DNA of 64,000 bases. Source: Macrostomum lignano (taxonomy: Eukaryota). Position 1 is the first letter of the stretch. Every line of letters begins with the position of its first letter. The notes under the pieces are model-generated. The model saw nothing but the letters and a program-made list of their open reading frames with translations, was not told where the DNA came from and made no database searches. Positions 1 to 64,000 of the stretch are shown piece after piece. A program made the position numbers and the translations under genes. The DNA lies in assembly GCA_002269645.1 (NCBI GenBank), contig NIVC01002272.1:40891-104890 (forward strand). The letters are read 5' to 3'.

Positions 1-39
1 CTTGTGCCAGGGGGTGGATAGGTAGGACCACAAACATGC

Positions 40-191
40 GCAACCTTGGGATTCACCCGGCCGTTTCTATTGGCAACACATACATGTAAGTTGCTATTGG
101 CTAAGAGCAGTCACGTGACTACTATTCTGTCCAATAGCGATTTACATGTGTGTGTTGCCAATAGAGATGGCTGGGTGAATCCCAAGGTTGC
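40..191. repeat. ~150-bp imperfect palindrome centred on AGTCACGTGACT
   Basis: The left arm GCAACCTTGGGATTCACCC..TATTGGCAACACATACATGTAA..GCTATTGG (40-100) is the near-exact reverse complement of CCAATAGC..TTACATGTGTGTGTTGCCAATAG..GGGTGAATCCCAAGGTTGC (131-191). The central 12-bp palindrome is at 109-120. Confidence 0.9.
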
Positions 192-678
192 ACCCAAGCA
201 TGTAGGACCATATATTGGAGCACAGTAAATTAGAATGTCCATAGAATGTTATTGAAAAAAGATTCAAATTAACCAATCAAAGTGGTAGTGTCAACTACCA
301 CACTATTATAAATTTATTATCCTAGAACAAGTCTAAGAAAATTTCTTAGAATCAGTCTGTGTATATATCTAACTATTTGTCTGAGAATTTTATCTAAGCA
401 TAGGTCTAAGTTATTTGTATAATAATTATTCTTAGTATAGATCTAAGTATTAATTAAACTCTCATAGGTAATGTTCTGCTGTTATTTTGGTAGCCTTCTT
501 AACTTCTTCTGTTATCCTGGCCTGAGCAGTATATGGATTATGGTCTACTAGTATATGTACTGCATATATGTTCTTTCCAGTCCTGAGTGTTACCATGATT
601 AGTGGGTCACGCCGTCATGGCCCTTATATGTTCTAAGATCTACTTTGTATTTCTTTTCCTTCTATTGTTCTACTTCTC

Positions 679-973
679 CAGTGGCAGTTTAGGGGGGGGG
701 AGGGCAGCTGCCCTTGGGTGACAACAGGTCATTATCTCAAGGGGAGGGTAACTACCCCACTATCCCCATAGCCCTTAAAGAGACCCTAGGAAAAAAGCAG
801 ATGGTCACCCCTGGCATTTTTATAAAAAATTTAGTGTTGTACATTCATTTTGTAAGAAGTGTGTCATAATTTATTTTTAATTTTTACTTTCTTAGAAGGG
901 GGTGCCCATCTAAAGAAGGGGTGACCACCTAACTACTGCCCCCCCCCCAACCAGAGATACTGTGCTGCCACTG
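679..973. mobile_element. hAT-type MITE (295 bp)
   Basis: TIR CAGTGGCAG (679-687) / CTGCCACTG (965-973), with a perfect 8-bp TSD TACTTCTC at 671-678 and 974-981. No coding capacity. Confidence 0.9.
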
Positions 974-2900
974 TACTTCTCAGTAGTATATACTGTATGC
1001 ACTTCCTTCTACTTCACTTCACTTAGAAAATGAATCAACATGGAAAAACACTTCTTAAAATATTTCATCAGAACTCTCAAGAGATTTCTCAACTAACCAT
1101 TAAGGTTGAAGGCTGATTCGAAGCTTGAATAAGAAAGCATGCTTCTTCTTACCACAAATTCGTGTCTATTTATACTACAATTTCAGTTCATTTAAAACAA
1201 AAAATAAATTGCAAAAATTTATTTTGAGAAATACAATTATTAAAACAAAATATTTTTTAGAAACATACAGATTTTAAAATGGCAAAGAAAGTTTGTTTTT
1301 TGCATACAAGTAAAGAATAAAACTACCTTCCATATATGCCTTTAGGCTTTATGGCTGGGCCTATGTTTTTTAAGTGCAACAATACTAAACTTTTGGACAT
1401 CTTAAACTTTAGGTAGCTAAAATAGTTGCAGTTTTGACAAGATCATAATTTTGTCTCTATAGGGGTTTTTGGCGGTGCTAGCCTAATTTCAAATTTGAGC
1501 TTCATGAATCATTTTTTGTAGCCTAAAGCCAACTATCAGGGCATGGGGAATAGGGGGTTTTAGGATGGGAAAAATTTTCATGGGGAATAATTTTATATAC
1601 CTAAACTTCAATAGAGGCATTAAGGTCTATTGATAGGTAGATAAATTTGGAGACTGAGAGAAAGAGGCAACTCTTAGGGGATAGGGGGGTGTTAACAACC
1701 ATAAACAAAAATGACAAATTGCTCAACATTTGTTAGAACTTAACCCTTTCATATATGCGCAACCCCCTGATTTACACTAGGCCTCCCCTAGCCATGCAAG
1801 TTACTTTTTAACCAAAAATGCAACTTACCTGTGAAAGAAACCTTAAAGCAAAAATAATGCAATCTTGGGTAAATGGCAAGAGTAATGACTAACTATCTTA
1901 TAAAGGCTAAAGGCCTTATTATCTAATTAAGACATACTATGTCCATATTCTTTAAGGTGGGCATTTTTGTGACTTACCCCTAGTCTATTACAATTAATAA
2001 TGGCCAAATTGGCTAGGTTGGCCAGCAGTTGCATATTTATGCTTTCATAATTACCTTACTGAGCATAACAAAATCATTTAGAAAATTTAAATTAACCTAT
2101 ATTTTTATTTTTTGTCCCCCTATTTTTTTAATAAAAGTATAAAAAATTATCTAATCTTGTTTCAATTTTTAAAAAGAAATTTTGGATTTCTTGGTAAAAA
2201 ATATGAAGATCTTATCTCAAATTTTTCTTGTCAAGATCTTGTGATTTATGAAATCTATGCAAATTAGAATAATTAAACTGAATTTAATCAATTTAAAGTT
2301 TTTTTCAATAAAAAAATATAGAAAACATTTGACATTTTAGGACTTACTATAAGTCCAGGGTATTTTCTAATGAACATATCAATTGATTGTTTATTAGCAT
2401 CTAGTAAATCTTATAGAATATAAAGTTTTTTTAAATAAATAGATCAATAGATGCTTCTACCTGGGAGAAGTTAATTGAAATAAGGAATTACCAGTGGCAA
2501 AGGCAAAAGTGGGGCATTTGGCTATAATTGGTTGGTAGGATGGCAGGTTAGGGTAGGTTAGCCTTTATAAACGGGCTATTAGCCTATGCCTGAGAGTATT
2601 GAACTGATGGCACCCTAAAGTATATTATGTCTTAAGAGAGATGATATATTTACTCTTTAGAATGACAATAAATATACATCTTTTTAAATATATTATTAAT
2701 TAAGAATTAAAACTTTATGTAGTATATATTTTGCTTTGTTTTGAAAATATACCTCTCACATACCTCTTGCACATATTAGGCTTTCATTTATATACCAAAG
2801 ATATCTGAGGTTTATCATAGTCAATTTAATGACTTATGCCCAAATTTATATTATGTATGTCTGCTTTTTGAATGATTTTTTTTCAGCCACTGTGAAGAGC

Positions 2901-3758
2901 ATGTATGGTCAGGGCCATTCAAATTATCCACATTCATATGGTATGCCAAGCCAAGCACCTAGCTACCCTATGGCTCATCCATCTCAGTCTCAACAGCCAC
3001 CACCATATGGCTTATATGCACCGCCTTTGCCAAGTTTTGCTGCTGGCAATATGCCTGACCAGATGCCAATGCCTTTGTGTCAGCCAGGACAGCCACCTTA
3101 CCAGCCAGGCCAGCCACCTTACCAGCCAGGCCAGGCACCCTACCAGCCAGGCCAGCCACCTTACCAGCCAGGCCAGCCACCTTACCAGCCAGGCCAGCCA
3201 CCTTACCAGCCAGGCCAGCCACCCTACCAGCCAGGCCAACCACCTTACCAGCCAGGCCAGCCACCCTACCAGCCAGGCCAGCCACCTTACCAGCCAGGAC
3301 AGCCACCTCACCAGCCACCCTACCAGCCAGGACAGCCACCTCACCAGTCAGGCCAGCCACCTTACCAGTCGGGCCAACCACCTCACCAGCCAGGCCAACC
3401 GCCTTGTCAGTCAGTGTCACAGCCCTACCAGCCAGGACTGCAATCTTATTCACCGGGTTCCCAGCCTTACCAGCCAGCATCCCAGCCATACCAGCCGGGA
3501 CAATCGTCGCAGTCACCATATCAACAAAGCCAGTTCTCAGCCAGTAGTCACGATAAAAGGCTCGCGGATCATGCACAGCCAGCGGCATCGAAAGCCTCGT
3601 CTGTTGAACCTTCCGCGCCGCCGCCGCCTCCTTCGCCGCCGCTGCCAACGCCGCAGTCTGCCGCCCAGCCAGCTTCTACAGGCTCGGGCAACAATACAGG
3701 CAAAGAGGCCGCTTTAGACGCCTTGGCCCAGATGATGCAAGGCGATGTCAATCTTTGA
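2901..3758 (+). CDS. Pro/Gln/Tyr-rich low-complexity protein (or terminal exon) with ~20 YQPGQPP heptads
   Basis: Splice acceptor TTTTTTTCAG ends at 2886 and ATG is at 2901. The frame stays open through non-repetitive sequence on both sides of the repeat and stops at 3756-3758. No recognisable globular domain; upstream exons cannot be excluded. Confidence 0.65.
   Translation: MYGQGHSNYPHSYGMPSQAPSYPMAHPSQSQQPPPYGLYAPPLPSFAAGNMPDQMPMPLCQPGQPPYQPGQPPYQPGQAPYQPGQPPYQPGQPPYQPGQPPYQPGQPPYQPGQPPYQPGQPPYQPGQPPYQPGQPPHQPPYQPGQPPHQSGQPPYQSGQPPHQPGQPPCQSVSQPYQPGLQSYSPGSQPYQPASQPYQPGQSSQSPYQQSQFSASSHDKRLADHAQPAASKASSVEPSAPPPPPSPPLPTPQSAAQPASTGSGNNTGKEAALDALAQMMQGDVNL
3081..3510 (+). repeat. Coding 21-bp tandem repeat (CAGCCACCTTACCAGCCAGGC)
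   Basis: Direct tandem copies with mostly third-position variation; copies degenerate toward the 3' end. Confidence 0.95.
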
Positions 3759-3796
3759 CAGAAATGGGAAGAGACAGCTCTTCCTGTCAAGAGACA

Positions 3797-4530
3797 CCTT
3801 GATTTGTAGCTTAGATCAGCCTACAATTGACCTTGATTTGTAGCTTAGATCATCCTACAGTTGACCTTGATTTTTAGCTTAGATCAGCTTACAGTTGACC
3901 TTGATTTGTAGCTTATATCAACCTACAGTTGACCTTGATTTGTAGCTTAGATCAGCCTACAATTGACCTTGAATTGTAGCTTAGATCAGCCTACAATCAA
4001 CCTTAATTTGTAGCTTGGATCAACCTACAGTTGACCTTGATTTGTAGCTTAGATCAGCCTACAATTGACCTTGATTTGTAGCTTAGATAACCCTACAGTT
4101 GACCTTGATTTGTAGCTTAGATCAGCCTACATAATGACCTTGACCTTGATCAAATGACCTTGATTTGTAGCTTAGATCAGCTTACAGTTGACCTTGATTT
4201 GTAGCTTATATCAACCTACAGTTGACCTTGATTTGTAGCTTATATCAACCTACAGTTGACTTTGATTTGTAGCTTATATCAGCCTACAGTTGACCTTGAT
4301 TTGTAGCTTATATCAACCTACAGTTGACCTTGATTTGTAGCTTAGATCAGCCTACAATTGACCTTGAATTGTAGCTTAGATCAACCTACAATTGACCTTG
4401 ATTTGTAGCTTAGATCAACCTACAATTGACCTTGATTTGTAGCTTAGATCAGCCTACAATTGACCTTGAATTGTAGCTTAGATCAGCCTACAATCAACCT
4501 TAATTTGTAGCTGAGATCAGCCCACGATTG
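3797..4530. repeat. 34-bp minisatellite, ~21 copies, internally palindromic
   Basis: Unit GACCTTGATTTGTAGCTTAGATCAGCCTACAATT in head-to-tail copies with no spacers. TTGTAG...CTACAA forms an internal stem. Confidence 0.95.
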
Positions 4531-5046
4531 GCCTTCATAGTTTGCTGATCGCTTTGTTTCTGGAATTTTCTAATTCATCCATATTGATTTCTAATCCATG
4601 TTTATTTTTGCATTCCGTCTTGGCTAACCATTCTAACTGTTTTTTTGAATGAAGCAGAAATCAGAATCCAAAGATAGTTAACTAGCCCACTACTACGATC
4701 GTAGATGTGAAGTAGATATTTAAAAATGTGTGCTCGTAAGATAGTGTATATCTGATGAAGTTAAAGTAAAATAACAAAGTCCATCAGCTTCCCGATTAAT
4801 AACTTATTACAAGAATATTTAATGAAAGTACGAGTCTCGTATATTCTAGATTCTTGCACCAACCAAACTCTGCCGTTAACCTTAAAGTTTTTAACAAAAT
4901 GTATTTTTATTTTCAATATAATTAATGACAGTGGTGCCTTATTGTTTATTTAGAAGATACATTTTGTCTGGCTTATTTTTAATGCATATCAAATCATACT
5001 ATAACGTAATAATTTAGCTACTTAGTGAATAGAGTGAAGTGTGAAA

Positions 5047-5921
5047 AATTTAAGCACCAGAGGTTTTCAGAGATTTAAGCGCCGCAGATGTCAGAGATTT
5101 AAGCGCTACAGGTATCAGAGATTTAAGCGCCGCAGATGTCAGAGATTTAAGCGCTACAGGTATCAGAGATTTAAGCGCCACAGGTGTCAGAGATTTAAGC
5201 GCTACAGGTATCAGAGATTTAAGCGCCGCAGATGTCAGAGATTTAAGCGCTACAGGTATCAGAGATTTAAGCGCCGCAGATGTCAGATTTAAGCGCTACA
5301 GGTATTAGATATTTAAGCGCCACAGGTATCAGAGATTTAAGCGCTACAGGTATTAAATATTTAAGCGCCACAGGTATTAGAGATTTAAGCGCCACAGGTA
5401 TCAGAGATTTAAGCGCCGCAGATATCAGATTTAAGCGCTACAGGTATCAGAGATTTAAGCGCCGCAGATGTCAGATTTAAGCGCCACAGGTATCAGAGAT
5501 TTAAGCGCTACAGGTATCAGATTTAAGCGCTACAGGTATTAGATATTTAAGCGCCACAGGTATCAGAGATTTAAGCGCTATACAGGTATCAGATTTAAGC
5601 GCCACAGGTATCAGAGATTTAAGCGACGCAGATGTCAGATTTAAGCGCTACAGGTATCAGAGATTTAAGCGCTACAGGTATCAGATTTAAGCGCTACAGG
5701 TATTAGATATTTAAGCGCCACAGGTATCAGAGATTTTAAGCGCTACAGGTATCAGATTTAAGCGCTACAGGTATTAGATATTTAAGCGCCACAGGTATCA
5801 GAGATTTAAGCGCTATACAGGTATCAGAGATTTAAGCGCCACAGGTATCAGAGATTTAAGCGACGCAGATGTCAGATTTAAGCGCTACAGGTATCAGAGA
5901 TTTAAGCGCCGCAGGTATCAG
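5047..5921. repeat. 22-24-bp minisatellite, ~37 copies, directly upstream of TTC5
   Basis: Units CAGAGATTTAAGCGCTACAGGTAT and CAGAGATTTAAGCGCCGCAGATGT, plus 22-bp deletion variants. Confidence 0.95.
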
Positions 5922-5993
5922 AGTGCCACGAAAAAAGTGATAATGGTCGGTGAAATTTGAATAATTATTCATTATACTTGTGACGCATTTCAG

Positions 5994-8900
5994 GCCGAAT
6001 CGAGCTCCGATCGTTTGGCCGCCTTCCAACAGGAAGTGGAGGCTCTGGTGCGATTCAAAGACGAATACTTTGCCCAGCAACAGGAGCAGCAGCAACGGGG
6101 CGGTCGTTCAGCGGCAGTTGAGGCTCGGGTTGAGCAGATCGCCTCCCGATACGCCGATGTCGGCGCCTCAATCAGCGGCCCGGACAGTCGCTGCGCCCAC
6201 GCCCTGTCTATGGGCAAACTCTACCACTGCTTGGAGGAATTCGACCAGCGAGCCTTGGACAATTTGACTACGGCCGCGAAACTGAAGCCGGACCAGCCGG
6301 AGGCCTGGCGCTTGCTCGGCGAAACCTACTGGAAACGGCGGGACTATCAGTCCGCTTATAACTGCTTCAACAGCGCATTGCAGCACGGCAGGGATAGCGC
6401 TGTGCTGCGCAATCTGTCCATGGTGCTGCGAGCTCTGCCGTTTGCCAGTGCGGCAGATCGGCTGGCTAAGGTTGAGGAGAGTCTGGCCAAGGCTAAGGAG
6501 GCCCTGCAGATGGATATTAAGGTGAGGCGCGAGATTCTGTAACTCCTGTCTGGGCTGTGTGCACCCTGTCACATTGTCACCACAACCGGCGAGAGGCACA
6601 CATAGCGTGGGGATCAAGGACTACTTAGGACGGGAAAATACGTTTCTCGGAAAACTTTAAGAGGCAGGCTTTTCAGAAAGGCAAGACATCGAAAGATGAA
6701 CTCTGGGTCTGCCACCTTTAAAAAGCAATAACCATTTTTTGTGCTGAAAATGAAAGCCTTCTATCTTCGTTATCCTTGGCAGTCGTACGCACAGGCTCAC
6801 ATTTACACAGGAGTGTACAGGGGCCCTGACTTTATTTATCGTTAGGCATGTACACTTCACTTGTGCTTTGGGGGTTGGACCTCGAGGGCGCTAATTATTT
6901 AGCCCCAAATGAATGCCACTGCACTTGGAATCGAGCCTGGGCCGCTGGCTCATCATTGGCTATACGGCTCCCCTTGTAGGTAAAAAAAGGTAAATCTGTA
7001 GGTTGGTAAGAATAAGAACCGGATAACAGGTGAATTATATAACAGCCCTCTGTCTCACTCACTCGAAACAATTTCCCTGAAATGAGTTACCTCTGAAACA
7101 GCAAGGGGTTTGTCTACGTATCGTGCCTTTGATAGTAGTATATTCTGCATCTATAGATTTGATTAAATTCTCATTTAATAAATCTACTTGCAATGCCGCA
7201 GGACGGGCGCAGCTGGGCGGTGCTTGGCAACGCCTACCTGAGCTGCTACTTCACCAAGGACCAGTCCAGCACCTCCATGCGCTTGGCCATGTCCGCCTAC
7301 AGCAACGCTATGAAGGACCCGGTGGCCAGCAGCGACCCGGATCTGCACTACAACTCTGCCATGGCGCACGTCTACCTGGATCAGTACGAGCAGGCGCTCA
7401 GCGGATTTCGGATGGCCCACAGGCTTGACCCTAGTTGGCCGCAGGCTCAGGTAATCTCGGATGCGGCAGTGTTGAGATGCTGGGAATAAAAAACATTTCG
7501 GAAATAATTGGAAGTGGAAGTAATTGATTGCACCTGCCCTACTCGGCCAGATGTGCAACCGGCAGCTCAGCCGCAGCTATTGCGCGGCGCATCCAAGGAC
7601 GGGGGGGGTCGTCACACACACCCTCAATTACCCGGCACAGCTAATGCTGGCACCCATTTTACAACTGGGTGAACTGAAGCAATGCCGTGTTTAAGTGTCG
7701 GCAGTGGGTCGGGATTCGAACCCCTGACCTTTCAGTCTTAATTCGGCACTGTAACCACAAGGCTACACCCCTAATTAATTAGTCTTTAATTCAAAGATTA
7801 TGGAATAAGAAAAGAATGCCTTTGATGAGGCTATAGGATTCTGAAGATCTCAGAAGATCTGTAAGTCGGTATGATGCTGTGTAGTGATGAGGCTGGTGCT
7901 ATTTGATAAAAACTGGCTCTTATCCTGCAGGAGAAAGTCACCCAGCTGCCTCGCATGCTGAGTAGCATCCAGGACATCATCGACAGTCGCGGCCGTTTGA
8001 AGCCTCGCGTCTATAAATCCATGATGGAAGGCTTCGCCCAGCGCCGGGTCAAGGATCTCGGCCCCTACGCTGGTGGCGGCTACTCTGACAGCCGAGGCGA
8101 GAGCGTCGCCCTCGCCGAGGTTCGTCTGAGCCAGCTAAAAGTGGGAGCCAACCCTGAGACTGTGCTGCTGCTGCGAGTGATCGGGCTGCCCCGAGCTGAT
8201 GACCAGGTAGGTACTTCCGGCGGCTGCTTTTACTCGGTTTCTTTCGCACTTCCGGTTTTTACTTTAAGTAGCAAATTTATAATTTAGGTTGGTGTTAGAA
8301 GTAACAATGTTACACTTCCGGGTTGTATATTTCAGTAGCTAATTGATACTTCCGGGTTGTATATTTCAGTAGCTAATTGATACTTCCGGGTTGTATATTT
8401 CAGTAGCTAATTGATACTTCCGGGTTGTATATTTAAGTAGTTATTTAATACTTCCGGTTGGTATATTTTAGTAGTTAATTAATACTTCCGGTTGGTATAT
8501 TTCAGTAGTTAATTAATACTTCCGGTTGGTATATTTCAGTAGTTAATTAATACTTCCGGTTGGTATATTTTAGTAGTTAATTAATACTTCCGGTTGGTAT
8601 ATTTCAGTAGCTAATTAATACTTCCGGTTGGTATATTTAAGTAGTTAATTAATACTTCCGGTTGGTATATTTTAGTAGTTAATTAATACTTCCGGTTGGT
8701 ATATTTCAGTAGTTAATTAATACTTCCGGTTGGTATATTTTAGTAGTTAATTAATACTTCCGGTTGGTATATTTTAGTAGTTAATTAATACTTCCGGGTT
8801 GTATATTTAAGTAGTTATTTAATACTTCCGGTTGGTATATTTCAGTAGTTAATTAATACTTCCGGTTGGTATATTTTAGTAGTTAATTAATACTTCCGGT

Positions 8901-10170
8901 TGGTATATTTTAGTAGTTAATTAATACTTCCGGTTGGTATATTTCAGTAGCTAATTAATACTTCCGGTTGGTATATTTTAGTAGTTAATTAATACTTCCG
9001 GTTGGTATATTTCAGTAGCTAATTAATACTTCCGGTTGGTATATTTAAGTAGTTAATTAATACTTCCGGTTGGTATATTTTAGTAGTTAATTAATTACTT
9101 CCGGTTGGTATATTTCAGTAGTTAATTAATACTTCCGGTTGGTATATTTTAGTAGTTAATTAATACTTCCGGTTGGTATATTTTAGTAGTTAATTAATAC
9201 TTCCGGTTGTATATTTAGTAGTTATTAATACTTCCGGTTGGTATATTTTAGTAGTTAATTAATACTTCCGGTTGGTATATTTCAGTAGTTAATTAATACT
9301 TCCGGTTGGTATATTTCAGTAGTTAATTAATACTTCCGGTTGGTATATTTTAGTAGTTAATTAATACTTCCGGTTGGTATATTTTAGTAGTTAATTAATA
9401 CTTCCGGTTGGTATATTTCAGTAGTAATTAATACTTCCGGTTGGTATATTTCAGTAGTTAATTAATACTTCCGGTTGGTATATTTCAGTAGTTAATTAAT
9501 ACTTCCGGTTGGTATATTTTAGTAGCTAATTAATACTTCCGGTTGGTATATTTCAGTAGCTAATTAATACTTCCGGTTGGTATATTTCAGTAGTTAATTA
9601 ATACTTCCGGTTGGTATATTTCAGTAGTTAATTAATACTTCCGGTTGGTATATTTTAGTAGTTAATTAATACTTCCGGTTGGTATATTTCAGTAGTTAAT
9701 TAATACTTCCGGTTGGTATATTTCAGTAGTTAATTAATACTTCCGGTTGGTATATTTCAGTAGTTAATTAATACTTTAGGTCGGTATATTCAACTAGTTA
9801 GTTGATAATTCGATAGCAGAAAACGTTTACAAAATTTTCGACCGTGTTTTGTTAAAATTTAAACTTTCAACCGCTCCATTAGGTTTGCCTCTCGGTATGC
9901 GCAATGGACTCAGACGAAGCCTGCTCACTCGTCAACATATTCAATATCTCGGCGGACCGAGGCCTCACAGTCGACGACGCCATGGCGATCCCGGAGCCCA
10001 CGCTAAGCAGGTTGGATTTCGCTGACAGCGAGACGGGCCGGAAGTTCCAGTTCCCAATAGTGCGGGTGCCCTCGCCAGACTGCCTGGTGGTGAATGGCAA
10101 GAAGGCCAAGGCCAGTGCATGGCGCAGCGCCACCGTGTTCTCATCCCAGGTGTCCAGCTCGTCCACCTGA
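5994..10170 (+). CDS. TTC5: Tetratricopeptide repeat protein 5 (TTC5/Strap), 4 coding exons plus an unplaced start codon
   Basis: Exons 5994-6521, 7202-7450, 7931-8206 and 9883-10170, all phase 0 with GT-AG introns, give ~447 aa. Motifs match recalled human TTC5 in order: EAWRLLGETYWKRRD, LRNLSMVLR, AKEALQMD|DGRSWAVLGNAYLS, SSDPDLHYN, LDPSWP, LGPYAGGGY, AIPEP, VRVPSPDCLVVNGK. Confidence 0.93.
7531..7771 (-). mobile_element. tRNA-derived SINE, copy 1 (TTC5 intron)
   Basis: Minus-strand head GGGGTGTAGCCTTGTGG..GGTTCGAATCC (Pol III A and B boxes). The body (ACCCATTTTACA, CACACACCCTCAATTAC) is shared with four other copies in the window. Confidence 0.85.
8312..9790. repeat. 34-bp intronic minisatellite, ~43 copies (TTC5 intron 3)
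   Basis: Unit TACTTCCGGTTGGTATATTTCAGTAGTTAATTAA; highly homogeneous and fills nearly the whole intron 8207-9882. Confidence 0.97.
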
Positions 10171-10305
10171 GCTCGGCTTGGACTGTCCGCAGGCGGGGAA
10201 GTTCTTGCCAATTGGCTGCAAGAATGAATCGATTGATTGTCCTGTGAATTCTAAATCCCAATGTCCTCAGATTTCCGGCCTTCTCCCAGTTCCACAACAC
10301 TTAAA

Positions 10306-10535
10306 GCCTCATCATCACTCCTAGCCTCATCACTCCAGCCTCATCATTCCCAGACTCCCAGTCTCATCACTCCCAGAAATCCAGCCTCATCACTGCCAGG
10401 CCTCCAGCCTCATCAACCCTGACTCATTATTTCCAGCCTCATCAATCCCAGACTCATCCTCCCAACCGCAACTCCCAGCCTCATCACTCCCAGCTTTATC
10501 AACCCAGCCTCATCACTCCCAGCCTTATCACTGCC
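10306..10535. repeat. Degenerate ~15-bp repeat (CCAGCCTCATCACTC) downstream of the TTC5 stop
   Basis: Repeated CCAGCCTCATCA cores with variable linkers. Confidence 0.85.
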
Positions 10536-11215
10536 AGCACAATCGCTTTATTCGATTGATAGTAAATTCCAGAAAACCAGTTTTTAATACTTGTCACCGC
10601 CCTATAAAATCTCTCGATAATTCCCAGTTAGCATGCTATTGCTGCATGCAAGCACTTGAGCCACTGGAATTTTTATTCCTTTTGCAGAAACTTGCAGAAA
10701 TCTCAACTTTCCATTGTGTATTGCCTGATTAACTTTACTACGAGCTAGAACTTCGTCACCCACTTACTCTGCACTTTGTTGCTTATGCTTATCTTGTATC
10801 GTATTTTCTCGTTTTGCTTTTGCTCTAAGCTGAGCTTATACAATACATGCCTTGTGGCAGTCATGCTTTTTTGCTTTTCCATTTTCATATTTTTACCGTC
10901 CAGTTGTACGCACAGCGTGAATATTTATCTTTGTTATTTGCCCTGTTTGCTGTCTTGTTTAATTTTGTTACTATAACAGAAACGTTATCACTTGCCCTGT
11001 GTGATGATTTGCAACTCGCTTGACTTTCTAGTTTTTTCATGTGCGTCATCAAAAATTTGCTGTTCCTGAAAGCCAACATTGCATGCTGGGCATAGATGTT
11101 TAGCCTTATTCATTACCTTTTGCTTGTATTTATTTAGGTAGTAAATAAAAGAGTTTGTTTCGATTTCTATTTGATGTGAATGCATTAGACTAGCGCACAA
11201 GTATTTTTTTCATTT

Positions 11216-11311
11216 GGATCCTTTAGTAACCAGATTAGCTAGTTGAAGCTAGAAGTTCAGTTAGGATCCTTTAGTAACCAGATTAGCTAGTTGAAGCTAG
11301 AAGTTCAGTTA
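11216..11311. repeat. Exact 48-bp tandem duplication
   Basis: GGATCCTTTAGTAACCAGATTAGCTAGTTGAAGCTAGAAGTTCAGTTA occurs at 11216-11263 and 11264-11311. Confidence 0.95.
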
Positions 11312-12018
11312 GTTTAGAAATCTACGAAGAAGTTAAACTAAGACATAATTTATAGCTACCTACCATTTGAAGCAGCCGTCAAATTGACTCTTCTCTTCTA
11401 CTCGTCCATGTTGACAACCCGTTATTGTAGCCAAATATACCCGGTAGATAATAAATAAAAACCATCTGGAAGCTTTCAGATCCTCAAAATACTCTCTGAG
11501 TATTATTTTAGGTATTACTCCTATTAGTATGTCTTTCATTAGGTAAAATTTATTTGTGTCCTACTAATTTTTAAATCAAGGACCACTAGAAGTACATCAA
11601 TCAGGACGCTGCAGTCAAAGATGGTATAATTTTTGGAGGCTGATTTCCGTAAAAAAATGCACTGCGGAGATTAGAAAAAATCAACTCTATTTTATATAGT
11701 TGTGCAGTGAAAGTTTTGTTTTTACATTTTTTATAAGCCCGAAGTTGTTAATACTCACAAGTTGAATTACGAGCGTAGTTACATAAAATACACCAGAGCA
11801 ACATGCTGTTCATGCTAAATTAAAAGAATGCTAATCTTCACTAATCCAGATCAAATGCAATCATTGATTTTGTAATGAGCCTTCAAAAGAATTACACGAT
11901 CTTTGACTGTAGCGTCCTGATTTACTGCTAGTGGTCCTTGATTCAAATCAGAACTTTACCGAAAGCGAACCCATCCAACCTGCTCTCTTTACAGAAGACT
12001 TGCATTTTTTTGAGAAAC

Positions 12019-13287
12019 ATGGACGGTCAAAGCAGCAATGCGACTTCCGCCGGTACAGGACAACTCGAAGCGGCGTCAACTTTGAGTGAACGTCAGCGAG
12101 ACCAGATCCAGCATATTAGTCGGTATAGAGATGTGCTTCTTCTAAGACTTGAATCCATGCAGATAAACCAGGCTGGCCAGCCGCTCAGTCTTCGGCATTT
12201 AAGCAACGTAGTTGACTGGCCAGAGTATTACGTTCGAGTCCAGACTGGCTCTAGTAAAGTAGACGAGTTGATTGCAGATTTAGATACGTTTTTCGGCGCC
12301 AGTCTGGCTCAGCTGAATCAGGTGCGCGATGAGGCCAGACAGAAGCTGGCAAGATTTTTTCCGAGCTCAGTGGAAGCGGAGCAGCTTGAGTTGCGCATGT
12401 TCCAGCGTCTAAGATCTTGTCAGGAGGCCAACGAGTCGAATTTCGAAGAAATCTATCAATTTGCAATGGTCGCTCTGTGCTCATTTCTGCACTGGCTGCA
12501 GCCGTCGCCTTGGGAGCGTCGGCAGCAACTTAGCAAACGAATGCACTGGCTTCACGAGCAGTACCAGGACACCATCAAGCAGCGCATTGACGCAGAGTAT
12601 CGAAGTAATCCTTTCTACGCTCAGACGCTTCAGAGGTTGTGCCTTGTGTTGAAAGCGCCGGATTCTTTCTTGGAGAAGCGCTCATACTCCGAGGGCATTG
12701 TCGGACCGGTTGATCGTCTGGAAGCGTTTCTGCAAAACTTCTCCAATCAGACGGCTGAGCAGCGCCTTAAAGACCAGCTGATCTGTCGGATGCGGATTTT
12801 CCATCGGCAGCACGGAGATTACATCAGAAAGCGCATGGAAACTAGCAGTATTAGCCCGGTCGTCTTGGACAAGCTTCGTAAAATGCTCGCCGACTTTGAA
12901 TCACCCGAGTCATTTTTCCTGCATTATAAAGACGATTTGGAAGCCATGCAAAAATTGCTGGATCGATCCGAGTCCACTCTTGAAGCCGTATTGCCGGACA
13001 AATTGCATCCGAGCTTGCGCAAAGTCCGCACAGAGGCTCGCGCGAAATTGGCGCAATTGTATCGGAGTCCCGCACTTGGTGACTACTATGTAGACCTGCT
13101 GCTGAAGCTGTACCCGAAACCAGAGAAGCTGGAGACTCACCTGTACAACCGGTGTCGAAGGGTTACATCGGACAGTGCCGAGCTGGTTTTATACGAGCGA
13201 TACATAAAGAATCTGCTGATTGTGCTCAACGGTCGCTGGCATGAGAGCCTGTTAAGACCGTTTCTAATCGAAGAACGCGAGCTTTAG
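12019..13287 (+). CDS. MED15-derived paralog 1: Mid-KIX-Mid-Mid-KIX architecture, 422 aa, single coding exon
   Basis: Acceptor AG at 11993-11994 and ATG at 12019. Segments align by eye to the MED15 at 21550: LRHLSNVVDWPEYYVR and DKLRKMLADFESPESF resemble EKLRQICNILETPENFVR, and VRTEARAKLAQLYRSPALG resembles LRVETRRKLANLYRSPAPG. Confidence 0.8.
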   Translation: MDGQSSNATSAGTGQLEAASTLSERQRDQIQHISRYRDVLLLRLESMQINQAGQPLSLRHLSNVVDWPEYYVRVQTGSSKVDELIADLDTFFGASLAQLNQVRDEARQKLARFFPSSVEAEQLELRMFQRLRSCQEANESNFEEIYQFAMVALCSFLHWLQPSPWERRQQLSKRMHWLHEQYQDTIKQRIDAEYRSNPFYAQTLQRLCLVLKAPDSFLEKRSYSEGIVGPVDRLEAFLQNFSNQTAEQRLKDQLICRMRIFHRQHGDYIRKRMETSSISPVVLDKLRKMLADFESPESFFLHYKDDLEAMQKLLDRSESTLEAVLPDKLHPSLRKVRTEARAKLAQLYRSPALGDYYVDLLLKLYPKPEKLETHLYNRCRRVTSDSAELVLYERYIKNLLIVLNGRWHESLLRPFLIEEREL

Positions 13288-13339
13288 TATCGTAGCTACG
13301 CTCGTAGTTTGCGCGACTTTTTGGTGATTGGGTTTCTTA

Positions 13340-13604
13340 GGCCTAATGGAGAGATGTGCAACAGCTCAGGCGTAGGTTTAGTGCGACGCATCTGAAGGCT
13401 GTTTACGGCTGTTCAGTCAAAGGACCGGGATAGGGGGTCGCCGCACACACCCTCAATTACCTCAGCTAATGCTGCTGGCACCCATTTTACAGCTGGTTGA
13501 ACAATGCAGAGTTAAGTGTCATGCTTGTTTCAAGTCGGTCAAGAATCGAACCCCCGACTTTTTAGTCGTGAGTCCGACGTTCTAACCACTAGGCTACAAC
13601 CCCC
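13340..13604 (-). mobile_element. tRNA-derived SINE, copy 2
   Basis: Minus-strand head GGGGTTGTAGCCTAGTGGTTAGAACGTCGGACTCACGAC..GGTTCGATTC; same body as copy 1. Confidence 0.85.
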
Positions 13605-14342
13605 AATTGATAATATATATATAATACCTGAACACTATTCGAATACATGTATATTGAAATCTACTGATCTTGTAGGTCATTGTTATAAAATAAGATTTTA
13701 TCTTGATTCTGGGATTTTGATCGTTTTGCACGCCGATAGCTGAACACGTCTGCGAAGTGTTATTTGTGCTCACCACAAAACGTACTCGTTGTCGAAGTCT
13801 GCTAAAACTGGCAATTGAAGTTACGCAAAGAACCCAGCTTCTAATCTGCGGGGTCTATCAGTGTGCATTTCTACTGTAGGTGTAAAACTCTGTTGCCTTT
13901 GATTGCTTTTATTGCATTCATTTATCTCCTTTATTCGAAACTAAGTACGAAATTTTGACTGGCGCTCAGACTTTATTAATCAGTAAAGCAAAGTTTTTTC
14001 AGTTTCCGCATTTCAACACTGCCGCTCAAGTTTAACGCTTGTATGCAATTTTGTAGTTTTCAGAAAATACAAAAATGACTAAACTTGTTTGCTCTTATCT
14101 TTGATAATTTTTCTTGTTTTTCTTTAAATTGATTTCAAACCAACATACTAGGATAGAAAAATGGAAGTGCTAGACTGCTCTACATTTCTTAAATAGAAAG
14201 ATACAGTCAGTTGATAAAATTATTATTTTAAAACTTCGGAAGCGAACTATACTAACGACGTTTTTAGCTATATGAAAAGACTAAAAAATTGTCATGTAAT
14301 CCTGGGTCCAAACCTAGGAATATATAGATCGTATATTCACTA

Positions 14343-15279
14343 CATGGGCCACTATATTTACTACTTGGGCGCGTCAATAGAGTCCTAGGGGTGTTTGGGG
14401 TTAGGTCGGGGTTCGGGGTCCCGATGAATGTTCAGGATGGGGTTCGGGGTTCCCGATAAATGTTCGGGATCGGGGTTCGGGACGGGATTTTGGACCGGGA
14501 TTTCGGGGTTTTCGGGGTTCGCAAATTTTCTGAATTCCCATAGAACTACGAAAAAATCCTTATGAATTAGCTTTTTTCGTTTTTAACGTGATCGCTTAAG
14601 GCTTATGACGCTTAAATCCAAAGCTTTATTTAATGCTTTTCTGTGGTCGTAAGTTTCGTTAATAACATTTATAAATACGCGCTCTTTCAAATACTATATT
14701 GCAAAACTCGTACGATCGTACTTAAATAACTTTTGCATAAATATTGCCTTCTACACTGAAATATATTGGCCAAACAGGCTTCTTGCCTGAGCCAAACTTA
14801 CTACTACTACTGTGCACGTGCATATTCTAATACATACTTTACATGACGGACTTAGCTTTTGACACGTGCCGTGCCGTCCATAAACTGCGATGATTATCAA
14901 GTCAAAAATATTTTTTAAACTTATGGTATAGGATTAGTACTATTACTACTATTATTTTTCTATAATTAAGTTTATATGTTTTTAAGGTATTGTTTCTTAG
15001 AAAAAGATTTAGAATCTTAAGAATTTTAAGAATCATAGAAATGTTTAAATTTATAGACCTATTCTTCAATAGAGAGTCATATCTCTATTAAAAAACAGGT
15101 TTATAAAATAAAATCCCCCAATAATGTCCCCAGGTCCTAGATAGATGATCCGATGAGGTTATCGGGGTCGGGATTAGGGTTCAGGACGGGGTTCGGATTC
15201 CCAAAAGATGTTCGGGATCGGGGTTAACCTGGAACCCCGAAAAAAACGCCGTCCCGAAGACCCGTACAATAGACCCATG
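14343..15279. mobile_element. Probable non-autonomous DNA element with GGGGTTCGGG sub-terminal repeats; ends uncertain
   Basis: Clusters of GGGGTTCGGG/CCCGAA motifs at 14386-14521 and 15160-15266 flank an AT-rich core. Candidate ends are CATGGG/CCCATG flanked by TA; no unambiguous TSD was found. Confidence 0.4.
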
Positions 15280-16199
15280 TATTTCTTGAAAATTTTAGCG
15301 ACCACCGTCTACTTAGATATAGTTTAAGTTCAGTAGTTTGAGCGATAAGTGCGTACATTATTGTGCTATAATTTTCCGATCCACATGTACTCAGCAACAT
15401 TGAAAATTCGCCACTCTATGCAACACCAGTGAGCAATTTCTCTTGGACTGTTGTGAAATAAAAGATACGAGAAAACTAATCGGGGTAGCTTTAATCCGTC
15501 CGACAAGTTGCGTCACTAGCAAAGAATTGAGAGACTTTACCTGCACTCTCAAAAGTTTTCGATTTTTCGTTATTCTTTTACGCCTAAAAACCATTAAAAT
15601 GGCACGACTCAGCTCATTGGTTTTATGATTATATTTTATCATATTAGCTGACTGTGTAACAGAGATGATAAAATAGATTCAAAAAACCAAAGGTTCAAGC
15701 TGTGCCATGCATTTTTAATGACTTTTAGATACAGGAAATGCACGTAAAATCGAAAAACTATTTAGAATCCTAATTTTCTGAGAGAAAGCTTTATAAATAT
15801 CAATAGAGCTATAACAAAGGCACAACATATCAAAATATAAACATTGGGTCTGCCCACAGATACTATAAACACTAGATAGGCCACTCCAGCTAATTTTCAC
15901 AACACGACAGTTTACTCTACTTTCTGCTTAGTAGTAGTAAAAACATTTTAGCGTTATTTATATTTTTTTAAAATAAAAAAAACAGATGAATGCAATGCAG
16001 CAATTGTATTGATTTTTTGCAAAAAGAAACTTATAATTATACTTTCCACAATTCAAAGCAACATTGTGAATGCTTTAGATTGCATAGAAGGCTATATTAT
16101 TGCAGTCTACTATTGTATATTTAGCAAATACGAGCTATATCATATACTCCATAATCCATATTCGTGTAGCAAAATAGAAAGATTTCTCATCTTAATCAG

Positions 16200-17360
16200 C
16201 TCATCTGTTTGTGAAACTCGCAGCGTGCTGTCGAAGAACAGGGTCGCCAGTCGCCCTTGTTCAGAGGCAGCATTCAGAACGGCCCAACAGATGAAAAAAA
16301 CTGGCGAATGCGCCACTTCAAGGTCCAGGGATGTATCCGATGGAGAGCCAATCCTCAGTGGTTTCGTAACAGGCAGCCGATAAGCAGCAGGACCTTTGTG
16401 GTGCAGCTGCAATGAGCTGCTGATGAGATGACATCCTTTGACCAGAGCACCCCTGACTGCGAGCGCCCTGCCGCCCAGTCGACCGCTGGAAGCTGCGCTA
16501 GCCACGCCTCCACAGTCCATGGATGCACGACTGCGCTGCACTTGCCTTGACCATCGAGAGTGGCCGCTGCAGCCGCTTGATTTGCCTGTCGCTTTCGGGA
16601 TTGCCGCTGCAGCCGCTTGATTTGCCTGTCGCTTTCGGGATTGCCGCTGCAGCCGCTTGATTCGCCTGTCGCTTTCGGGATTGCCGCTGCAGCCGCTTGA
16701 TTCGCCTGTCACTTTCGGGATTGCCGCTGCAGCCGCTTGATTCGCCTGTCACTTTCGGGATTGCCGCTTGATTCGCCTGTCACTTTCGGGATCGTTGCTG
16801 CAGCCGCTTGATCTTTGCCTCTAGCGCTTGGAACCCGCGAATCGGCTGCAGAGGTGAGAGCTTTCAGCCGCAACAGCTGTTCTCGGCGCAGAATCTGGTA
16901 GCCGAAGGTTGCTCTGCCACAGCACTGGCAGCAGGCAAGTCGCAGGCTCGGCTGCAGATAGATTGCTAATTGGCCCCAGCACTGGAGGGTACATGTCGTC
17001 TGCCTCTTCATCGTTTATCAGTCCTTTGCACAGAGGGTAGCTGGTCTATTTGAACGAGCCGAGGCAGCATCAACTCTTGGTGTGGGATTGCGTCCCAGCG
17101 AAAACAGATGTCTTGCACATCCGTGGCACTTTGTAAGGCAGCAGTAGGCCTCGTCCATAAAGTGCAAGCTGAACACACGGAGGCCCCGTGATTTAATTGT
17201 TTATAAAGATCAATATCCACGCTCCTGCAGTAGCTGCTGCCAGCGCTTCGCCAGTGTCATCTTTTGGTAATTTATGCATTCGCAACGGATTTTTCTTTCT
17301 CGGATGTTAATAGCACTAGTACAAAGCTCGTGCAAGTGGGAGCACAGCAGTGGTTCGAAT
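16200..17360 (-). pseudogene. Frameshifted THAP domain plus the start of a P-type transposase
   Basis: Across frameshifts the minus strand gives CCAPTC, MHKLPKDD-LAKRW, VCSLHF and DAIP (THAP motifs, ~17360-17085). These are followed by LQLHHKGPAAYRL and RLATLFFD, which resemble P-transposase LxLxxxGPxAY and CxLxFDEM. Confidence 0.65.
16562..16812. repeat. 40-bp minisatellite (~6 copies) inside the P-element relic
   Basis: Unit TTGCCGCTGCAGCCGCTTGATTCGCCTGTCGCTTTCGGGA. Confidence 0.9.
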
Positions 17361-18535
17361 CAAAACATTTCTCGAGTACAAGATTAGATAGAAAAGCTAG
17401 TATGCACTCGAACTTTCTTTAACTCTGACTCTTGTCCTGTTCATCTATATAAGCTTGTATTTAAGCACGATTCGCCACCCCCAAATTTTCTAACCCACAA
17501 CCTCTCAACCCCCACCCCACCCCTAACCCAGGCTAGCTATGTGCAGTCCTTTATTTTCTATCCCACCACCAGTAGGCCTAAATTATCGATCCACTCACCC
17601 TGCCTTATACGAAACTGATATTAACCCTATTCCAGACTACCCCCCTTCCTTCACTTTGAAAGATAGCGGCATTGCACACTGTCTGTCGCGTCTTAATGTA
17701 CACCAGTACTGCACAAAACAAGTTAGTTGTTTATGGCGTTAGCAAAACGATGTCTTAAAAACAGTCACTCGATTTGTCTAATTTAGCAAATAATACTGTT
17801 GCTTCCTTTCATTGCTACTAAGCAGAAAGTAGAATAAAAAACTTGCCCAGAAAATTAGCCTGAGTGGCCTATCTAGTGTTTATAGTATCTGTGGGTCTGC
17901 CTCCTATCGAAAGCAAAAAAAAATTTGTGTTCAAAAATAAAGACTTCCTTTTTTCGTAGGGTATTTTTCGGTGAACAGTGGCCTTCAAAACGTTTTTAAT
18001 AGATTTCGAGTGTTGCGTCCTTCTACTTTAGTATGGTCTACTTAACATGGTTGTTGCAGTCTCACGCAGAAACTGCGCGAGTTCAAACCCAATTGCGTCA
18101 TTCCAAAGAAGCCTCTATGTTCCTTTCGCTCCTCGACACTCAAAATATAGATTTTTTGGACTAAACTTGTACACACGAAGCCTTGAATGCCCTAGATATG
18201 TGCAAGTTTAGTCTATAAAAATCTATGAGAATTATTTTGAGTTTCGCTTCCTGATGAGCTAAAGGCTTCCTTAGCTTGCTTTTCAAGTTTTCGTTAATAT
18301 AAGTCCAATTTTCGTAACTTTTTTGTCAAACCCTGCTTGCTAGTGTCATTGTGAGCAGAATGACACATCATTTGTGTACATAGGTTACTCGGGCTCCACT
18401 TTATGAGCTCAAGTTGACAGGCCCTTTGGTTAAAGTAGTTCAGAAGCTGGATCCATTTATGCTAATTCATATCGAAAGTTATCAAATTAAGTTTAAAAAC
18501 CATCTTTCAGCGCTACCGCGGCTTCAGAGAGTAAA

Positions 18536-19615
18536 ATGGATAACCAAAACCGTGCCCTACGATACGTCATTGTGCCGCCACCGCAGCAGCTGCGTGCTGA
18601 GACTCGATGCAAGCTGGCTAATCTGTACCGCAGCCCTGCACCTGGAAACCAGGTAGCTCAGCTGCTGGACCGCTATCCCACCGCTGAACAACTTGAAGAT
18701 TCCATTTTCAGGCATTGTCAGGCTCAGCAGCGGAGTGGTGGCGTCAGCTTTGATCAGCACCAGTACCTGAGCCTTGTGTCCAAGGTGGAAGACGCGCTGA
18801 CGGGTCGCCTGTCGCATCAGCGACAGCAGCTGCGTGCTGAGACACGACGCAAATTGGCTAATCTGTACCGCAGCCCCGCACAGGGACACCATGTAACCGA
18901 GCTGCTGAACCGCTGTCCCACCGCTGAACAGCTAGAAGATTGCCTTTTCAGGTATTGTCATTCTCGCCAACAAAATGGTGGTGTCAGCTTTGATAAGCAG
19001 AAGTACCTGCACGCTGTGTCCACTATGGAAGGCGTACTGACCGGTCGCCTGCCGCTTAAGCCACAACAGCTGCAGCAGATGCGTGTTGAGACTCGGCGCA
19101 AATTTGCTAATCTGTACCGCAGCCCTGCACCTGGAAATCTGGTAGCCGATCTGCTGAGACAATATCCTACTGTTGAGCAGCTGGAGGATTTGGCTTTCAG
19201 GCGTAGTCAGGTGCAACAGCAGAGAAGTCGCGCCAGCTTTGATCAGCAGTACCTGAGCATTGTGTCCAAGCTGGAAGACTTACTGACAGGTCGCCTGCCG
19301 CCGGCGCAAGAGCAAAAGCTGGAGCAGATGCTGCAGCAACAGCAGCAGCGGGAGCAGCAGCTGCGTGTTGAGACTCGACGCAAGCTGGCTAATCTGTACC
19401 GCAGCCCTACACCTGGAAACCTGGTAGCCCAGCTGCTGAGCCGCTATCCCACCGCTGAACAACTTGAAGATTTCGTTTTCAGGCGTAGTCAGGCGCACCA
19501 GCGGAGTGGTGGCGCCAGCTTTGACCAGCAGTACCTGAGCCTTGTGTCCAACCTGGAAGGCATACTGACGGGTCGCATGCTAAGCCTGCTTCCATTCGAT
19601 GAACGCGAGATTTAA
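18536..19615 (+). CDS. MED15-derived paralog 2: four tandem KIX-like domains, 359 aa, single coding exon
   Basis: Four ~80-95-aa units (about 18584, 18824, 19073, 19357) of the form QQLRxETRRKLANLYRSPAPGNxVAQLLxRYPTAEQLEDxxFR..FDQQYLSxVSKLEDxLTGRL, nearly identical to the N-terminal domain of the adjacent MED15. Acceptor at 18509-18510. Confidence 0.85.
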   Translation: MDNQNRALRYVIVPPPQQLRAETRCKLANLYRSPAPGNQVAQLLDRYPTAEQLEDSIFRHCQAQQRSGGVSFDQHQYLSLVSKVEDALTGRLSHQRQQLRAETRRKLANLYRSPAQGHHVTELLNRCPTAEQLEDCLFRYCHSRQQNGGVSFDKQKYLHAVSTMEGVLTGRLPLKPQQLQQMRVETRRKFANLYRSPAPGNLVADLLRQYPTVEQLEDLAFRRSQVQQQRSRASFDQQYLSIVSKLEDLLTGRLPPAQEQKLEQMLQQQQQREQQLRVETRRKLANLYRSPTPGNLVAQLLSRYPTAEQLEDFVFRRSQAHQRSGGASFDQQYLSLVSNLEGILTGRMLSLLPFDEREI

Positions 19616-19734
19616 TATCGCATCTAGTTCGTGCCACATGTAACTAATTGTTTGTCCGATATATAAGCATTATTTAGTGTAATAATAAGTAATAATTTAC
19701 TACAACTGGCCTAATAGGAAAACCCACTATGGCG

Positions 19735-19866
19735 TATCGGAAAGCTGCGTACGGCTGTTCGGTCAAAAGACTGGAGTTGCCACACGTTCCAAGTAGGTCG
19801 AGAAACGAACCCCCCCCCCTTTTAGTCGTGCTCCGATGCTCTAACCACTGGTTTTAATAGAACCCC
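19735..19866 (-). mobile_element. tRNA-derived SINE, copy 3 (internally deleted)
   Basis: Retains TACGGCTGTTCGGTCAA and the head TTTTAGTCGTGCTCCGATGCTCTAACCACT; same position relative to the stop codon as copy 2. Confidence 0.75.
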
Positions 19867-21549
19867 CAATTTGTTATATATGAAGGACCTGAATATTATT
19901 CGAATGCATATTTGAATCTAGTGATCTCGTAGGTCATTGTTTTAAAATATGATTTTAGTCGTATTGCACGCTAGTTGCTAAACGCGTCTGCCCAAAGTGT
20001 TATGTATGCTGACCAAAAAATGTACTCGTTGCCGTATTTATCCCTGCCTGCCGAAGCCTGCTGAAACAGGCAATTGAAATTGCGCAAAGAACCCAAAGTA
20101 GCTACTATCTAAAACAGTAGCAACTTGCGCCCATATGCGGTCTATCAATGTGCATTTTTACTAATGGTGTAAAACCCGTTAAGAACGTTACCATGGCAAG
20201 AATCGCTAAAGAGTCATTGTAAACAACTCTCTAGTGAGTCTAGCGACTCTGGTGCAACTATTATGACTTTTTAACGACTCATGCGACGGAGAGGCGACTG
20301 TTGCGTCACAAGCGCGTCACGTGAGTTGCAGAATCGTGAAACAGTCGTTCTATTGTATTCATTTATCTGCTTTTATTAAGTACGAAACTGGCTGGCGCTC
20401 CGAATTTTTAAATCAGTGACGCAAAACTGTCGCAGTCGGTAGTTTTTTTCAGTTTGCGCATTTCAACAATTAACTACTGCTCAAGTTTAACAACTTTTGT
20501 ATGCAATTTTGCCGTTTTATCCAGAAAGTAGATACGAAAAGGACTGAATTTGTTTGTTCCATCTTTGGTAATTTTATTGGTCTTTTCTTAATTTATTTCA
20601 AACCAACAGGAAAACACTACGAGACTGACTTGAAGCCAAAAGCTACGTTATAATTCTCGACTCTTATTTTCGTTACCTCTTATACTTTTACGTTGACCAT
20701 ACACAATATTTCTATGGCTAACTGTGCCAGAATCATTTGAAGCGTGCATTCTTCACTTTGGTTGGTAAAGTTGACTTTTAGCGACACAAATGGACACCTA
20801 ATGCCAAACGAGCGTAAATCAAGAACAGCTGGCAACAGACCTCGGCAATCACACTAAGAGAGCCAACCAGCTAGGGTTCCTCACTGCCGCAAAATCTATA
20901 GGCAGTAGCACAAACACGTGCTGGACTATTGACACCCCTGTACTGACTCACTGGGGCGGAGCGGGGGTAGTGTGGAAAGGCGCGGTTGGAGGATTTCAGC
21001 TGCGGGGTAAGAGCCAACAAATGAGCCTTGGTTTTAAAAATGCAATAAAATGCTTCTGTTTAACTTACTACTGAACTGAAAGTAGCTTACACGCAAATGT
21101 GCTGAGTGGCTCATCTAGTTATTCTAGTATCTGGGTTTTTTGTCAGTTGAATGCACGCTTTATTTGATTCTGGCACAATTATTGCCGGATGGTTAATGTT
21201 TTGTCTATGGGCTTGCCAATGTCCAACAAGCATCATAGCTGAGACGCTGACATTCCAGCGTTACTCCACAGCCCACAGATGGTTGCGAGTAGGCAAGAGC
21301 TGTCAGCCTTGCTACATTAAGCAAACGTATCTCGGATTAAATTCAAGGCGCTTAAGCACAAATAGGCTGCAAAAAGCTATATTAAATACTTAATTATTTA
21401 TAGGGTATAAAATACTTTTGTAAACCTAATTTGTAGTGTTCCGTAAACTCAATCTCATTTCATATAAATTCATACCGTAAGCTGTAAAATAAAGTTTTGA
21501 AAAATGAAATCACCATCGTTATCTTTCAGAGCTACCGGCTTCAGAAAAA

Positions 21550-24384
21550 ATGGAGCCGAACCAAAACTATGGCCAACGATACCCCATCATGCAGCAACAA
21601 CAGCTGCAGCAGCTGCGTGTTGAGACTCGACGCAAGCTGGCTAATCTGTACCGCAGCCCTGCACCTGGAAACCAGGTAGCCCAGCTGCTAAACCGTTATC
21701 CCACCGCTGATCAACTGGAGGATCACGTTTTCAGGCGTTGTCAGGCTCACCAGCAAGGTGGTGGCGTCAGCTTTGACCAGCAGTACCTGAGCATTGTGTC
21801 CAAGCTGGAGGACGCACTGACAGGTCGCCTGCCGCAGCCGCAACAGCCGCAGCAGATGATGCAGCAGCAGCAGCCGCCGCCTACTCAAGTGATGCAACAG
21901 CAATTGCAGCAGCAGCAGCAGCAGATGATGCAACAGCAGCCTCCGCCGCAACCTCAGCCTCAGGTGATTCGGCCTCAAATGCCGACAGATCCGCTGGTGT
22001 CGCTTTCAAACATGGTCGGCGGCGGCCCGGTTGGCGTCAGCAACATCGTTGTCGGTGGTGCCCGGATGGGGCAGCAGAGTGTGCCGTTGCAGCCTCGCAT
22101 GGGGACCAGGCCTGTTCCGCAGCAGCAGCAGCAGCCGCCTCCCAACCAGCTTCCACCATTGAATGAGCGTCAGCAGGTTCAAGTGCAGCGCATGCGGCAG
22201 CTCCACCAGCAGCACAGCGAGACGGTCAGAGCCCGGATGGAAAATTCGCACGGCAATGCGGCCAATTTTGAGAAGCTGCGCCAGATTTGCAACATTCTCG
22301 AGACGCCAGAAAATTTTGTACGCAACCAGCGGGATCCGGATAAAATTGACAACACAATCAGGCAGTTGGAGAGCATTCTGCGGCCCAATGCGCCTCACGC
22401 TCAGGCACTGCAGCAGCAGCAGCAGCAGCAGCACATGCTACAACAACAGAGACTTCAGCAGCAGCAGCAGCAGCAAATGCAACAGCAGCAACTGCAGCAC
22501 CAGCAGCTACAGCAGCAGCAACAACTCCAGCAACAGCAGCAGCAGCAACTGCAACAACAGCAATTGCAGCAGCAGCAATTGCAACAACTGCAGCAGCAAC
22601 AGCAATTTCAGCAGCAGAAATTGCAACAGCAGCAGATGATGTCGCAGATGCAGCAACAACAACAGCAGCAGCAGCAATCGCCAATGCCCATGTCCAGTGC
22701 AGCTCCTGACAGCGTCGCTGCTTCGTCGCATGACATTCCTCCGGCGCCTCGTCGACTTGGTGAAACACTTCTTAAAGTACGTTAAAGTACGCCAACCAAT
22801 CACCTCTTAGTTGACTCTATAAATTCGCTGTCAAGGTTCACCTTTAATACAAAAGAGTTCGGCCTCCAATACCTTTTTTTAGAGCAAAACATCATCAACT
22901 TGGTGTTTTTAAAGCCGTTCCCTATCTGTCCGTTGCCCAACGATTCAAAATCACTAACAAGTTTTCTCCAGCCAACGATTGAAAGAAGCAACCAGAATCC
23001 ATGGAACATTCTGTCACGATAGATTGCATCCGCCGTCAGTTGCGTCCCCACCGGAGTGGAGAGGGGGGCATGTCCCCCGGCCCCAGTAAAAGCTGTGGGG
23101 GGGGGGACATGCCAGTGCTTTGTCCCACCCGCCTCACCTTGTAACCCGCTACGGAAATCAATCATTTCTCCTTTGGGCGCCAAAATGTAGCGCCTTTGGC
23201 GCCAAAAAGAGTGCCTGCGGCGCCAAAATGGGTGTCTGCATGCGGTGCCAAAATGAGTGCCTGTCTGCGGCGCCAAAATGAGTGCCTGTCTGCGGCGCCA
23301 AAATGAGTGCCTGTCTGCGGCGCCAAAATAAGTGCCTGTCTGCGGCGCCAAAATGAGTGCCTGTCTGCGGCGCCAAAATAAGTGCCTGTCTGCGGCGCCA
23401 AAATGAGTGCCTTCTGCGGCGCCGAAATGAGTGCCTTCTGCGGCGCCGAAATGATCGCTAGAAACTCCGATTCCTAAAAATGTAGGAATTTAGTCATGTA
23501 GAATTCTTGGCTTTGTCCCCCTCCCTTCTAAGAAGTCCATTGGCGGCGCCCCTGTCTGCCGTCACAAGTAAAGATTTTTACCAACAAAATCATCTCTTCC
23601 ACTCCTCCAGGAAATCGAATCTGTTCTCAAAAGTCCCGTCTGCGATTCTGTCTGGTCTCGCTTCGCCTCTGAGGTCCGTTCGGCGAATCAGGGCATTGTC
23701 CCGCCTCGCGACACTCTGTTCATCCCCGTCTCCGTTGACTCGGCAGCTGTTGGCGCCTCCGACGCGCCGCCGGTGACTCCCGCGCCGGCTCCAGATCAGC
23801 CGTTGCGCTCCGAGCTCGCCGACCTGCCGCCCTACTGGCGCGTCCGAGTCTTGACCAGCTCGGCCGGCCCTGTCGATCCGGACAGCAGCAAAGACGACGC
23901 CGCCGACAATCAGGAAGACGAGTCGGCGGATGCTGCCGACGCTTCTAAAGTTGAGGGCAGCGACGCGGTAACCTCTAGACGGGTTCGTCTGCGCGCCGTC
24001 TACACGAACCGGCACTTAATGCCCGACGGCGCCGCGCCGGAGCTGCTGATCACCCTGGCGCCCGGCTACCCGACTGTCCGGTCCGCCACCGCGCGACTTC
24101 TGCCGCCGCGCCTATCGGCAGCTGATAGCGCCGACAATGGCAGCGACAAGAGCAGCAGCTGCAGTCGGAGCGCCGAGCTGACCGCGGACGCCGCCGAACT
24201 GCGCCGGCTGATCCAGACCGAGTGGCGGTCGGCCTACGCGGAGTACAAGCGGGTCTATCGGGACAGGAACAGCCTCACGGGAGTGCTGGACGCCTACCAC
24301 AAAGCCCTGCTAGTGGCCTACGATAGCTGGGCCCCGGGCAGTGAGTTCAGCCTGGCTCAGGTGCGAGCCTTTATGCGGCGCTGA
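21550..24384 (+). CDS. MED15: Mediator subunit 15 (MED15), two exons, 666 aa
   Basis: Exons 21550-22776 (AAA|GTACGT) and 23611-24384 (CTCCAG|GAA), phase 0. The domain order matches recalled human MED15: KIX (QLEDHVFRR..QYLSIVSKL vs DMESHVFLK..EYLSLVARL), polyQ, middle domain (EKLRQICNILETP vs SKMKSLLDILTDP), polyQ, VLKSPV (vs IRSPV), and the C-terminal domain (LRSELADL, PELLITLAPGYP, SLTGVLDAY vs LQGEVARL, PLELSVPADYP, SVTALLNTW). Confidence 0.85.
23037..23554. mobile_element. hAT-type MITE in the MED15 intron carrying a minisatellite
   Basis: Imperfect TIR CAGTTGCGTCCCC / GGCGGCGCCCCTG. The 8-bp flanks TCCGCCGT (23029-23036) and TCTGCCGT (23555-23562) match at 7 of 8 positions. Confidence 0.7.
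23175..23452. repeat. 25-bp minisatellite (~11 copies)
   Basis: Unit GGCGCCAAAATGAGTGCCTGTCTGC. Confidence 0.95.
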
Positions 24385-26165
24385 TAGGTGTTGTACTCTG
24401 AGTACAGTAGAGGACAACTTGCTGACTTGATTTGCTGCTGTAAGTTACAATTCTTAATTAGTATGCTTACAATTGTTTATATTTATGCAGTATTGTTAAA
24501 GCTCAATTGTGCTAATTATATCAAGCTTACGAGTTATCAATACTTTAAGTGCTTCGAGCTCTGTTGTATGAAAATTCAAAATTGCTAAGCAAATTTACCT
24601 GTCTCTTTAATTAGTTTGTTTCTTTTGAGGTCTACGGGAGATAATACGTATCCCAGGGGCACTAATCCCTATAGGCCCTCCCAATATGCTGGCAACCCCG
24701 GTGCTAGCGCCCCATTTTTTAGTTAGATTTTGGTTAGAGGCCGTGTGCACCCTGACGCACTTTAAGCGACATTGTCACACCCAAGCGACGGGAAGCATTA
24801 CTGTCCATTTCGATCCCAGGTTTTATCCAAAAGAAATGACCCCTACTATATACAATATTTCAAATCATTTTCTTGCTTTTCTTCCCTTTCTACCCGTTGG
24901 AAACTTGCCTCTAGTCTAAAGTGATAAAAATCAATCCTTATTATTCTAATTCTACATTAGTTGATATTGATAGTAGTCTAAAATGTCTTATCAAAAAATT
25001 AAATAACTTAGTAACAGGTAATTGATCTGAGGATCCAGAGGGTCTAGGTTGAATACATGGCAAATTGTAGCTCGTAGTTTTGTTTTTTGTAGATTTTTTA
25101 TTAGCGCTATAAAGATCAGCCTACCGAACAGACCACGGTTAGTCATCGCTAGCGCTCGTAATCCCAATTAATAACAATTTTTTTTAACTAAAAGACAAAT
25201 AAATATTAAGGTTGGTTGATCGTATGTATGAAAAATACAAGCACAGGAAATCCATAAACAACAGTATTAGACTCAGCAAATCATTTCAAAGATGCTAGAA
25301 TATAAAAATATTTCTCAACGCAGTAAAATTTTTGTCCCAAAACTGTCCCGCGTGCTACTTTAAATTAAAAAAGAAAAAATAATCGACCTTGAATAAATAA
25401 GTGGCGATAGCAGGCGACCGGTAACAAAGTCACGAGCTATCTGGAATAAACAATGTGTAGCTATAGAGCATGTCAAAGATTCACTACTGAAATAACTACT
25501 CATCCGAATAAAGCATTGGGGTTAAATGTGGTTTAAGAGAGTAACAAAAAGTAGGGGTGTAGCTAAGGTATAACAAAAATCGTATACATGTCTTGAATAT
25601 CATTTTAACAAAATTTTTGTTATAAAAGTATGGAAAAACAAGTAAAGATTATTAGAACACAGGACGACAAAAAGAAAAAACAAAGTTTCTAAATTCTGCC
25701 GCCTAAAAACTTCTGGACAGATTAACCCCAGTGTCCAGCTCTGCGAATTAAGAAAATTATAGCCGTATCATTTAGTAAGTATTATTATGGGTGCTATTAG
25801 CTAATGGACTGAGTCCATATTATACACGCTAGTTTTGCAAAGAAAGTTTTATAATGACACGTAGCGTAAATCAACAGAGTTTTCAACTTAGAATTTTTTT
25901 TCATATCAGATGCCATGTGCGTCGTAGATAGCTAGCTGGCCGTATAACTCAATAAATGGCTAGCTACCAAAACTTTTTAGTACCGACTAATTTAAACTAG
26001 TTGAAATTTACATATGCTATACTAAGGACAAAAAGACCGCAAAAACGTCACAATGTACTTGTATGGGGTACAGTCCAGAATTCTAAGTTACATGTAAGCA
26101 GTTTCTGTTAAAACTCACGCGAATGTTTTCACACCCCGAGATAAAAATTGAGCATTTCATTGTTG

Positions 26166-27825
26166 CTAGCATGGGACTGGTGGCTCTTCTACCGGACCGG
26201 GTGTATCTTCACCATTGCTCTCCCTATCGATATTCGATTCGTTGCCACCAGCTTCAGGTTCCGCTGGATCATCTTCGTCTTCATGGTATTCAGTGGAGGC
26301 GTCGGCCATCAATGCTATCTCGATTGGAATCCAGTCGGTGACTTCTGTTTGGCTGTGGATAAAAATAATTGAAGGTGCATGATTTTACCAAAGTTTTCCA
26401 AACCGAATGGGTACTTTCTGCCCTAATTGTAGCGCATACAAAGCTTTTCATCATCAGAAATCGATTGATAAGTTTTGTTCAACTCAAGATGCCAATTCTA
26501 CAAGTAGGTAATATGCATGTATTAACTAAAACACAACAAATATACTTACATCATCGGGTATCCGAATGGATTATTGGACTCCACTTGTGGGTGGCCCTGG
26601 CGCGGTATGGAATGTTCGCACAGCTCCATGTCGATGTCGACGCCTACTTCGTTGGGCCTGGAATAGTAATTTAAATGAAGGTTTTCACGTCGTATATGCG
26701 ACTAGATGCAAGTTCTTCACATGTATGCATGTTGGTGATGAAAAAACATTGTCAAAATAATACTTCTCTCCCGTGGCATCCGGCAGCTGAACTCCCAGCA
26801 GTCGCTCGACCTCCTGACGCACCTCGCCTCTCGCCCGGACGGCCAGCTCTCTCAGCCGGTCTCTGCTGCCGCCTTCGCCGATTCCCGCCTTCTCAGCCAG
26901 CAGCTTGACGCAGTCCAGGTTGTCGTGGTGCACCGCGATCATCAGAGGAGTCGCACCGCTGCTGTCCTCAGCATCGAGTCGAGCTTCGTGTTGCGAGAGG
27001 GCATCGAGGATGTCAGATCGACTGGCCATGGCTGCCAGGTGAGCCGCGGTTGATCCTTGCGCGTTGGGCTTGCTTGGGTCGCACTGACCGCTGGTCAGCA
27101 GGAAGTCCGCGATGTCCTTGAAGCCCTGACGACAGGCGTACATCAGTCCCGTGTTCCCCTGGTCATCTGGTTCGTCCAAGGGGATTTCTCTATCGGCAGC
27201 GAATTTGACTATTTCCAACTGACCTTTCTTTTTCGACCCGATGGAAGCCAAATGGACAATGCTTCTCTGCTTTTTATTCTTATGGTTCAAGTCGCAACCG
27301 AACTTAACTAGCAGTTTCATGGCGTCAATGTTGCCTTTGATTGCGCAGTCAGACAGTGGTGTGTCACCATCGCTATCAGCGATATCTAGCAGTGCGCCTT
27401 CCTCTTTGAGCATCGGCATGATGTGACGAAGATCTTTTGCGGCAGCTGCTTGCATGGGTGTGTTGCCGTGCTTGTTGACTGTATTGACGAAGTCGCCTCT
27501 GCCCAAATATTGCTTAACCAAGTGAAAGTTTCCTGACGACACAGCAACTGTTAACGGAAGCTCTCCGGTCTCAGGATCAACAGCGTCCATGTTGGCACCT
27601 CGCTTTTCCACCCAGTCCACCATGTGCTGGTTTCCTAGCTTCAGTGCCTGGTGCACGATGCACTCCGGAAGGGAGGGTTCAAGCTCATACAGTAGGTTCG
27701 CAATATTCTCATGCCCGTTTAGCACTGCACATTGAATCGGAGTAAATCTCGAAGCGTTTTCTTGGGCTAGAATTTCTGCTGTATTTCTATTTGCACCCCT
27801 GATGTGCTGCAGGACGTCCAAGTTG
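26166..27825 (-). CDS. Ankyrin-repeat gene, 3' part (end of giant exon plus two small exons)
   Basis: About 10 ankyrin repeats in 27825-26764. GT-AG introns 26763-26658 and 26549-26353 (both phase 2) join exons 26657-26550 and 26352-26166, giving an acidic tail that ends EEPPVPC*. Confidence 0.8.
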
Positions 27826-27839
27826 CACTGTTATGCATA

Positions 27840-28046
27840 AAGGTCCGAAAAAAGGTCCACTGAGGGTCCGAATGAGGAGGTCCGCACCGTACACATATAG
27901 GGACCTTCAGGTCCGAATGCACATAAGGTCCGAAAGTAGAGGACCGTATAAAGGTCCGCTAAAGGTCCGTATGAGAAGGTCCGCACCGTACATATATAGG
28001 GACCGTGAAGGTCCAAATGTATGGAAGGTCCGAAAGTATAGGTCCA
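27840..28046. repeat. Sub-terminal AGGTCCG repeats of the EnSpm element
   Basis: More than 10 AGGTCC(G) motifs here, with inverted GGACCT motifs at 38890-38946. CACTA elements typically carry such motifs as accessory-protein binding sites. Confidence 0.85.
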
Positions 28047-29224
28047 CAATAGGCACGGATGTCGCATTTTTCTGCCTGAGCGTGGCCCTATATAGCTGAC
28101 ATGCCTCAGTGGAAAATACCCGTTTAAAAAAAACCATGCAAGATCCTGATTCCAGTGAAGCTATAAGATGTTCATTAAACTGATGTGCATTGCATAGAAC
28201 GATAGTTTCCATAAAGATGGATAAAAATAAAAATGTATTTTTTATCAAGCATTATTACCATGCATGTTTAGATTGGAGCTTTACTGAATCAAATATTAAT
28301 GACAAAGCCGATTATGTAATACATGAATAACGGAAAAAGGAAATTACATGGCAAACTTGGTAGTAAATAAAGCAAAAGGGTTTAACATCAATTTTTTTTC
28401 ATTGATGAGCAACGCATGACTAATGGTACATTTCGATCAAACTGGAAAGAAATAAAGAGGAAATTGCTAGTTTCTTAAACGCGAAAGAGCAAACATTGAA
28501 AAATAATAAGTCAATGAAGCACAACAAGGGTTGAAAAAACGAATTTGAAAATACACAAATTTTGAGACAACTACGGGGTGTCCGCGCAATTTTTAAACTG
28601 AAATTCCAGGTTTTACAATACCCGGTTTAATAATCCATATTGGCAGAAAATACTTACTCGTGGCATTATGTATACCTGGGGCAATATTTAACACAATATT
28701 GTAATGTACACAACCGACTTACATTGCAAAAAATGTAAAACTCGAAGTAAAAAATAAAAAATGCGTCTTACAATAACTATTACAAATGTCCCCTCTTCTG
28801 AAAAATAGCAGTATTAAGAACATAACATAAAAAACGAACTTACTTTATGTTGACCTATGTTAAACATCGCACAAGAATTTATAATATAAGAGTAGGGCAA
28901 TGAAACAGAAGGGAAAGGGAAAACAGCACGCTTTGAGAGCAGGTCGCATCTGCAAGAAGGGAGAAGGGAGGCATGCAGGCCCAGTTAATCTGTAGAGTGA
29001 CTGGCTGGACATTTAGCTAGAAATAGAATAAGGGATAGACGCAGGCGTAAGCCATGGGATAGACCCCAGTTGGGTGGAGTCCTGCACTATATTCGTTATA
29101 AGGTGTACCTGAAATAATATGGGAGGGGGTGCTGGCCCAGCAACTGAGCATCTGCAGGTTTAGTGTGGTCAAGAGACGAGGCCAGGCAAATGAGGATCTG
29201 CATCGGAGTCACATGAACAGTCAA

Positions 29225-30856
29225 CTAACGAAAACTATCAACTAGCGAGGCAGCTGGCTTTCTAGACACTGCACATCGCTTGCGTAGGCGCGCGAGGACT
29301 TCAATAGCTTCAAGAAAAGCTTCCAGCTTAGGCAGATGCTGCAAATTAAAAGCAATAAAGCAGCAGATAAAAACGATAATGGTATCTGTCACCGAATTAA
29401 ATTGAAGACTTGCGCCGTTGACTGACACGCCCCACCAGGTTTCCTCCGCTTTGATCACGTGCACAGGCAGATCCGGAGAAAAAATTTCGGTGGGATCTAC
29501 TTTTAGGCGGCCAAGGAGGATGCAGACTGCCCCGGTGAGCTTCTCCTCCGCGCTAACGTCTCCATTGTCGGCTTTCAAAATAATTGGTGTGCACAGCCGA
29601 TGTCGTCGAAAACTATCGCGCTTGTCCCAGATGCGAATTAGCGCTACACGAATGTTTTTGCCGATGTCAGTAGGACCATCTGGGAGATAATAATCGTTTT
29701 TCTCGTTGGCATTATAAGCCTCGATCATTAGCCATGCTTCTTGCTCAATGACAGGTGCAAGAACTAATGGCTGATACAGCTCAATTTCCTCTGCGACGGT
29801 TAGGTTTTGACAGCGAGCAATTCGCATCGTAAATGTGTCTCGCATGCGTTCAAGCACGGACGGCATGGAAACGTCAGGCTGGCGAAAATTTGCGTTTAAC
29901 AGCAGACGAGCTGTCTCGTGGGTCTCGGGGATGTTTTCACAGTCGGCAAAATTAAAATTACAACTTTTTGCTAGGCTCACAACTGACCCACACTCATCGG
30001 CGTCCTCATTTTGCCGTCGTTTTTTAGACTTGGGATTCTGATTTTCATCAGGGTTGTCAGAGTCATCTGAGTTTTCAGAGTCATCATTGACGTCAGTGGC
30101 TGCCGAAGAATTAGCAGCATCAGCTGTAGCGGCCTCGGCATGCCTTCGCTTCCTGCCATGCTTCATCCGCATTTGCTGCACAAGTGGGCTGCTGCAGGCT
30201 GGGACTATTTTAGACCTGAACTCCTTCAATCGGCGACAGATCCTTTGACGCCAAAATGCTGTGCCATCAGCTGTTGCATCGCTCAGCGCTGGGTACGTCG
30301 TTACAATGGCCTTGCAAATGTCCTCTATTTGGCTGCACGTGAGATACGGGTCGTCGCAGTTCTTATAATTGTCGTAGACATCCTTAATAATATAGCGCAA
30401 AAAATTGTTGACGAAGGTTGCATTCGTTTTATACTTTGGCCCGACATCTGTGCTACTGCAGTTCTGGCGGACTTCTTGTAGACTTTTTGATAGTATGGGC
30501 ATGGATGGAAGCGAGTAAACAGTTGGCCATTTTTTAAGCAACGGTCTTTCAGGATCTTGCGGCTCGCTTGCTGCTGCCATTTCTTGATTGTCAAAACTAA
30601 TGTTGCTGCTATTGACTTCCCTTAAATTTTCTCGAATGGACTCCTCCCGCAGAAGAAAGATGATTTCAGACTTTTCTGCAGACAGAGTTGGCAAAAATTC
30701 GTCATCGTCGATGTCGTGTCCACCTGGTGTCACGAGACGAATTGAGGCAGAATATTCGATTCCCAGCTTTTCGCATCCTCGGATTTTCAATTCATGGAGA
30801 GTAGATGCACATACCAGCTTAAGCTGGGTTTTATCTTTGTTGCAGATTCGAAGCAT
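29225..30856 (-). CDS. EnSpm accessory protein (543 aa) with an N-terminal CIDE-N-like domain
   Basis: Intact ORF inside the TIRs. The N-terminal LRICNKDKTQLKLVCASTLHELKIRGCEKLGI..IRLVTPGGHDIDDDEFLPTL matches the CIDE-N pattern. The remainder resembles ORF2 proteins of animal EnSpm elements (from memory). Confidence 0.75.
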   Translation of the reverse strand: MLRICNKDKTQLKLVCASTLHELKIRGCEKLGIEYSASIRLVTPGGHDIDDDEFLPTLSAEKSEIIFLLREESIRENLREVNSSNISFDNQEMAAASEPQDPERPLLKKWPTVYSLPSMPILSKSLQEVRQNCSSTDVGPKYKTNATFVNNFLRYIIKDVYDNYKNCDDPYLTCSQIEDICKAIVTTYPALSDATADGTAFWRQRICRRLKEFRSKIVPACSSPLVQQMRMKHGRKRRHAEAATADAANSSAATDVNDDSENSDDSDNPDENQNPKSKKRRQNEDADECGSVVSLAKSCNFNFADCENIPETHETARLLLNANFRQPDVSMPSVLERMRDTFTMRIARCQNLTVAEEIELYQPLVLAPVIEQEAWLMIEAYNANEKNDYYLPDGPTDIGKNIRVALIRIWDKRDSFRRHRLCTPIILKADNGDVSAEEKLTGAVCILLGRLKVDPTEIFSPDLPVHVIKAEETWWGVSVNGASLQFNSVTDTIIVFICCFIAFNLQHLPKLEAFLEAIEVLARLRKRCAVSRKPAASLVDSFR

Positions 30857-30904
30857 GAATAAATATATGGGGTAATATTAAAGCAAATATGAAAAAGAAA
30901 AATG

Positions 30905-31091
30905 TTTTGTATTGTATTGTATTGTTGTATTGTATTGTATTGTTTTGTATTGTATTGTATTGTATTGTATTGTTTTGTATTGTAGAAAAATGTAATGGTT
31001 TTGTATTTTGTCATTCTGTTTGATTGTCTTAGTCATGACAAAATGTCCATGAGCCCTGTAGCACCCTCTCTCTCTCTCTCTCTCTCTCTCT
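30905..31091. repeat. (TTGTA)n and (CT)n microsatellites between the two EnSpm genes
   Basis: TTGTA run at 30905-30984 and CT run at 31066-31091. Confidence 0.9.
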
Positions 31092-32025
31092 TGCCCTGTT
31101 TGACAACATTTGCACACAACCAGAAGTAACTCTTTCAATGACAAAATCTACCTAGGCTGTCACAATGGTCCCAATGATGCAACAAAGATATCCTTGAGAG
31201 CAGCATAGAGACACTACCTTGACATTGACATGCATCAGATTACAGTTTGACGTGACATGTAAACAAGGATACAAATCAAACAAGAATCAACCCATTCCAA
31301 TTACTCCAAGAAATGAGGAGCTTCAATGTACACTATCAAGAATTTGTGCAAGAAGACATTCACCAAGGTGAGAAACCTTCTGGAATTCCTAGTATTTAAC
31401 TGGATGCCTATACCCTATACAAGGAAATGAGATACCTAGCTTTAACTACTAACTGCCATCAAGTCTACAAGCCCATTATAAAAAATGTTTGTGCTATTAT
31501 GATTGGCAACCTTTTTTGGTATCAAATTTAGAGGAAGTTATCAAAGATAATAGACCATAAAAAGAATAAGAGATAATTTAATAAGAAAAGACAAAAATAA
31601 AAATAATTCAAAGCTATGCATATAGCTAGCTTAGCAAGCATCAAGCATGCCTTTCAGCTTTGGAACCTAGAGAGCATAATTCTTTATTCAAGTGTCTGTC
31701 AGACTACCACATGGGAAATCTTCATAAAATGGACAATGCCAAAGACACTCAAGGTCAAGAAAAATGTCTATAAGTCATGGAGTCAAAATAGACTACTACA
31801 TGACACTAATAAAATTATGTTTATTATAACATTGATCTCTACCTTAAATTCTTTAAGCCCTGTTAGTTCTATTTATGGGGTTTTTATTTTCATATAACAT
31901 TGCAACAAAGGACTCAAGAAATCACTTGAGGAAAGACCAACTTAGCTAATTCTATAAACATTAAACATTTTTTTGTCTAGATAAAAACTTCTATCAATTA
32001 TCTTCCTCAAAAATAGGCATGAAAT

Positions 32026-34473
32026 TTAAAGCAGCATATTGATTGCCATTAAATAATACCAATGGAATAGGTTTATGAAATAAATATTCCCCTGGAAAAA
32101 CATCAGTGTTTCATCATTTTCAATAGTACATAAGAAGCAGTTTTGGTTACAAAAAAATGTTGATTTAACTTTTTTCCCAACTATTACCCACCTATTAGAT
32201 ACCTGCAAGATAGAGCTTACTAAAATGAATGACATAGTCTTTGGTGAATATATTGGTATAACATATCTTTTGCTTAGCATTGCAGCCTTATAGCAGAAGC
32301 CTTTATAAGTAAGTTCTTTTGTAGAGAAACAAAACTGTCCCAAATTATTAATATCAATATTTAACTTATTGGCTAGCTTTAACTGATCAGGAATAGAAAG
32401 AACATTCTCAAGCTTGATAGCTTCAGATTTATTAAATTGAAGGTCAACATATAAAAAATGTTTTATAATCAATGCCTTCTTTACTTGAAATTTCTTGGAT
32501 ACTGAATAAGCTACATTAATAAAGTTCTTTGTATGTCTACTTATTTCTTTTATAACCTGGTGCTCTGCTTCAGATCTCATAGTCCATAGATAATAAAGCC
32601 CATTATAACAAAAATACATATCTACATAATGACAAATATAATGCAATTTACATTTATACTTGGGATTATTATTTGTTAATTTATATATCACTTCAATTTG
32701 GGTTGCAATCAAATATCTAAAATAATCCTTGTTGGTATTTTCTAATGGCACTAGATTAAATAATATATCCAAAAATTGCCGATGATTTAAAAACAATTCC
32801 CAAACATGAGGATGATTATCAAAGCTTAAATTGTCAAACTTTTCACCAAAAATAAGACCAAAATATTGTAAAAGATGCATCATTTGGCTTGCTATACATG
32901 ACAAATGATAGTTTTGAATATGATACTTTGATATAGATGGGAAAGAAATATTTGGAATATAGGACACTTGCTTATTAATAAATTCTATATTTTCACCCAA
33001 TGTTTTTATTAGATACTCAAAAACTAGACAAACAACAAGATGAGACATACCTTCTAATATATCATGCATAATATCTGGTGCAAAAAAAAGAGGAAGATTA
33101 ATATACATTATATCAAATAATATAGATTGGTTAGATACAAAGCCATTACATTGATTTCTAGATGATTCAATAATTGATAAATGAGTTCGCATATCAAATT
33201 TAAATAAGCAACCCAAGTCTTCCAAATTTACTTCACATAATTGATTATATTTTTTAAGACAATATTTACATATATAGCCACCTGAAAAACATTTTTGTAA
33301 ACCTAATAGACCATGCATTGACAAATTATCTCTAGTAAAAAAGCATGCAATGACAGGTAACTTGATAGTTAAGCTAATTTTTACTTCATTTAAGTATAAA
33401 TCATTTAATTCCTTAACCAATGGTGCTAAAAAAAGTTAATACCTGCCTTTTTGACCATATTGTCAGTACAAACTAAATTTAGGAAACAGAGACTAGTTGA
33501 TGAATTCCAAGATTCAGGAATATTAAGAATAGTAAAATAAATAACATACAATTTATGCTTAGTCTTTACTGAACCAATAGGATTGCAAACTTCTATTTCA
33601 TCAGAATATAATTTTAAATAAATTGCATAATCAGATAATGGTAAAATATAGTTTAAAAAATATGAAAACTTAAAGAATGGATTGTTATTTTGATTTGGTG
33701 GCAATAGTAAACAATCTAAAATATATTCATTATTTGATATACTTTCAATAGTTTCCTTAATAGACACATATTGAAACTTGACCTTTAAATTAGAATCAAC
33801 AAATTCAATAGGCTGAACTAAATTATATTGATTTAGAAGAATTTCTAATAATTTTCTATCACTTAATAAATGCTCAATACTTATGTCTATCATTTCTTCA
33901 ATATTTAATATTTCAAGGCTTCTATGTGAGGCTAAGGATGGAAAATGTTCATTCAAATATTGTTTAAAAAGTTGCAAATAGGCCCTAACTATTTGCAAAA
34001 TCAGATAATAACTCTTTTACTAACTGTCCTATTTGCATAGCTTTATACTTTGGAACCAATAAGAAATCTTTAGTTTTTATATAAAAATGTACAAAACTTT
34101 CTGCCAACTGGACTCTTAAGTTTTCCCTACATATCTCACTAGTTTGGTCTTCTTGAATTTGACTAGGCCTATTTCTATTTTCATCTATTATAGTATTCAG
34201 CAAATGAATAGGATGGTCAGAATTATTTGCTTCACCTGATTCACTAGGGTCTTCTCTTTCCTCATTGACATTAGTACTAGTAGAAGGAATATTTAATTTT
34301 AAGTGCTTCCTACGAGCATGCTGCCTAAGTGCCTCTATAGTACTACAGCAATGAAAGCAATCTTTTACTGGGCATACAAAAGAAGACTGACCAAAAGAGT
34401 GGTATTTCTTAACATGGCTAATACATGCTAAAACATTGGGAAATGAAAAATTACATATTTTACAAAGAAGCAT
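32026..34473 (-). CDS. EnSpm/CACTA transposase (~815 aa), split by two single-base frameshifts
   Basis: N-terminal C2H2-like fingers, then LYSDEIEVCNPIGS, YFTILNIP, DNLSMH..CKYC, PDIMHDILEG and WTMRSEAEH. Both frame breaks lie in T homopolymers (~33990 and ~33430). Confidence 0.85.
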
Positions 34474-37400
34474 GCACTTGTAAATTCAAATAGGCCTAGG
34501 TTAGTAAAAAGCCTTATGGACAATAGGTCTTGAAATTAAGGACCTTAAAGTAATAAAATTATAGCTTGGATCAAGCCAAGCAATTTAAGCAATTGGATAG
34601 GAACAGGAAGGCAAGCAATAGGAAAGCAAGTTAACGTTTCAAAGAGGGTGCATTAACTGAGAAAGAAAGATACACTGATTAGTGATGACTATTCATGCAC
34701 TGCCGGGTCGTTCTCAAAGCTAGGTCACAACTTTTTGTTATTGCAAAAAAAGTTTATACATCGACCAATAATCGTACAAAAAAAATTATTTCGACAATTT
34801 CTGTAAGAAGCTGCTACTAAAACCACAAGAAAACTTGAAATTGAGAAGAAATCAAGGCTATTTGTTATTCTTTGTTGCGGAAAATAAACGACAAAAATAT
34901 TAAAGAGAAAATTAAATTTTCTTCTATTTTTATTTTAAATATGCAGTTAAATTTCTTTTGCAAAAATAAAAGAACAAGAAATTGACAAAGGAAATGTTTT
35001 TGAGCACAGCATTTTGTTACTCTGCTCTAAATCCCAGACATTTAAAATTATCGTGTGCAAAAAAGTGCGAAATTATTATAGCATGCACTCGAAAGGACTT
35101 CGATCAGTTTAACTAATCACTGAATTAAGAAGTCTAAATAAGTCTTGAAAGGTTGAATTAAAAATCAAGTTTTCACTATGTATATTTTCAAAGTCAAGAT
35201 GATTCGACAAATAAAGAATGTTCATTTTTACGGTGAATAGAATTGTTCATTTTTACATTAAATATAATAAAATCTAACTAATAATAGAAAAAGTCAGGGA
35301 ACTATCCTTGAACACCAAAAAGCACATTGTGGATTTAATATCAACTGCATGTTCCTTAATAAAGGAATTCGGATTCTAGTATATATTTGATTATTTGTAG
35401 CATAATTTCTGAAAACTATAACTTGCTTGATTTTACTTTAAGTACTTATTACATTAATACTTATACCAAAGCTACATGTACTTAAAATAAAAAATTATAG
35501 TTACTTATTAGACATTTTACTCCAATTAACTTGAAATAATTCAAATTTATTTTAATTAATTCATTTTTTGAAACTTTTTGGAAAATAGACAAAATTGAAT
35601 TATTTAATTACCAAAAACCTACTAGCTTAACTAAAATAGCAATTAGTCTTTAAGAAAAGAATTCACTTGTTAATTGAGAAAAATGAGGATGTGCGAGGTG
35701 TAAAAATGCGAAAGAGCATGCAGGAAACAGAGACAAACAAAAATGTAGGTAAAAGACACTGCACATGCACATAATATGATAACCAGACATAATGCGCACA
35801 CTGAAACGTAGCAATGACGCCCAAGCTTTTGATGATCACAAGCGAAAAGGCAAAACCCAGCCATCAATCAAAGAAGTAGACTTTAGCACGCATCTTGAGT
35901 GCATCACGCATTTTTTGCAGAGAAGCTCGAAAATTAACATTGTATTCTGTGCACAACCACCAACTGCGACAGGGTCTGCCGGGGGATTTGTGGGCACGCG
36001 GTCGCGGATACAAATCGGAGGAGTCGCTGACCATTCTGAAATTACTAGCTAGTACATGTAATTTTGTGTATTAATATATTTAGCCCGCTTTATTTCTATG
36101 CTCTCGTCCGCCTCTCGTTAATGCATCCCCAGCAGACTCTTGCAATAATCAAACTTATGATCGAACTATGCATGGCTTCCGTCCCTCGCTTTGAATCTCT
36201 CACCTCCCCATAGTTCCATCAACCTTACCTTAGTGGCTTCCTATGCAAAAATCATCCCTCCGCATCTTACACAGGCTACTTCAGGCTGTAGACTGTACTA
36301 CACTTTTACTTCAGTAATTAGTTGCGCTATAAGGAATCTACATGCATTTTGCTCGCAGCGCAGCGCGTTGCTCAAAGAAGTTTAGTTCTATCTAGATATT
36401 CTAGTAATTTCAGGTTTGTCGATAGACTAGAGCTCATGAGATGAGAATTCCATTAACTAGTACATTTAATATGAATGAACTGCGTGTGTGTGTGCTGTGC
36501 ATACATATGTATAATATACGAGTAGTTTATGGGCCAAACTATTGTGTGGCACAATTCTTGGCATCACTCAGCAGGCACAAGATGCAGTTAAGCAGCGCAC
36601 GAAAATTCTACAAAAGAAATTGAGCCTGGTTGAGGTGATGCGAGGAGGCAGATCCACACAATCTCAGTGAATACACCAGACTGCACCAGATACGAGTCCA
36701 GTCGAATGTGCGCACTGGTCTAAGCAGCACACGCATGTCCTTCTGACAATGACGGCACCTAGCTTCGTCCAAGCCTTTGCCAGCGTCACTGACAGCGTTA
36801 ATACTACCATGCAGTGCCACCTGCAGCACCGACAACGGCAATTCCTCCAGTTAGCCCACAACAGTGGCTAAACTGAGGGACAGGGAACCTACCCACAGAA
36901 GACACACACATACACACACAGCACCGGCAGCAGCACTCTGACAGCATAACCTAAAGCTCCATGAGCTCAGTTTTCAAGCATTGAAGAAGCAGAAGCAGTC
37001 ATCTTGGATCCAGGGATCAGGAAGAGTGTTGCATGTCCGACATGTGCTGTTTCCGTGGCAAAAGGTGATGGAGCAAATTAATCAACACTTACTATCTAGC
37101 TCGTATTAAGACTAAAAAACTGAGGCAAGCAGGGATTAAACCAAAGAAAATTTTTTACTATACTTTTTTACCATACTTTTACTATACTTCTATAGTATAG
37201 TAGAGAGGTACTGGTACTCTATTTAAATGCAGTAAGAAGTGAAACAAATTTATATATTTAATTATTAAATTAAATTAATTCAAGGTAAATAACTAATTTA
37301 ACCAATTTATTAGGAGTATTTATTATTATAATAAATTGATTTTTATACCTTACACGAAATAAGCTCTACATTCATTTCTTAGCTTGGGGCCCATCTGTAT

Positions 37401-38960
37401 AAGGTCAGTTTCTTCAAAATGCTGATTAATTAATTAAGGCCTGTTGTCTTTACTTAAATTTATAAGGGCATCTTAGAAGTTAATATTACTATATAATACA
37501 TGTATAATAGTATTACTATATTATAATAATATAGTTGCAATTTTAATGACTATTAAATAAGTTTAAATGCTTCCCCTATTGACTCTAAATATATGGTATC
37601 TTTCCCTTCAGAAAAAATTAGCATAGAATGACTTGATGAAAACAAAAAAATCATTTAGAGATACACATTTGCTGATCATTCAGGTCAAATTTCAAGGTCC
37701 AGTTTTGCACATGTTTCTCTGTAGCTTGGTTACAAGGATTTTAATAAAAATATAATAAATATGTCCAATGAACTAACTGATACATAGCCAAATTGAAGTA
37801 TTTTCAAAAACAAAAAAATCATTTGCTCAGTTTACTTTACTGGATATCTGTGTAAAATTTCAGCTCAAAAGGTGCTCCATGGAGAATGCTAGTGTGGTTA
37901 CAGGATATTTATTTTGTGCTTCAAAGTAGGAGTTTATTGCGATGCATGGTTGCTTTTAATTATTTTTATCAACAATAGTGCTCTATTTCATAACAATTTT
38001 TTACAAAAAGATAATAAGACATGTTTTTCTAATTATCTGCATCAAAATGTATCATTTTAAGCACGCATTCTAGACGTCAGCCGAAAAATACATTTTGTGA
38101 GACGCAAAGAGGCTATCCCACCGGAAATGCTAGGCGTACAGTTAAGCGTCTATAAAATCATTTGTAGTGCAGTTTATTGAGCTTTAAAAAATTCTTAAAT
38201 TAAATTTATATAAGCTTTCATTTTAAATGTAATATAGCAAGGTTTCAACACAACAACAACTTTTTTTAGCTACAGACATCTTGTAGTATCAAAAATTAAC
38301 ATCGGTGAAATGATTGAATTTGATTTTTTTCAACGCTAATTATCGCTTAATACCGCCAGATGATTAAAAACACTGTTGTATGATAAAGTTCAACCCAAAA
38401 ATTATCTTTATTGACAGATAAAAGTGTCCTATTATTTTCAATATGGCAGTAACAATAGTAAATGTTTGGAAAATTGTTAAAATTTTTGCTCCTCCTAGAA
38501 TTTGCGAACGACCCTGCCACAAGCTATAATATCAAAAGCTATCGAGTTTTGTATCGAGTATTGTAACTTTGTTCAGCCCATTTCATGCAATTTTAAACTT
38601 AAAAAGCTTAAACAAAAAAGTATATTAGTAAGTTAGGTGAGAAAACTATTTTATTCTTTTATACATTTCATGAGTTTTCATAATTTTTGCTGCTAGCAAA
38701 TTTTGTAGCGCCTTTAATTGTGTTGCTGGAAGGAACGGATGCTAAAAGGTATGGCTCGGTCTTGGATTCAGGGAATGTACAGATTGCCCTCGCACAAAAG
38801 TATTTGTTTTCTGAAAAGGTTCATCCAACTTAATTTCATTAACCCTTCAATTTCTAGGACTAAAGAAACCATTTTTGCAATTTCCTGTTTTGGACCTCAT
38901 CTGACCAAGAGGTCCGATTATTACATTCGGACCTTTCATGGACCTCTTTGCATAACAGTG

Positions 38961-41531
38961 TGCCTTCAATGGCTGCATAGTGAGCACAGTTCATGCCGTC
39001 TTTACTTTTGATGGCTGCAGAGAACCCCTTCTGCTCAAGAAACTTGAACACCTCCAGGTTTCCTTTGTTCGCTGCCAGGTGTAGAGGTGAGCGGGCCTCT
39101 GGTTCAGCAGTGTCTGGTTGGCAGGAGCTTGGACAGTTGTCGCAGACCCACTTCACCAGCGCCAGCTTGTTTTCGATTGTAGCGACGTGCAAAACGGAAT
39201 GTTGCTTGTTGTTTCTGAGGTCCGTGCGGCATCCGAGTTGGAGCAGCATTCTCGCCATGTCCAGCCTGCCTCTCATGATGGCCAAATGAAGCGCTGTGTC
39301 TCCGTCGGCATCCACAGAGTCTACAATCTCTTTTGCTAACTCACGGTTGAATTTGATGAACTCTTTGAGCAAGTTTGCGTCACCAAGCAAAATTAAGTGA
39401 TGTAATAGAGTCATGTCTTTTTGCTTTTTCTTGCCGTCGAAGCCAAAAGTCACCAGATACTTGAAGTGATCTAGGTTTCCTGCCTTGAATATTGCCTTTA
39501 AAGTAACATTCTTAAGAGCCACGTCTTTGTCGAAGTGACCGTTCTGCTCTTGAAGAATATGAGTAATAACGGTTTCGTTCAGAGCCACAGCAACAGACAT
39601 AGGCGTGTCTCCTGTCACACTATAGACGTTTGGATTTGCACCTTTTCGCAACAGAAGTTGCACAGCACCGATCTTCCCGTGTCTGATTGCGGTGAAGATC
39701 GGGGTCTTTCCATTGCTGTCTGTGAGGTTTGGAGCAGCACCGTTTTTCAAAAGCAGATTCATCACTTTCCGACTACCACAGGCGCAAGCAAAGTGCAAGG
39801 CACTTCTTCCCTCTTTGTTGACTTCATTGGCGTTCAGCCCAGCCTTTACAACACTTGTAATTTGCTTCATCAGTTCTTTCTTGCTGACGCAACCTTCTGG
39901 TAAACTCTTCTTGGTTCCCTGACTTTCAATTAGCTTGATCACTCGACTCTGATCTTTCTGCGAAGATGATCGCTTGATTCTATTTATCTGCTGCTGCTTG
40001 GATTCATTTTCCCTCTTAGCTCTGTCTGGGTGTGACGAGGAATTTTTGCTGCTCAGAATGTGCAGCACGTTGGTGCCTTCACCGTCCTTTTCGCTAACTC
40101 GAATTTCCGCCCTCAGCAGCAAAGGAATCAAACTCAGATGCGACTTCTGAGCTGCGATGTGAAGGGAGTTTTGTCCGCGAGCATTTTTATAGTTAATGTT
40201 GGGCCGCTGCTCGAGCAAAAACTTCAAAACTTCCTCTTGGCCGTTCAGACAGGCAATGGTGAGGCAGTTCTCTCCGTCAGCTGTGCGGCTGCTGATCGAC
40301 AACTGGCCTTTGTACTCTTTGAGCAGGATAACATTTCCCTGCTGACAGGCGTAGTGAGCAGCGCTCCACGAATTGTTATCGAACATTTCGGTCAAACTTA
40401 CTCCCCTGCTGCTGAGCAGAGACAGAATTGAAGTTCTGTTCAGTTTAACACATAATAGAACTGGTGATGTCCCTGACTCGTCAAGCGCATTGGGATCTAG
40501 CCCTTTGCTGATGAGAAAGTCAATGACTGACTCATTGTTGTCATTTATTGCGAAGTGTAGAGCGGTCTTTATCGAGTTGTCGGTTCTGCTCAAGTTGCAT
40601 CCCTGGCTGCAGAGAAAGCTAAGAAACTCCTCATTCTGCTTGGCTGCAGCCAGCATGATTGGAGTGACTCCGTCGAGGTCGGCTTTGTCCAGCTCAGCAC
40701 TGTGCTCGTGAAGCAGCTTCAAAATTTCCAACGATCCGTAATAGCATGCAAAATGTACTGGGGTTGTTCCTTTGTGCGTGACCGTGTTTACGTCTGCGCC
40801 TTTGCTGATCAGGAACTCGGTCATCGCAGGGTTCTTCTTAAAGCATGCAATCATCAGTGGAGTGATTCCCATCTTGTCCTCCTGGTCAATTCGGCAGCCG
40901 AACATGGCAAAGTAGCGAACGATTTTTGCATTACCGGTCTTCGCTGCCAGGTGAAGAGCATTTTCGCCGAGGAAATTTCTCCTGTTCACATCGGCATTGA
41001 TGGCATTGCTGATGATGGCGAGGGACTCGCTGCCCTGAGCAGCGCACAGCATGAACGGTGTTGACCCGGTCTTGTCCTCCGTTTCGGTAGGAGATGTGGC
41101 TTCCAGCAGGACCATTGCTGCATCATTGTCTGCTTTGGTGCAAGCAATGTGCAGTGCGCTCTGCAGTTTGTCATTGGTGGCTTGCAAATCCTTATCACCT
41201 TGCAAGACCAAGTACTTTAAAATTTCGAGGTTACTAGTATGAATTAGACAAACAAGGAGGGGTGAGTTTCCTTCTTCATCAACGACACTTAAATCCGCAC
41301 CATTCTTGTGCAAATGCTTGACAATATCCAAACTGCCAGTGAGCACTGCATAATGCATAGCAGTCCGTCCCATACTATCTTGGTGATTAACGTCACAAGC
41401 GTGTGGTGTATCGGTCAGATACTTTGCTGCATCGAAAGCTTTGGCCCTGACAGCCATTATGAGCGGAGTCGTCCCAGTGATGTCTGCTTCTTCCAGTGCC
41501 ACGTTTTTCTGTCGCAAATACCTCAGCAGAG
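38961..41531 (-). CDS. Ankyrin-repeat gene, middle part of the giant exon (between the two transposons)
   Basis: About 857 open codons of tandem ankyrin repeats (TPLIMA, TAMHYA, TPFMLC, TALHFA, SALHFAC and others), in frame with both flanking parts once the elements are removed. Confidence 0.9.
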
Positions 41532-44500
41532 CACATGGTGACGCGAATTGCGCAAAATTGCACAAAATTACGTGAGAAAATTGAAAAAAATTGGGCAAGA
41601 ATTGCGCAATAATTGCACTCAAATTGTTCATTAAGTGCAATAAAATTACACGAAATCACGCTTAAAATTACAATTTAATTGAGCATAAAATTGCAATTCA
41701 AGAGCTTAGAAATTGCCGTTGGAGTGGCACTTCAGAATATTGATACGCTCGTATTATAGTGCAGGTAAATTTTAAGACTTCCCAAATTTAGCACTCGATC
41801 TGCAATTTTCATTATATCTGCTCAGAATTGAACCCAGAAAAGTAATTAAGACACAGTAAAAACCACCTGTGTTATTTCGGAATACATTAAATTTTGCAAT
41901 TTTTCAATAAGATGTTATAATCATTTTTCAATCTAATACATTTCATTGTAATTTTTTATTTCACTTTACTACATATTAAAAAATAAAACTACAAACAGAT
42001 ACTAAATATAAACCTTTACGGGCAAAAAACGATGCATAAGATACAAGAAAATACTTGCATAGATTAGTAAAAATTATTATTATTAAAATATTACTATTTA
42101 ACTATTTAGAAAAATTATTATTAAACCATGAATAAGCACACTGAACATTGAAACTAATTGAAAAATTCTTTTACATTCGAAGTGCAAAAGCGTTCTAAAT
42201 AAACATAATTTATTAGTTAAACAATATTTTAACTTTCAGGGGTGCTGGCTGCATCAGCATGTTTATCTAAGCAGTTAAAACTTTAAAGATGAAGCCTTTT
42301 ACACATCTATGATGAAGCTTTTGGATACTTTTAAGTTTAAAACCTTTCAAGATTCCGAAATGAGACTTTCTAAGAACCCACAGGTAATTATTTTGTAGAA
42401 TTGAATATTTAAAAAAAGATCCCAGATAAAGTTAGGATTCACTTTTCGCTTATTTATAATTTTTTATCGCCTTTCCATGATCTTACTTAGACATTACTTT
42501 TTAAGGCTACCTAACATTGCCAGCCTGAAGCTCGTAAGAGCTTCCAGAAGTCAATTACAGTGATTACCTTGCAGTGATTTAGTGATTGCTTATTTAATGT
42601 TATTCCTATAGGCTATAACTGATACTTAATGGTTTCCAGTATTGTCTTTCTTACGCTTGCCAGAAATGTCACGAAACATTTGATTTAACGATGCTCGCAC
42701 AGATCTCCAGTTGTAGGCTGCAAACCATTCGGACAAAACAGCTCGAAGCTCCTCGACAGATTGCTCGTCCATCGCAATGCGCTCCGTTAAGCCATTCAGC
42801 TCAATAATTGCAGAAATGCAATACTCCTCACCGAAGCGTCAAAGAACATACTTTATGTACATTAGAGTTTATGTACATTGGCCCGCTATGAGAATTCAAT
42901 TTAGGAAACCATAGAAGCACAAACTCGAAAGGCAATGGTTGGTTAAATTTGTCTGCAGCATGCCTTCGCTTTTGTGTGTTCATTTCTTGGCATGAAGAGA
43001 AACACAATTGAGTATTGAGTTGAAGTTGCACTGCTTTATAATTATAAAAGAGTATTATATTATAAATAATAATTATAAAATAATTATATAATTAATAATT
43101 ATAAAATAATTATAATAGATTATAAAAACAAAATAGCTTTTTGAGCCACTTATTTTATTTATTTATATAGATTTCATTTTAGAATTTTGGCATACCATTA
43201 ATTTGTATATGGAATCATAAAATATCATTTTGAAAACTTGCAACCAAGATTTTCATAAAACAATCTAGATATAGTGATATGATATATAGTCTAACAGACA
43301 ATATATCAATAGAAGCCAAAATATTAAATACCTTAAAATAGTAGCTAATTAGTAAACAGAAGCTATACAAATGATTATACGCTCATAGCTAGGCCTAGTC
43401 ATTAAGTCATTGATTAAGTTAGTAATCTAGTATATACCTACTTACTCAACTATCTTTTGCATATATTATGCTGTACCATTTAATAACCTGATAAGCTTCA
43501 GTTTGACTTTTAGACAATACATCAATTAATTTAATTAGAAAAAAGTAAATGTTTTTAAAATAGCTATAGCTACATTAATTAAAAACCTATTTGTAGGCCT
43601 AGCTAATTGCCTATTAAACAATGATGTTCAATTTCATGCTTCACTAATTTAATTTAATGTATAGCTCCTATAAATAGTAGAGCTACTAAAATAATTTTGA
43701 ATTGAAATACATAATGTAATGACCAATGACGATGTAATTACAATTAAAGTATAACTTATTAATACAAAATTTTAGTCTACAAAGTGCCAATGCAGTATTA
43801 AAATTAATTGTATGCACTTGCCTGATACTGAGAGAGCTCTAGTCCTAGATATAAGAAAATGATAGAAAAGTATAATTACATGTATGAAACTAAAAGATAA
43901 AGTTCAAATACAGAGTTGACAAAACATTAACAATGACATAGTACATAGACAATTGGTAGCTTTTAGTATTTTATAAAAGGAGCTATGAAAAATGAATTGG
44001 ACAAACTCCAATAATGCTAGCTAGACTAGTCAATACTTATTAGTAATAGCTAGCAATAATAGGACTAGAATTAGATAAACTAAAAAACTTTTTTTGAGTT
44101 TTACAATCTTAAGTCAAGACTACAAGAGTAAATAGCAAGGCTAAGTTCTTGTCATTTACGACAAGTGAAAAGCAAGTGGCATTACTAGCCTTCAATTTCA
44201 ATTACAATGATAAAAAAGCTAGTAAAAACAACAAAGGAGAAGGCAACAACAACAAGCAAGAGCAAGAAAGCAGCAATACTACGTCGACCAATATCGGAGC
44301 AATAAGGCGCGCTGCTTTTTAAATTTAGCAAAGTTGTTACACTTTTAAACAAAAAATTCCTAAAATGGTAGATACACTTTCTATTGAATATACAAAGCAG
44401 ATAGATTTCTAAGAAAAATCAATTTTATTTGTTTGTAAGAATTTAGAACACTTTAAATTTGTTCAGGGAGTCGTGAAAATGCAATCATGTAAGTACAACT

Positions 44501-44945
44501 TATATTGTGCATATTTGCAGCTTATATAAATCATTTTATACCTCAATTCCGAAGACTTTGTCTATACTATGCTTCAATATATTGCAATTCATTTTCTGTA
44601 CTCGTCAGAATCTGCATGTAATCGTTAAAAAATAATTTCTTTTGGCAATCTACATGTAATAGATGCGATGTAAATGTACCAGTAGCAAGGATATTTTTTA
44701 TCTACTACTATACAAGTAATATTTAAAGCATATTTGAAATTGAAAAAATTGCAATATTCTTTGCAATGCGATTGCAAGAATTTCACTTTCTTGATATGTC
44801 TTTAACACTACTTACATAAGCATCTAAAGCGCACATGAAAGTTGAGAAAATTGCAAGTTCTATGAGAAAGAAATTGCAATTAAGTCAATTATTGTGAATA
44901 AAATTGCAAGTTTCAAATTCTTTCCTCAATTTCGGGTATCATGTG
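41532..44945. mobile_element. Non-autonomous CACTA-like element, 3.4 kb, inserted in the ankyrin exon
   Basis: Ends CACATG..CATGTG (6 bp perfect, imperfect to ~19 bp), 2-bp TSD AG (41530-41531, 44946-44947), and dense AATTGC(A) sub-terminal repeats at both ends. AT-rich, with no long ORF. Confidence 0.88.
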
Positions 44946-46277
44946 AGGTTCGTTGTTCGTCGCGGCGGCGTGAAAAGCAACAGTTTTGCCGTTCCGATCT
45001 TTTGTAGTGAGTTTGATGCCTGCTTCTGCCAGTAGACGGACCATCGAGAGTGATTTGTTTCTAGCTGCAGCAAGAATTGCCGTATCACCTGTATGCAGAT
45101 TGGGAGCCACTAAGTCTGCGTTTTTCTCTGCCAGAAGCAGCAAAATTTCCTCAAGCTTGCAGCTTGCTGCCCTGAGGGCTGGAGTCACCCCTTTATGATT
45201 TCTGTGACTCGGATTGCAGCCTTTCTCCAGAAGAAAGTCCACCAACTTTACTGGCCCTCTCTGACACGCTACAAGGAGTGCAGTTTCTCCGTTATCTGGG
45301 TTAGCCTCATCAATGGTCCCTGTGTTCTCAGCCAGGTATTTTAACACCTCAAGATTCTGCTTCCTAGCAGCAATGTGAGACAGCGGTCCCATCCTCTTGC
45401 TTGACTCGAGTGAGCAACCCTGCTCAACTAAGTAGCTAAAGAGTTCATAGGTCCCATATAGAATTGCAAGTTGGACAGGTGTGTCTCCATCTTCATCTGC
45501 TTCGAACAGAGGAGCTCCTTTCTTACGAAGAAGCTTCAGAACTGTACAGTGTCCATTGAGAATAGCGACTTTGGCAATCTCGTCATTAGTTGTGACGTCA
45601 CAGCCACTTTCCAGCATGTACTTCACTGTATCGTAGAATCCATTTTGCACGGCTCCGCGCAGAGGGCTTCGCCCATCGGCTGTGTTTTCATCGAGTTTCA
45701 CATCGAGCAACTTGAGTATGTCGGTGTGACCAAGAAGGCCTGCTTCACACGCCACCCGCTGCTTGCTACTGTGAGTCACGTCGCAGCCACGATCTTTGAG
45801 GAATTGCACCACTTCTATCCAATTTTTCTTTGTTGCATTCAATAAAAGACTAGTCAAGTGCTCCTCGCAAATTTTCCGAATGCAGGACTTCCGCTGCTCA
45901 AGCTTTTCAGCAATTTTTACGTGTCCTTTCTTCAGAGCATAAAATACAGCAGACCTACCACCGCTGTCTGTCTTAGAAACGTCAACTTCTTTTGAAAGCA
46001 GAGTATTGATGGTGGCTTCGTTTCCCTTCTGGCTGGCGCACATCAGAGGTGTGATGCCCTGCTTGTCACTCCGCTCTGGGTCGGCTCCTTTGCTCAGCAG
46101 AGTGTTAAACACATCTTGATGACCGCCCAGAGCTGCTAAGTGCAGGCCTGTTCTGCCTTGATCGTCTGAGACGTTTGGTTCAAGATTTTGCGTCAGATAC
46201 TTGTATACAGTCCGGTTGTCTCCTGCCATAACTGAAGCAAAGAATATGTCTCTAGCGGCTGTTGGTGCAGCTGCCAT
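44946..46277 (-). CDS. Ankyrin-repeat gene, 5' part of the giant exon
   Basis: First ATG at 46277 (AGAGTCATGG; the listed ORF start at 46343 is TTG). About 13 ankyrin repeats. In the present sequence the frame reads into the element and stops at 44915-44913. Confidence 0.88.
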
Positions 46278-46911
46278 GACTCTGCTGTTGATAGTTCTAG
46301 CAGCAAAATTGCTAAGATTACAAGCCGACTGCAGTCGGTTCAAACAATCGTCTTTAAACTGCCCTCCTATGGAATTTAAAGCGCCGCATTAAATAAAAGA
46401 CTACAAGCTATGAAGGCAAGCAATGTGCACACAGCATTGTTCTGCTGTACAGATTAAATTGAAACACTGTATTTCTAGGTGCAGTAATAGATGAACATTC
46501 ACAAGTACAATGAACCCAGCCAACCAGGGGAGAAATGGAAGTTCAGCTTTTTGATGCCTGTACAAGAGTATAGAGACGGCTGTACGGAAAGCAGAGTTGC
46601 AGCACTCTATCTCCTGTTCTACCAGTGCGCACAGACGGAAACACAGCTGTGCGGAAAGCTATGAGCTAAATTTATCTTTAAACGTTAGACACAGCAAGAT
46701 AAAAGCAATTGAATATATAAAATTTGCACTGAAATGCGAAGCAGTTAGAGACAAAATTTGCAAACGAACGTAAACAGAATTATTAAAAATTACGTAAGTA
46801 TTTATCGCCGTGTGATAATTACCAAAACTCGATGTAATGCAGTAGCGCATGCAGAAACCTTAACTGGAGTGGACGGCAACGCTTATAAAAGATGCGATTT
46901 AAAAATTCGAC

Positions 46912-47135
46912 CTCTTGGTGGGCTCTACCTGTCTCTTGGTGGGCGCCCCTGTCTCTTGGTTGGCGCCCCTGTCTCTTGGTTGGCGCCCCTGTCTCTTGGT
47001 TGGCGCCCCTGTCTTTTGGTTGGCGCCCCTGTCTCTTGGTTGGCGCCCCTGTCTCTTGGTTGGCGCCCCTGTCTTTTGGTTGGCGCCCCTGTCTCTTGGT
47101 TGGCGCCCCTGTCTCTTGGTTGGCGCCCCTGTTTC
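46912..47135. repeat. 20-bp minisatellite (~10 copies) between divergent genes
   Basis: Unit TGGCGCCCCTGTCTCTTGGT. Confidence 0.95.
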
Positions 47136-47540
47136 TTTCACTTAGGTCCGGGAGGAATGCAAGTTTTACTCGTATGAAGGGGCCGTACCTTTGAAGGGAC
47201 AATTATGAGGGGTTCCCCTTTTTGGGTACGCCACAGGTTTTCCTTACATTTCAACTATTGATAATTTATTTTTATACTTTTATACATTTTGTAGGCCGTA
47301 AAAATTCTACTGTAAGTAGGATATGCACACAACGAAGCTGTTTTTGAAACTCCGCATATTTTGTTGAAATTTTATCTGCGTCTGGATGCAAGCCTCATCC
47401 AATCCCAAAGGCAGATCTCGAGCAGCGATTTCCATTGGTTTTTAGCTTGTCATGCCTTCGCTATAAAACCCGCCGCTCTCATGAGCTTAAAATTTGATTA
47501 ACACGATTCTAAAAGCTTGTGACAGTTGAAAATATAAAAA

Positions 47541-48457
47541 ATGCAACTGAAAATTATTAATTGGTCCTCGATTATTTTGGTTGCCGTCTGCCTGGTCGGC
47601 TCGACTGTCTGCCTAGACAGCGCTGCCGCCGGCGTCATATCCGGGATCGAATTCGACTTGCTTCGACGCGCTTGTCCAGCCTCCGACATCGCGGCCGGAG
47701 TTGCCAGCTGGACGGCCCGGCAGAGCCACCTGATGCTGTGCCTCGGCCAGTGCGCCGCGGCCGCCGACTCCACATCGGCGCTGGGATGCTCGGCCGCCAT
47801 CTACCGCGACTCCGACGGTCTCTGCGGCCTGTTGAACTCGAGCCAGCTGGCAAACCTGCTCGCTGCCAAGACTGCCGCCGAAGTGTCCTCCACGGGATGT
47901 CCTGGACGGCAAGTCTGGGTGGCCAGTGCCAAGCCTGAGAAGACGACAACTGCCGAAGCTACAACCACTACGGTTGGTACTACGGAGTCAAGTACCACTG
48001 CAGTCAGCAGCAGCACCACTGCAGTTCGCACTACAGTCAGGGCCACCACTGCAGCAGTCAGGACCATCACTGCACTTTCTGGGGCTAGTAAGTCATAGAT
48101 CGAGGCTCTGAAGTATAATCGGCATGTTTGTCATCATATTGTTCATCAATTTATATAATTTATTCCATACAATGCTTTGCAGCTTACATTGGATGCTATG
48201 CAGACAGCAGTTCGAAACTCGATTTGGACAAGGATTACAAAACCTCGGATTTAATGTCCCGTCTGGTGTGCCTGAACTACTGCCGATCTGGCAGGTACAA
48301 GTACTTCGGCTTGCAGAACAGCAAAGATTGCTACTGCGACCAGAACTATGGACGCCACGGATCGGCTCCCGAGACCGACTGCCGGCTCCCGTGCAGCGGC
48401 AATTCCGCCGAAATCTGCGGCGGTAGTTCGCAGAATTCGGTGTACAGCATCCCGTGA
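47541..48457 (+). CDS. Secreted protein with signal peptide, PAN/apple-like domain, Thr-rich stalk and WSC domain (273 aa)
   Basis: Exons 47541-48087 (A|GTAAGT) and 48183-48457 (TGCAG|CT), phase 1. Hydrophobic N-terminus, CLGQC..CSAAIY....CGL, and WSC motifs YIGCY, CLNYC, YFGLQNSKDCYC, CRLPCSGNSAEICGG. Confidence 0.88.
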
Positions 48458-48654
48458 TGTCGCGGAGTAAATCAACGTTTTTTTCTGTAAAGCAAGGAAA
48501 TCAAGAATCGAAAAAGATATCAAACATAAAACGACTAAATTTTTATTCGATAACTCTCTTTGCGTATAGAAACCTATTTGATCACTATCTACGTCTCTTC
48601 TTTATTTGTACTCGAAGATCTATCCTATTTATAACAAATGCACAAATTCAAAGT

Positions 48655-48914
48655 GGGTCGTAGCCTAGTGGTTAGAGCATCGGACTCACGACTTGAAGGT
48701 AAAATTTGTGTTTTTGAGCAAGACAAGATACGAGCATTGCTTCAGTTCACCCAGCTGTAAAATGGGTGCCAGCATTAGCTGGGGTAATTGAGGGTGCGTG
48801 TGGCGACCCCCCCCCCCAGTCCTTGGACTGAACAGCCGTACGCAGCCTTCAGATGCGCCGCGCAATAGCTGCGGCTGAGCTGTCGGTTGCACATCTGCCC
48901 AATTAGGGCAGGTG
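48655..48914 (+). mobile_element. tRNA-derived SINE, copy 4
   Basis: GGGTCGTAGCCTAGTGGTTAGAGCATCGGACTCACGAC head (B box lost), followed by the full body ending GCACATCTGCCCAATTAGGGCAGGTG. Confidence 0.85.
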
Positions 48915-49566
48915 TAATCAAAGAAATTATTGATATTATTTTTATTTGAAATTCAAGCAGCATTGATATATATCTCATTGAAGACTCGGACCTGTCAGTT
49001 GACTCCCTTGATTCCCCTGTGTAGATGGCATAACTGACTGTTAAGATGGATGTCTGGATAAATTCTTTCAAAAATAAAACTGCCTTAGCTAATGTTAAAC
49101 AACTTAAGTTTGCGTAAAACAAAACACACTTAGTCAAGTTTTTGTGTCACTCAAATGTATCTTCAGCAGAGAAGGCAATTCTCTCTTCAAGCAAATCTCC
49201 ATAGAAACGGCAGATCCACATGCATGTAAAGTTTTTTTTAATTTCCGTTTGTTATACAAAGATTTATTATCTGAAACATTTTACCGCAAAGTTTGTTTAA
49301 CATTTAATTTCCCTGGTTCAACAGCATGTTTCAACCTCAGAAACTTCACGGCTATGGGAAAAAGGAAGTTTGCTGTAAAACAAGTTTGTTCAACACTCTT
49401 CCTTTGTTATAATTTTTGGAAGCCTCTTTCCACAGAAATTGACAAGAGATTTATCGATTCTTTTATAGCAGCACTACAAGTTTTGAGACGGTGAGAAAGA
49501 AACTGCGATTAAAAAACTTGCTTTTATCATTTAGTTGCTTTGATCAGCTGCATGTAAGCTGATTGA

Positions 49567-49710
49567 AGAGAGGGTGAAGCTGACTGAGGAGAGGGTGAAG
49601 CTGACTGAGGAGAGGGTGAAGCTGACTGAGGAGAGGGTGAAGCTGACTGAGGAGAGGGTGAAGCTGACTGAGGAGAGGGTGAGGCTGACTGAGGAGAGGG
49701 TAAAGCTGAC
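49567..49710. repeat. 21-bp minisatellite (~6.5 copies)
   Basis: Unit GAGAGGGTGAAGCTGACTGAG. Confidence 0.92.
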
Positions 49711-49980
49711 TTTAGAGGTGGGTATAGGTAGATGTACGTATTTACTCGTGAGCTTGTGTGTAATGTTGAATATGAAAAATTAAGAATAATTTTATTGGGT
49801 GGAGTCATTTGTTGTCTATGGAAGTTGAAAATAATATAGAATTAGCAAGCATATTTAAATCAAAAAGTCAACCAGAGTAAAGAGCCACAGTGCAGTTGCA
49901 CTTCAGGTAATCACACATAAGCGCTGATATACATGATTTTTGCTTTATGTTCTTCGTAACTGACTGCGTCAAAGCAGACC

Positions 49981-52862
49981 ATGACGGAATCCTTCCAAGA
50001 AGTGTTTGTTTTGTTTGTCGTAATATTAGCGGGTTTTGGTATCAACGTATCAGGTAAATTGTGTTTGAGTTGCGTATACACTGACCGAAGTTACTGACTG
50101 AAGTTGCCGAGTGTTGACGGCACTACAACAGCCAACCCTTCCGCACAGCTCTGACGCACTCAGCAGTTTCTGGCGACGGCTTTGTGGTGATCAACGACGA
50201 GCAAGACTTTCTCGTCAAAATAGGCCGAGCAAGTGTCGACTGCGACTATGGGGTTCGCGACCCGTACGAAGTCTGGGCGCGAGCCGTTGACATTGTGATG
50301 TGTCCGAAGACGTCTAGGTGCGCCGAGTTAGAAGGGCCATCAGTTTTTGGCGATGGTAGATACGTGGTGAGTGGCGGTGTGGAGTGGGCTAGGTAATGCT
50401 TAGATAATGAGTCGCGAATGTACAGATCAGAGGTGATGCTCTCTGATGTACAGCTCAAAATTATTGAGATCAGAGGTGATGCTCCGAAGGACAGGTTAGG
50501 GTTTGGAGATCAGAGATGATGCTCTGAAGGACAGGTTAGGGTCTGGAGATCAGAGATGATGCTCCGAAGGACAGGTTAGGGTCTGGAGATCAGAGATGAT
50601 GCTCCGAAGGACAGGTTAGTGGTCTGGAGATCGAAGATGATGCTCCGAAGGACAGGTTAGGGGTCTGAAGATCGAAGATGATGCTCCGAAGGACAGTTTA
50701 GGGGTCTGGAGATCAGAGATGATGCTCTGAAGGACAGGTTAGGGTCTGGAGATCAGAGATGATGCTCCGAATGACAGGTTAGGGGTCTGGAGATCAGAGA
50801 TGATGCTCCGAAGGACAGGTTAGGGTCTGGAGATCAGAGATGATGCTCCAAATGACAGGTTAGGGTCTAGAGATCAGAGATGATGCTCTGAAGGACAGGT
50901 TAGGGTCTAGAGATCAGAGATGATGCTCTGAAGGACAGGTTAGGATCTAGAGATCAGAGATGATGCTCTGAAGGACAGGTTAGGGTCTAGAGATCAGAGA
51001 TGATGCTCTGAAGGACAGGTTAGGGTCTAGAGATCAGAGATGATGCTCTGAAGGACAGGTTAGGGGTCTGGAGATCAGAGATGATGCTCTGAAGGACAGG
51101 TTAGGGTCTGGAGATCAGAGATGATGCTCCGAATGACAGGTTAGGGGTCTGGAGATCAGAGATGATGCTCTGGAGGACAGGTTAGGGTCTGGAGATCAGA
51201 GATGATGCTCCGAATGACAGGTTAGGGGTCTGGAGATCAGCGATGATGCTCTGAAGGACAGGTTAGGGTCTGGAGATCAGAGATGATGCTCTGAAGGACA
51301 GGTTAGGGTCTGGAGATCAGAGATGATGCTCCGAAGGACAGGTTAGGGTCTGGAGATCAGAGATGATGCTCCGAAGGACAGGTTAGGGTCTGGAGATCAG
51401 AGATGATGCTCCGAAGGACAGGTTAGGGTCTGGAGATCAGAGATGATGCTCTGAAGGACAGGTTAGGGTCTGGAGATCAGAGATGATGCTCCGAAGGACA
51501 GGTTAGGGGTCTGGAGATCAGAGATGATGCTCTAAAGGACAGCTCAAAAGTTTGGAGATTAGCTGTCGCAAAATAATGTCTGATATTGTCTGCTTTAGAG
51601 GAATTTAAGCTAAGGAAGGGGCGCCGAAAGATGAAGAAAATGAAAAGACAATTTAGGTGTTGTTGATACTTTTTGAAAAATCGAAACAGTTATAAAACTA
51701 ATGGAACCTATTTTGCCTATGACGAGTTAAAATGTTTCTTTAAAAATCTTTTCCTGCAGAGCTACAAGGCCGGCTGCGAGGATATTTGTCCTAAACAGCT
51801 TCCACCGGGCTACAAATGCCGGCTGTGCCATGCGAGCTTTTGCAATCTGAAGCTGCAGGGTGAGATAGTGAATAATACGCTGCGGTGTCTCAGCAACCTC
51901 GTGCAGCCCTATCGGATGGAGAGCGCCGTGGCGTACTTCTGCAGTCGAGGTGTGCAGTACTGCTACCTGAGACTGGCGGCCACCGTAGGTTGGATGGATG
52001 GATGGATGGATGGATGGATGGATGGATGGATGGATGGATGGATGGATGGATGGATGGATGGATGGATGGATGGATGGATGGATGGATGGATGGATGGATG
52101 GATGGATGGATGGATGGATGGATGGATGGATGGATGGATGGATGGATGGATAGATGGATGGTTGGATGGATGGGTAGATGGATGGATGGATGGATAGATG
52201 GATTGGATGGATGAATGGATGGATGGATGGATGGATGGATGGATAGATGGATCGATGGATGGATGGATGGATAGATGGATGGATAGATAGATGGATGGAT
52301 GGATGGATGGATGGATGGATGGATAGATGGATGGATGGATGGATGGATGGATGGATGGATGGATGGATGGATGGATAGATGGATGGTTGGATGGATGGGT
52401 AGATGGATGGATGGATGGATAGATGGATTGGATGGATGAATGGATGGATGGATGGATGGATGGATAGATAGATGGATGGATGGATGGATGGATGGATGGA
52501 TGGATGGATGGATAGATGGATCGATGGATGGATGGATGGATAGATGGATGGATAGATGGATGGATGGATGGATGGATGGATGGATAGATGGATGGATGGA
52601 TGGATGGATGGATGGATGGATGGATGGATGGATGGATAGATAGATGGTTGGATGGATGGGTAGATGGATGGATGGATGGATAGATGGATGGATGGATGGA
52701 TGGATGGATGGATGGATGGATGGATGGATGGATGGATGGATGGATGGATGGATGGATGGATGGATGGATGGATGGATGGATGGATGGATGGATGGATGGA
52801 TGGATGGATGGATGGATGGATGGATGGATGGATGGATGGATGGATGGATGGATGGATGGATA

Positions 52863-52893
<31 letters not shown>

Positions 52894-53767
52894 AGATGGA
52901 TGGATGGATGGATGGATGGATGGATGGATGGATGGATGGATAGATAGATGGATGGTTGGATGGATGGGTAGATGGATGGATGGATGGATAGATGGATTGG
53001 ATGGATGAATGGATGGATGGATGGATGGCTAGATGGATGGATGGATGGATGGATGGATGGATGGATGGATGGATGGATGGATGGATGGATGGATGGATGG
53101 ATGGATGGATGGATGGATGGATGGATGGATGGATGGATGGATGGATGGATGGATGGATGGATGGATGGATGGATGGATGGATGGATGGATGGATGGATGG
53201 ATGGATGGATGGATAGATGAATGGATGGATGGATGGATCAATCGCGAGTTGAAAGTCATTGTCAAAGTCTACTAGTAAAAATCGATTAATTGATTGATTG
53301 ATACTCGAATTGTGTGCACTTATCGAGCCTAAGAATTAGCTCTCACACCGCGCACCAACTTGCAGAAGGACCGAATACTTGGCGGCTGTTACCAGAGCAG
53401 CGAAAAGAAACGGCTGTGCGACGGTCCGGACGGAACCGGTGCCTGCGAGTTCTGCTCTACGAACGAGTGCAACAAGCCGTCCGGTCGAATTCTGCGCGAA
53501 CTACAGGCTCACCAGGCTGCAGGCAGGGGCCATGGCCCGTCTGCAGGCTCAAATGCGGGTCCAGCAAATCATGCAGCTGGTTCCACCGGTTTCCAGCCGA
53601 TCCCTCAAGAACCAACAAAGCCGCCAGACCCCATTGACTTTACGCTGTACATGGATCCAGATCTGAGCTTTGCCCCAGAAGAAGTAACTCAGGCGGCTGT
53701 AGCCACTGGCGGATCGCCTCGAAGCGTTCTGGTTGTTGCTGCAATCTTGTTAAGTCGGTGCCTCTGA
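49981..53767 (+). CDS. Ly6/uPAR (three-finger) protein with two domains, signal peptide and GPI-type tail (305 aa)
   Basis: Exons 49981-50053, 50149-50366, 51760-51984 and 53366-53767 splice in frame (phases 1, 0, 0; GT-AG). Signal peptide [20 protein letters not shown], two domain ends [10 protein letters not shown] and [10 protein letters not shown], and a hydrophobic C-terminus [14 protein letters not shown]. Confidence 0.85.
50467..51542. repeat. 40-bp intronic minisatellite (~27 copies), each with one TTAGGG
   Basis: Unit GAGATCAGAGATGATGCTCCGAAGGACAGGTTAGGGTCTG; fills intron 2 of the Ly6 gene. Confidence 0.96.
51990..53238. repeat. (GGAT)n microsatellite, ~1.25 kb, filling intron 3 of the Ly6 gene
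   Basis: Tetranucleotide array with recurrent AGAT/GGTT/GGGT/GAAT variants. Confidence 0.98.
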
Positions 53768-54453
53768 TCTGATCGCGCTATATATGAACCGCTACATCAC
53801 TAGGCTTGAACTACACAGTACACTTGCTTAGTATACATGTAAATCTCGTGAAAAAGGGCTAAAAATGCATTCATAAAAACATGCATGTACAGTGGCAGAA
53901 GATTGGCGTCTTGACGGCCTCTCTAGTCTAGACTATATTTATAAGCATTTAGCTTACCTCGAGGTTATTTATTATTCTGGCAATTCAACCTAAAATGCTT
54001 ATGTTGCGCACGCGTACCTTGATATACATTCAGCAAGCCAAAACTTTGAGAATAGCTACTCAAAAGTAATTGCTAAAGTATGTGTACTCCAAGAATTGTT
54101 TTTAGGCTTGCGGGGAAACTTTTTTGAATCACATCCCTAAACCGGTATACAAAGGGTACATGTATACGGTATACTGTGATGTATTGTATACGTTATAAAA
54201 TTTACATGTGGAAGTGTTGATCAAGTCTGAATCAACAGACACACAAAAACGTAAAATAGTAATTTTTATTTAAGATTCTGTGTCTGCAAACGACTGACAT
54301 GCATGTTTGGAGAAAAAATATCATGCAATATATACATATACTTTGCATTCATGACAAGAGAATTTCCTTGGGACAATATATTCATTATGTAGATTCATGA
54401 TACATGTAATAATAATAAATAATAATAATATAATATAATATATTATTGATTAT

Positions 54454-54752
54454 GCCTGCCCATGGGGAAGTTGTTAAACCCCGATGGCTGTTCAGTCCAA
54501 GGACTGGGGGTCGCCACACACACCCTCAATTACCCGAGCTAGCTAATGTCAAGTATGCTGGGTACCCATTTTAGAGCAGCTGGTGAACAACTGAAGCAAG
54601 AATGCAGACTTTAAGTGTCTTGGTCAAGGACACGAATTGTTCCAGTGGGGATCCTGAATCGGACCAAGGACCCTGTACAGTGGTTCTTGAATCGGACCCC
54701 GACCTTCTAAGTCATGAGTTCGACGCTCTAACCACTAGTAAAGATACAACCC
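54454..54752 (-). mobile_element. tRNA-derived SINE, copy 5
   Basis: GGCTGTTCAGTCCAAGGACTGGGGGTCGCCACACACACCCTCAATTAC..ACCCATTTT body with a degenerate head at the right end. Confidence 0.8.
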
Positions 54753-55088
54753 AATACCTAGGGGGCGCGCTTTCATGCACACATAATTAGCTTGAATTTG
54801 TCTTATAAGTCTAAATTAAGGTGCACAGATATTATGAACCGATCGTATTACCTGTACTAAAGCTTAAATTGAAAAGTCGGCAGCGTTTACAGTGTTTTTT
54901 TGATCAATACTGTACACTTCAACATAACATGTTTGTTATAGTACAAAGGCTTTTTAACAGAAAATGCGTGTGAACTGCACGAATGAACTCGAATTTAACA
55001 TTTTTGGCGGCCCCGAGTAGTCACGCGCGACATTAGGCTTTCTTCGAAACTACCTCATTTAGAGACTGTCATTGTATAACATTGTATA

Positions 55089-55919
55089 ATGTCACAAAAA
55101 GGCAAACGAAAGAACAACGTTGGAGAACAAGAAGCATCCCCAACAGGCATCTCCCTTCCACCGAACGCAAAATCAAGGCGAGAGACTGTTGATGGCAGCT
55201 GCCTAGCCTGTAACGACGAAGTGCACGAAGGCATTCAATGCGAAAGCTGTCACCGCTGGTGCCACCAGTCCTGCTCCGGCCTAGCAAAGCCAATTTTCAC
55301 CGCCATCGCAAATGGCCCTAGCGACAATGGACTCATATGGACTTGCCGAGATTGCAAGACCCATGCCCGCGCGCTTCTTAACAGCGTGGAGCTGCTTAAA
55401 GACATCAAAGTCAAGCTGACGGCCCTCGAAGAACGCATAGAAGAGCTAGAGTCGATTGAGAGTGGGAAGCAAACTGTCACCTACGACATCAGCTTTGATG
55501 AAATCGTGGAGGAAGTCAGGCAGCGCGGTATAAAGAAGAACAACATCATAGTTTTTGGACTCCAAGAAGACGCTAAACTCGAGGACTTTATGCAGGATGG
55601 GCTCAAAGTGTCCCCTGCAACTGTCCCAATTGTCGCCACCAGGCGGATCGGTCGCGAGCAGCCTCTCAGCAATCGACCAAGGCCCCTCGTTGTTCGGCTG
55701 GTCAACGATAGCGACAAAGCGGCCTTCTTCGGTAATCTGAGGAACCTGCGCGAAACTGGCTCTGCCTACTCCCGTATTCGTATCGAGAACGACTTAACAG
55801 AAAAGGAACGGGCATATAAGCAGAAGATTGTCAAAGAGCTTAAGACTCGTCAAGAAAATGGTGAGAAAAACATCCGAATTGGCTACAAGAGGGGAGTTCC
55901 CTTCATTAAAACCTACTGA
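55089..55919 (+). CDS. LINE ORF1p: PHD finger, coiled coil and L1-like RRM/CTD
   Basis: CLAC..CESCHRWCHQSC..WTCRDC (PHD), then NIIVFGLQE, RRIG, RPRPLVVRL and IENDLT. Confidence 0.88.
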   Translation: MSQKGKRKNNVGEQEASPTGISLPPNAKSRRETVDGSCLACNDEVHEGIQCESCHRWCHQSCSGLAKPIFTAIANGPSDNGLIWTCRDCKTHARALLNSVELLKDIKVKLTALEERIEELESIESGKQTVTYDISFDEIVEEVRQRGIKKNNIIVFGLQEDAKLEDFMQDGLKVSPATVPIVATRRIGREQPLSNRPRPLVVRLVNDSDKAAFFGNLRNLRETGSAYSRIRIENDLTEKERAYKQKIVKELKTRQENGEKNIRIGYKRGVPFIKTY

Positions 55920-56358
55920 ACTTCCTCTGTAAACTGTGACTTAAATACCCCAACAGTTAATGGTCAAAATAGTCAAAATATTATCAAAGCAAATGAAAAG
56001 CGGATACAATACACTAGAGAGTACCTCATTTCTATTAGAAATAACAATGCTCAAAAGATCAAAAAAATTCCTTACAATATCAAATCAAAACTACTTGAAT
56101 TCAATATTATCCAAAAAATAGATGAAGAAAAATTTACTATTAGCAGCTGGAATATCAATGGTCTTTACACAATAAAAGACTCTGTGATGATTCCTAAACT
56201 TGAACTACTGGAAACTGAATCAATCTTTAAGAATAATATTCTCTTGACTTACTTGACTTAACTGCAGGGGGCGTCCGGCGGATGCAGCGAGGAGGCGGAG
56301 GAGACCGCCCATTCCGCTAGCCCCTGGCGACCAACGACTTCCGTTGAAGTGGTGTCGC

Positions 56359-59300
56359 TCAGGGGGACCCGTCGGTCTCGCCTGCAGCGCGGTCCTCCTC
56401 ACCGACGGTGGGGAAGAAATCAGCTCGTCCGGTGTCCCTGAGGTACCGGGCGAGCAGCGGGATGCTCTCGGGCCTGCAAACGTCGGAGAGAACCGGGTTT
56501 GGCCCGAGGTGAGTAAGCCTGGCCCTGGTGAAAACCGGGCAGTGGCAGATAAAATGCTCGGCGTTTTCACTGCCTGAGCGGCAGAAGGGGCACCGCTCCT
56601 CGGGTACTTGGCCCTGAAGGAAGCGGTGGCGAGAGAAGCAGCCATGCCCGGAGAGGGCCATGCTAACTGCTCTGAGGTCTCTGCGGTTGAGCCTGAGGAG
56701 GGCTCTACGCAGGAGAGGAGAGGGACAGGGGACGGCAGCACGGGATTGCCTACAATTCCGGGTGTCGTGCCACCTGCGGAGATGCTCGGAGTCAGCCCAG
56801 CGCTTAACGCGGGAATTGATCACCGAGGCGGGGATGGGGGCACCCGGGCCCGGCCCCAATAGCGCGCCGGCGGAGCCAGCCTTGGCCAGCAGGTCAGCGC
56901 GCTCGTTGCCGAGGAAGCCGGCGTGGCCCGGGATCCATCTGAGCTCCACCTGGTTGCCTAGCGCAAGCCCGTTGAGCTGGGTGTTGCAGTCCAGGACGGA
57001 CCTGGAGCTGGCGGTGCTGCGGCAGAGGGCCCGAAGGGCTGCTTGGCTGTCAGAGTGAAAAATAAATTTCCGGCCGCTAAGCTGCCTTCGGCGCAGCTCT
57101 GCCGCGCAGGAGCTGATGGCAAGCACCTCGCTCTGAAAAACACTGGAGTTGAGCCCAGTGTGCTGGGAGTAGCTCCACACCACTTCTCCCTTGAAGAAGA
57201 CGCAAGCTCCGAAGCCTGAAAGACCATGCCTCATAGAGCCGTCAGTGTAACAGTGGACTTCAGAGTCGCTCCAGCTGTCACTCGCCTCGTGTCGAGGCTG
57301 AATGGTGACCTTATACCTTTGGCTCAGGAGAAGGGTGGCTGGGATCGAGTCCGTGAGGATGTTGAGCCCGCCACACTCCTCGAGAGCCTTGAGGCAGAGG
57401 TCAGAGTGCGGGATAAGCGACCGCTTCTTAAAGGCCCGCACTTTCTTGAAGGCCACCCCAGCATCCAGAAGACGCCGGGTGCTCTTCGCCGCCTCTCCTT
57501 TGATATAAATATCCAAAGGAGGGGCACAGAGGAAGGCATTCATGCCTTCAAAAGGAGTAGAGGGTGGAGCGCCCATAGTCATGCGGCAGGCTCTGCCCTG
57601 GATTTTGTAGAGAGCGTCGAGGTTGCTCTTGACGCTCAGGCCGCTAGCCCACACGAGGCTGACGTAACTGATCGAGGGGCGGATGATGGCAGTGTAAATC
57701 CACCACAGCTTCCTGGGGTGAGCCCCCAGGTGGTGCCCACGGCGCGCCTGATCTGAGCCAGTACAGCCAGGGCTTTTTTGGCTTTAGTTTGAATGTGCGG
57801 AGTCCAGTTAAGCCTGTGGTCCAGAGTGAGGCCCAGGCAGCGGACCTGCTTCTCCATGGAAATATTCTTTCCATAGAGGGTGAGGGGCTTAATGGTCCAG
57901 AGCAGTTTGTTGGTAAACATGACTGCTGTGGTTTTCGACTCTGAGAGTCTAAGGCCACATTGGTCTGCCCAACGCTCCGCTCGTCCCAGAAAGCCCTGCA
58001 GAAGGTCTCTGATGGTATCAACCGAGGGGCCCGCGCATATCGCGGTCACATCATCGGCATAGCCCACCTTGAGAATGGGGTCGTGGAGATCACTGCAAAG
58101 CAACTCATCCATGACCATGTTCCAGAGAACGGGGGTGAGAACGCCGCCCTGGGGCCCCCTTTCAGGACAGGCACCGAAAGAGAGCTGCCGCTCAGGTGGG
58201 CCACAACAGTGCGGTTTCGGATCATGAACATGATCCACCGGACAAGGTGAGGGTGCGTGGCCCTGGATTCCAGGGCTCTGCAAAAGGCCTCGAAGATGAC
58301 GTTGTCGAAGGCCCCCTCAATGTCCAGGAAAAGCGAGAGGGCAAAGCCGCTGCCAAGAACGGCCCTCTCCAGGAAGTCAACAATGACATGGAGAGCACTC
58401 TCGGTTGACCTGCCCGCGCGGAAGGCGTGCTGGTTCTGCGAGAGTGGGAAGCGCTTCAGCTCGACCGAAAGTAGGCGCCAAAGCACCAGTCTCTCGAGGA
58501 GCTTGAGGCAGAAAGAAGTGAGGCTGATAGGCCTGAAGGCCTTCACCGATTGGTAGTCGCTCTTTCCAGGCTTGGGGATAAAGACCACCCGGGCCTCTCT
58601 CCATGCAACTGGTACATAGCCCAGCTCCACACAAGCTCGAAGGAGACGACAGAGCAGGTCCAGGAAGCGGTGGTTTTTCACCGCCTCGTGCAAGAACGCT
58701 GGGTAGATGCCGTCGGGCCCAGGCGCCTTGAACGGGTTAAAGGACCTTGCCGCTCTAATAATGCGGTCTTTGGTGATCATAGACTTTGCTAGGCCTTGCC
58801 CTCCCACTGTGTGGTCGGGCGGGCCCTGCTGAGTCGGAGATTTAGGGAAAAAACTGTTGAGCATGAGCTCTAGAGTCTCTTCCGAACTCTCTGTGACCGA
58901 GCCGTCAGGTCTCTTCACAACAGAGAGTTTAGAAAAACGGTCATTAGTGAGTGCCTTAACCACGCGGGCTACGGGGCGAGAGCCCTCAAGCCCTTCGCAG
59001 TATTGGCGCCACTTGGCCGTCTTGGCCCTTCTGACTTGGCCCTTAAACTCGTGGATCGCACGGGTATAGGCCTCTCTGTCAGATGGGTCTTTGGTTTTGA
59101 GCGCTCGCCTTTGGAGGGTCCTGGCTCGGCGCCGAAGGGCCCCGAGCTCTGGGTTCCACCAGGGAGCAGATTTCTTGCCTTTATAGGCCTTTAGGGGGCA
59201 GGCTGCTTCAAAGGCAGTGGTGATCGCCCCGCCCAGGGAGGAGGCGAGATCGTCCACCACCTGGCAGTCAGAGAGGTCACTGGGGGGTCAAGATCCCGAA

Positions 59301-60060
59301 GGCCGCGGCTCAGCTTCGAGCCAAAGGCGGCCCAATCGGTGTTCCTGACGTTCCGACTCCAAGTGACCTTAGGCTTTTGCTTGGTCGGCCCAATGCAAAA
59401 GCGGATAAAGCGGTGGTCCGAGAGCGAGTCCTCGTCCCACACTCGCCAGCCCGTAACTGCGGAAAGCAGTCCGGGTGAGGCGATGGTGGTGTCGATGACT
59501 TCGGCCCACCGCCCATTATTGAACGTTGGTGCATTGCCCACGTTACAGAAGTTGAGGTTAGTGCTGCTGACATAGGCCAGCAGCTCCTCGCCTCTGCTAT
59601 TGATGTTCTTGCTGCCCCAATGCAGGTGGTGTGCGTTCACATCCCCTGCAATGAGCAGCTCGAACCGATGGGACGCAGCATAGTCAGTAAGGTTGACTAA
59701 CGCGTCGCAGACAACTGGGGCATCGCCCGGGAAATAGGCAGAAGCTACCAGCACAGGTTTATTGGGAATGAGGTTATTGATTTGAACAACACAGATGTCC
59801 CCAGTCGAGAGATCAGGTCTCATCCATGCCTCAAAAGCTTTTGCAGCAAAGACCAGAGATCTTGGGCGAGGCTGAGAGCCCGCCATGCAAAAACAGTGGT
59901 AGCCAGATGGCACATTATTTGGCTTACCTTTAGTCATCCAGGGCTCCTGTACGAAGACCAGGCCCGGAAGCTGTTGCTCTGCCGTGCGCATCAGGTTGAC
60001 CGACGCCGCCACGCAGTGCTGGGTGTTGATCTGCAGACACCAGGTAGTCGCTGGCATCAT
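56359..60060 (-). CDS. Inner LINE ORF2: APE endonuclease, RT, RNase H and CCHC finger, with at least 3 frameshifts
   Basis: QINTQH, VQEPW, GDVNAHH, SDHRFI; KAPGPDGI, RPISLTS, FLDIEGAFD, PQGGVLTP, YADD; YTDGS, FQSEVLAI, SDSQAAL, WIPGHAGFLGNERADLLAK; CPFC..HFICHC. Confidence 0.9.
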
Positions 60061-61579
60061 TGCAGATCGGATGTTGCAGCCGCCAGGAGTTCCTCCTCCT
60101 CCTCGGCGCTCACCGGCTTCGGGTCGGGGTCGCCGGTGTCCATGGGCTCTTCTTCAGCAAAAGGCCCCCGATTGGCCGGAAGGCAGTAGGCAGCGTTCGC
60201 CGCCCTTTGCCCACCATCCATGGGGTCCTCCGCCTCAGATTGGCCCAATGCCCTGGAGCAGCCAGCCGCCTGGGCAGGCGGGTCCGTCTCCAGTCGGCCC
60301 TGCCCCGAGGGGTTGGGCCCAGCTGGGACGTCCCCACCCTCCCTGGACGAACTGGTGCGCCTAGGCGTCCCGGCGACCTCTCGCCTCAGCTGGGAGATTT
60401 TGGCGGTACGGACTGCCTCAGCTGCACGCTGGTACAGGCCGCGCCGCTTGGTGCTGCGCGCCGGGCGTCGGTCGCCTCCGCCCTCAGCAGCGCGCTCAGC
60501 TTTGCCCGCGCGGCCGTGCTGCCGGGCAGGGCGGTTTGCTTTGGCAGTCTGAGCAGAGGCTTGCGCCTCGGCCCCGGCCGCCTCCGCATCCCGCCCGCTC
60601 TGCTCACTGCCACGGGGAGGGTCGGCCTCGTAGGAGCGGATGCGCAGCTTCCAAAGGCCGACGTTGATGAAGCTGCCGTGTGGATAACGCCTCATCCAGG
60701 CGTCCGACAGCCCAGGATGGCTGTGAAGCCAGTGCCGTCGGTGCGCTTAAGGGTGTCATGCACCACTAGGCCCGCGGCGGGAAGCTCCCGGTTGACTGCT
60801 AGCAGTCCTTTCCGGAGCTCGTCAGCAGAGGTAACAACGCTCCTGGCCGGGACCCAGATTCGATGCCTCTTGGTCCGGGGGCGCTCGTCCTCTCTGCAGA
60901 AGGCTAGGTTGAGGTCCCAGCTCTGCTCGGGCAGCAGCTCAAGGAGCCGCCGACCCGAGTCAGCATCACTGGGCCAAATGAGAAGGCACGAGTCCCTCGT
61001 CGCATTCGAATGAATGTTCAGAGGCGTGCCCTTCAGAGTTTGCTTCCACAGGAGGCCATCAACGGCACTTCTCACCTGCTTCAGCTGATCGGGAGACAGG
61101 CGCGCGTCCTTTCCCAGGATGACAACCGCCGGTTGCCTCTTTGCCGCATCAGCGTAGGAGGCCCGGGGGTCAGTGGAGCTTTCTTCAGGTGGGCTGTCCA
61201 CCCTCCCGGCTGCATCGGCCTCCCTATCCTGGGCAGGGGCTTCCGTGGGCTCGAGGCCCTCTTCCGCCACCGCCCCAGACTGGGAAGCTTCCGCTGCCGC
61301 GGGCCGTTGGCCCCTGGCACCGGTTTGGCTTCCGCCCTCCTTGGCCCGCCTCGCCTTGTTAAGTCGACGGCGGGCAGCTCCAGAGGTGGTGCTGCGTTTC
61401 TTAGCAGCTGGAGTAGCAGGTGTCTTCTCGGAGGCACCGCTCAGAGTTGGCTCCACGGGTCTCGCCGAGGCGTCCCCGATGGTAGCAGGTGGTATGGCCG
61501 AGGAGTCCACGGCCCCAGCCGAGGCCGGAGGCACTGTGTCATCCACAGCCGGTTTGTTACTTCGGTTAGAAGCCATTGG
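60057..61579 (-). CDS. Inner LINE ORF1 (gag-like), with one frameshift near 60700
   Basis: The ORFs 60692..61771 and 60057..60695 overlap at the break. Likely start is MASNRSNKP (ATG at 61579), followed by a basic/Ala-rich region with SYADAAKR. Confidence 0.7.
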
Positions 61580-62064
61580 CTGGAAGTAAAAAGGTGGGAC
61601 TTCCTGCAGAACACAGGCAAAGAGCCGCAAGGCCGCAACCCCAAACCAAGCGGCAGGCCCCAAAAAGCAAAATACCACCCTGCGGGGGGACCCAAAAGCG
61701 CAAGGGGAACCGTTAGCGACCAGACTACTCCCTGGCCAAGCGTCCATCAGCACGGAGTTACACTGGGACATTAGAGGGTGCGTTTATGGTCACACCAGGA
61801 CCCGGCGCCAACGAATCAGCTCGGCAGGGCCCAAGGGGGCCTGCCTTAACACCCACGGGACGAGTACCCTTCGAAGTGCGCCTTGCAAGGTGAAAATCAG
61901 GAGACAGAGTCTCTTGAGCTATCAGCCCGCCAGGGGAGGCAGGTGTGAGCATCGCTGGCTGGGATAAAGGCCATACCAGTCTCATACTGCACAGATAGTT
62001 CACCACGCCATTACGTGCAGGACCCGGGGTCCTGGGGGCAACAGCCCCGGCAATAATATTCTCT

Positions 62065-64000
62065 GCCTTCAAGAAACTTGGATAATAGACACAAAAAAAT
62101 GAAAACAAGCGACTCAAAATCAACAACCTGTCTGAAAACTACATAACATACCGAAAGCCTGCAAACAAAAAAGGCTGTAAATTCATTGGCAGAGCATCTG
62201 GTGGATTATTGACAGCTTACTAAAAGTCACTAGATACACAATACAATGTTACAGAATCATTCAAACATTATAAAAACTTCTTGACGCTAAATTTTAAACA
62301 CAAAAAGTATAAAAACAAAAACTTCACCTTAATAAACTCCTATATACCCCCACTGTCTTCAAAATATTATGAAGAAGAAAATTGGGAACAGCTAACAATT
62401 CTCCTAGATGCTTACCACTCCGAAGAAAACATCTTCCTTATTGGAGACTTCAACGCTCATATAAATAATACCTCCTACATAGATTTAAATTCAATATATA
62501 CCACCAGAGCAAAAAACATCTCACTTACTAGACAAAGCCAAGACAAGAAAAACTGCAAAAATGGTAGACTACGTAACCAGATTACTGACTCATACAACCT
62601 GCATCTAATCAATGGTAGATCACTATCAGACACAAATGGTGAATTCACCTTTCTCTCAAAATCTGGTTCCTCTGTTATAGATCTCTGTTTTGTCTCTACC
62701 AGCTTACTCCAACACCTCGAAGACTTTAAAGTAAAGAACCACACCTACTTTAGCGACCACAACCAAATAGTGCTCTCCCTATCAAGTGAATTCACAGAGG
62801 AAATCACAGAAACTAAACAAGCAACCAATAACTCGAAAACGAGATACAGAGTCCTAAAAAAGTCACATAAACCCAACCTGCAACAAGAAAAACATATCAA
62901 TAACTTCGCAAATGACCTGAAAAACATGAATGACAAAATCACAAATCTAGACATACAAAACCCAGCTTTTATAAATGAATTAAGTAGAAAAGTTAGACAA
63001 ATTCAAAACAACATCACAGTAGAGATAAAGAACCCACTATGCTCAACACTGCCTCGCTTCCTTAAAGATTTAAGAAACGCTGCTAGACATGCCTGCAGAA
63101 GATATAAAACCTTCCCTACTCCCAACAACCTCTCAAGCAAAGTACAACTCAAAAAAGCATACGAAAAAAAGCTCACTTCATGGAAATTTGAAACAACTCT
63201 CTGTGCAGACAACATGATCAACCAGGCCTTTATTCAAAACGATACAAAACAACTTTGGAACTTATTAAAAACACCAAATCCCTCAAACAACAGAGTAACA
63301 ATTGATGAAAAATTTGTCATACACTTTCAAAATCTTGTAACTGAACAAGACAGCAGCATTAGACTTTCATACAATCTTCACCTTGACAACCCTATTCTGG
63401 CTGATTTAGAGGATTTCAATGCCCCATTCACCAAAGAAGAAGTTATAAAACATATTAAAAAGCTCAAAACCGACAAAGCACCTGGGCACGATAAAGTATA
63501 TGTAGAAACACTCAAATACCTCGAGAACGAACTTGCTGACCTCCTATGCTCACTTTTCAACGAAGCACTCAAACAAGGAACCTTCCCAACTAGTTGGATA
63601 ACAAATACACTTCATCCGATTTATAAAAACAAAGGCAGCAGTGCCGACCCCAACAATTACAGAGGAATCTGCATTCAACCAATTCTTGGCAAGCTCTTTT
63701 GCCAAATTATTAAATCCAGACTCGAAAACCTAGCATACGCAAACAATCTTATATCAAAATACCAATACGGTTTCAAGCCCAATCACAGCACAATCGACCA
63801 ATGTTTTAATCTTTACAACATTATAAACCAATCCATCTACAACAAAGAAGAACTCTTTATTGGATTTGTTGACTATGAAAAAGCCTTCGATAGCTTAAAT
63901 CAACCGACCCTTTGGTGCAAAACGGATAATCAGGGTATTAAAGGTCAAATGATGGAACTTATCAAGAACATGCATAAAAATGCCTGCTTCATTCTAAAAA
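62065..64000 (+). pseudogene. Outer LINE ORF2 continuation (EN remainder and RT), with frame breaks
   Basis: Resumes at CLQETW exactly after the TSD. A stop arises after an A7 run near 62100; RT motifs follow to the window end. Very A-rich. Confidence 0.85.

What the first reader, a model, noticed from the sequence alone, without database searches (positions are those of the whole stretch)
26166..46277. An ~1,750-aa ankyrin gene is interrupted twice in one exon by CACTA elements yet otherwise undamaged
Seen: deleting 41532-44945 plus one AG gives ..HAAATNNEP|LLRYLRQKNVALEEADITGTTPLIMA. Deleting 27826-38960 plus one TG gives ..HYAAIEG|NLDVLQH. The rebuilt CDS (5-kb exon plus two small exons) has no stop or frameshift. 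Inference: a first insertion should have released the gene from selection, so two very recent hits, an insertion hotspot, a redundant haplotype or paralog, or removal of the elements by excision or splicing is required.
Basis: partly seen in the sequence, partly recalled or inferred. Interest (0 to 1): 0.8.

Follow-up and report, generated by a model that had tools for sequence, protein, structure and literature searches.

The report
Transposon-broken spare ankyrin gene in flatworm
One of three copies of a giant ankyrin-repeat gene in the flatworm Macrostomum lignano has recently been split by two jumping-gene insertions; the other two copies are intact, so this looks like an ordinary recent knockout of a spare gene.

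Summary
Removing 41532-44945 plus one AG and 27826-38960 plus one TG restores a stop-free 5,256-nt CDS on the minus strand: 1,751 aa, three exons, all ankyrin repeats.

The window is the last 64 kb of Macrostomum lignano Mlig_3_7 contig NIVC01002272.1. Two other contigs of that assembly carry colinear, annotated, uninterrupted paralogs, Mlig023247.g1 and Mlig030120.g1. Both are empty at both sites, which proves two real insertions with 2-bp target duplications.

E1 (11.1 kb) belongs to the CACTA/Mirage/Chapaev (CMC) clade:
- CACTG termini, a 21-nt TIR and AAGGTCC subterminal repeats.
- A Tnp2-like transposase, here frameshifted twice.
- A CIDE-N second ORF and a nested 3.8-kb element.
- A 98.4-99.6% identical copy elsewhere in the genome.

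E2 (3.4 kb) is non-autonomous, with CACATG termini.

About 85% of this neopolyploid genome is present in three copies. Lineage dN/dS for the broken copy (0.31) matches its intact paralogs (0.25 and 0.33). An intact ORF only requires that the first hit is younger than about 0.3-0.5% neutral divergence.

No canonical GT-AG pair within the range scanned around either element's ends restores the ancestral sequence. Verdict: an ordinary, recent insertional knockout of a redundant paralog. Expression and allele frequency remain untested.

The parts
44946..46277 (-). Ankyrin gene exon 1, part a (ATG at 46277; codons 1-444). AG at 44946-44947 is one copy of the E2 target-site duplication.
41532..44945 (.). 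E2: 3,414-bp non-autonomous DNA transposon. It has CACATG...CATGTG termini, AATTGC subterminal repeats (12 seen against 1.1 expected) and a 2-bp TSD (AG on +, CT on the coding strand). It has no transposase remnant.
38961..41531 (-). Ankyrin exon 1, part b (codons 445-1300). AG at 41530-41531 is the second E2 TSD copy and TG at 38961-38962 is one E1 TSD copy.
27826..38960 (-). E1: 11,135-bp CMC-clade (CACTA/Mirage/Chapaev) DNA transposon. It has 21-nt TIRs (27826-27846 and 38940-38960), AAGGTCC subterminal repeats and a 2-bp TSD (TG on +).
32029..34473 (-). E1 transposase gene: N-terminal C2H2 finger, the motifs LYSDE / RDNLS / CxxC / DIMHDILEG, and homology to Tnp2 and Plavaka. This copy is broken by a private 7-bp insertion (33981-33987) and a 1-bp deletion (33434).
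29225..30856 (-). E1 second ORF, intact, 543 aa, with an N-terminal CIDE-N domain. It is 98% identical to the annotated M. lignano gene Mlig011704.g3.
34705..38514 (.). A 3.8-kb element nested inside E1 and absent from the other E1 copies. Its TIR is GGGTCGTTC and its 4-bp TSD is GGCA.
26764..27825 (-). Ankyrin exon 1, part c (codons 1301-1653 and the first two bases of codon 1654). The donor AA|GTATTA lies after 26764. TG at 27824-27825 is the second E1 TSD copy.
26550..26657 (-). Ankyrin exon 2 (108 nt).
26166..26352 (-). Ankyrin exon 3 (187 nt, including the TAG stop at 26166-26168).

Best explanation
This locus is one of three diverged paralogous copies of a giant all-ankyrin-repeat gene in the neopolyploid flatworm Macrostomum lignano (Mlig_3_7 contig NIVC01002272.1). 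Two independent cut-and-paste DNA transposons landed in its 5-kb first exon, each duplicating 2 bp of target. Either insertion truncates the protein, after codon 444 and after codon 1300. The two sister copies, Mlig023247.g1 and Mlig030120.g1, are intact and transcript-annotated, so losing this copy probably costs little. The insertions are young relative to the point-mutation clock, so the rest of the ORF has not yet decayed. Shown: the insertions, the TSDs, the empty sites, the identity of the genome, the presence of the paralogs, the classification of E1, and a second, near-identical E1 copy. Inferred: that this copy is now non-functional or silent, and that redundancy is why it is tolerated.
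For: (1) The rebuilt ORF is exact.
(2) The window is 100.000% identical to NCBI GCA_002269645.1 contig NIVC01002272.1 over 21.6 kb.
(3) L001 (NIVC01001545.1, Mlig023247.g1, 1,764 aa) and L003 (NIVC01001542.1, Mlig030120.g1, 1,806 aa) are colinear with the window over the gene and about 8-10 kb upstream. Their alignments break at exactly the two insertion points. L001 reads ACCT|CTGCTG and GGCA|ACCTG where the window has CT[E2]CT and CA[E1]CA.
(4) E1 has a second copy in a 6PGD intron (L002 and L005), 98.4-99.6% identical, with the same termini and a TG TSD. Its transposase has about 2,000 homologues. Some of those hit Pfam Tnp2, Plavaka or DUF4218, and the conserved D, D, CxxC and E residues are present in the window copy.
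(7) About 85% of the DV1 genome is in three paralogous copies, and indels make up 36% of aligned paralog length (PMC10733133).
(8) Lineage-specific dN/dS is 0.31 for the window copy, against 0.25 and 0.33 for the intact paralogs, so no long relaxed phase is visible.
(9) P(ORF intact) is 0.39-0.52 at 0.1% neutral divergence and falls below 0.05 only beyond about 0.3-0.5%. The two 6PGD subgenome copies differ by only 0.26%.
(10) Neither the transcript-based GenBank annotation nor the ML2 UniProt set yielded a protein more than 87% identical to the rebuilt product.
Against: - Expression, allele frequency and zygosity of the insertions were not testable here. The absence of an annotated gene is weak evidence, because the GenBank set excluded transcripts that overlap repeats.
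- The paralogs are 6-20% diverged at the DNA level and 83-87% identical at the protein level. That far exceeds the 1-2% typical of M. lignano subgenome copies, so functional redundancy is assumed rather than shown.
- Two large insertions in one 5-kb exon with no other lesion is somewhat improbable under a uniform rate. A rough local estimate gives 2-9%.
- If the 0.74% divergence and 9 indels between the window E1 and the 6PGD-copy consensus (an unrooted split, so not all on the window branch) arose in situ, the gene ORF would be expected to be broken. This requires that much of that divergence lies on the 6PGD branch or that an already defective E1 copy was mobilised in trans.
Confidence: 0.8

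Rival explanations
1. The insertions are low-frequency or heterozygous alleles, or a single haplotype captured by the PacBio assembly. An uninterrupted allele of this same copy still exists in DV1 or in wild worms and keeps the ORF under selection.
For: The ORF is perfectly intact and the lineage dN/dS of 0.31 is no higher than in the intact paralogs. The DV1 line retains heterozygosity and has a variable karyotype (PMC10733133; PMC5730564).
Against: No protein more than 87% identical to the rebuilt product appeared, although short fragments would not have been listed. The dedicated junction-peptide search is void because it failed to return even P0001. DV1 is highly inbred.
Confidence: 0.15
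2. The elements are removed from the pre-mRNA as de facto introns, as with dSpm and Ds insertions in maize exons or with introner elements. The copy would then still make a near-normal protein.
For: Cryptic in-frame GT..AG pairs exist. For E1, GAG|GTCCAT ... AACAG|TG would leave 21 nt, or 7 extra codons, without a stop (sequence reading; enumeration).
Against: No GT-AG pair within the range scanned around either element's ends (donor -90 to +150, acceptor -150 to +90 nt) restores the ancestral sequence. E2 has no GT in its first 40 nt and no AG at its 3' end. The in-frame pairs listed match at most 7 of 9 donor-consensus positions, and the acceptor contexts shown for them are not pyrimidine-rich. 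About one third of random pairs are in frame anyway. Introns of 11 kb and 3.4 kb are far above the 1.1-1.4 kb average.
Confidence: 0.03
3. The elements are excised from somatic or germline DNA, either by programmed elimination or by frequent transposase-mediated excision, which restores the gene.
For: Both elements have intact termini, and the E1 family has at least one other recent copy. E1's second ORF is annotated from transcripts.
Against: In the library searched, no paper's title or abstract links Macrostomum to DNA elimination; the six full-text hits were not read. The transposase is frameshifted twice in the window copy and interrupted by nested insertions in both other copies. Cut-and-paste excision normally leaves footprints rather than a precise restoration. 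No comparison between tissues was possible.
Confidence: 0.02

Closest known systems
CMC (CACTA/EnSpm-Mirage-Chapaev) superfamily of DDE cut-and-paste transposons
   Same: E1 has 5'-CAC...GTG-3' termini, short TIRs with subterminal repeats and a short TSD within the clade's 2-5 bp range (PMC12730594; PMC4079192). [quoted passage not shown] It also has a two-ORF layout like En/Spm.
   Different: The termini are CACTG rather than CACTA, and the TSD is 2 bp rather than the 3 bp of plant CACTA or the 3-4 bp of Chapaev. The second ORF carries a CIDE-N domain, which I have not seen described for this superfamily (own knowledge, no literature check). E2 has no transposase, so its placement rests on termini and TSD only.
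Insertional pseudogenisation and fractionation of duplicated genes after polyploidy
   Same: One of several paralogous copies is disabled by TE insertion while the sister copies stay intact. The host genome is a recent polyploid in which paralogs differ mainly by large indels (PMC10733133).
   Different: The three copies here are much more diverged (6-20%) and more mosaic than typical M. lignano subgenome copies. The disabled copy carries no point lesions at all.
Maize dSpm/Ds insertions in exons that are spliced out of pre-mRNA (e.g. bz-m13), and introner elements
   Same: A DNA transposon with CAC-type termini sits inside a coding exon of a gene that is otherwise intact.
   Different: Those cases depend on splice sites at or near the element ends. 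Here no canonical pair in the range scanned gives precise removal, and there is no transcript evidence. The comparison rests on my own knowledge of those systems.
Ciliate internal eliminated sequences
   Same: Transposon-like DNA interrupts an ORF and is flanked by a short direct repeat, one copy of which would remain after precise removal.
   Different: The host is a metazoan with no nuclear dimorphism. The flanking repeats are ordinary TSDs of different sequence. The elements are large, multi-copy TEs, one copy of which lies in an intron. No elimination machinery or evidence is known for this organism.

Membership tests
CMC (CACTA/Mirage/Chapaev) DNA transposons: E1 | 5'-CAC...GTG-3' termini within terminal inverted repeats | tested here: met
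   CACTGTTATGCA... / ...TGCATAACAGTG, 21-nt TIR with 19/21 matching. The same termini occur in the L002 and L005 copies.
CMC (CACTA/Mirage/Chapaev) DNA transposons: E1 | Short target-site duplication (2-4/5 bp) | tested here: met
   A 2-bp TSD is proven by the empty paralogous sites in L001 and L003 (CA on the coding strand). The 6PGD-intron copy has a TG TSD.
CMC (CACTA/Mirage/Chapaev) DNA transposons: E1 | [quoted passage not shown] | tested here: inconclusive
   The window protein hits PF02992 at E=6e-4, below the gathering score. Of 30 homologues, 4 hit PF02992 (best 1e-6), 2 hit Plavaka and 1 hits DUF4218. The invariant D, D, C..C, H, D and E columns are present in the window copy. No phylogeny against Repbase references was possible.
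Plant-type CACTA/En-Spm sensu stricto | CACTA termini and a 3-bp TSD | tested here: not met
   The termini are CACTG (E1) and CACATG (E2), and both TSDs are 2 bp.
CMC-like non-autonomous element: E2 | CAC...GTG termini, a short TSD, and a cognate autonomous partner | tested here: inconclusive
   The termini and the 2-bp TSD are met. There is no transposase remnant and no other copy or partner in the data held.
Introner / TE-derived spliceosomal intron | Splice sites at or created by the element ends, so that removal restores the ORF | tested here: not met
   No GT..AG pair in the range scanned (donor -90 to +150 nt, acceptor -150 to +90 nt around each end) gives zero extra nucleotides. Only cryptic in-frame pairs were found.
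Programmed DNA elimination (IES-like) | Present in germline DNA and precisely absent from somatic DNA | not testable with these tools
   No tissue-resolved reads are available. The literature search returned only six full-text co-mentions, none in a title or abstract.
Recent insertional pseudogene of a redundant paralog | A disabling lesion plus intact paralog(s) in the same genome | tested here: met
   Two exon insertions are present, and the intact paralogs P0001 and P0126 lie on other contigs of the same assembly.
Recent insertional pseudogene of a redundant paralog | Loss of expression or relaxed constraint on the disabled copy | tested here: inconclusive
   The copy is not annotated in the stretch examined (window 19225-40820), and a truncated N-terminal product is not on record. 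Lineage omega is 0.31, no higher than in the paralogs, which is what a very young lesion would give.

The most novel reading that the evidence does not exclude
The interrupted copy is still used. E1 and E2 would be removed, by non-canonical or cryptic splicing or by somatic excision driven by active family members, so that a 1,750-aa or near-normal ankyrin protein is still made. That would explain why a twice-hit ORF shows neither decay nor excess dN/dS.
Probability: 0.04. Interest if true: 0.6.

Novelty: new member of a known kind. Interest (0 to 1): 0.15.

Why it matters
As a phenomenon it is ordinary: TE insertion disabling one copy of a multi-copy gene in a repeat-rich neopolyploid. It has modest value in three ways.
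- It gives base-exact, empty-site-validated boundaries and TSDs for two Macrostomum DNA transposon families. One is a 2-bp-TSD CMC element with a CIDE-N second ORF, and the family looks recently mobile.
- It is a concrete example of how M. lignano subgenome copies diverge by large insertions.
- It is a caution for knockout and transgenesis work in this model: paralogs can differ by whole-exon disruptions.

Tried and rejected
- **Junction-spanning peptide search.** It was meant to find intact or spliced window-type products in Logan and NCBI data. It returned nothing, not even P0001, so the negative result is void.
- **Exact-product look-ups.** Look-ups of window ORFs, including the truncated N-terminal product, found nothing on record.
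- **Window from a sister species.** Considered because the best protein hit was only 87% identical. Rejected after a 100% match to an Mlig_3_7 contig.
- **L001 and L003 as alleles.** Rejected: same assembly, 6-20% divergence, different 3' ends.
- **Precise splicing.** Rejected on splice-site enumeration.
- **Assembly artefact.** Rejected because both elements have perfect TSDs against empty sites, and E1's boundaries are reproduced at an independent locus.
- **E2 as a deletion derivative of E1.** Rejected: no sequence similarity and no transposase remnant.
- **Pfam on single E1 ORFs.** This gave nothing. Only the joined transposase gave a weak Tnp2 hit.
Full report
**1.
The gene lies on the minus strand. 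On the + strand, E1 begins CACTGTTATGCA at 27826 and ends TGCATAACAGTG at 38960, with TG on both sides. E2 begins CACATGGTGA at 41532 and ends TATCATGTG at 44945, with AG on both sides. Deleting each element and one flank copy yields one 1,716-codon open stretch.

Adding two small downstream exons with canonical GT-AG introns gives a 5,256-nt CDS of 1,751 aa. It runs from the ATG at 46277 to the TAG at 26166. Exon 1 is 46277..26764, exon 2 is 26657..26550 and exon 3 is 26352..26166. The product consists of ankyrin repeats throughout and has no other Pfam domain.

**2. Organism and locus.**
The best protein match is Macrostomum lignano BOX15_Mlig023247g1 (P0001), reported at 87% identity and at 83% over the full length by BLASTP. 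A locus fetched through the transposon's second ORF (L004) is 100.000% identical to window 19225-40820. The window is therefore the last 64 kb of contig NIVC01002272.1 of assembly Mlig_3_7 (GCA_002269645.1).

**3. Empty sites and paralogs.**
Two other contigs of the same assembly carry uninterrupted, annotated paralogs.
- L001 is NIVC01001545.1, gene Mlig023247.g1, 1,764 aa.
- L003 is NIVC01001542.1, gene Mlig030120.g1, 1,806 aa.

Both are colinear with the window through the gene and about 8-10 kb upstream. Their alignments break at exactly 44945/41531 and 38961/27826.

At the E2 site L001 reads ...GCACCT|CTGCTGAGG, where the window reads ...GAACCT[E2]CTCTGCTGAGG. At the E1 site L001 reads ...ATGGCA|ACCTGCAC, where the window reads ...AAGGCA[E1]CAACTTGGAC. 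Both are therefore genuine insertions, each with a 2-bp target-site duplication (CT and CA on the coding strand).

**4. What the elements are.**
E1 (11,135 bp) has these features:
- 21-nt TIRs with 19/21 matching, and AGGTCC/GGACCT subterminal repeats clustered at both ends.
- A transposase gene at 34473..32029, with an N-terminal C2H2 finger and the motifs LYSDE, RDNLS, CxxC and DIMHDILEG.
- A second, intact 543-aa ORF at 30856..29225 with a CIDE-N domain.

The transposase has about 2,000 homologues, mostly around 800 aa long, at E<=1e-3. Of the 30 I scanned, 4 hit Pfam Transposase_21 (Tnp2), 2 hit Plavaka and 1 hit DUF4218. The window protein itself hits Tnp2 only weakly, at E=6e-4.

Taken with the CAC...GTG termini and a short TSD, this places E1 in the CACTA/Mirage/Chapaev clade. 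That clade is described as having 5'-CA..TG-3' termini, 2-5 bp TSDs and a C(2)C motif (PMC12730594; PMC4079192). E1 is not a plant-type CACTA element, which would have CACTA ends and a 3-bp TSD.

A second E1 copy lies in an intron of a 6-phosphogluconate dehydrogenase gene. It is present on both subgenome contigs L002 and L005, has identical termini and a TG TSD, and is 98.4-99.6% identical to the window copy.

Relative to those copies, the window's E1 differs in three ways:
- A private 7-bp insertion (33981-33987) shifts the transposase frame.
- A 1-bp deletion (33434) shifts it again.
- A nested 3.8-kb element sits at 34705-38514, with TIR GGGTCGTTC and TSD GGCA.

The 6PGD copies carry their own nested insertions. 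One, found only in L002, is TA-flanked and mariner-like.

E2 (3,414 bp) has no ORF and no transposase remnant. Its termini are CACATG...CATGTG, its ends are rich in AATTGC, and no other copy occurs in the data I hold. I call it a non-autonomous, probably CMC-like element.

**5. Is there a paradox?**
According to Zadesenets et al. 2023 (PMC10733133):
- About 85% of the DV1 genome is present in three paralogous copies.
- These copies differ by 2.2% SNPs.
- Indels make up 36% of aligned paralog length.

Wudarski et al. 2017 also report large-scale redundancy in this assembly (PMC5730564). A disabled third copy is therefore what one expects to find in this genome.

*Selection history.* Between the window and L001, dN/dS is 0.34 with dS 0.27. 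Lineage-specific dN/dS by three-way parsimony is 0.31 for the window, 0.25 for L001 and 0.33 for L003. The broken copy thus evolved under the same purifying selection as its sisters for nearly all of its history, and no long neutral phase is detectable.

*Time limit from the intact ORF.* In this CDS, 3.7% of single substitutions create a stop. I took the indel-to-substitution ratio seen between E1 copies, 0.1-0.17. With those values P(ORF intact) is 0.39-0.52 at 0.1% neutral divergence and 0.03-0.09 at 0.37%. It falls below 0.05 beyond roughly 0.3-0.5%.

*Yardstick.* The two 6PGD subgenome copies differ by only 0.26% inside E1, or 0.11-0.15% per lineage. In that interval one of them gained a 1.3-kb insertion within about 11.7 kb. 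From that single event, my rough estimate is 0.2-0.5 insertions expected in a 5.2-kb exon over 0.13-0.3% divergence. That makes two hits unusual, at a probability of about 2-9%, but not extraordinary, particularly for a case picked out precisely because it looked odd.

*One tension remains.* The window E1 differs from the consensus of the 6PGD copies by 54 substitutions and 9 indels in 7,280 nt. With no outgroup these changes cannot be divided between the two branches. If they had all accumulated in place, the gene ORF should have broken by now. The simplest reading is that many of them lie on the 6PGD branch, or that an already diverged, defective E1 copy, perhaps already carrying its nested insert, was mobilised in trans.

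**6. Removal hypotheses.**
I enumerated all GT..AG pairs with the donor between 90 nt before and 150 nt inside each element's 5' end and the acceptor between 150 nt inside and 90 nt beyond its 3' end. None restores the ancestral sequence. E2 has no GT in its first 40 nt and no AG at its 3' end.

Only cryptic in-frame pairs exist, as chance would give. The in-frame pairs listed match at most 7 of 9 donor-consensus positions, and the acceptor contexts printed for them are not pyrimidine-rich. For example, reading the E1 ends directly, GAG|GTCCAT...AACAG|TG would leave 21 nt.

The literature search for Macrostomum and DNA elimination returned six full-text co-mentions, none in a title or abstract; I did not read them. 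I cannot test expression or somatic excision with these tools. The one search aimed at junction-spanning products failed technically. Exact-product look-ups were negative.

The interrupted gene is not annotated within the stretch of the contig I could inspect, window 19225-40820. This is weak evidence, because the GenBank gene set is derived from transcripts and also excludes transcripts overlapping repeats.

**7. Verdict.**
This is an ordinary, recent, double insertional knockout of one of three paralogous ankyrin genes in a TE-rich neopolyploid flatworm genome (confidence about 0.8). A close variant, that the insertions are a segregating or heterozygous allele, remains open (about 0.15). Splicing or excision rescue is unsupported (about 0.05 combined).

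The phenomenon is already known. The two transposon families, especially the 2-bp-TSD CMC element with a CIDE-N ORF, are new members of a known kind. Interest is low, at 0.15.

Noticed in passing
window 29225-30856 (-); L002 10001-11611; L005 10001-11044: The CMC transposon E1 carries a second ORF with an N-terminal CIDE-N domain, the interaction domain of the apoptotic DFF40/DFF45/CIDE proteins. The transcript-based annotation calls it a gene at three places (Mlig011704.g1, Mlig011704.g3 and one unnamed). Several differences between copies are R to H or R to Q, a CpG-type change. I have not seen a CIDE-N accessory ORF described for this transposon superfamily.
   Followed up: partly
window 26166-54440 compared with L001 and L003: The three paralogous ankyrin loci form a mosaic. 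Window-L001 identity is 96-99% far upstream, 91% just upstream and in the 5' CDS, 94% mid-CDS and 80% in the 3' CDS, with no match in the last two exons. L001-L003 identity is about 94% throughout the gene. L003 holds a relic of the window-type 3' end about 3 kb downstream of its own gene. This suggests recombination or gene conversion among copies, and far more divergence than the 1-2% typical of M. lignano subgenome copies.
   Followed up: partly
L002 1280-12994 and L005 2646-13019: The same E1 insertion in a 6PGD intron is shared by two subgenome contigs that differ by only 0.26% inside it. That insertion therefore predates this subgenome split. L002 alone gained a 1.3-kb TA-flanked, mariner-like element (TIR CGAGGGGTGATCAAAAAGTTCTGCAA) inside the transposase. 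A 3.1-kb insertion is shared by both contigs.
   Followed up: yes
window 34705-38514: A 3.8-kb non-coding element is nested in E1, with perfect 9-nt TIRs (GGGTCGTTC) and a 4-bp TSD (GGCA). It is absent from the other E1 copies. Its family was not identified.
   Followed up: partly
window 56200-61800 (-): A GC-rich (57-65%) non-LTR retrotransposon is present, with ORFs for an AP-endonuclease, a reverse transcriptase and RNase H. Its reading frame is split over several ORFs.
   Followed up: no
window 46912-47137, 49556-49711, 50466-51542, 51991-53238: There are tandem arrays upstream of the gene. A 20-bp unit is repeated 11 times directly upstream, whereas L001 has about 50 copies. A 21-bp unit is repeated 7 times and a 40-bp unit 27 times. 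(TGGA) is repeated about 311 times, which produces the strong GC skew at 50-54 kb.
   Followed up: no
E1 insertion sites (window 27824-27825 and 38961-38962; L002 1278-1279 and 12995-12996): Relative to element orientation, the two independent E1 insertions have TSDs CA and TG. These are the same double-stranded dinucleotide. It may indicate a TG/CA target preference, but with only two sites the chance probability is about 1/16.
   Followed up: no
tool behaviour: A 425-aa query made of three concatenated segments of the rebuilt protein did not return P0001, although its first 150 residues lie in the roughly 90%-identical N-terminal segment. Negative results from that word-indexed search should not be trusted for chimeric or short queries.
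   Followed up: no
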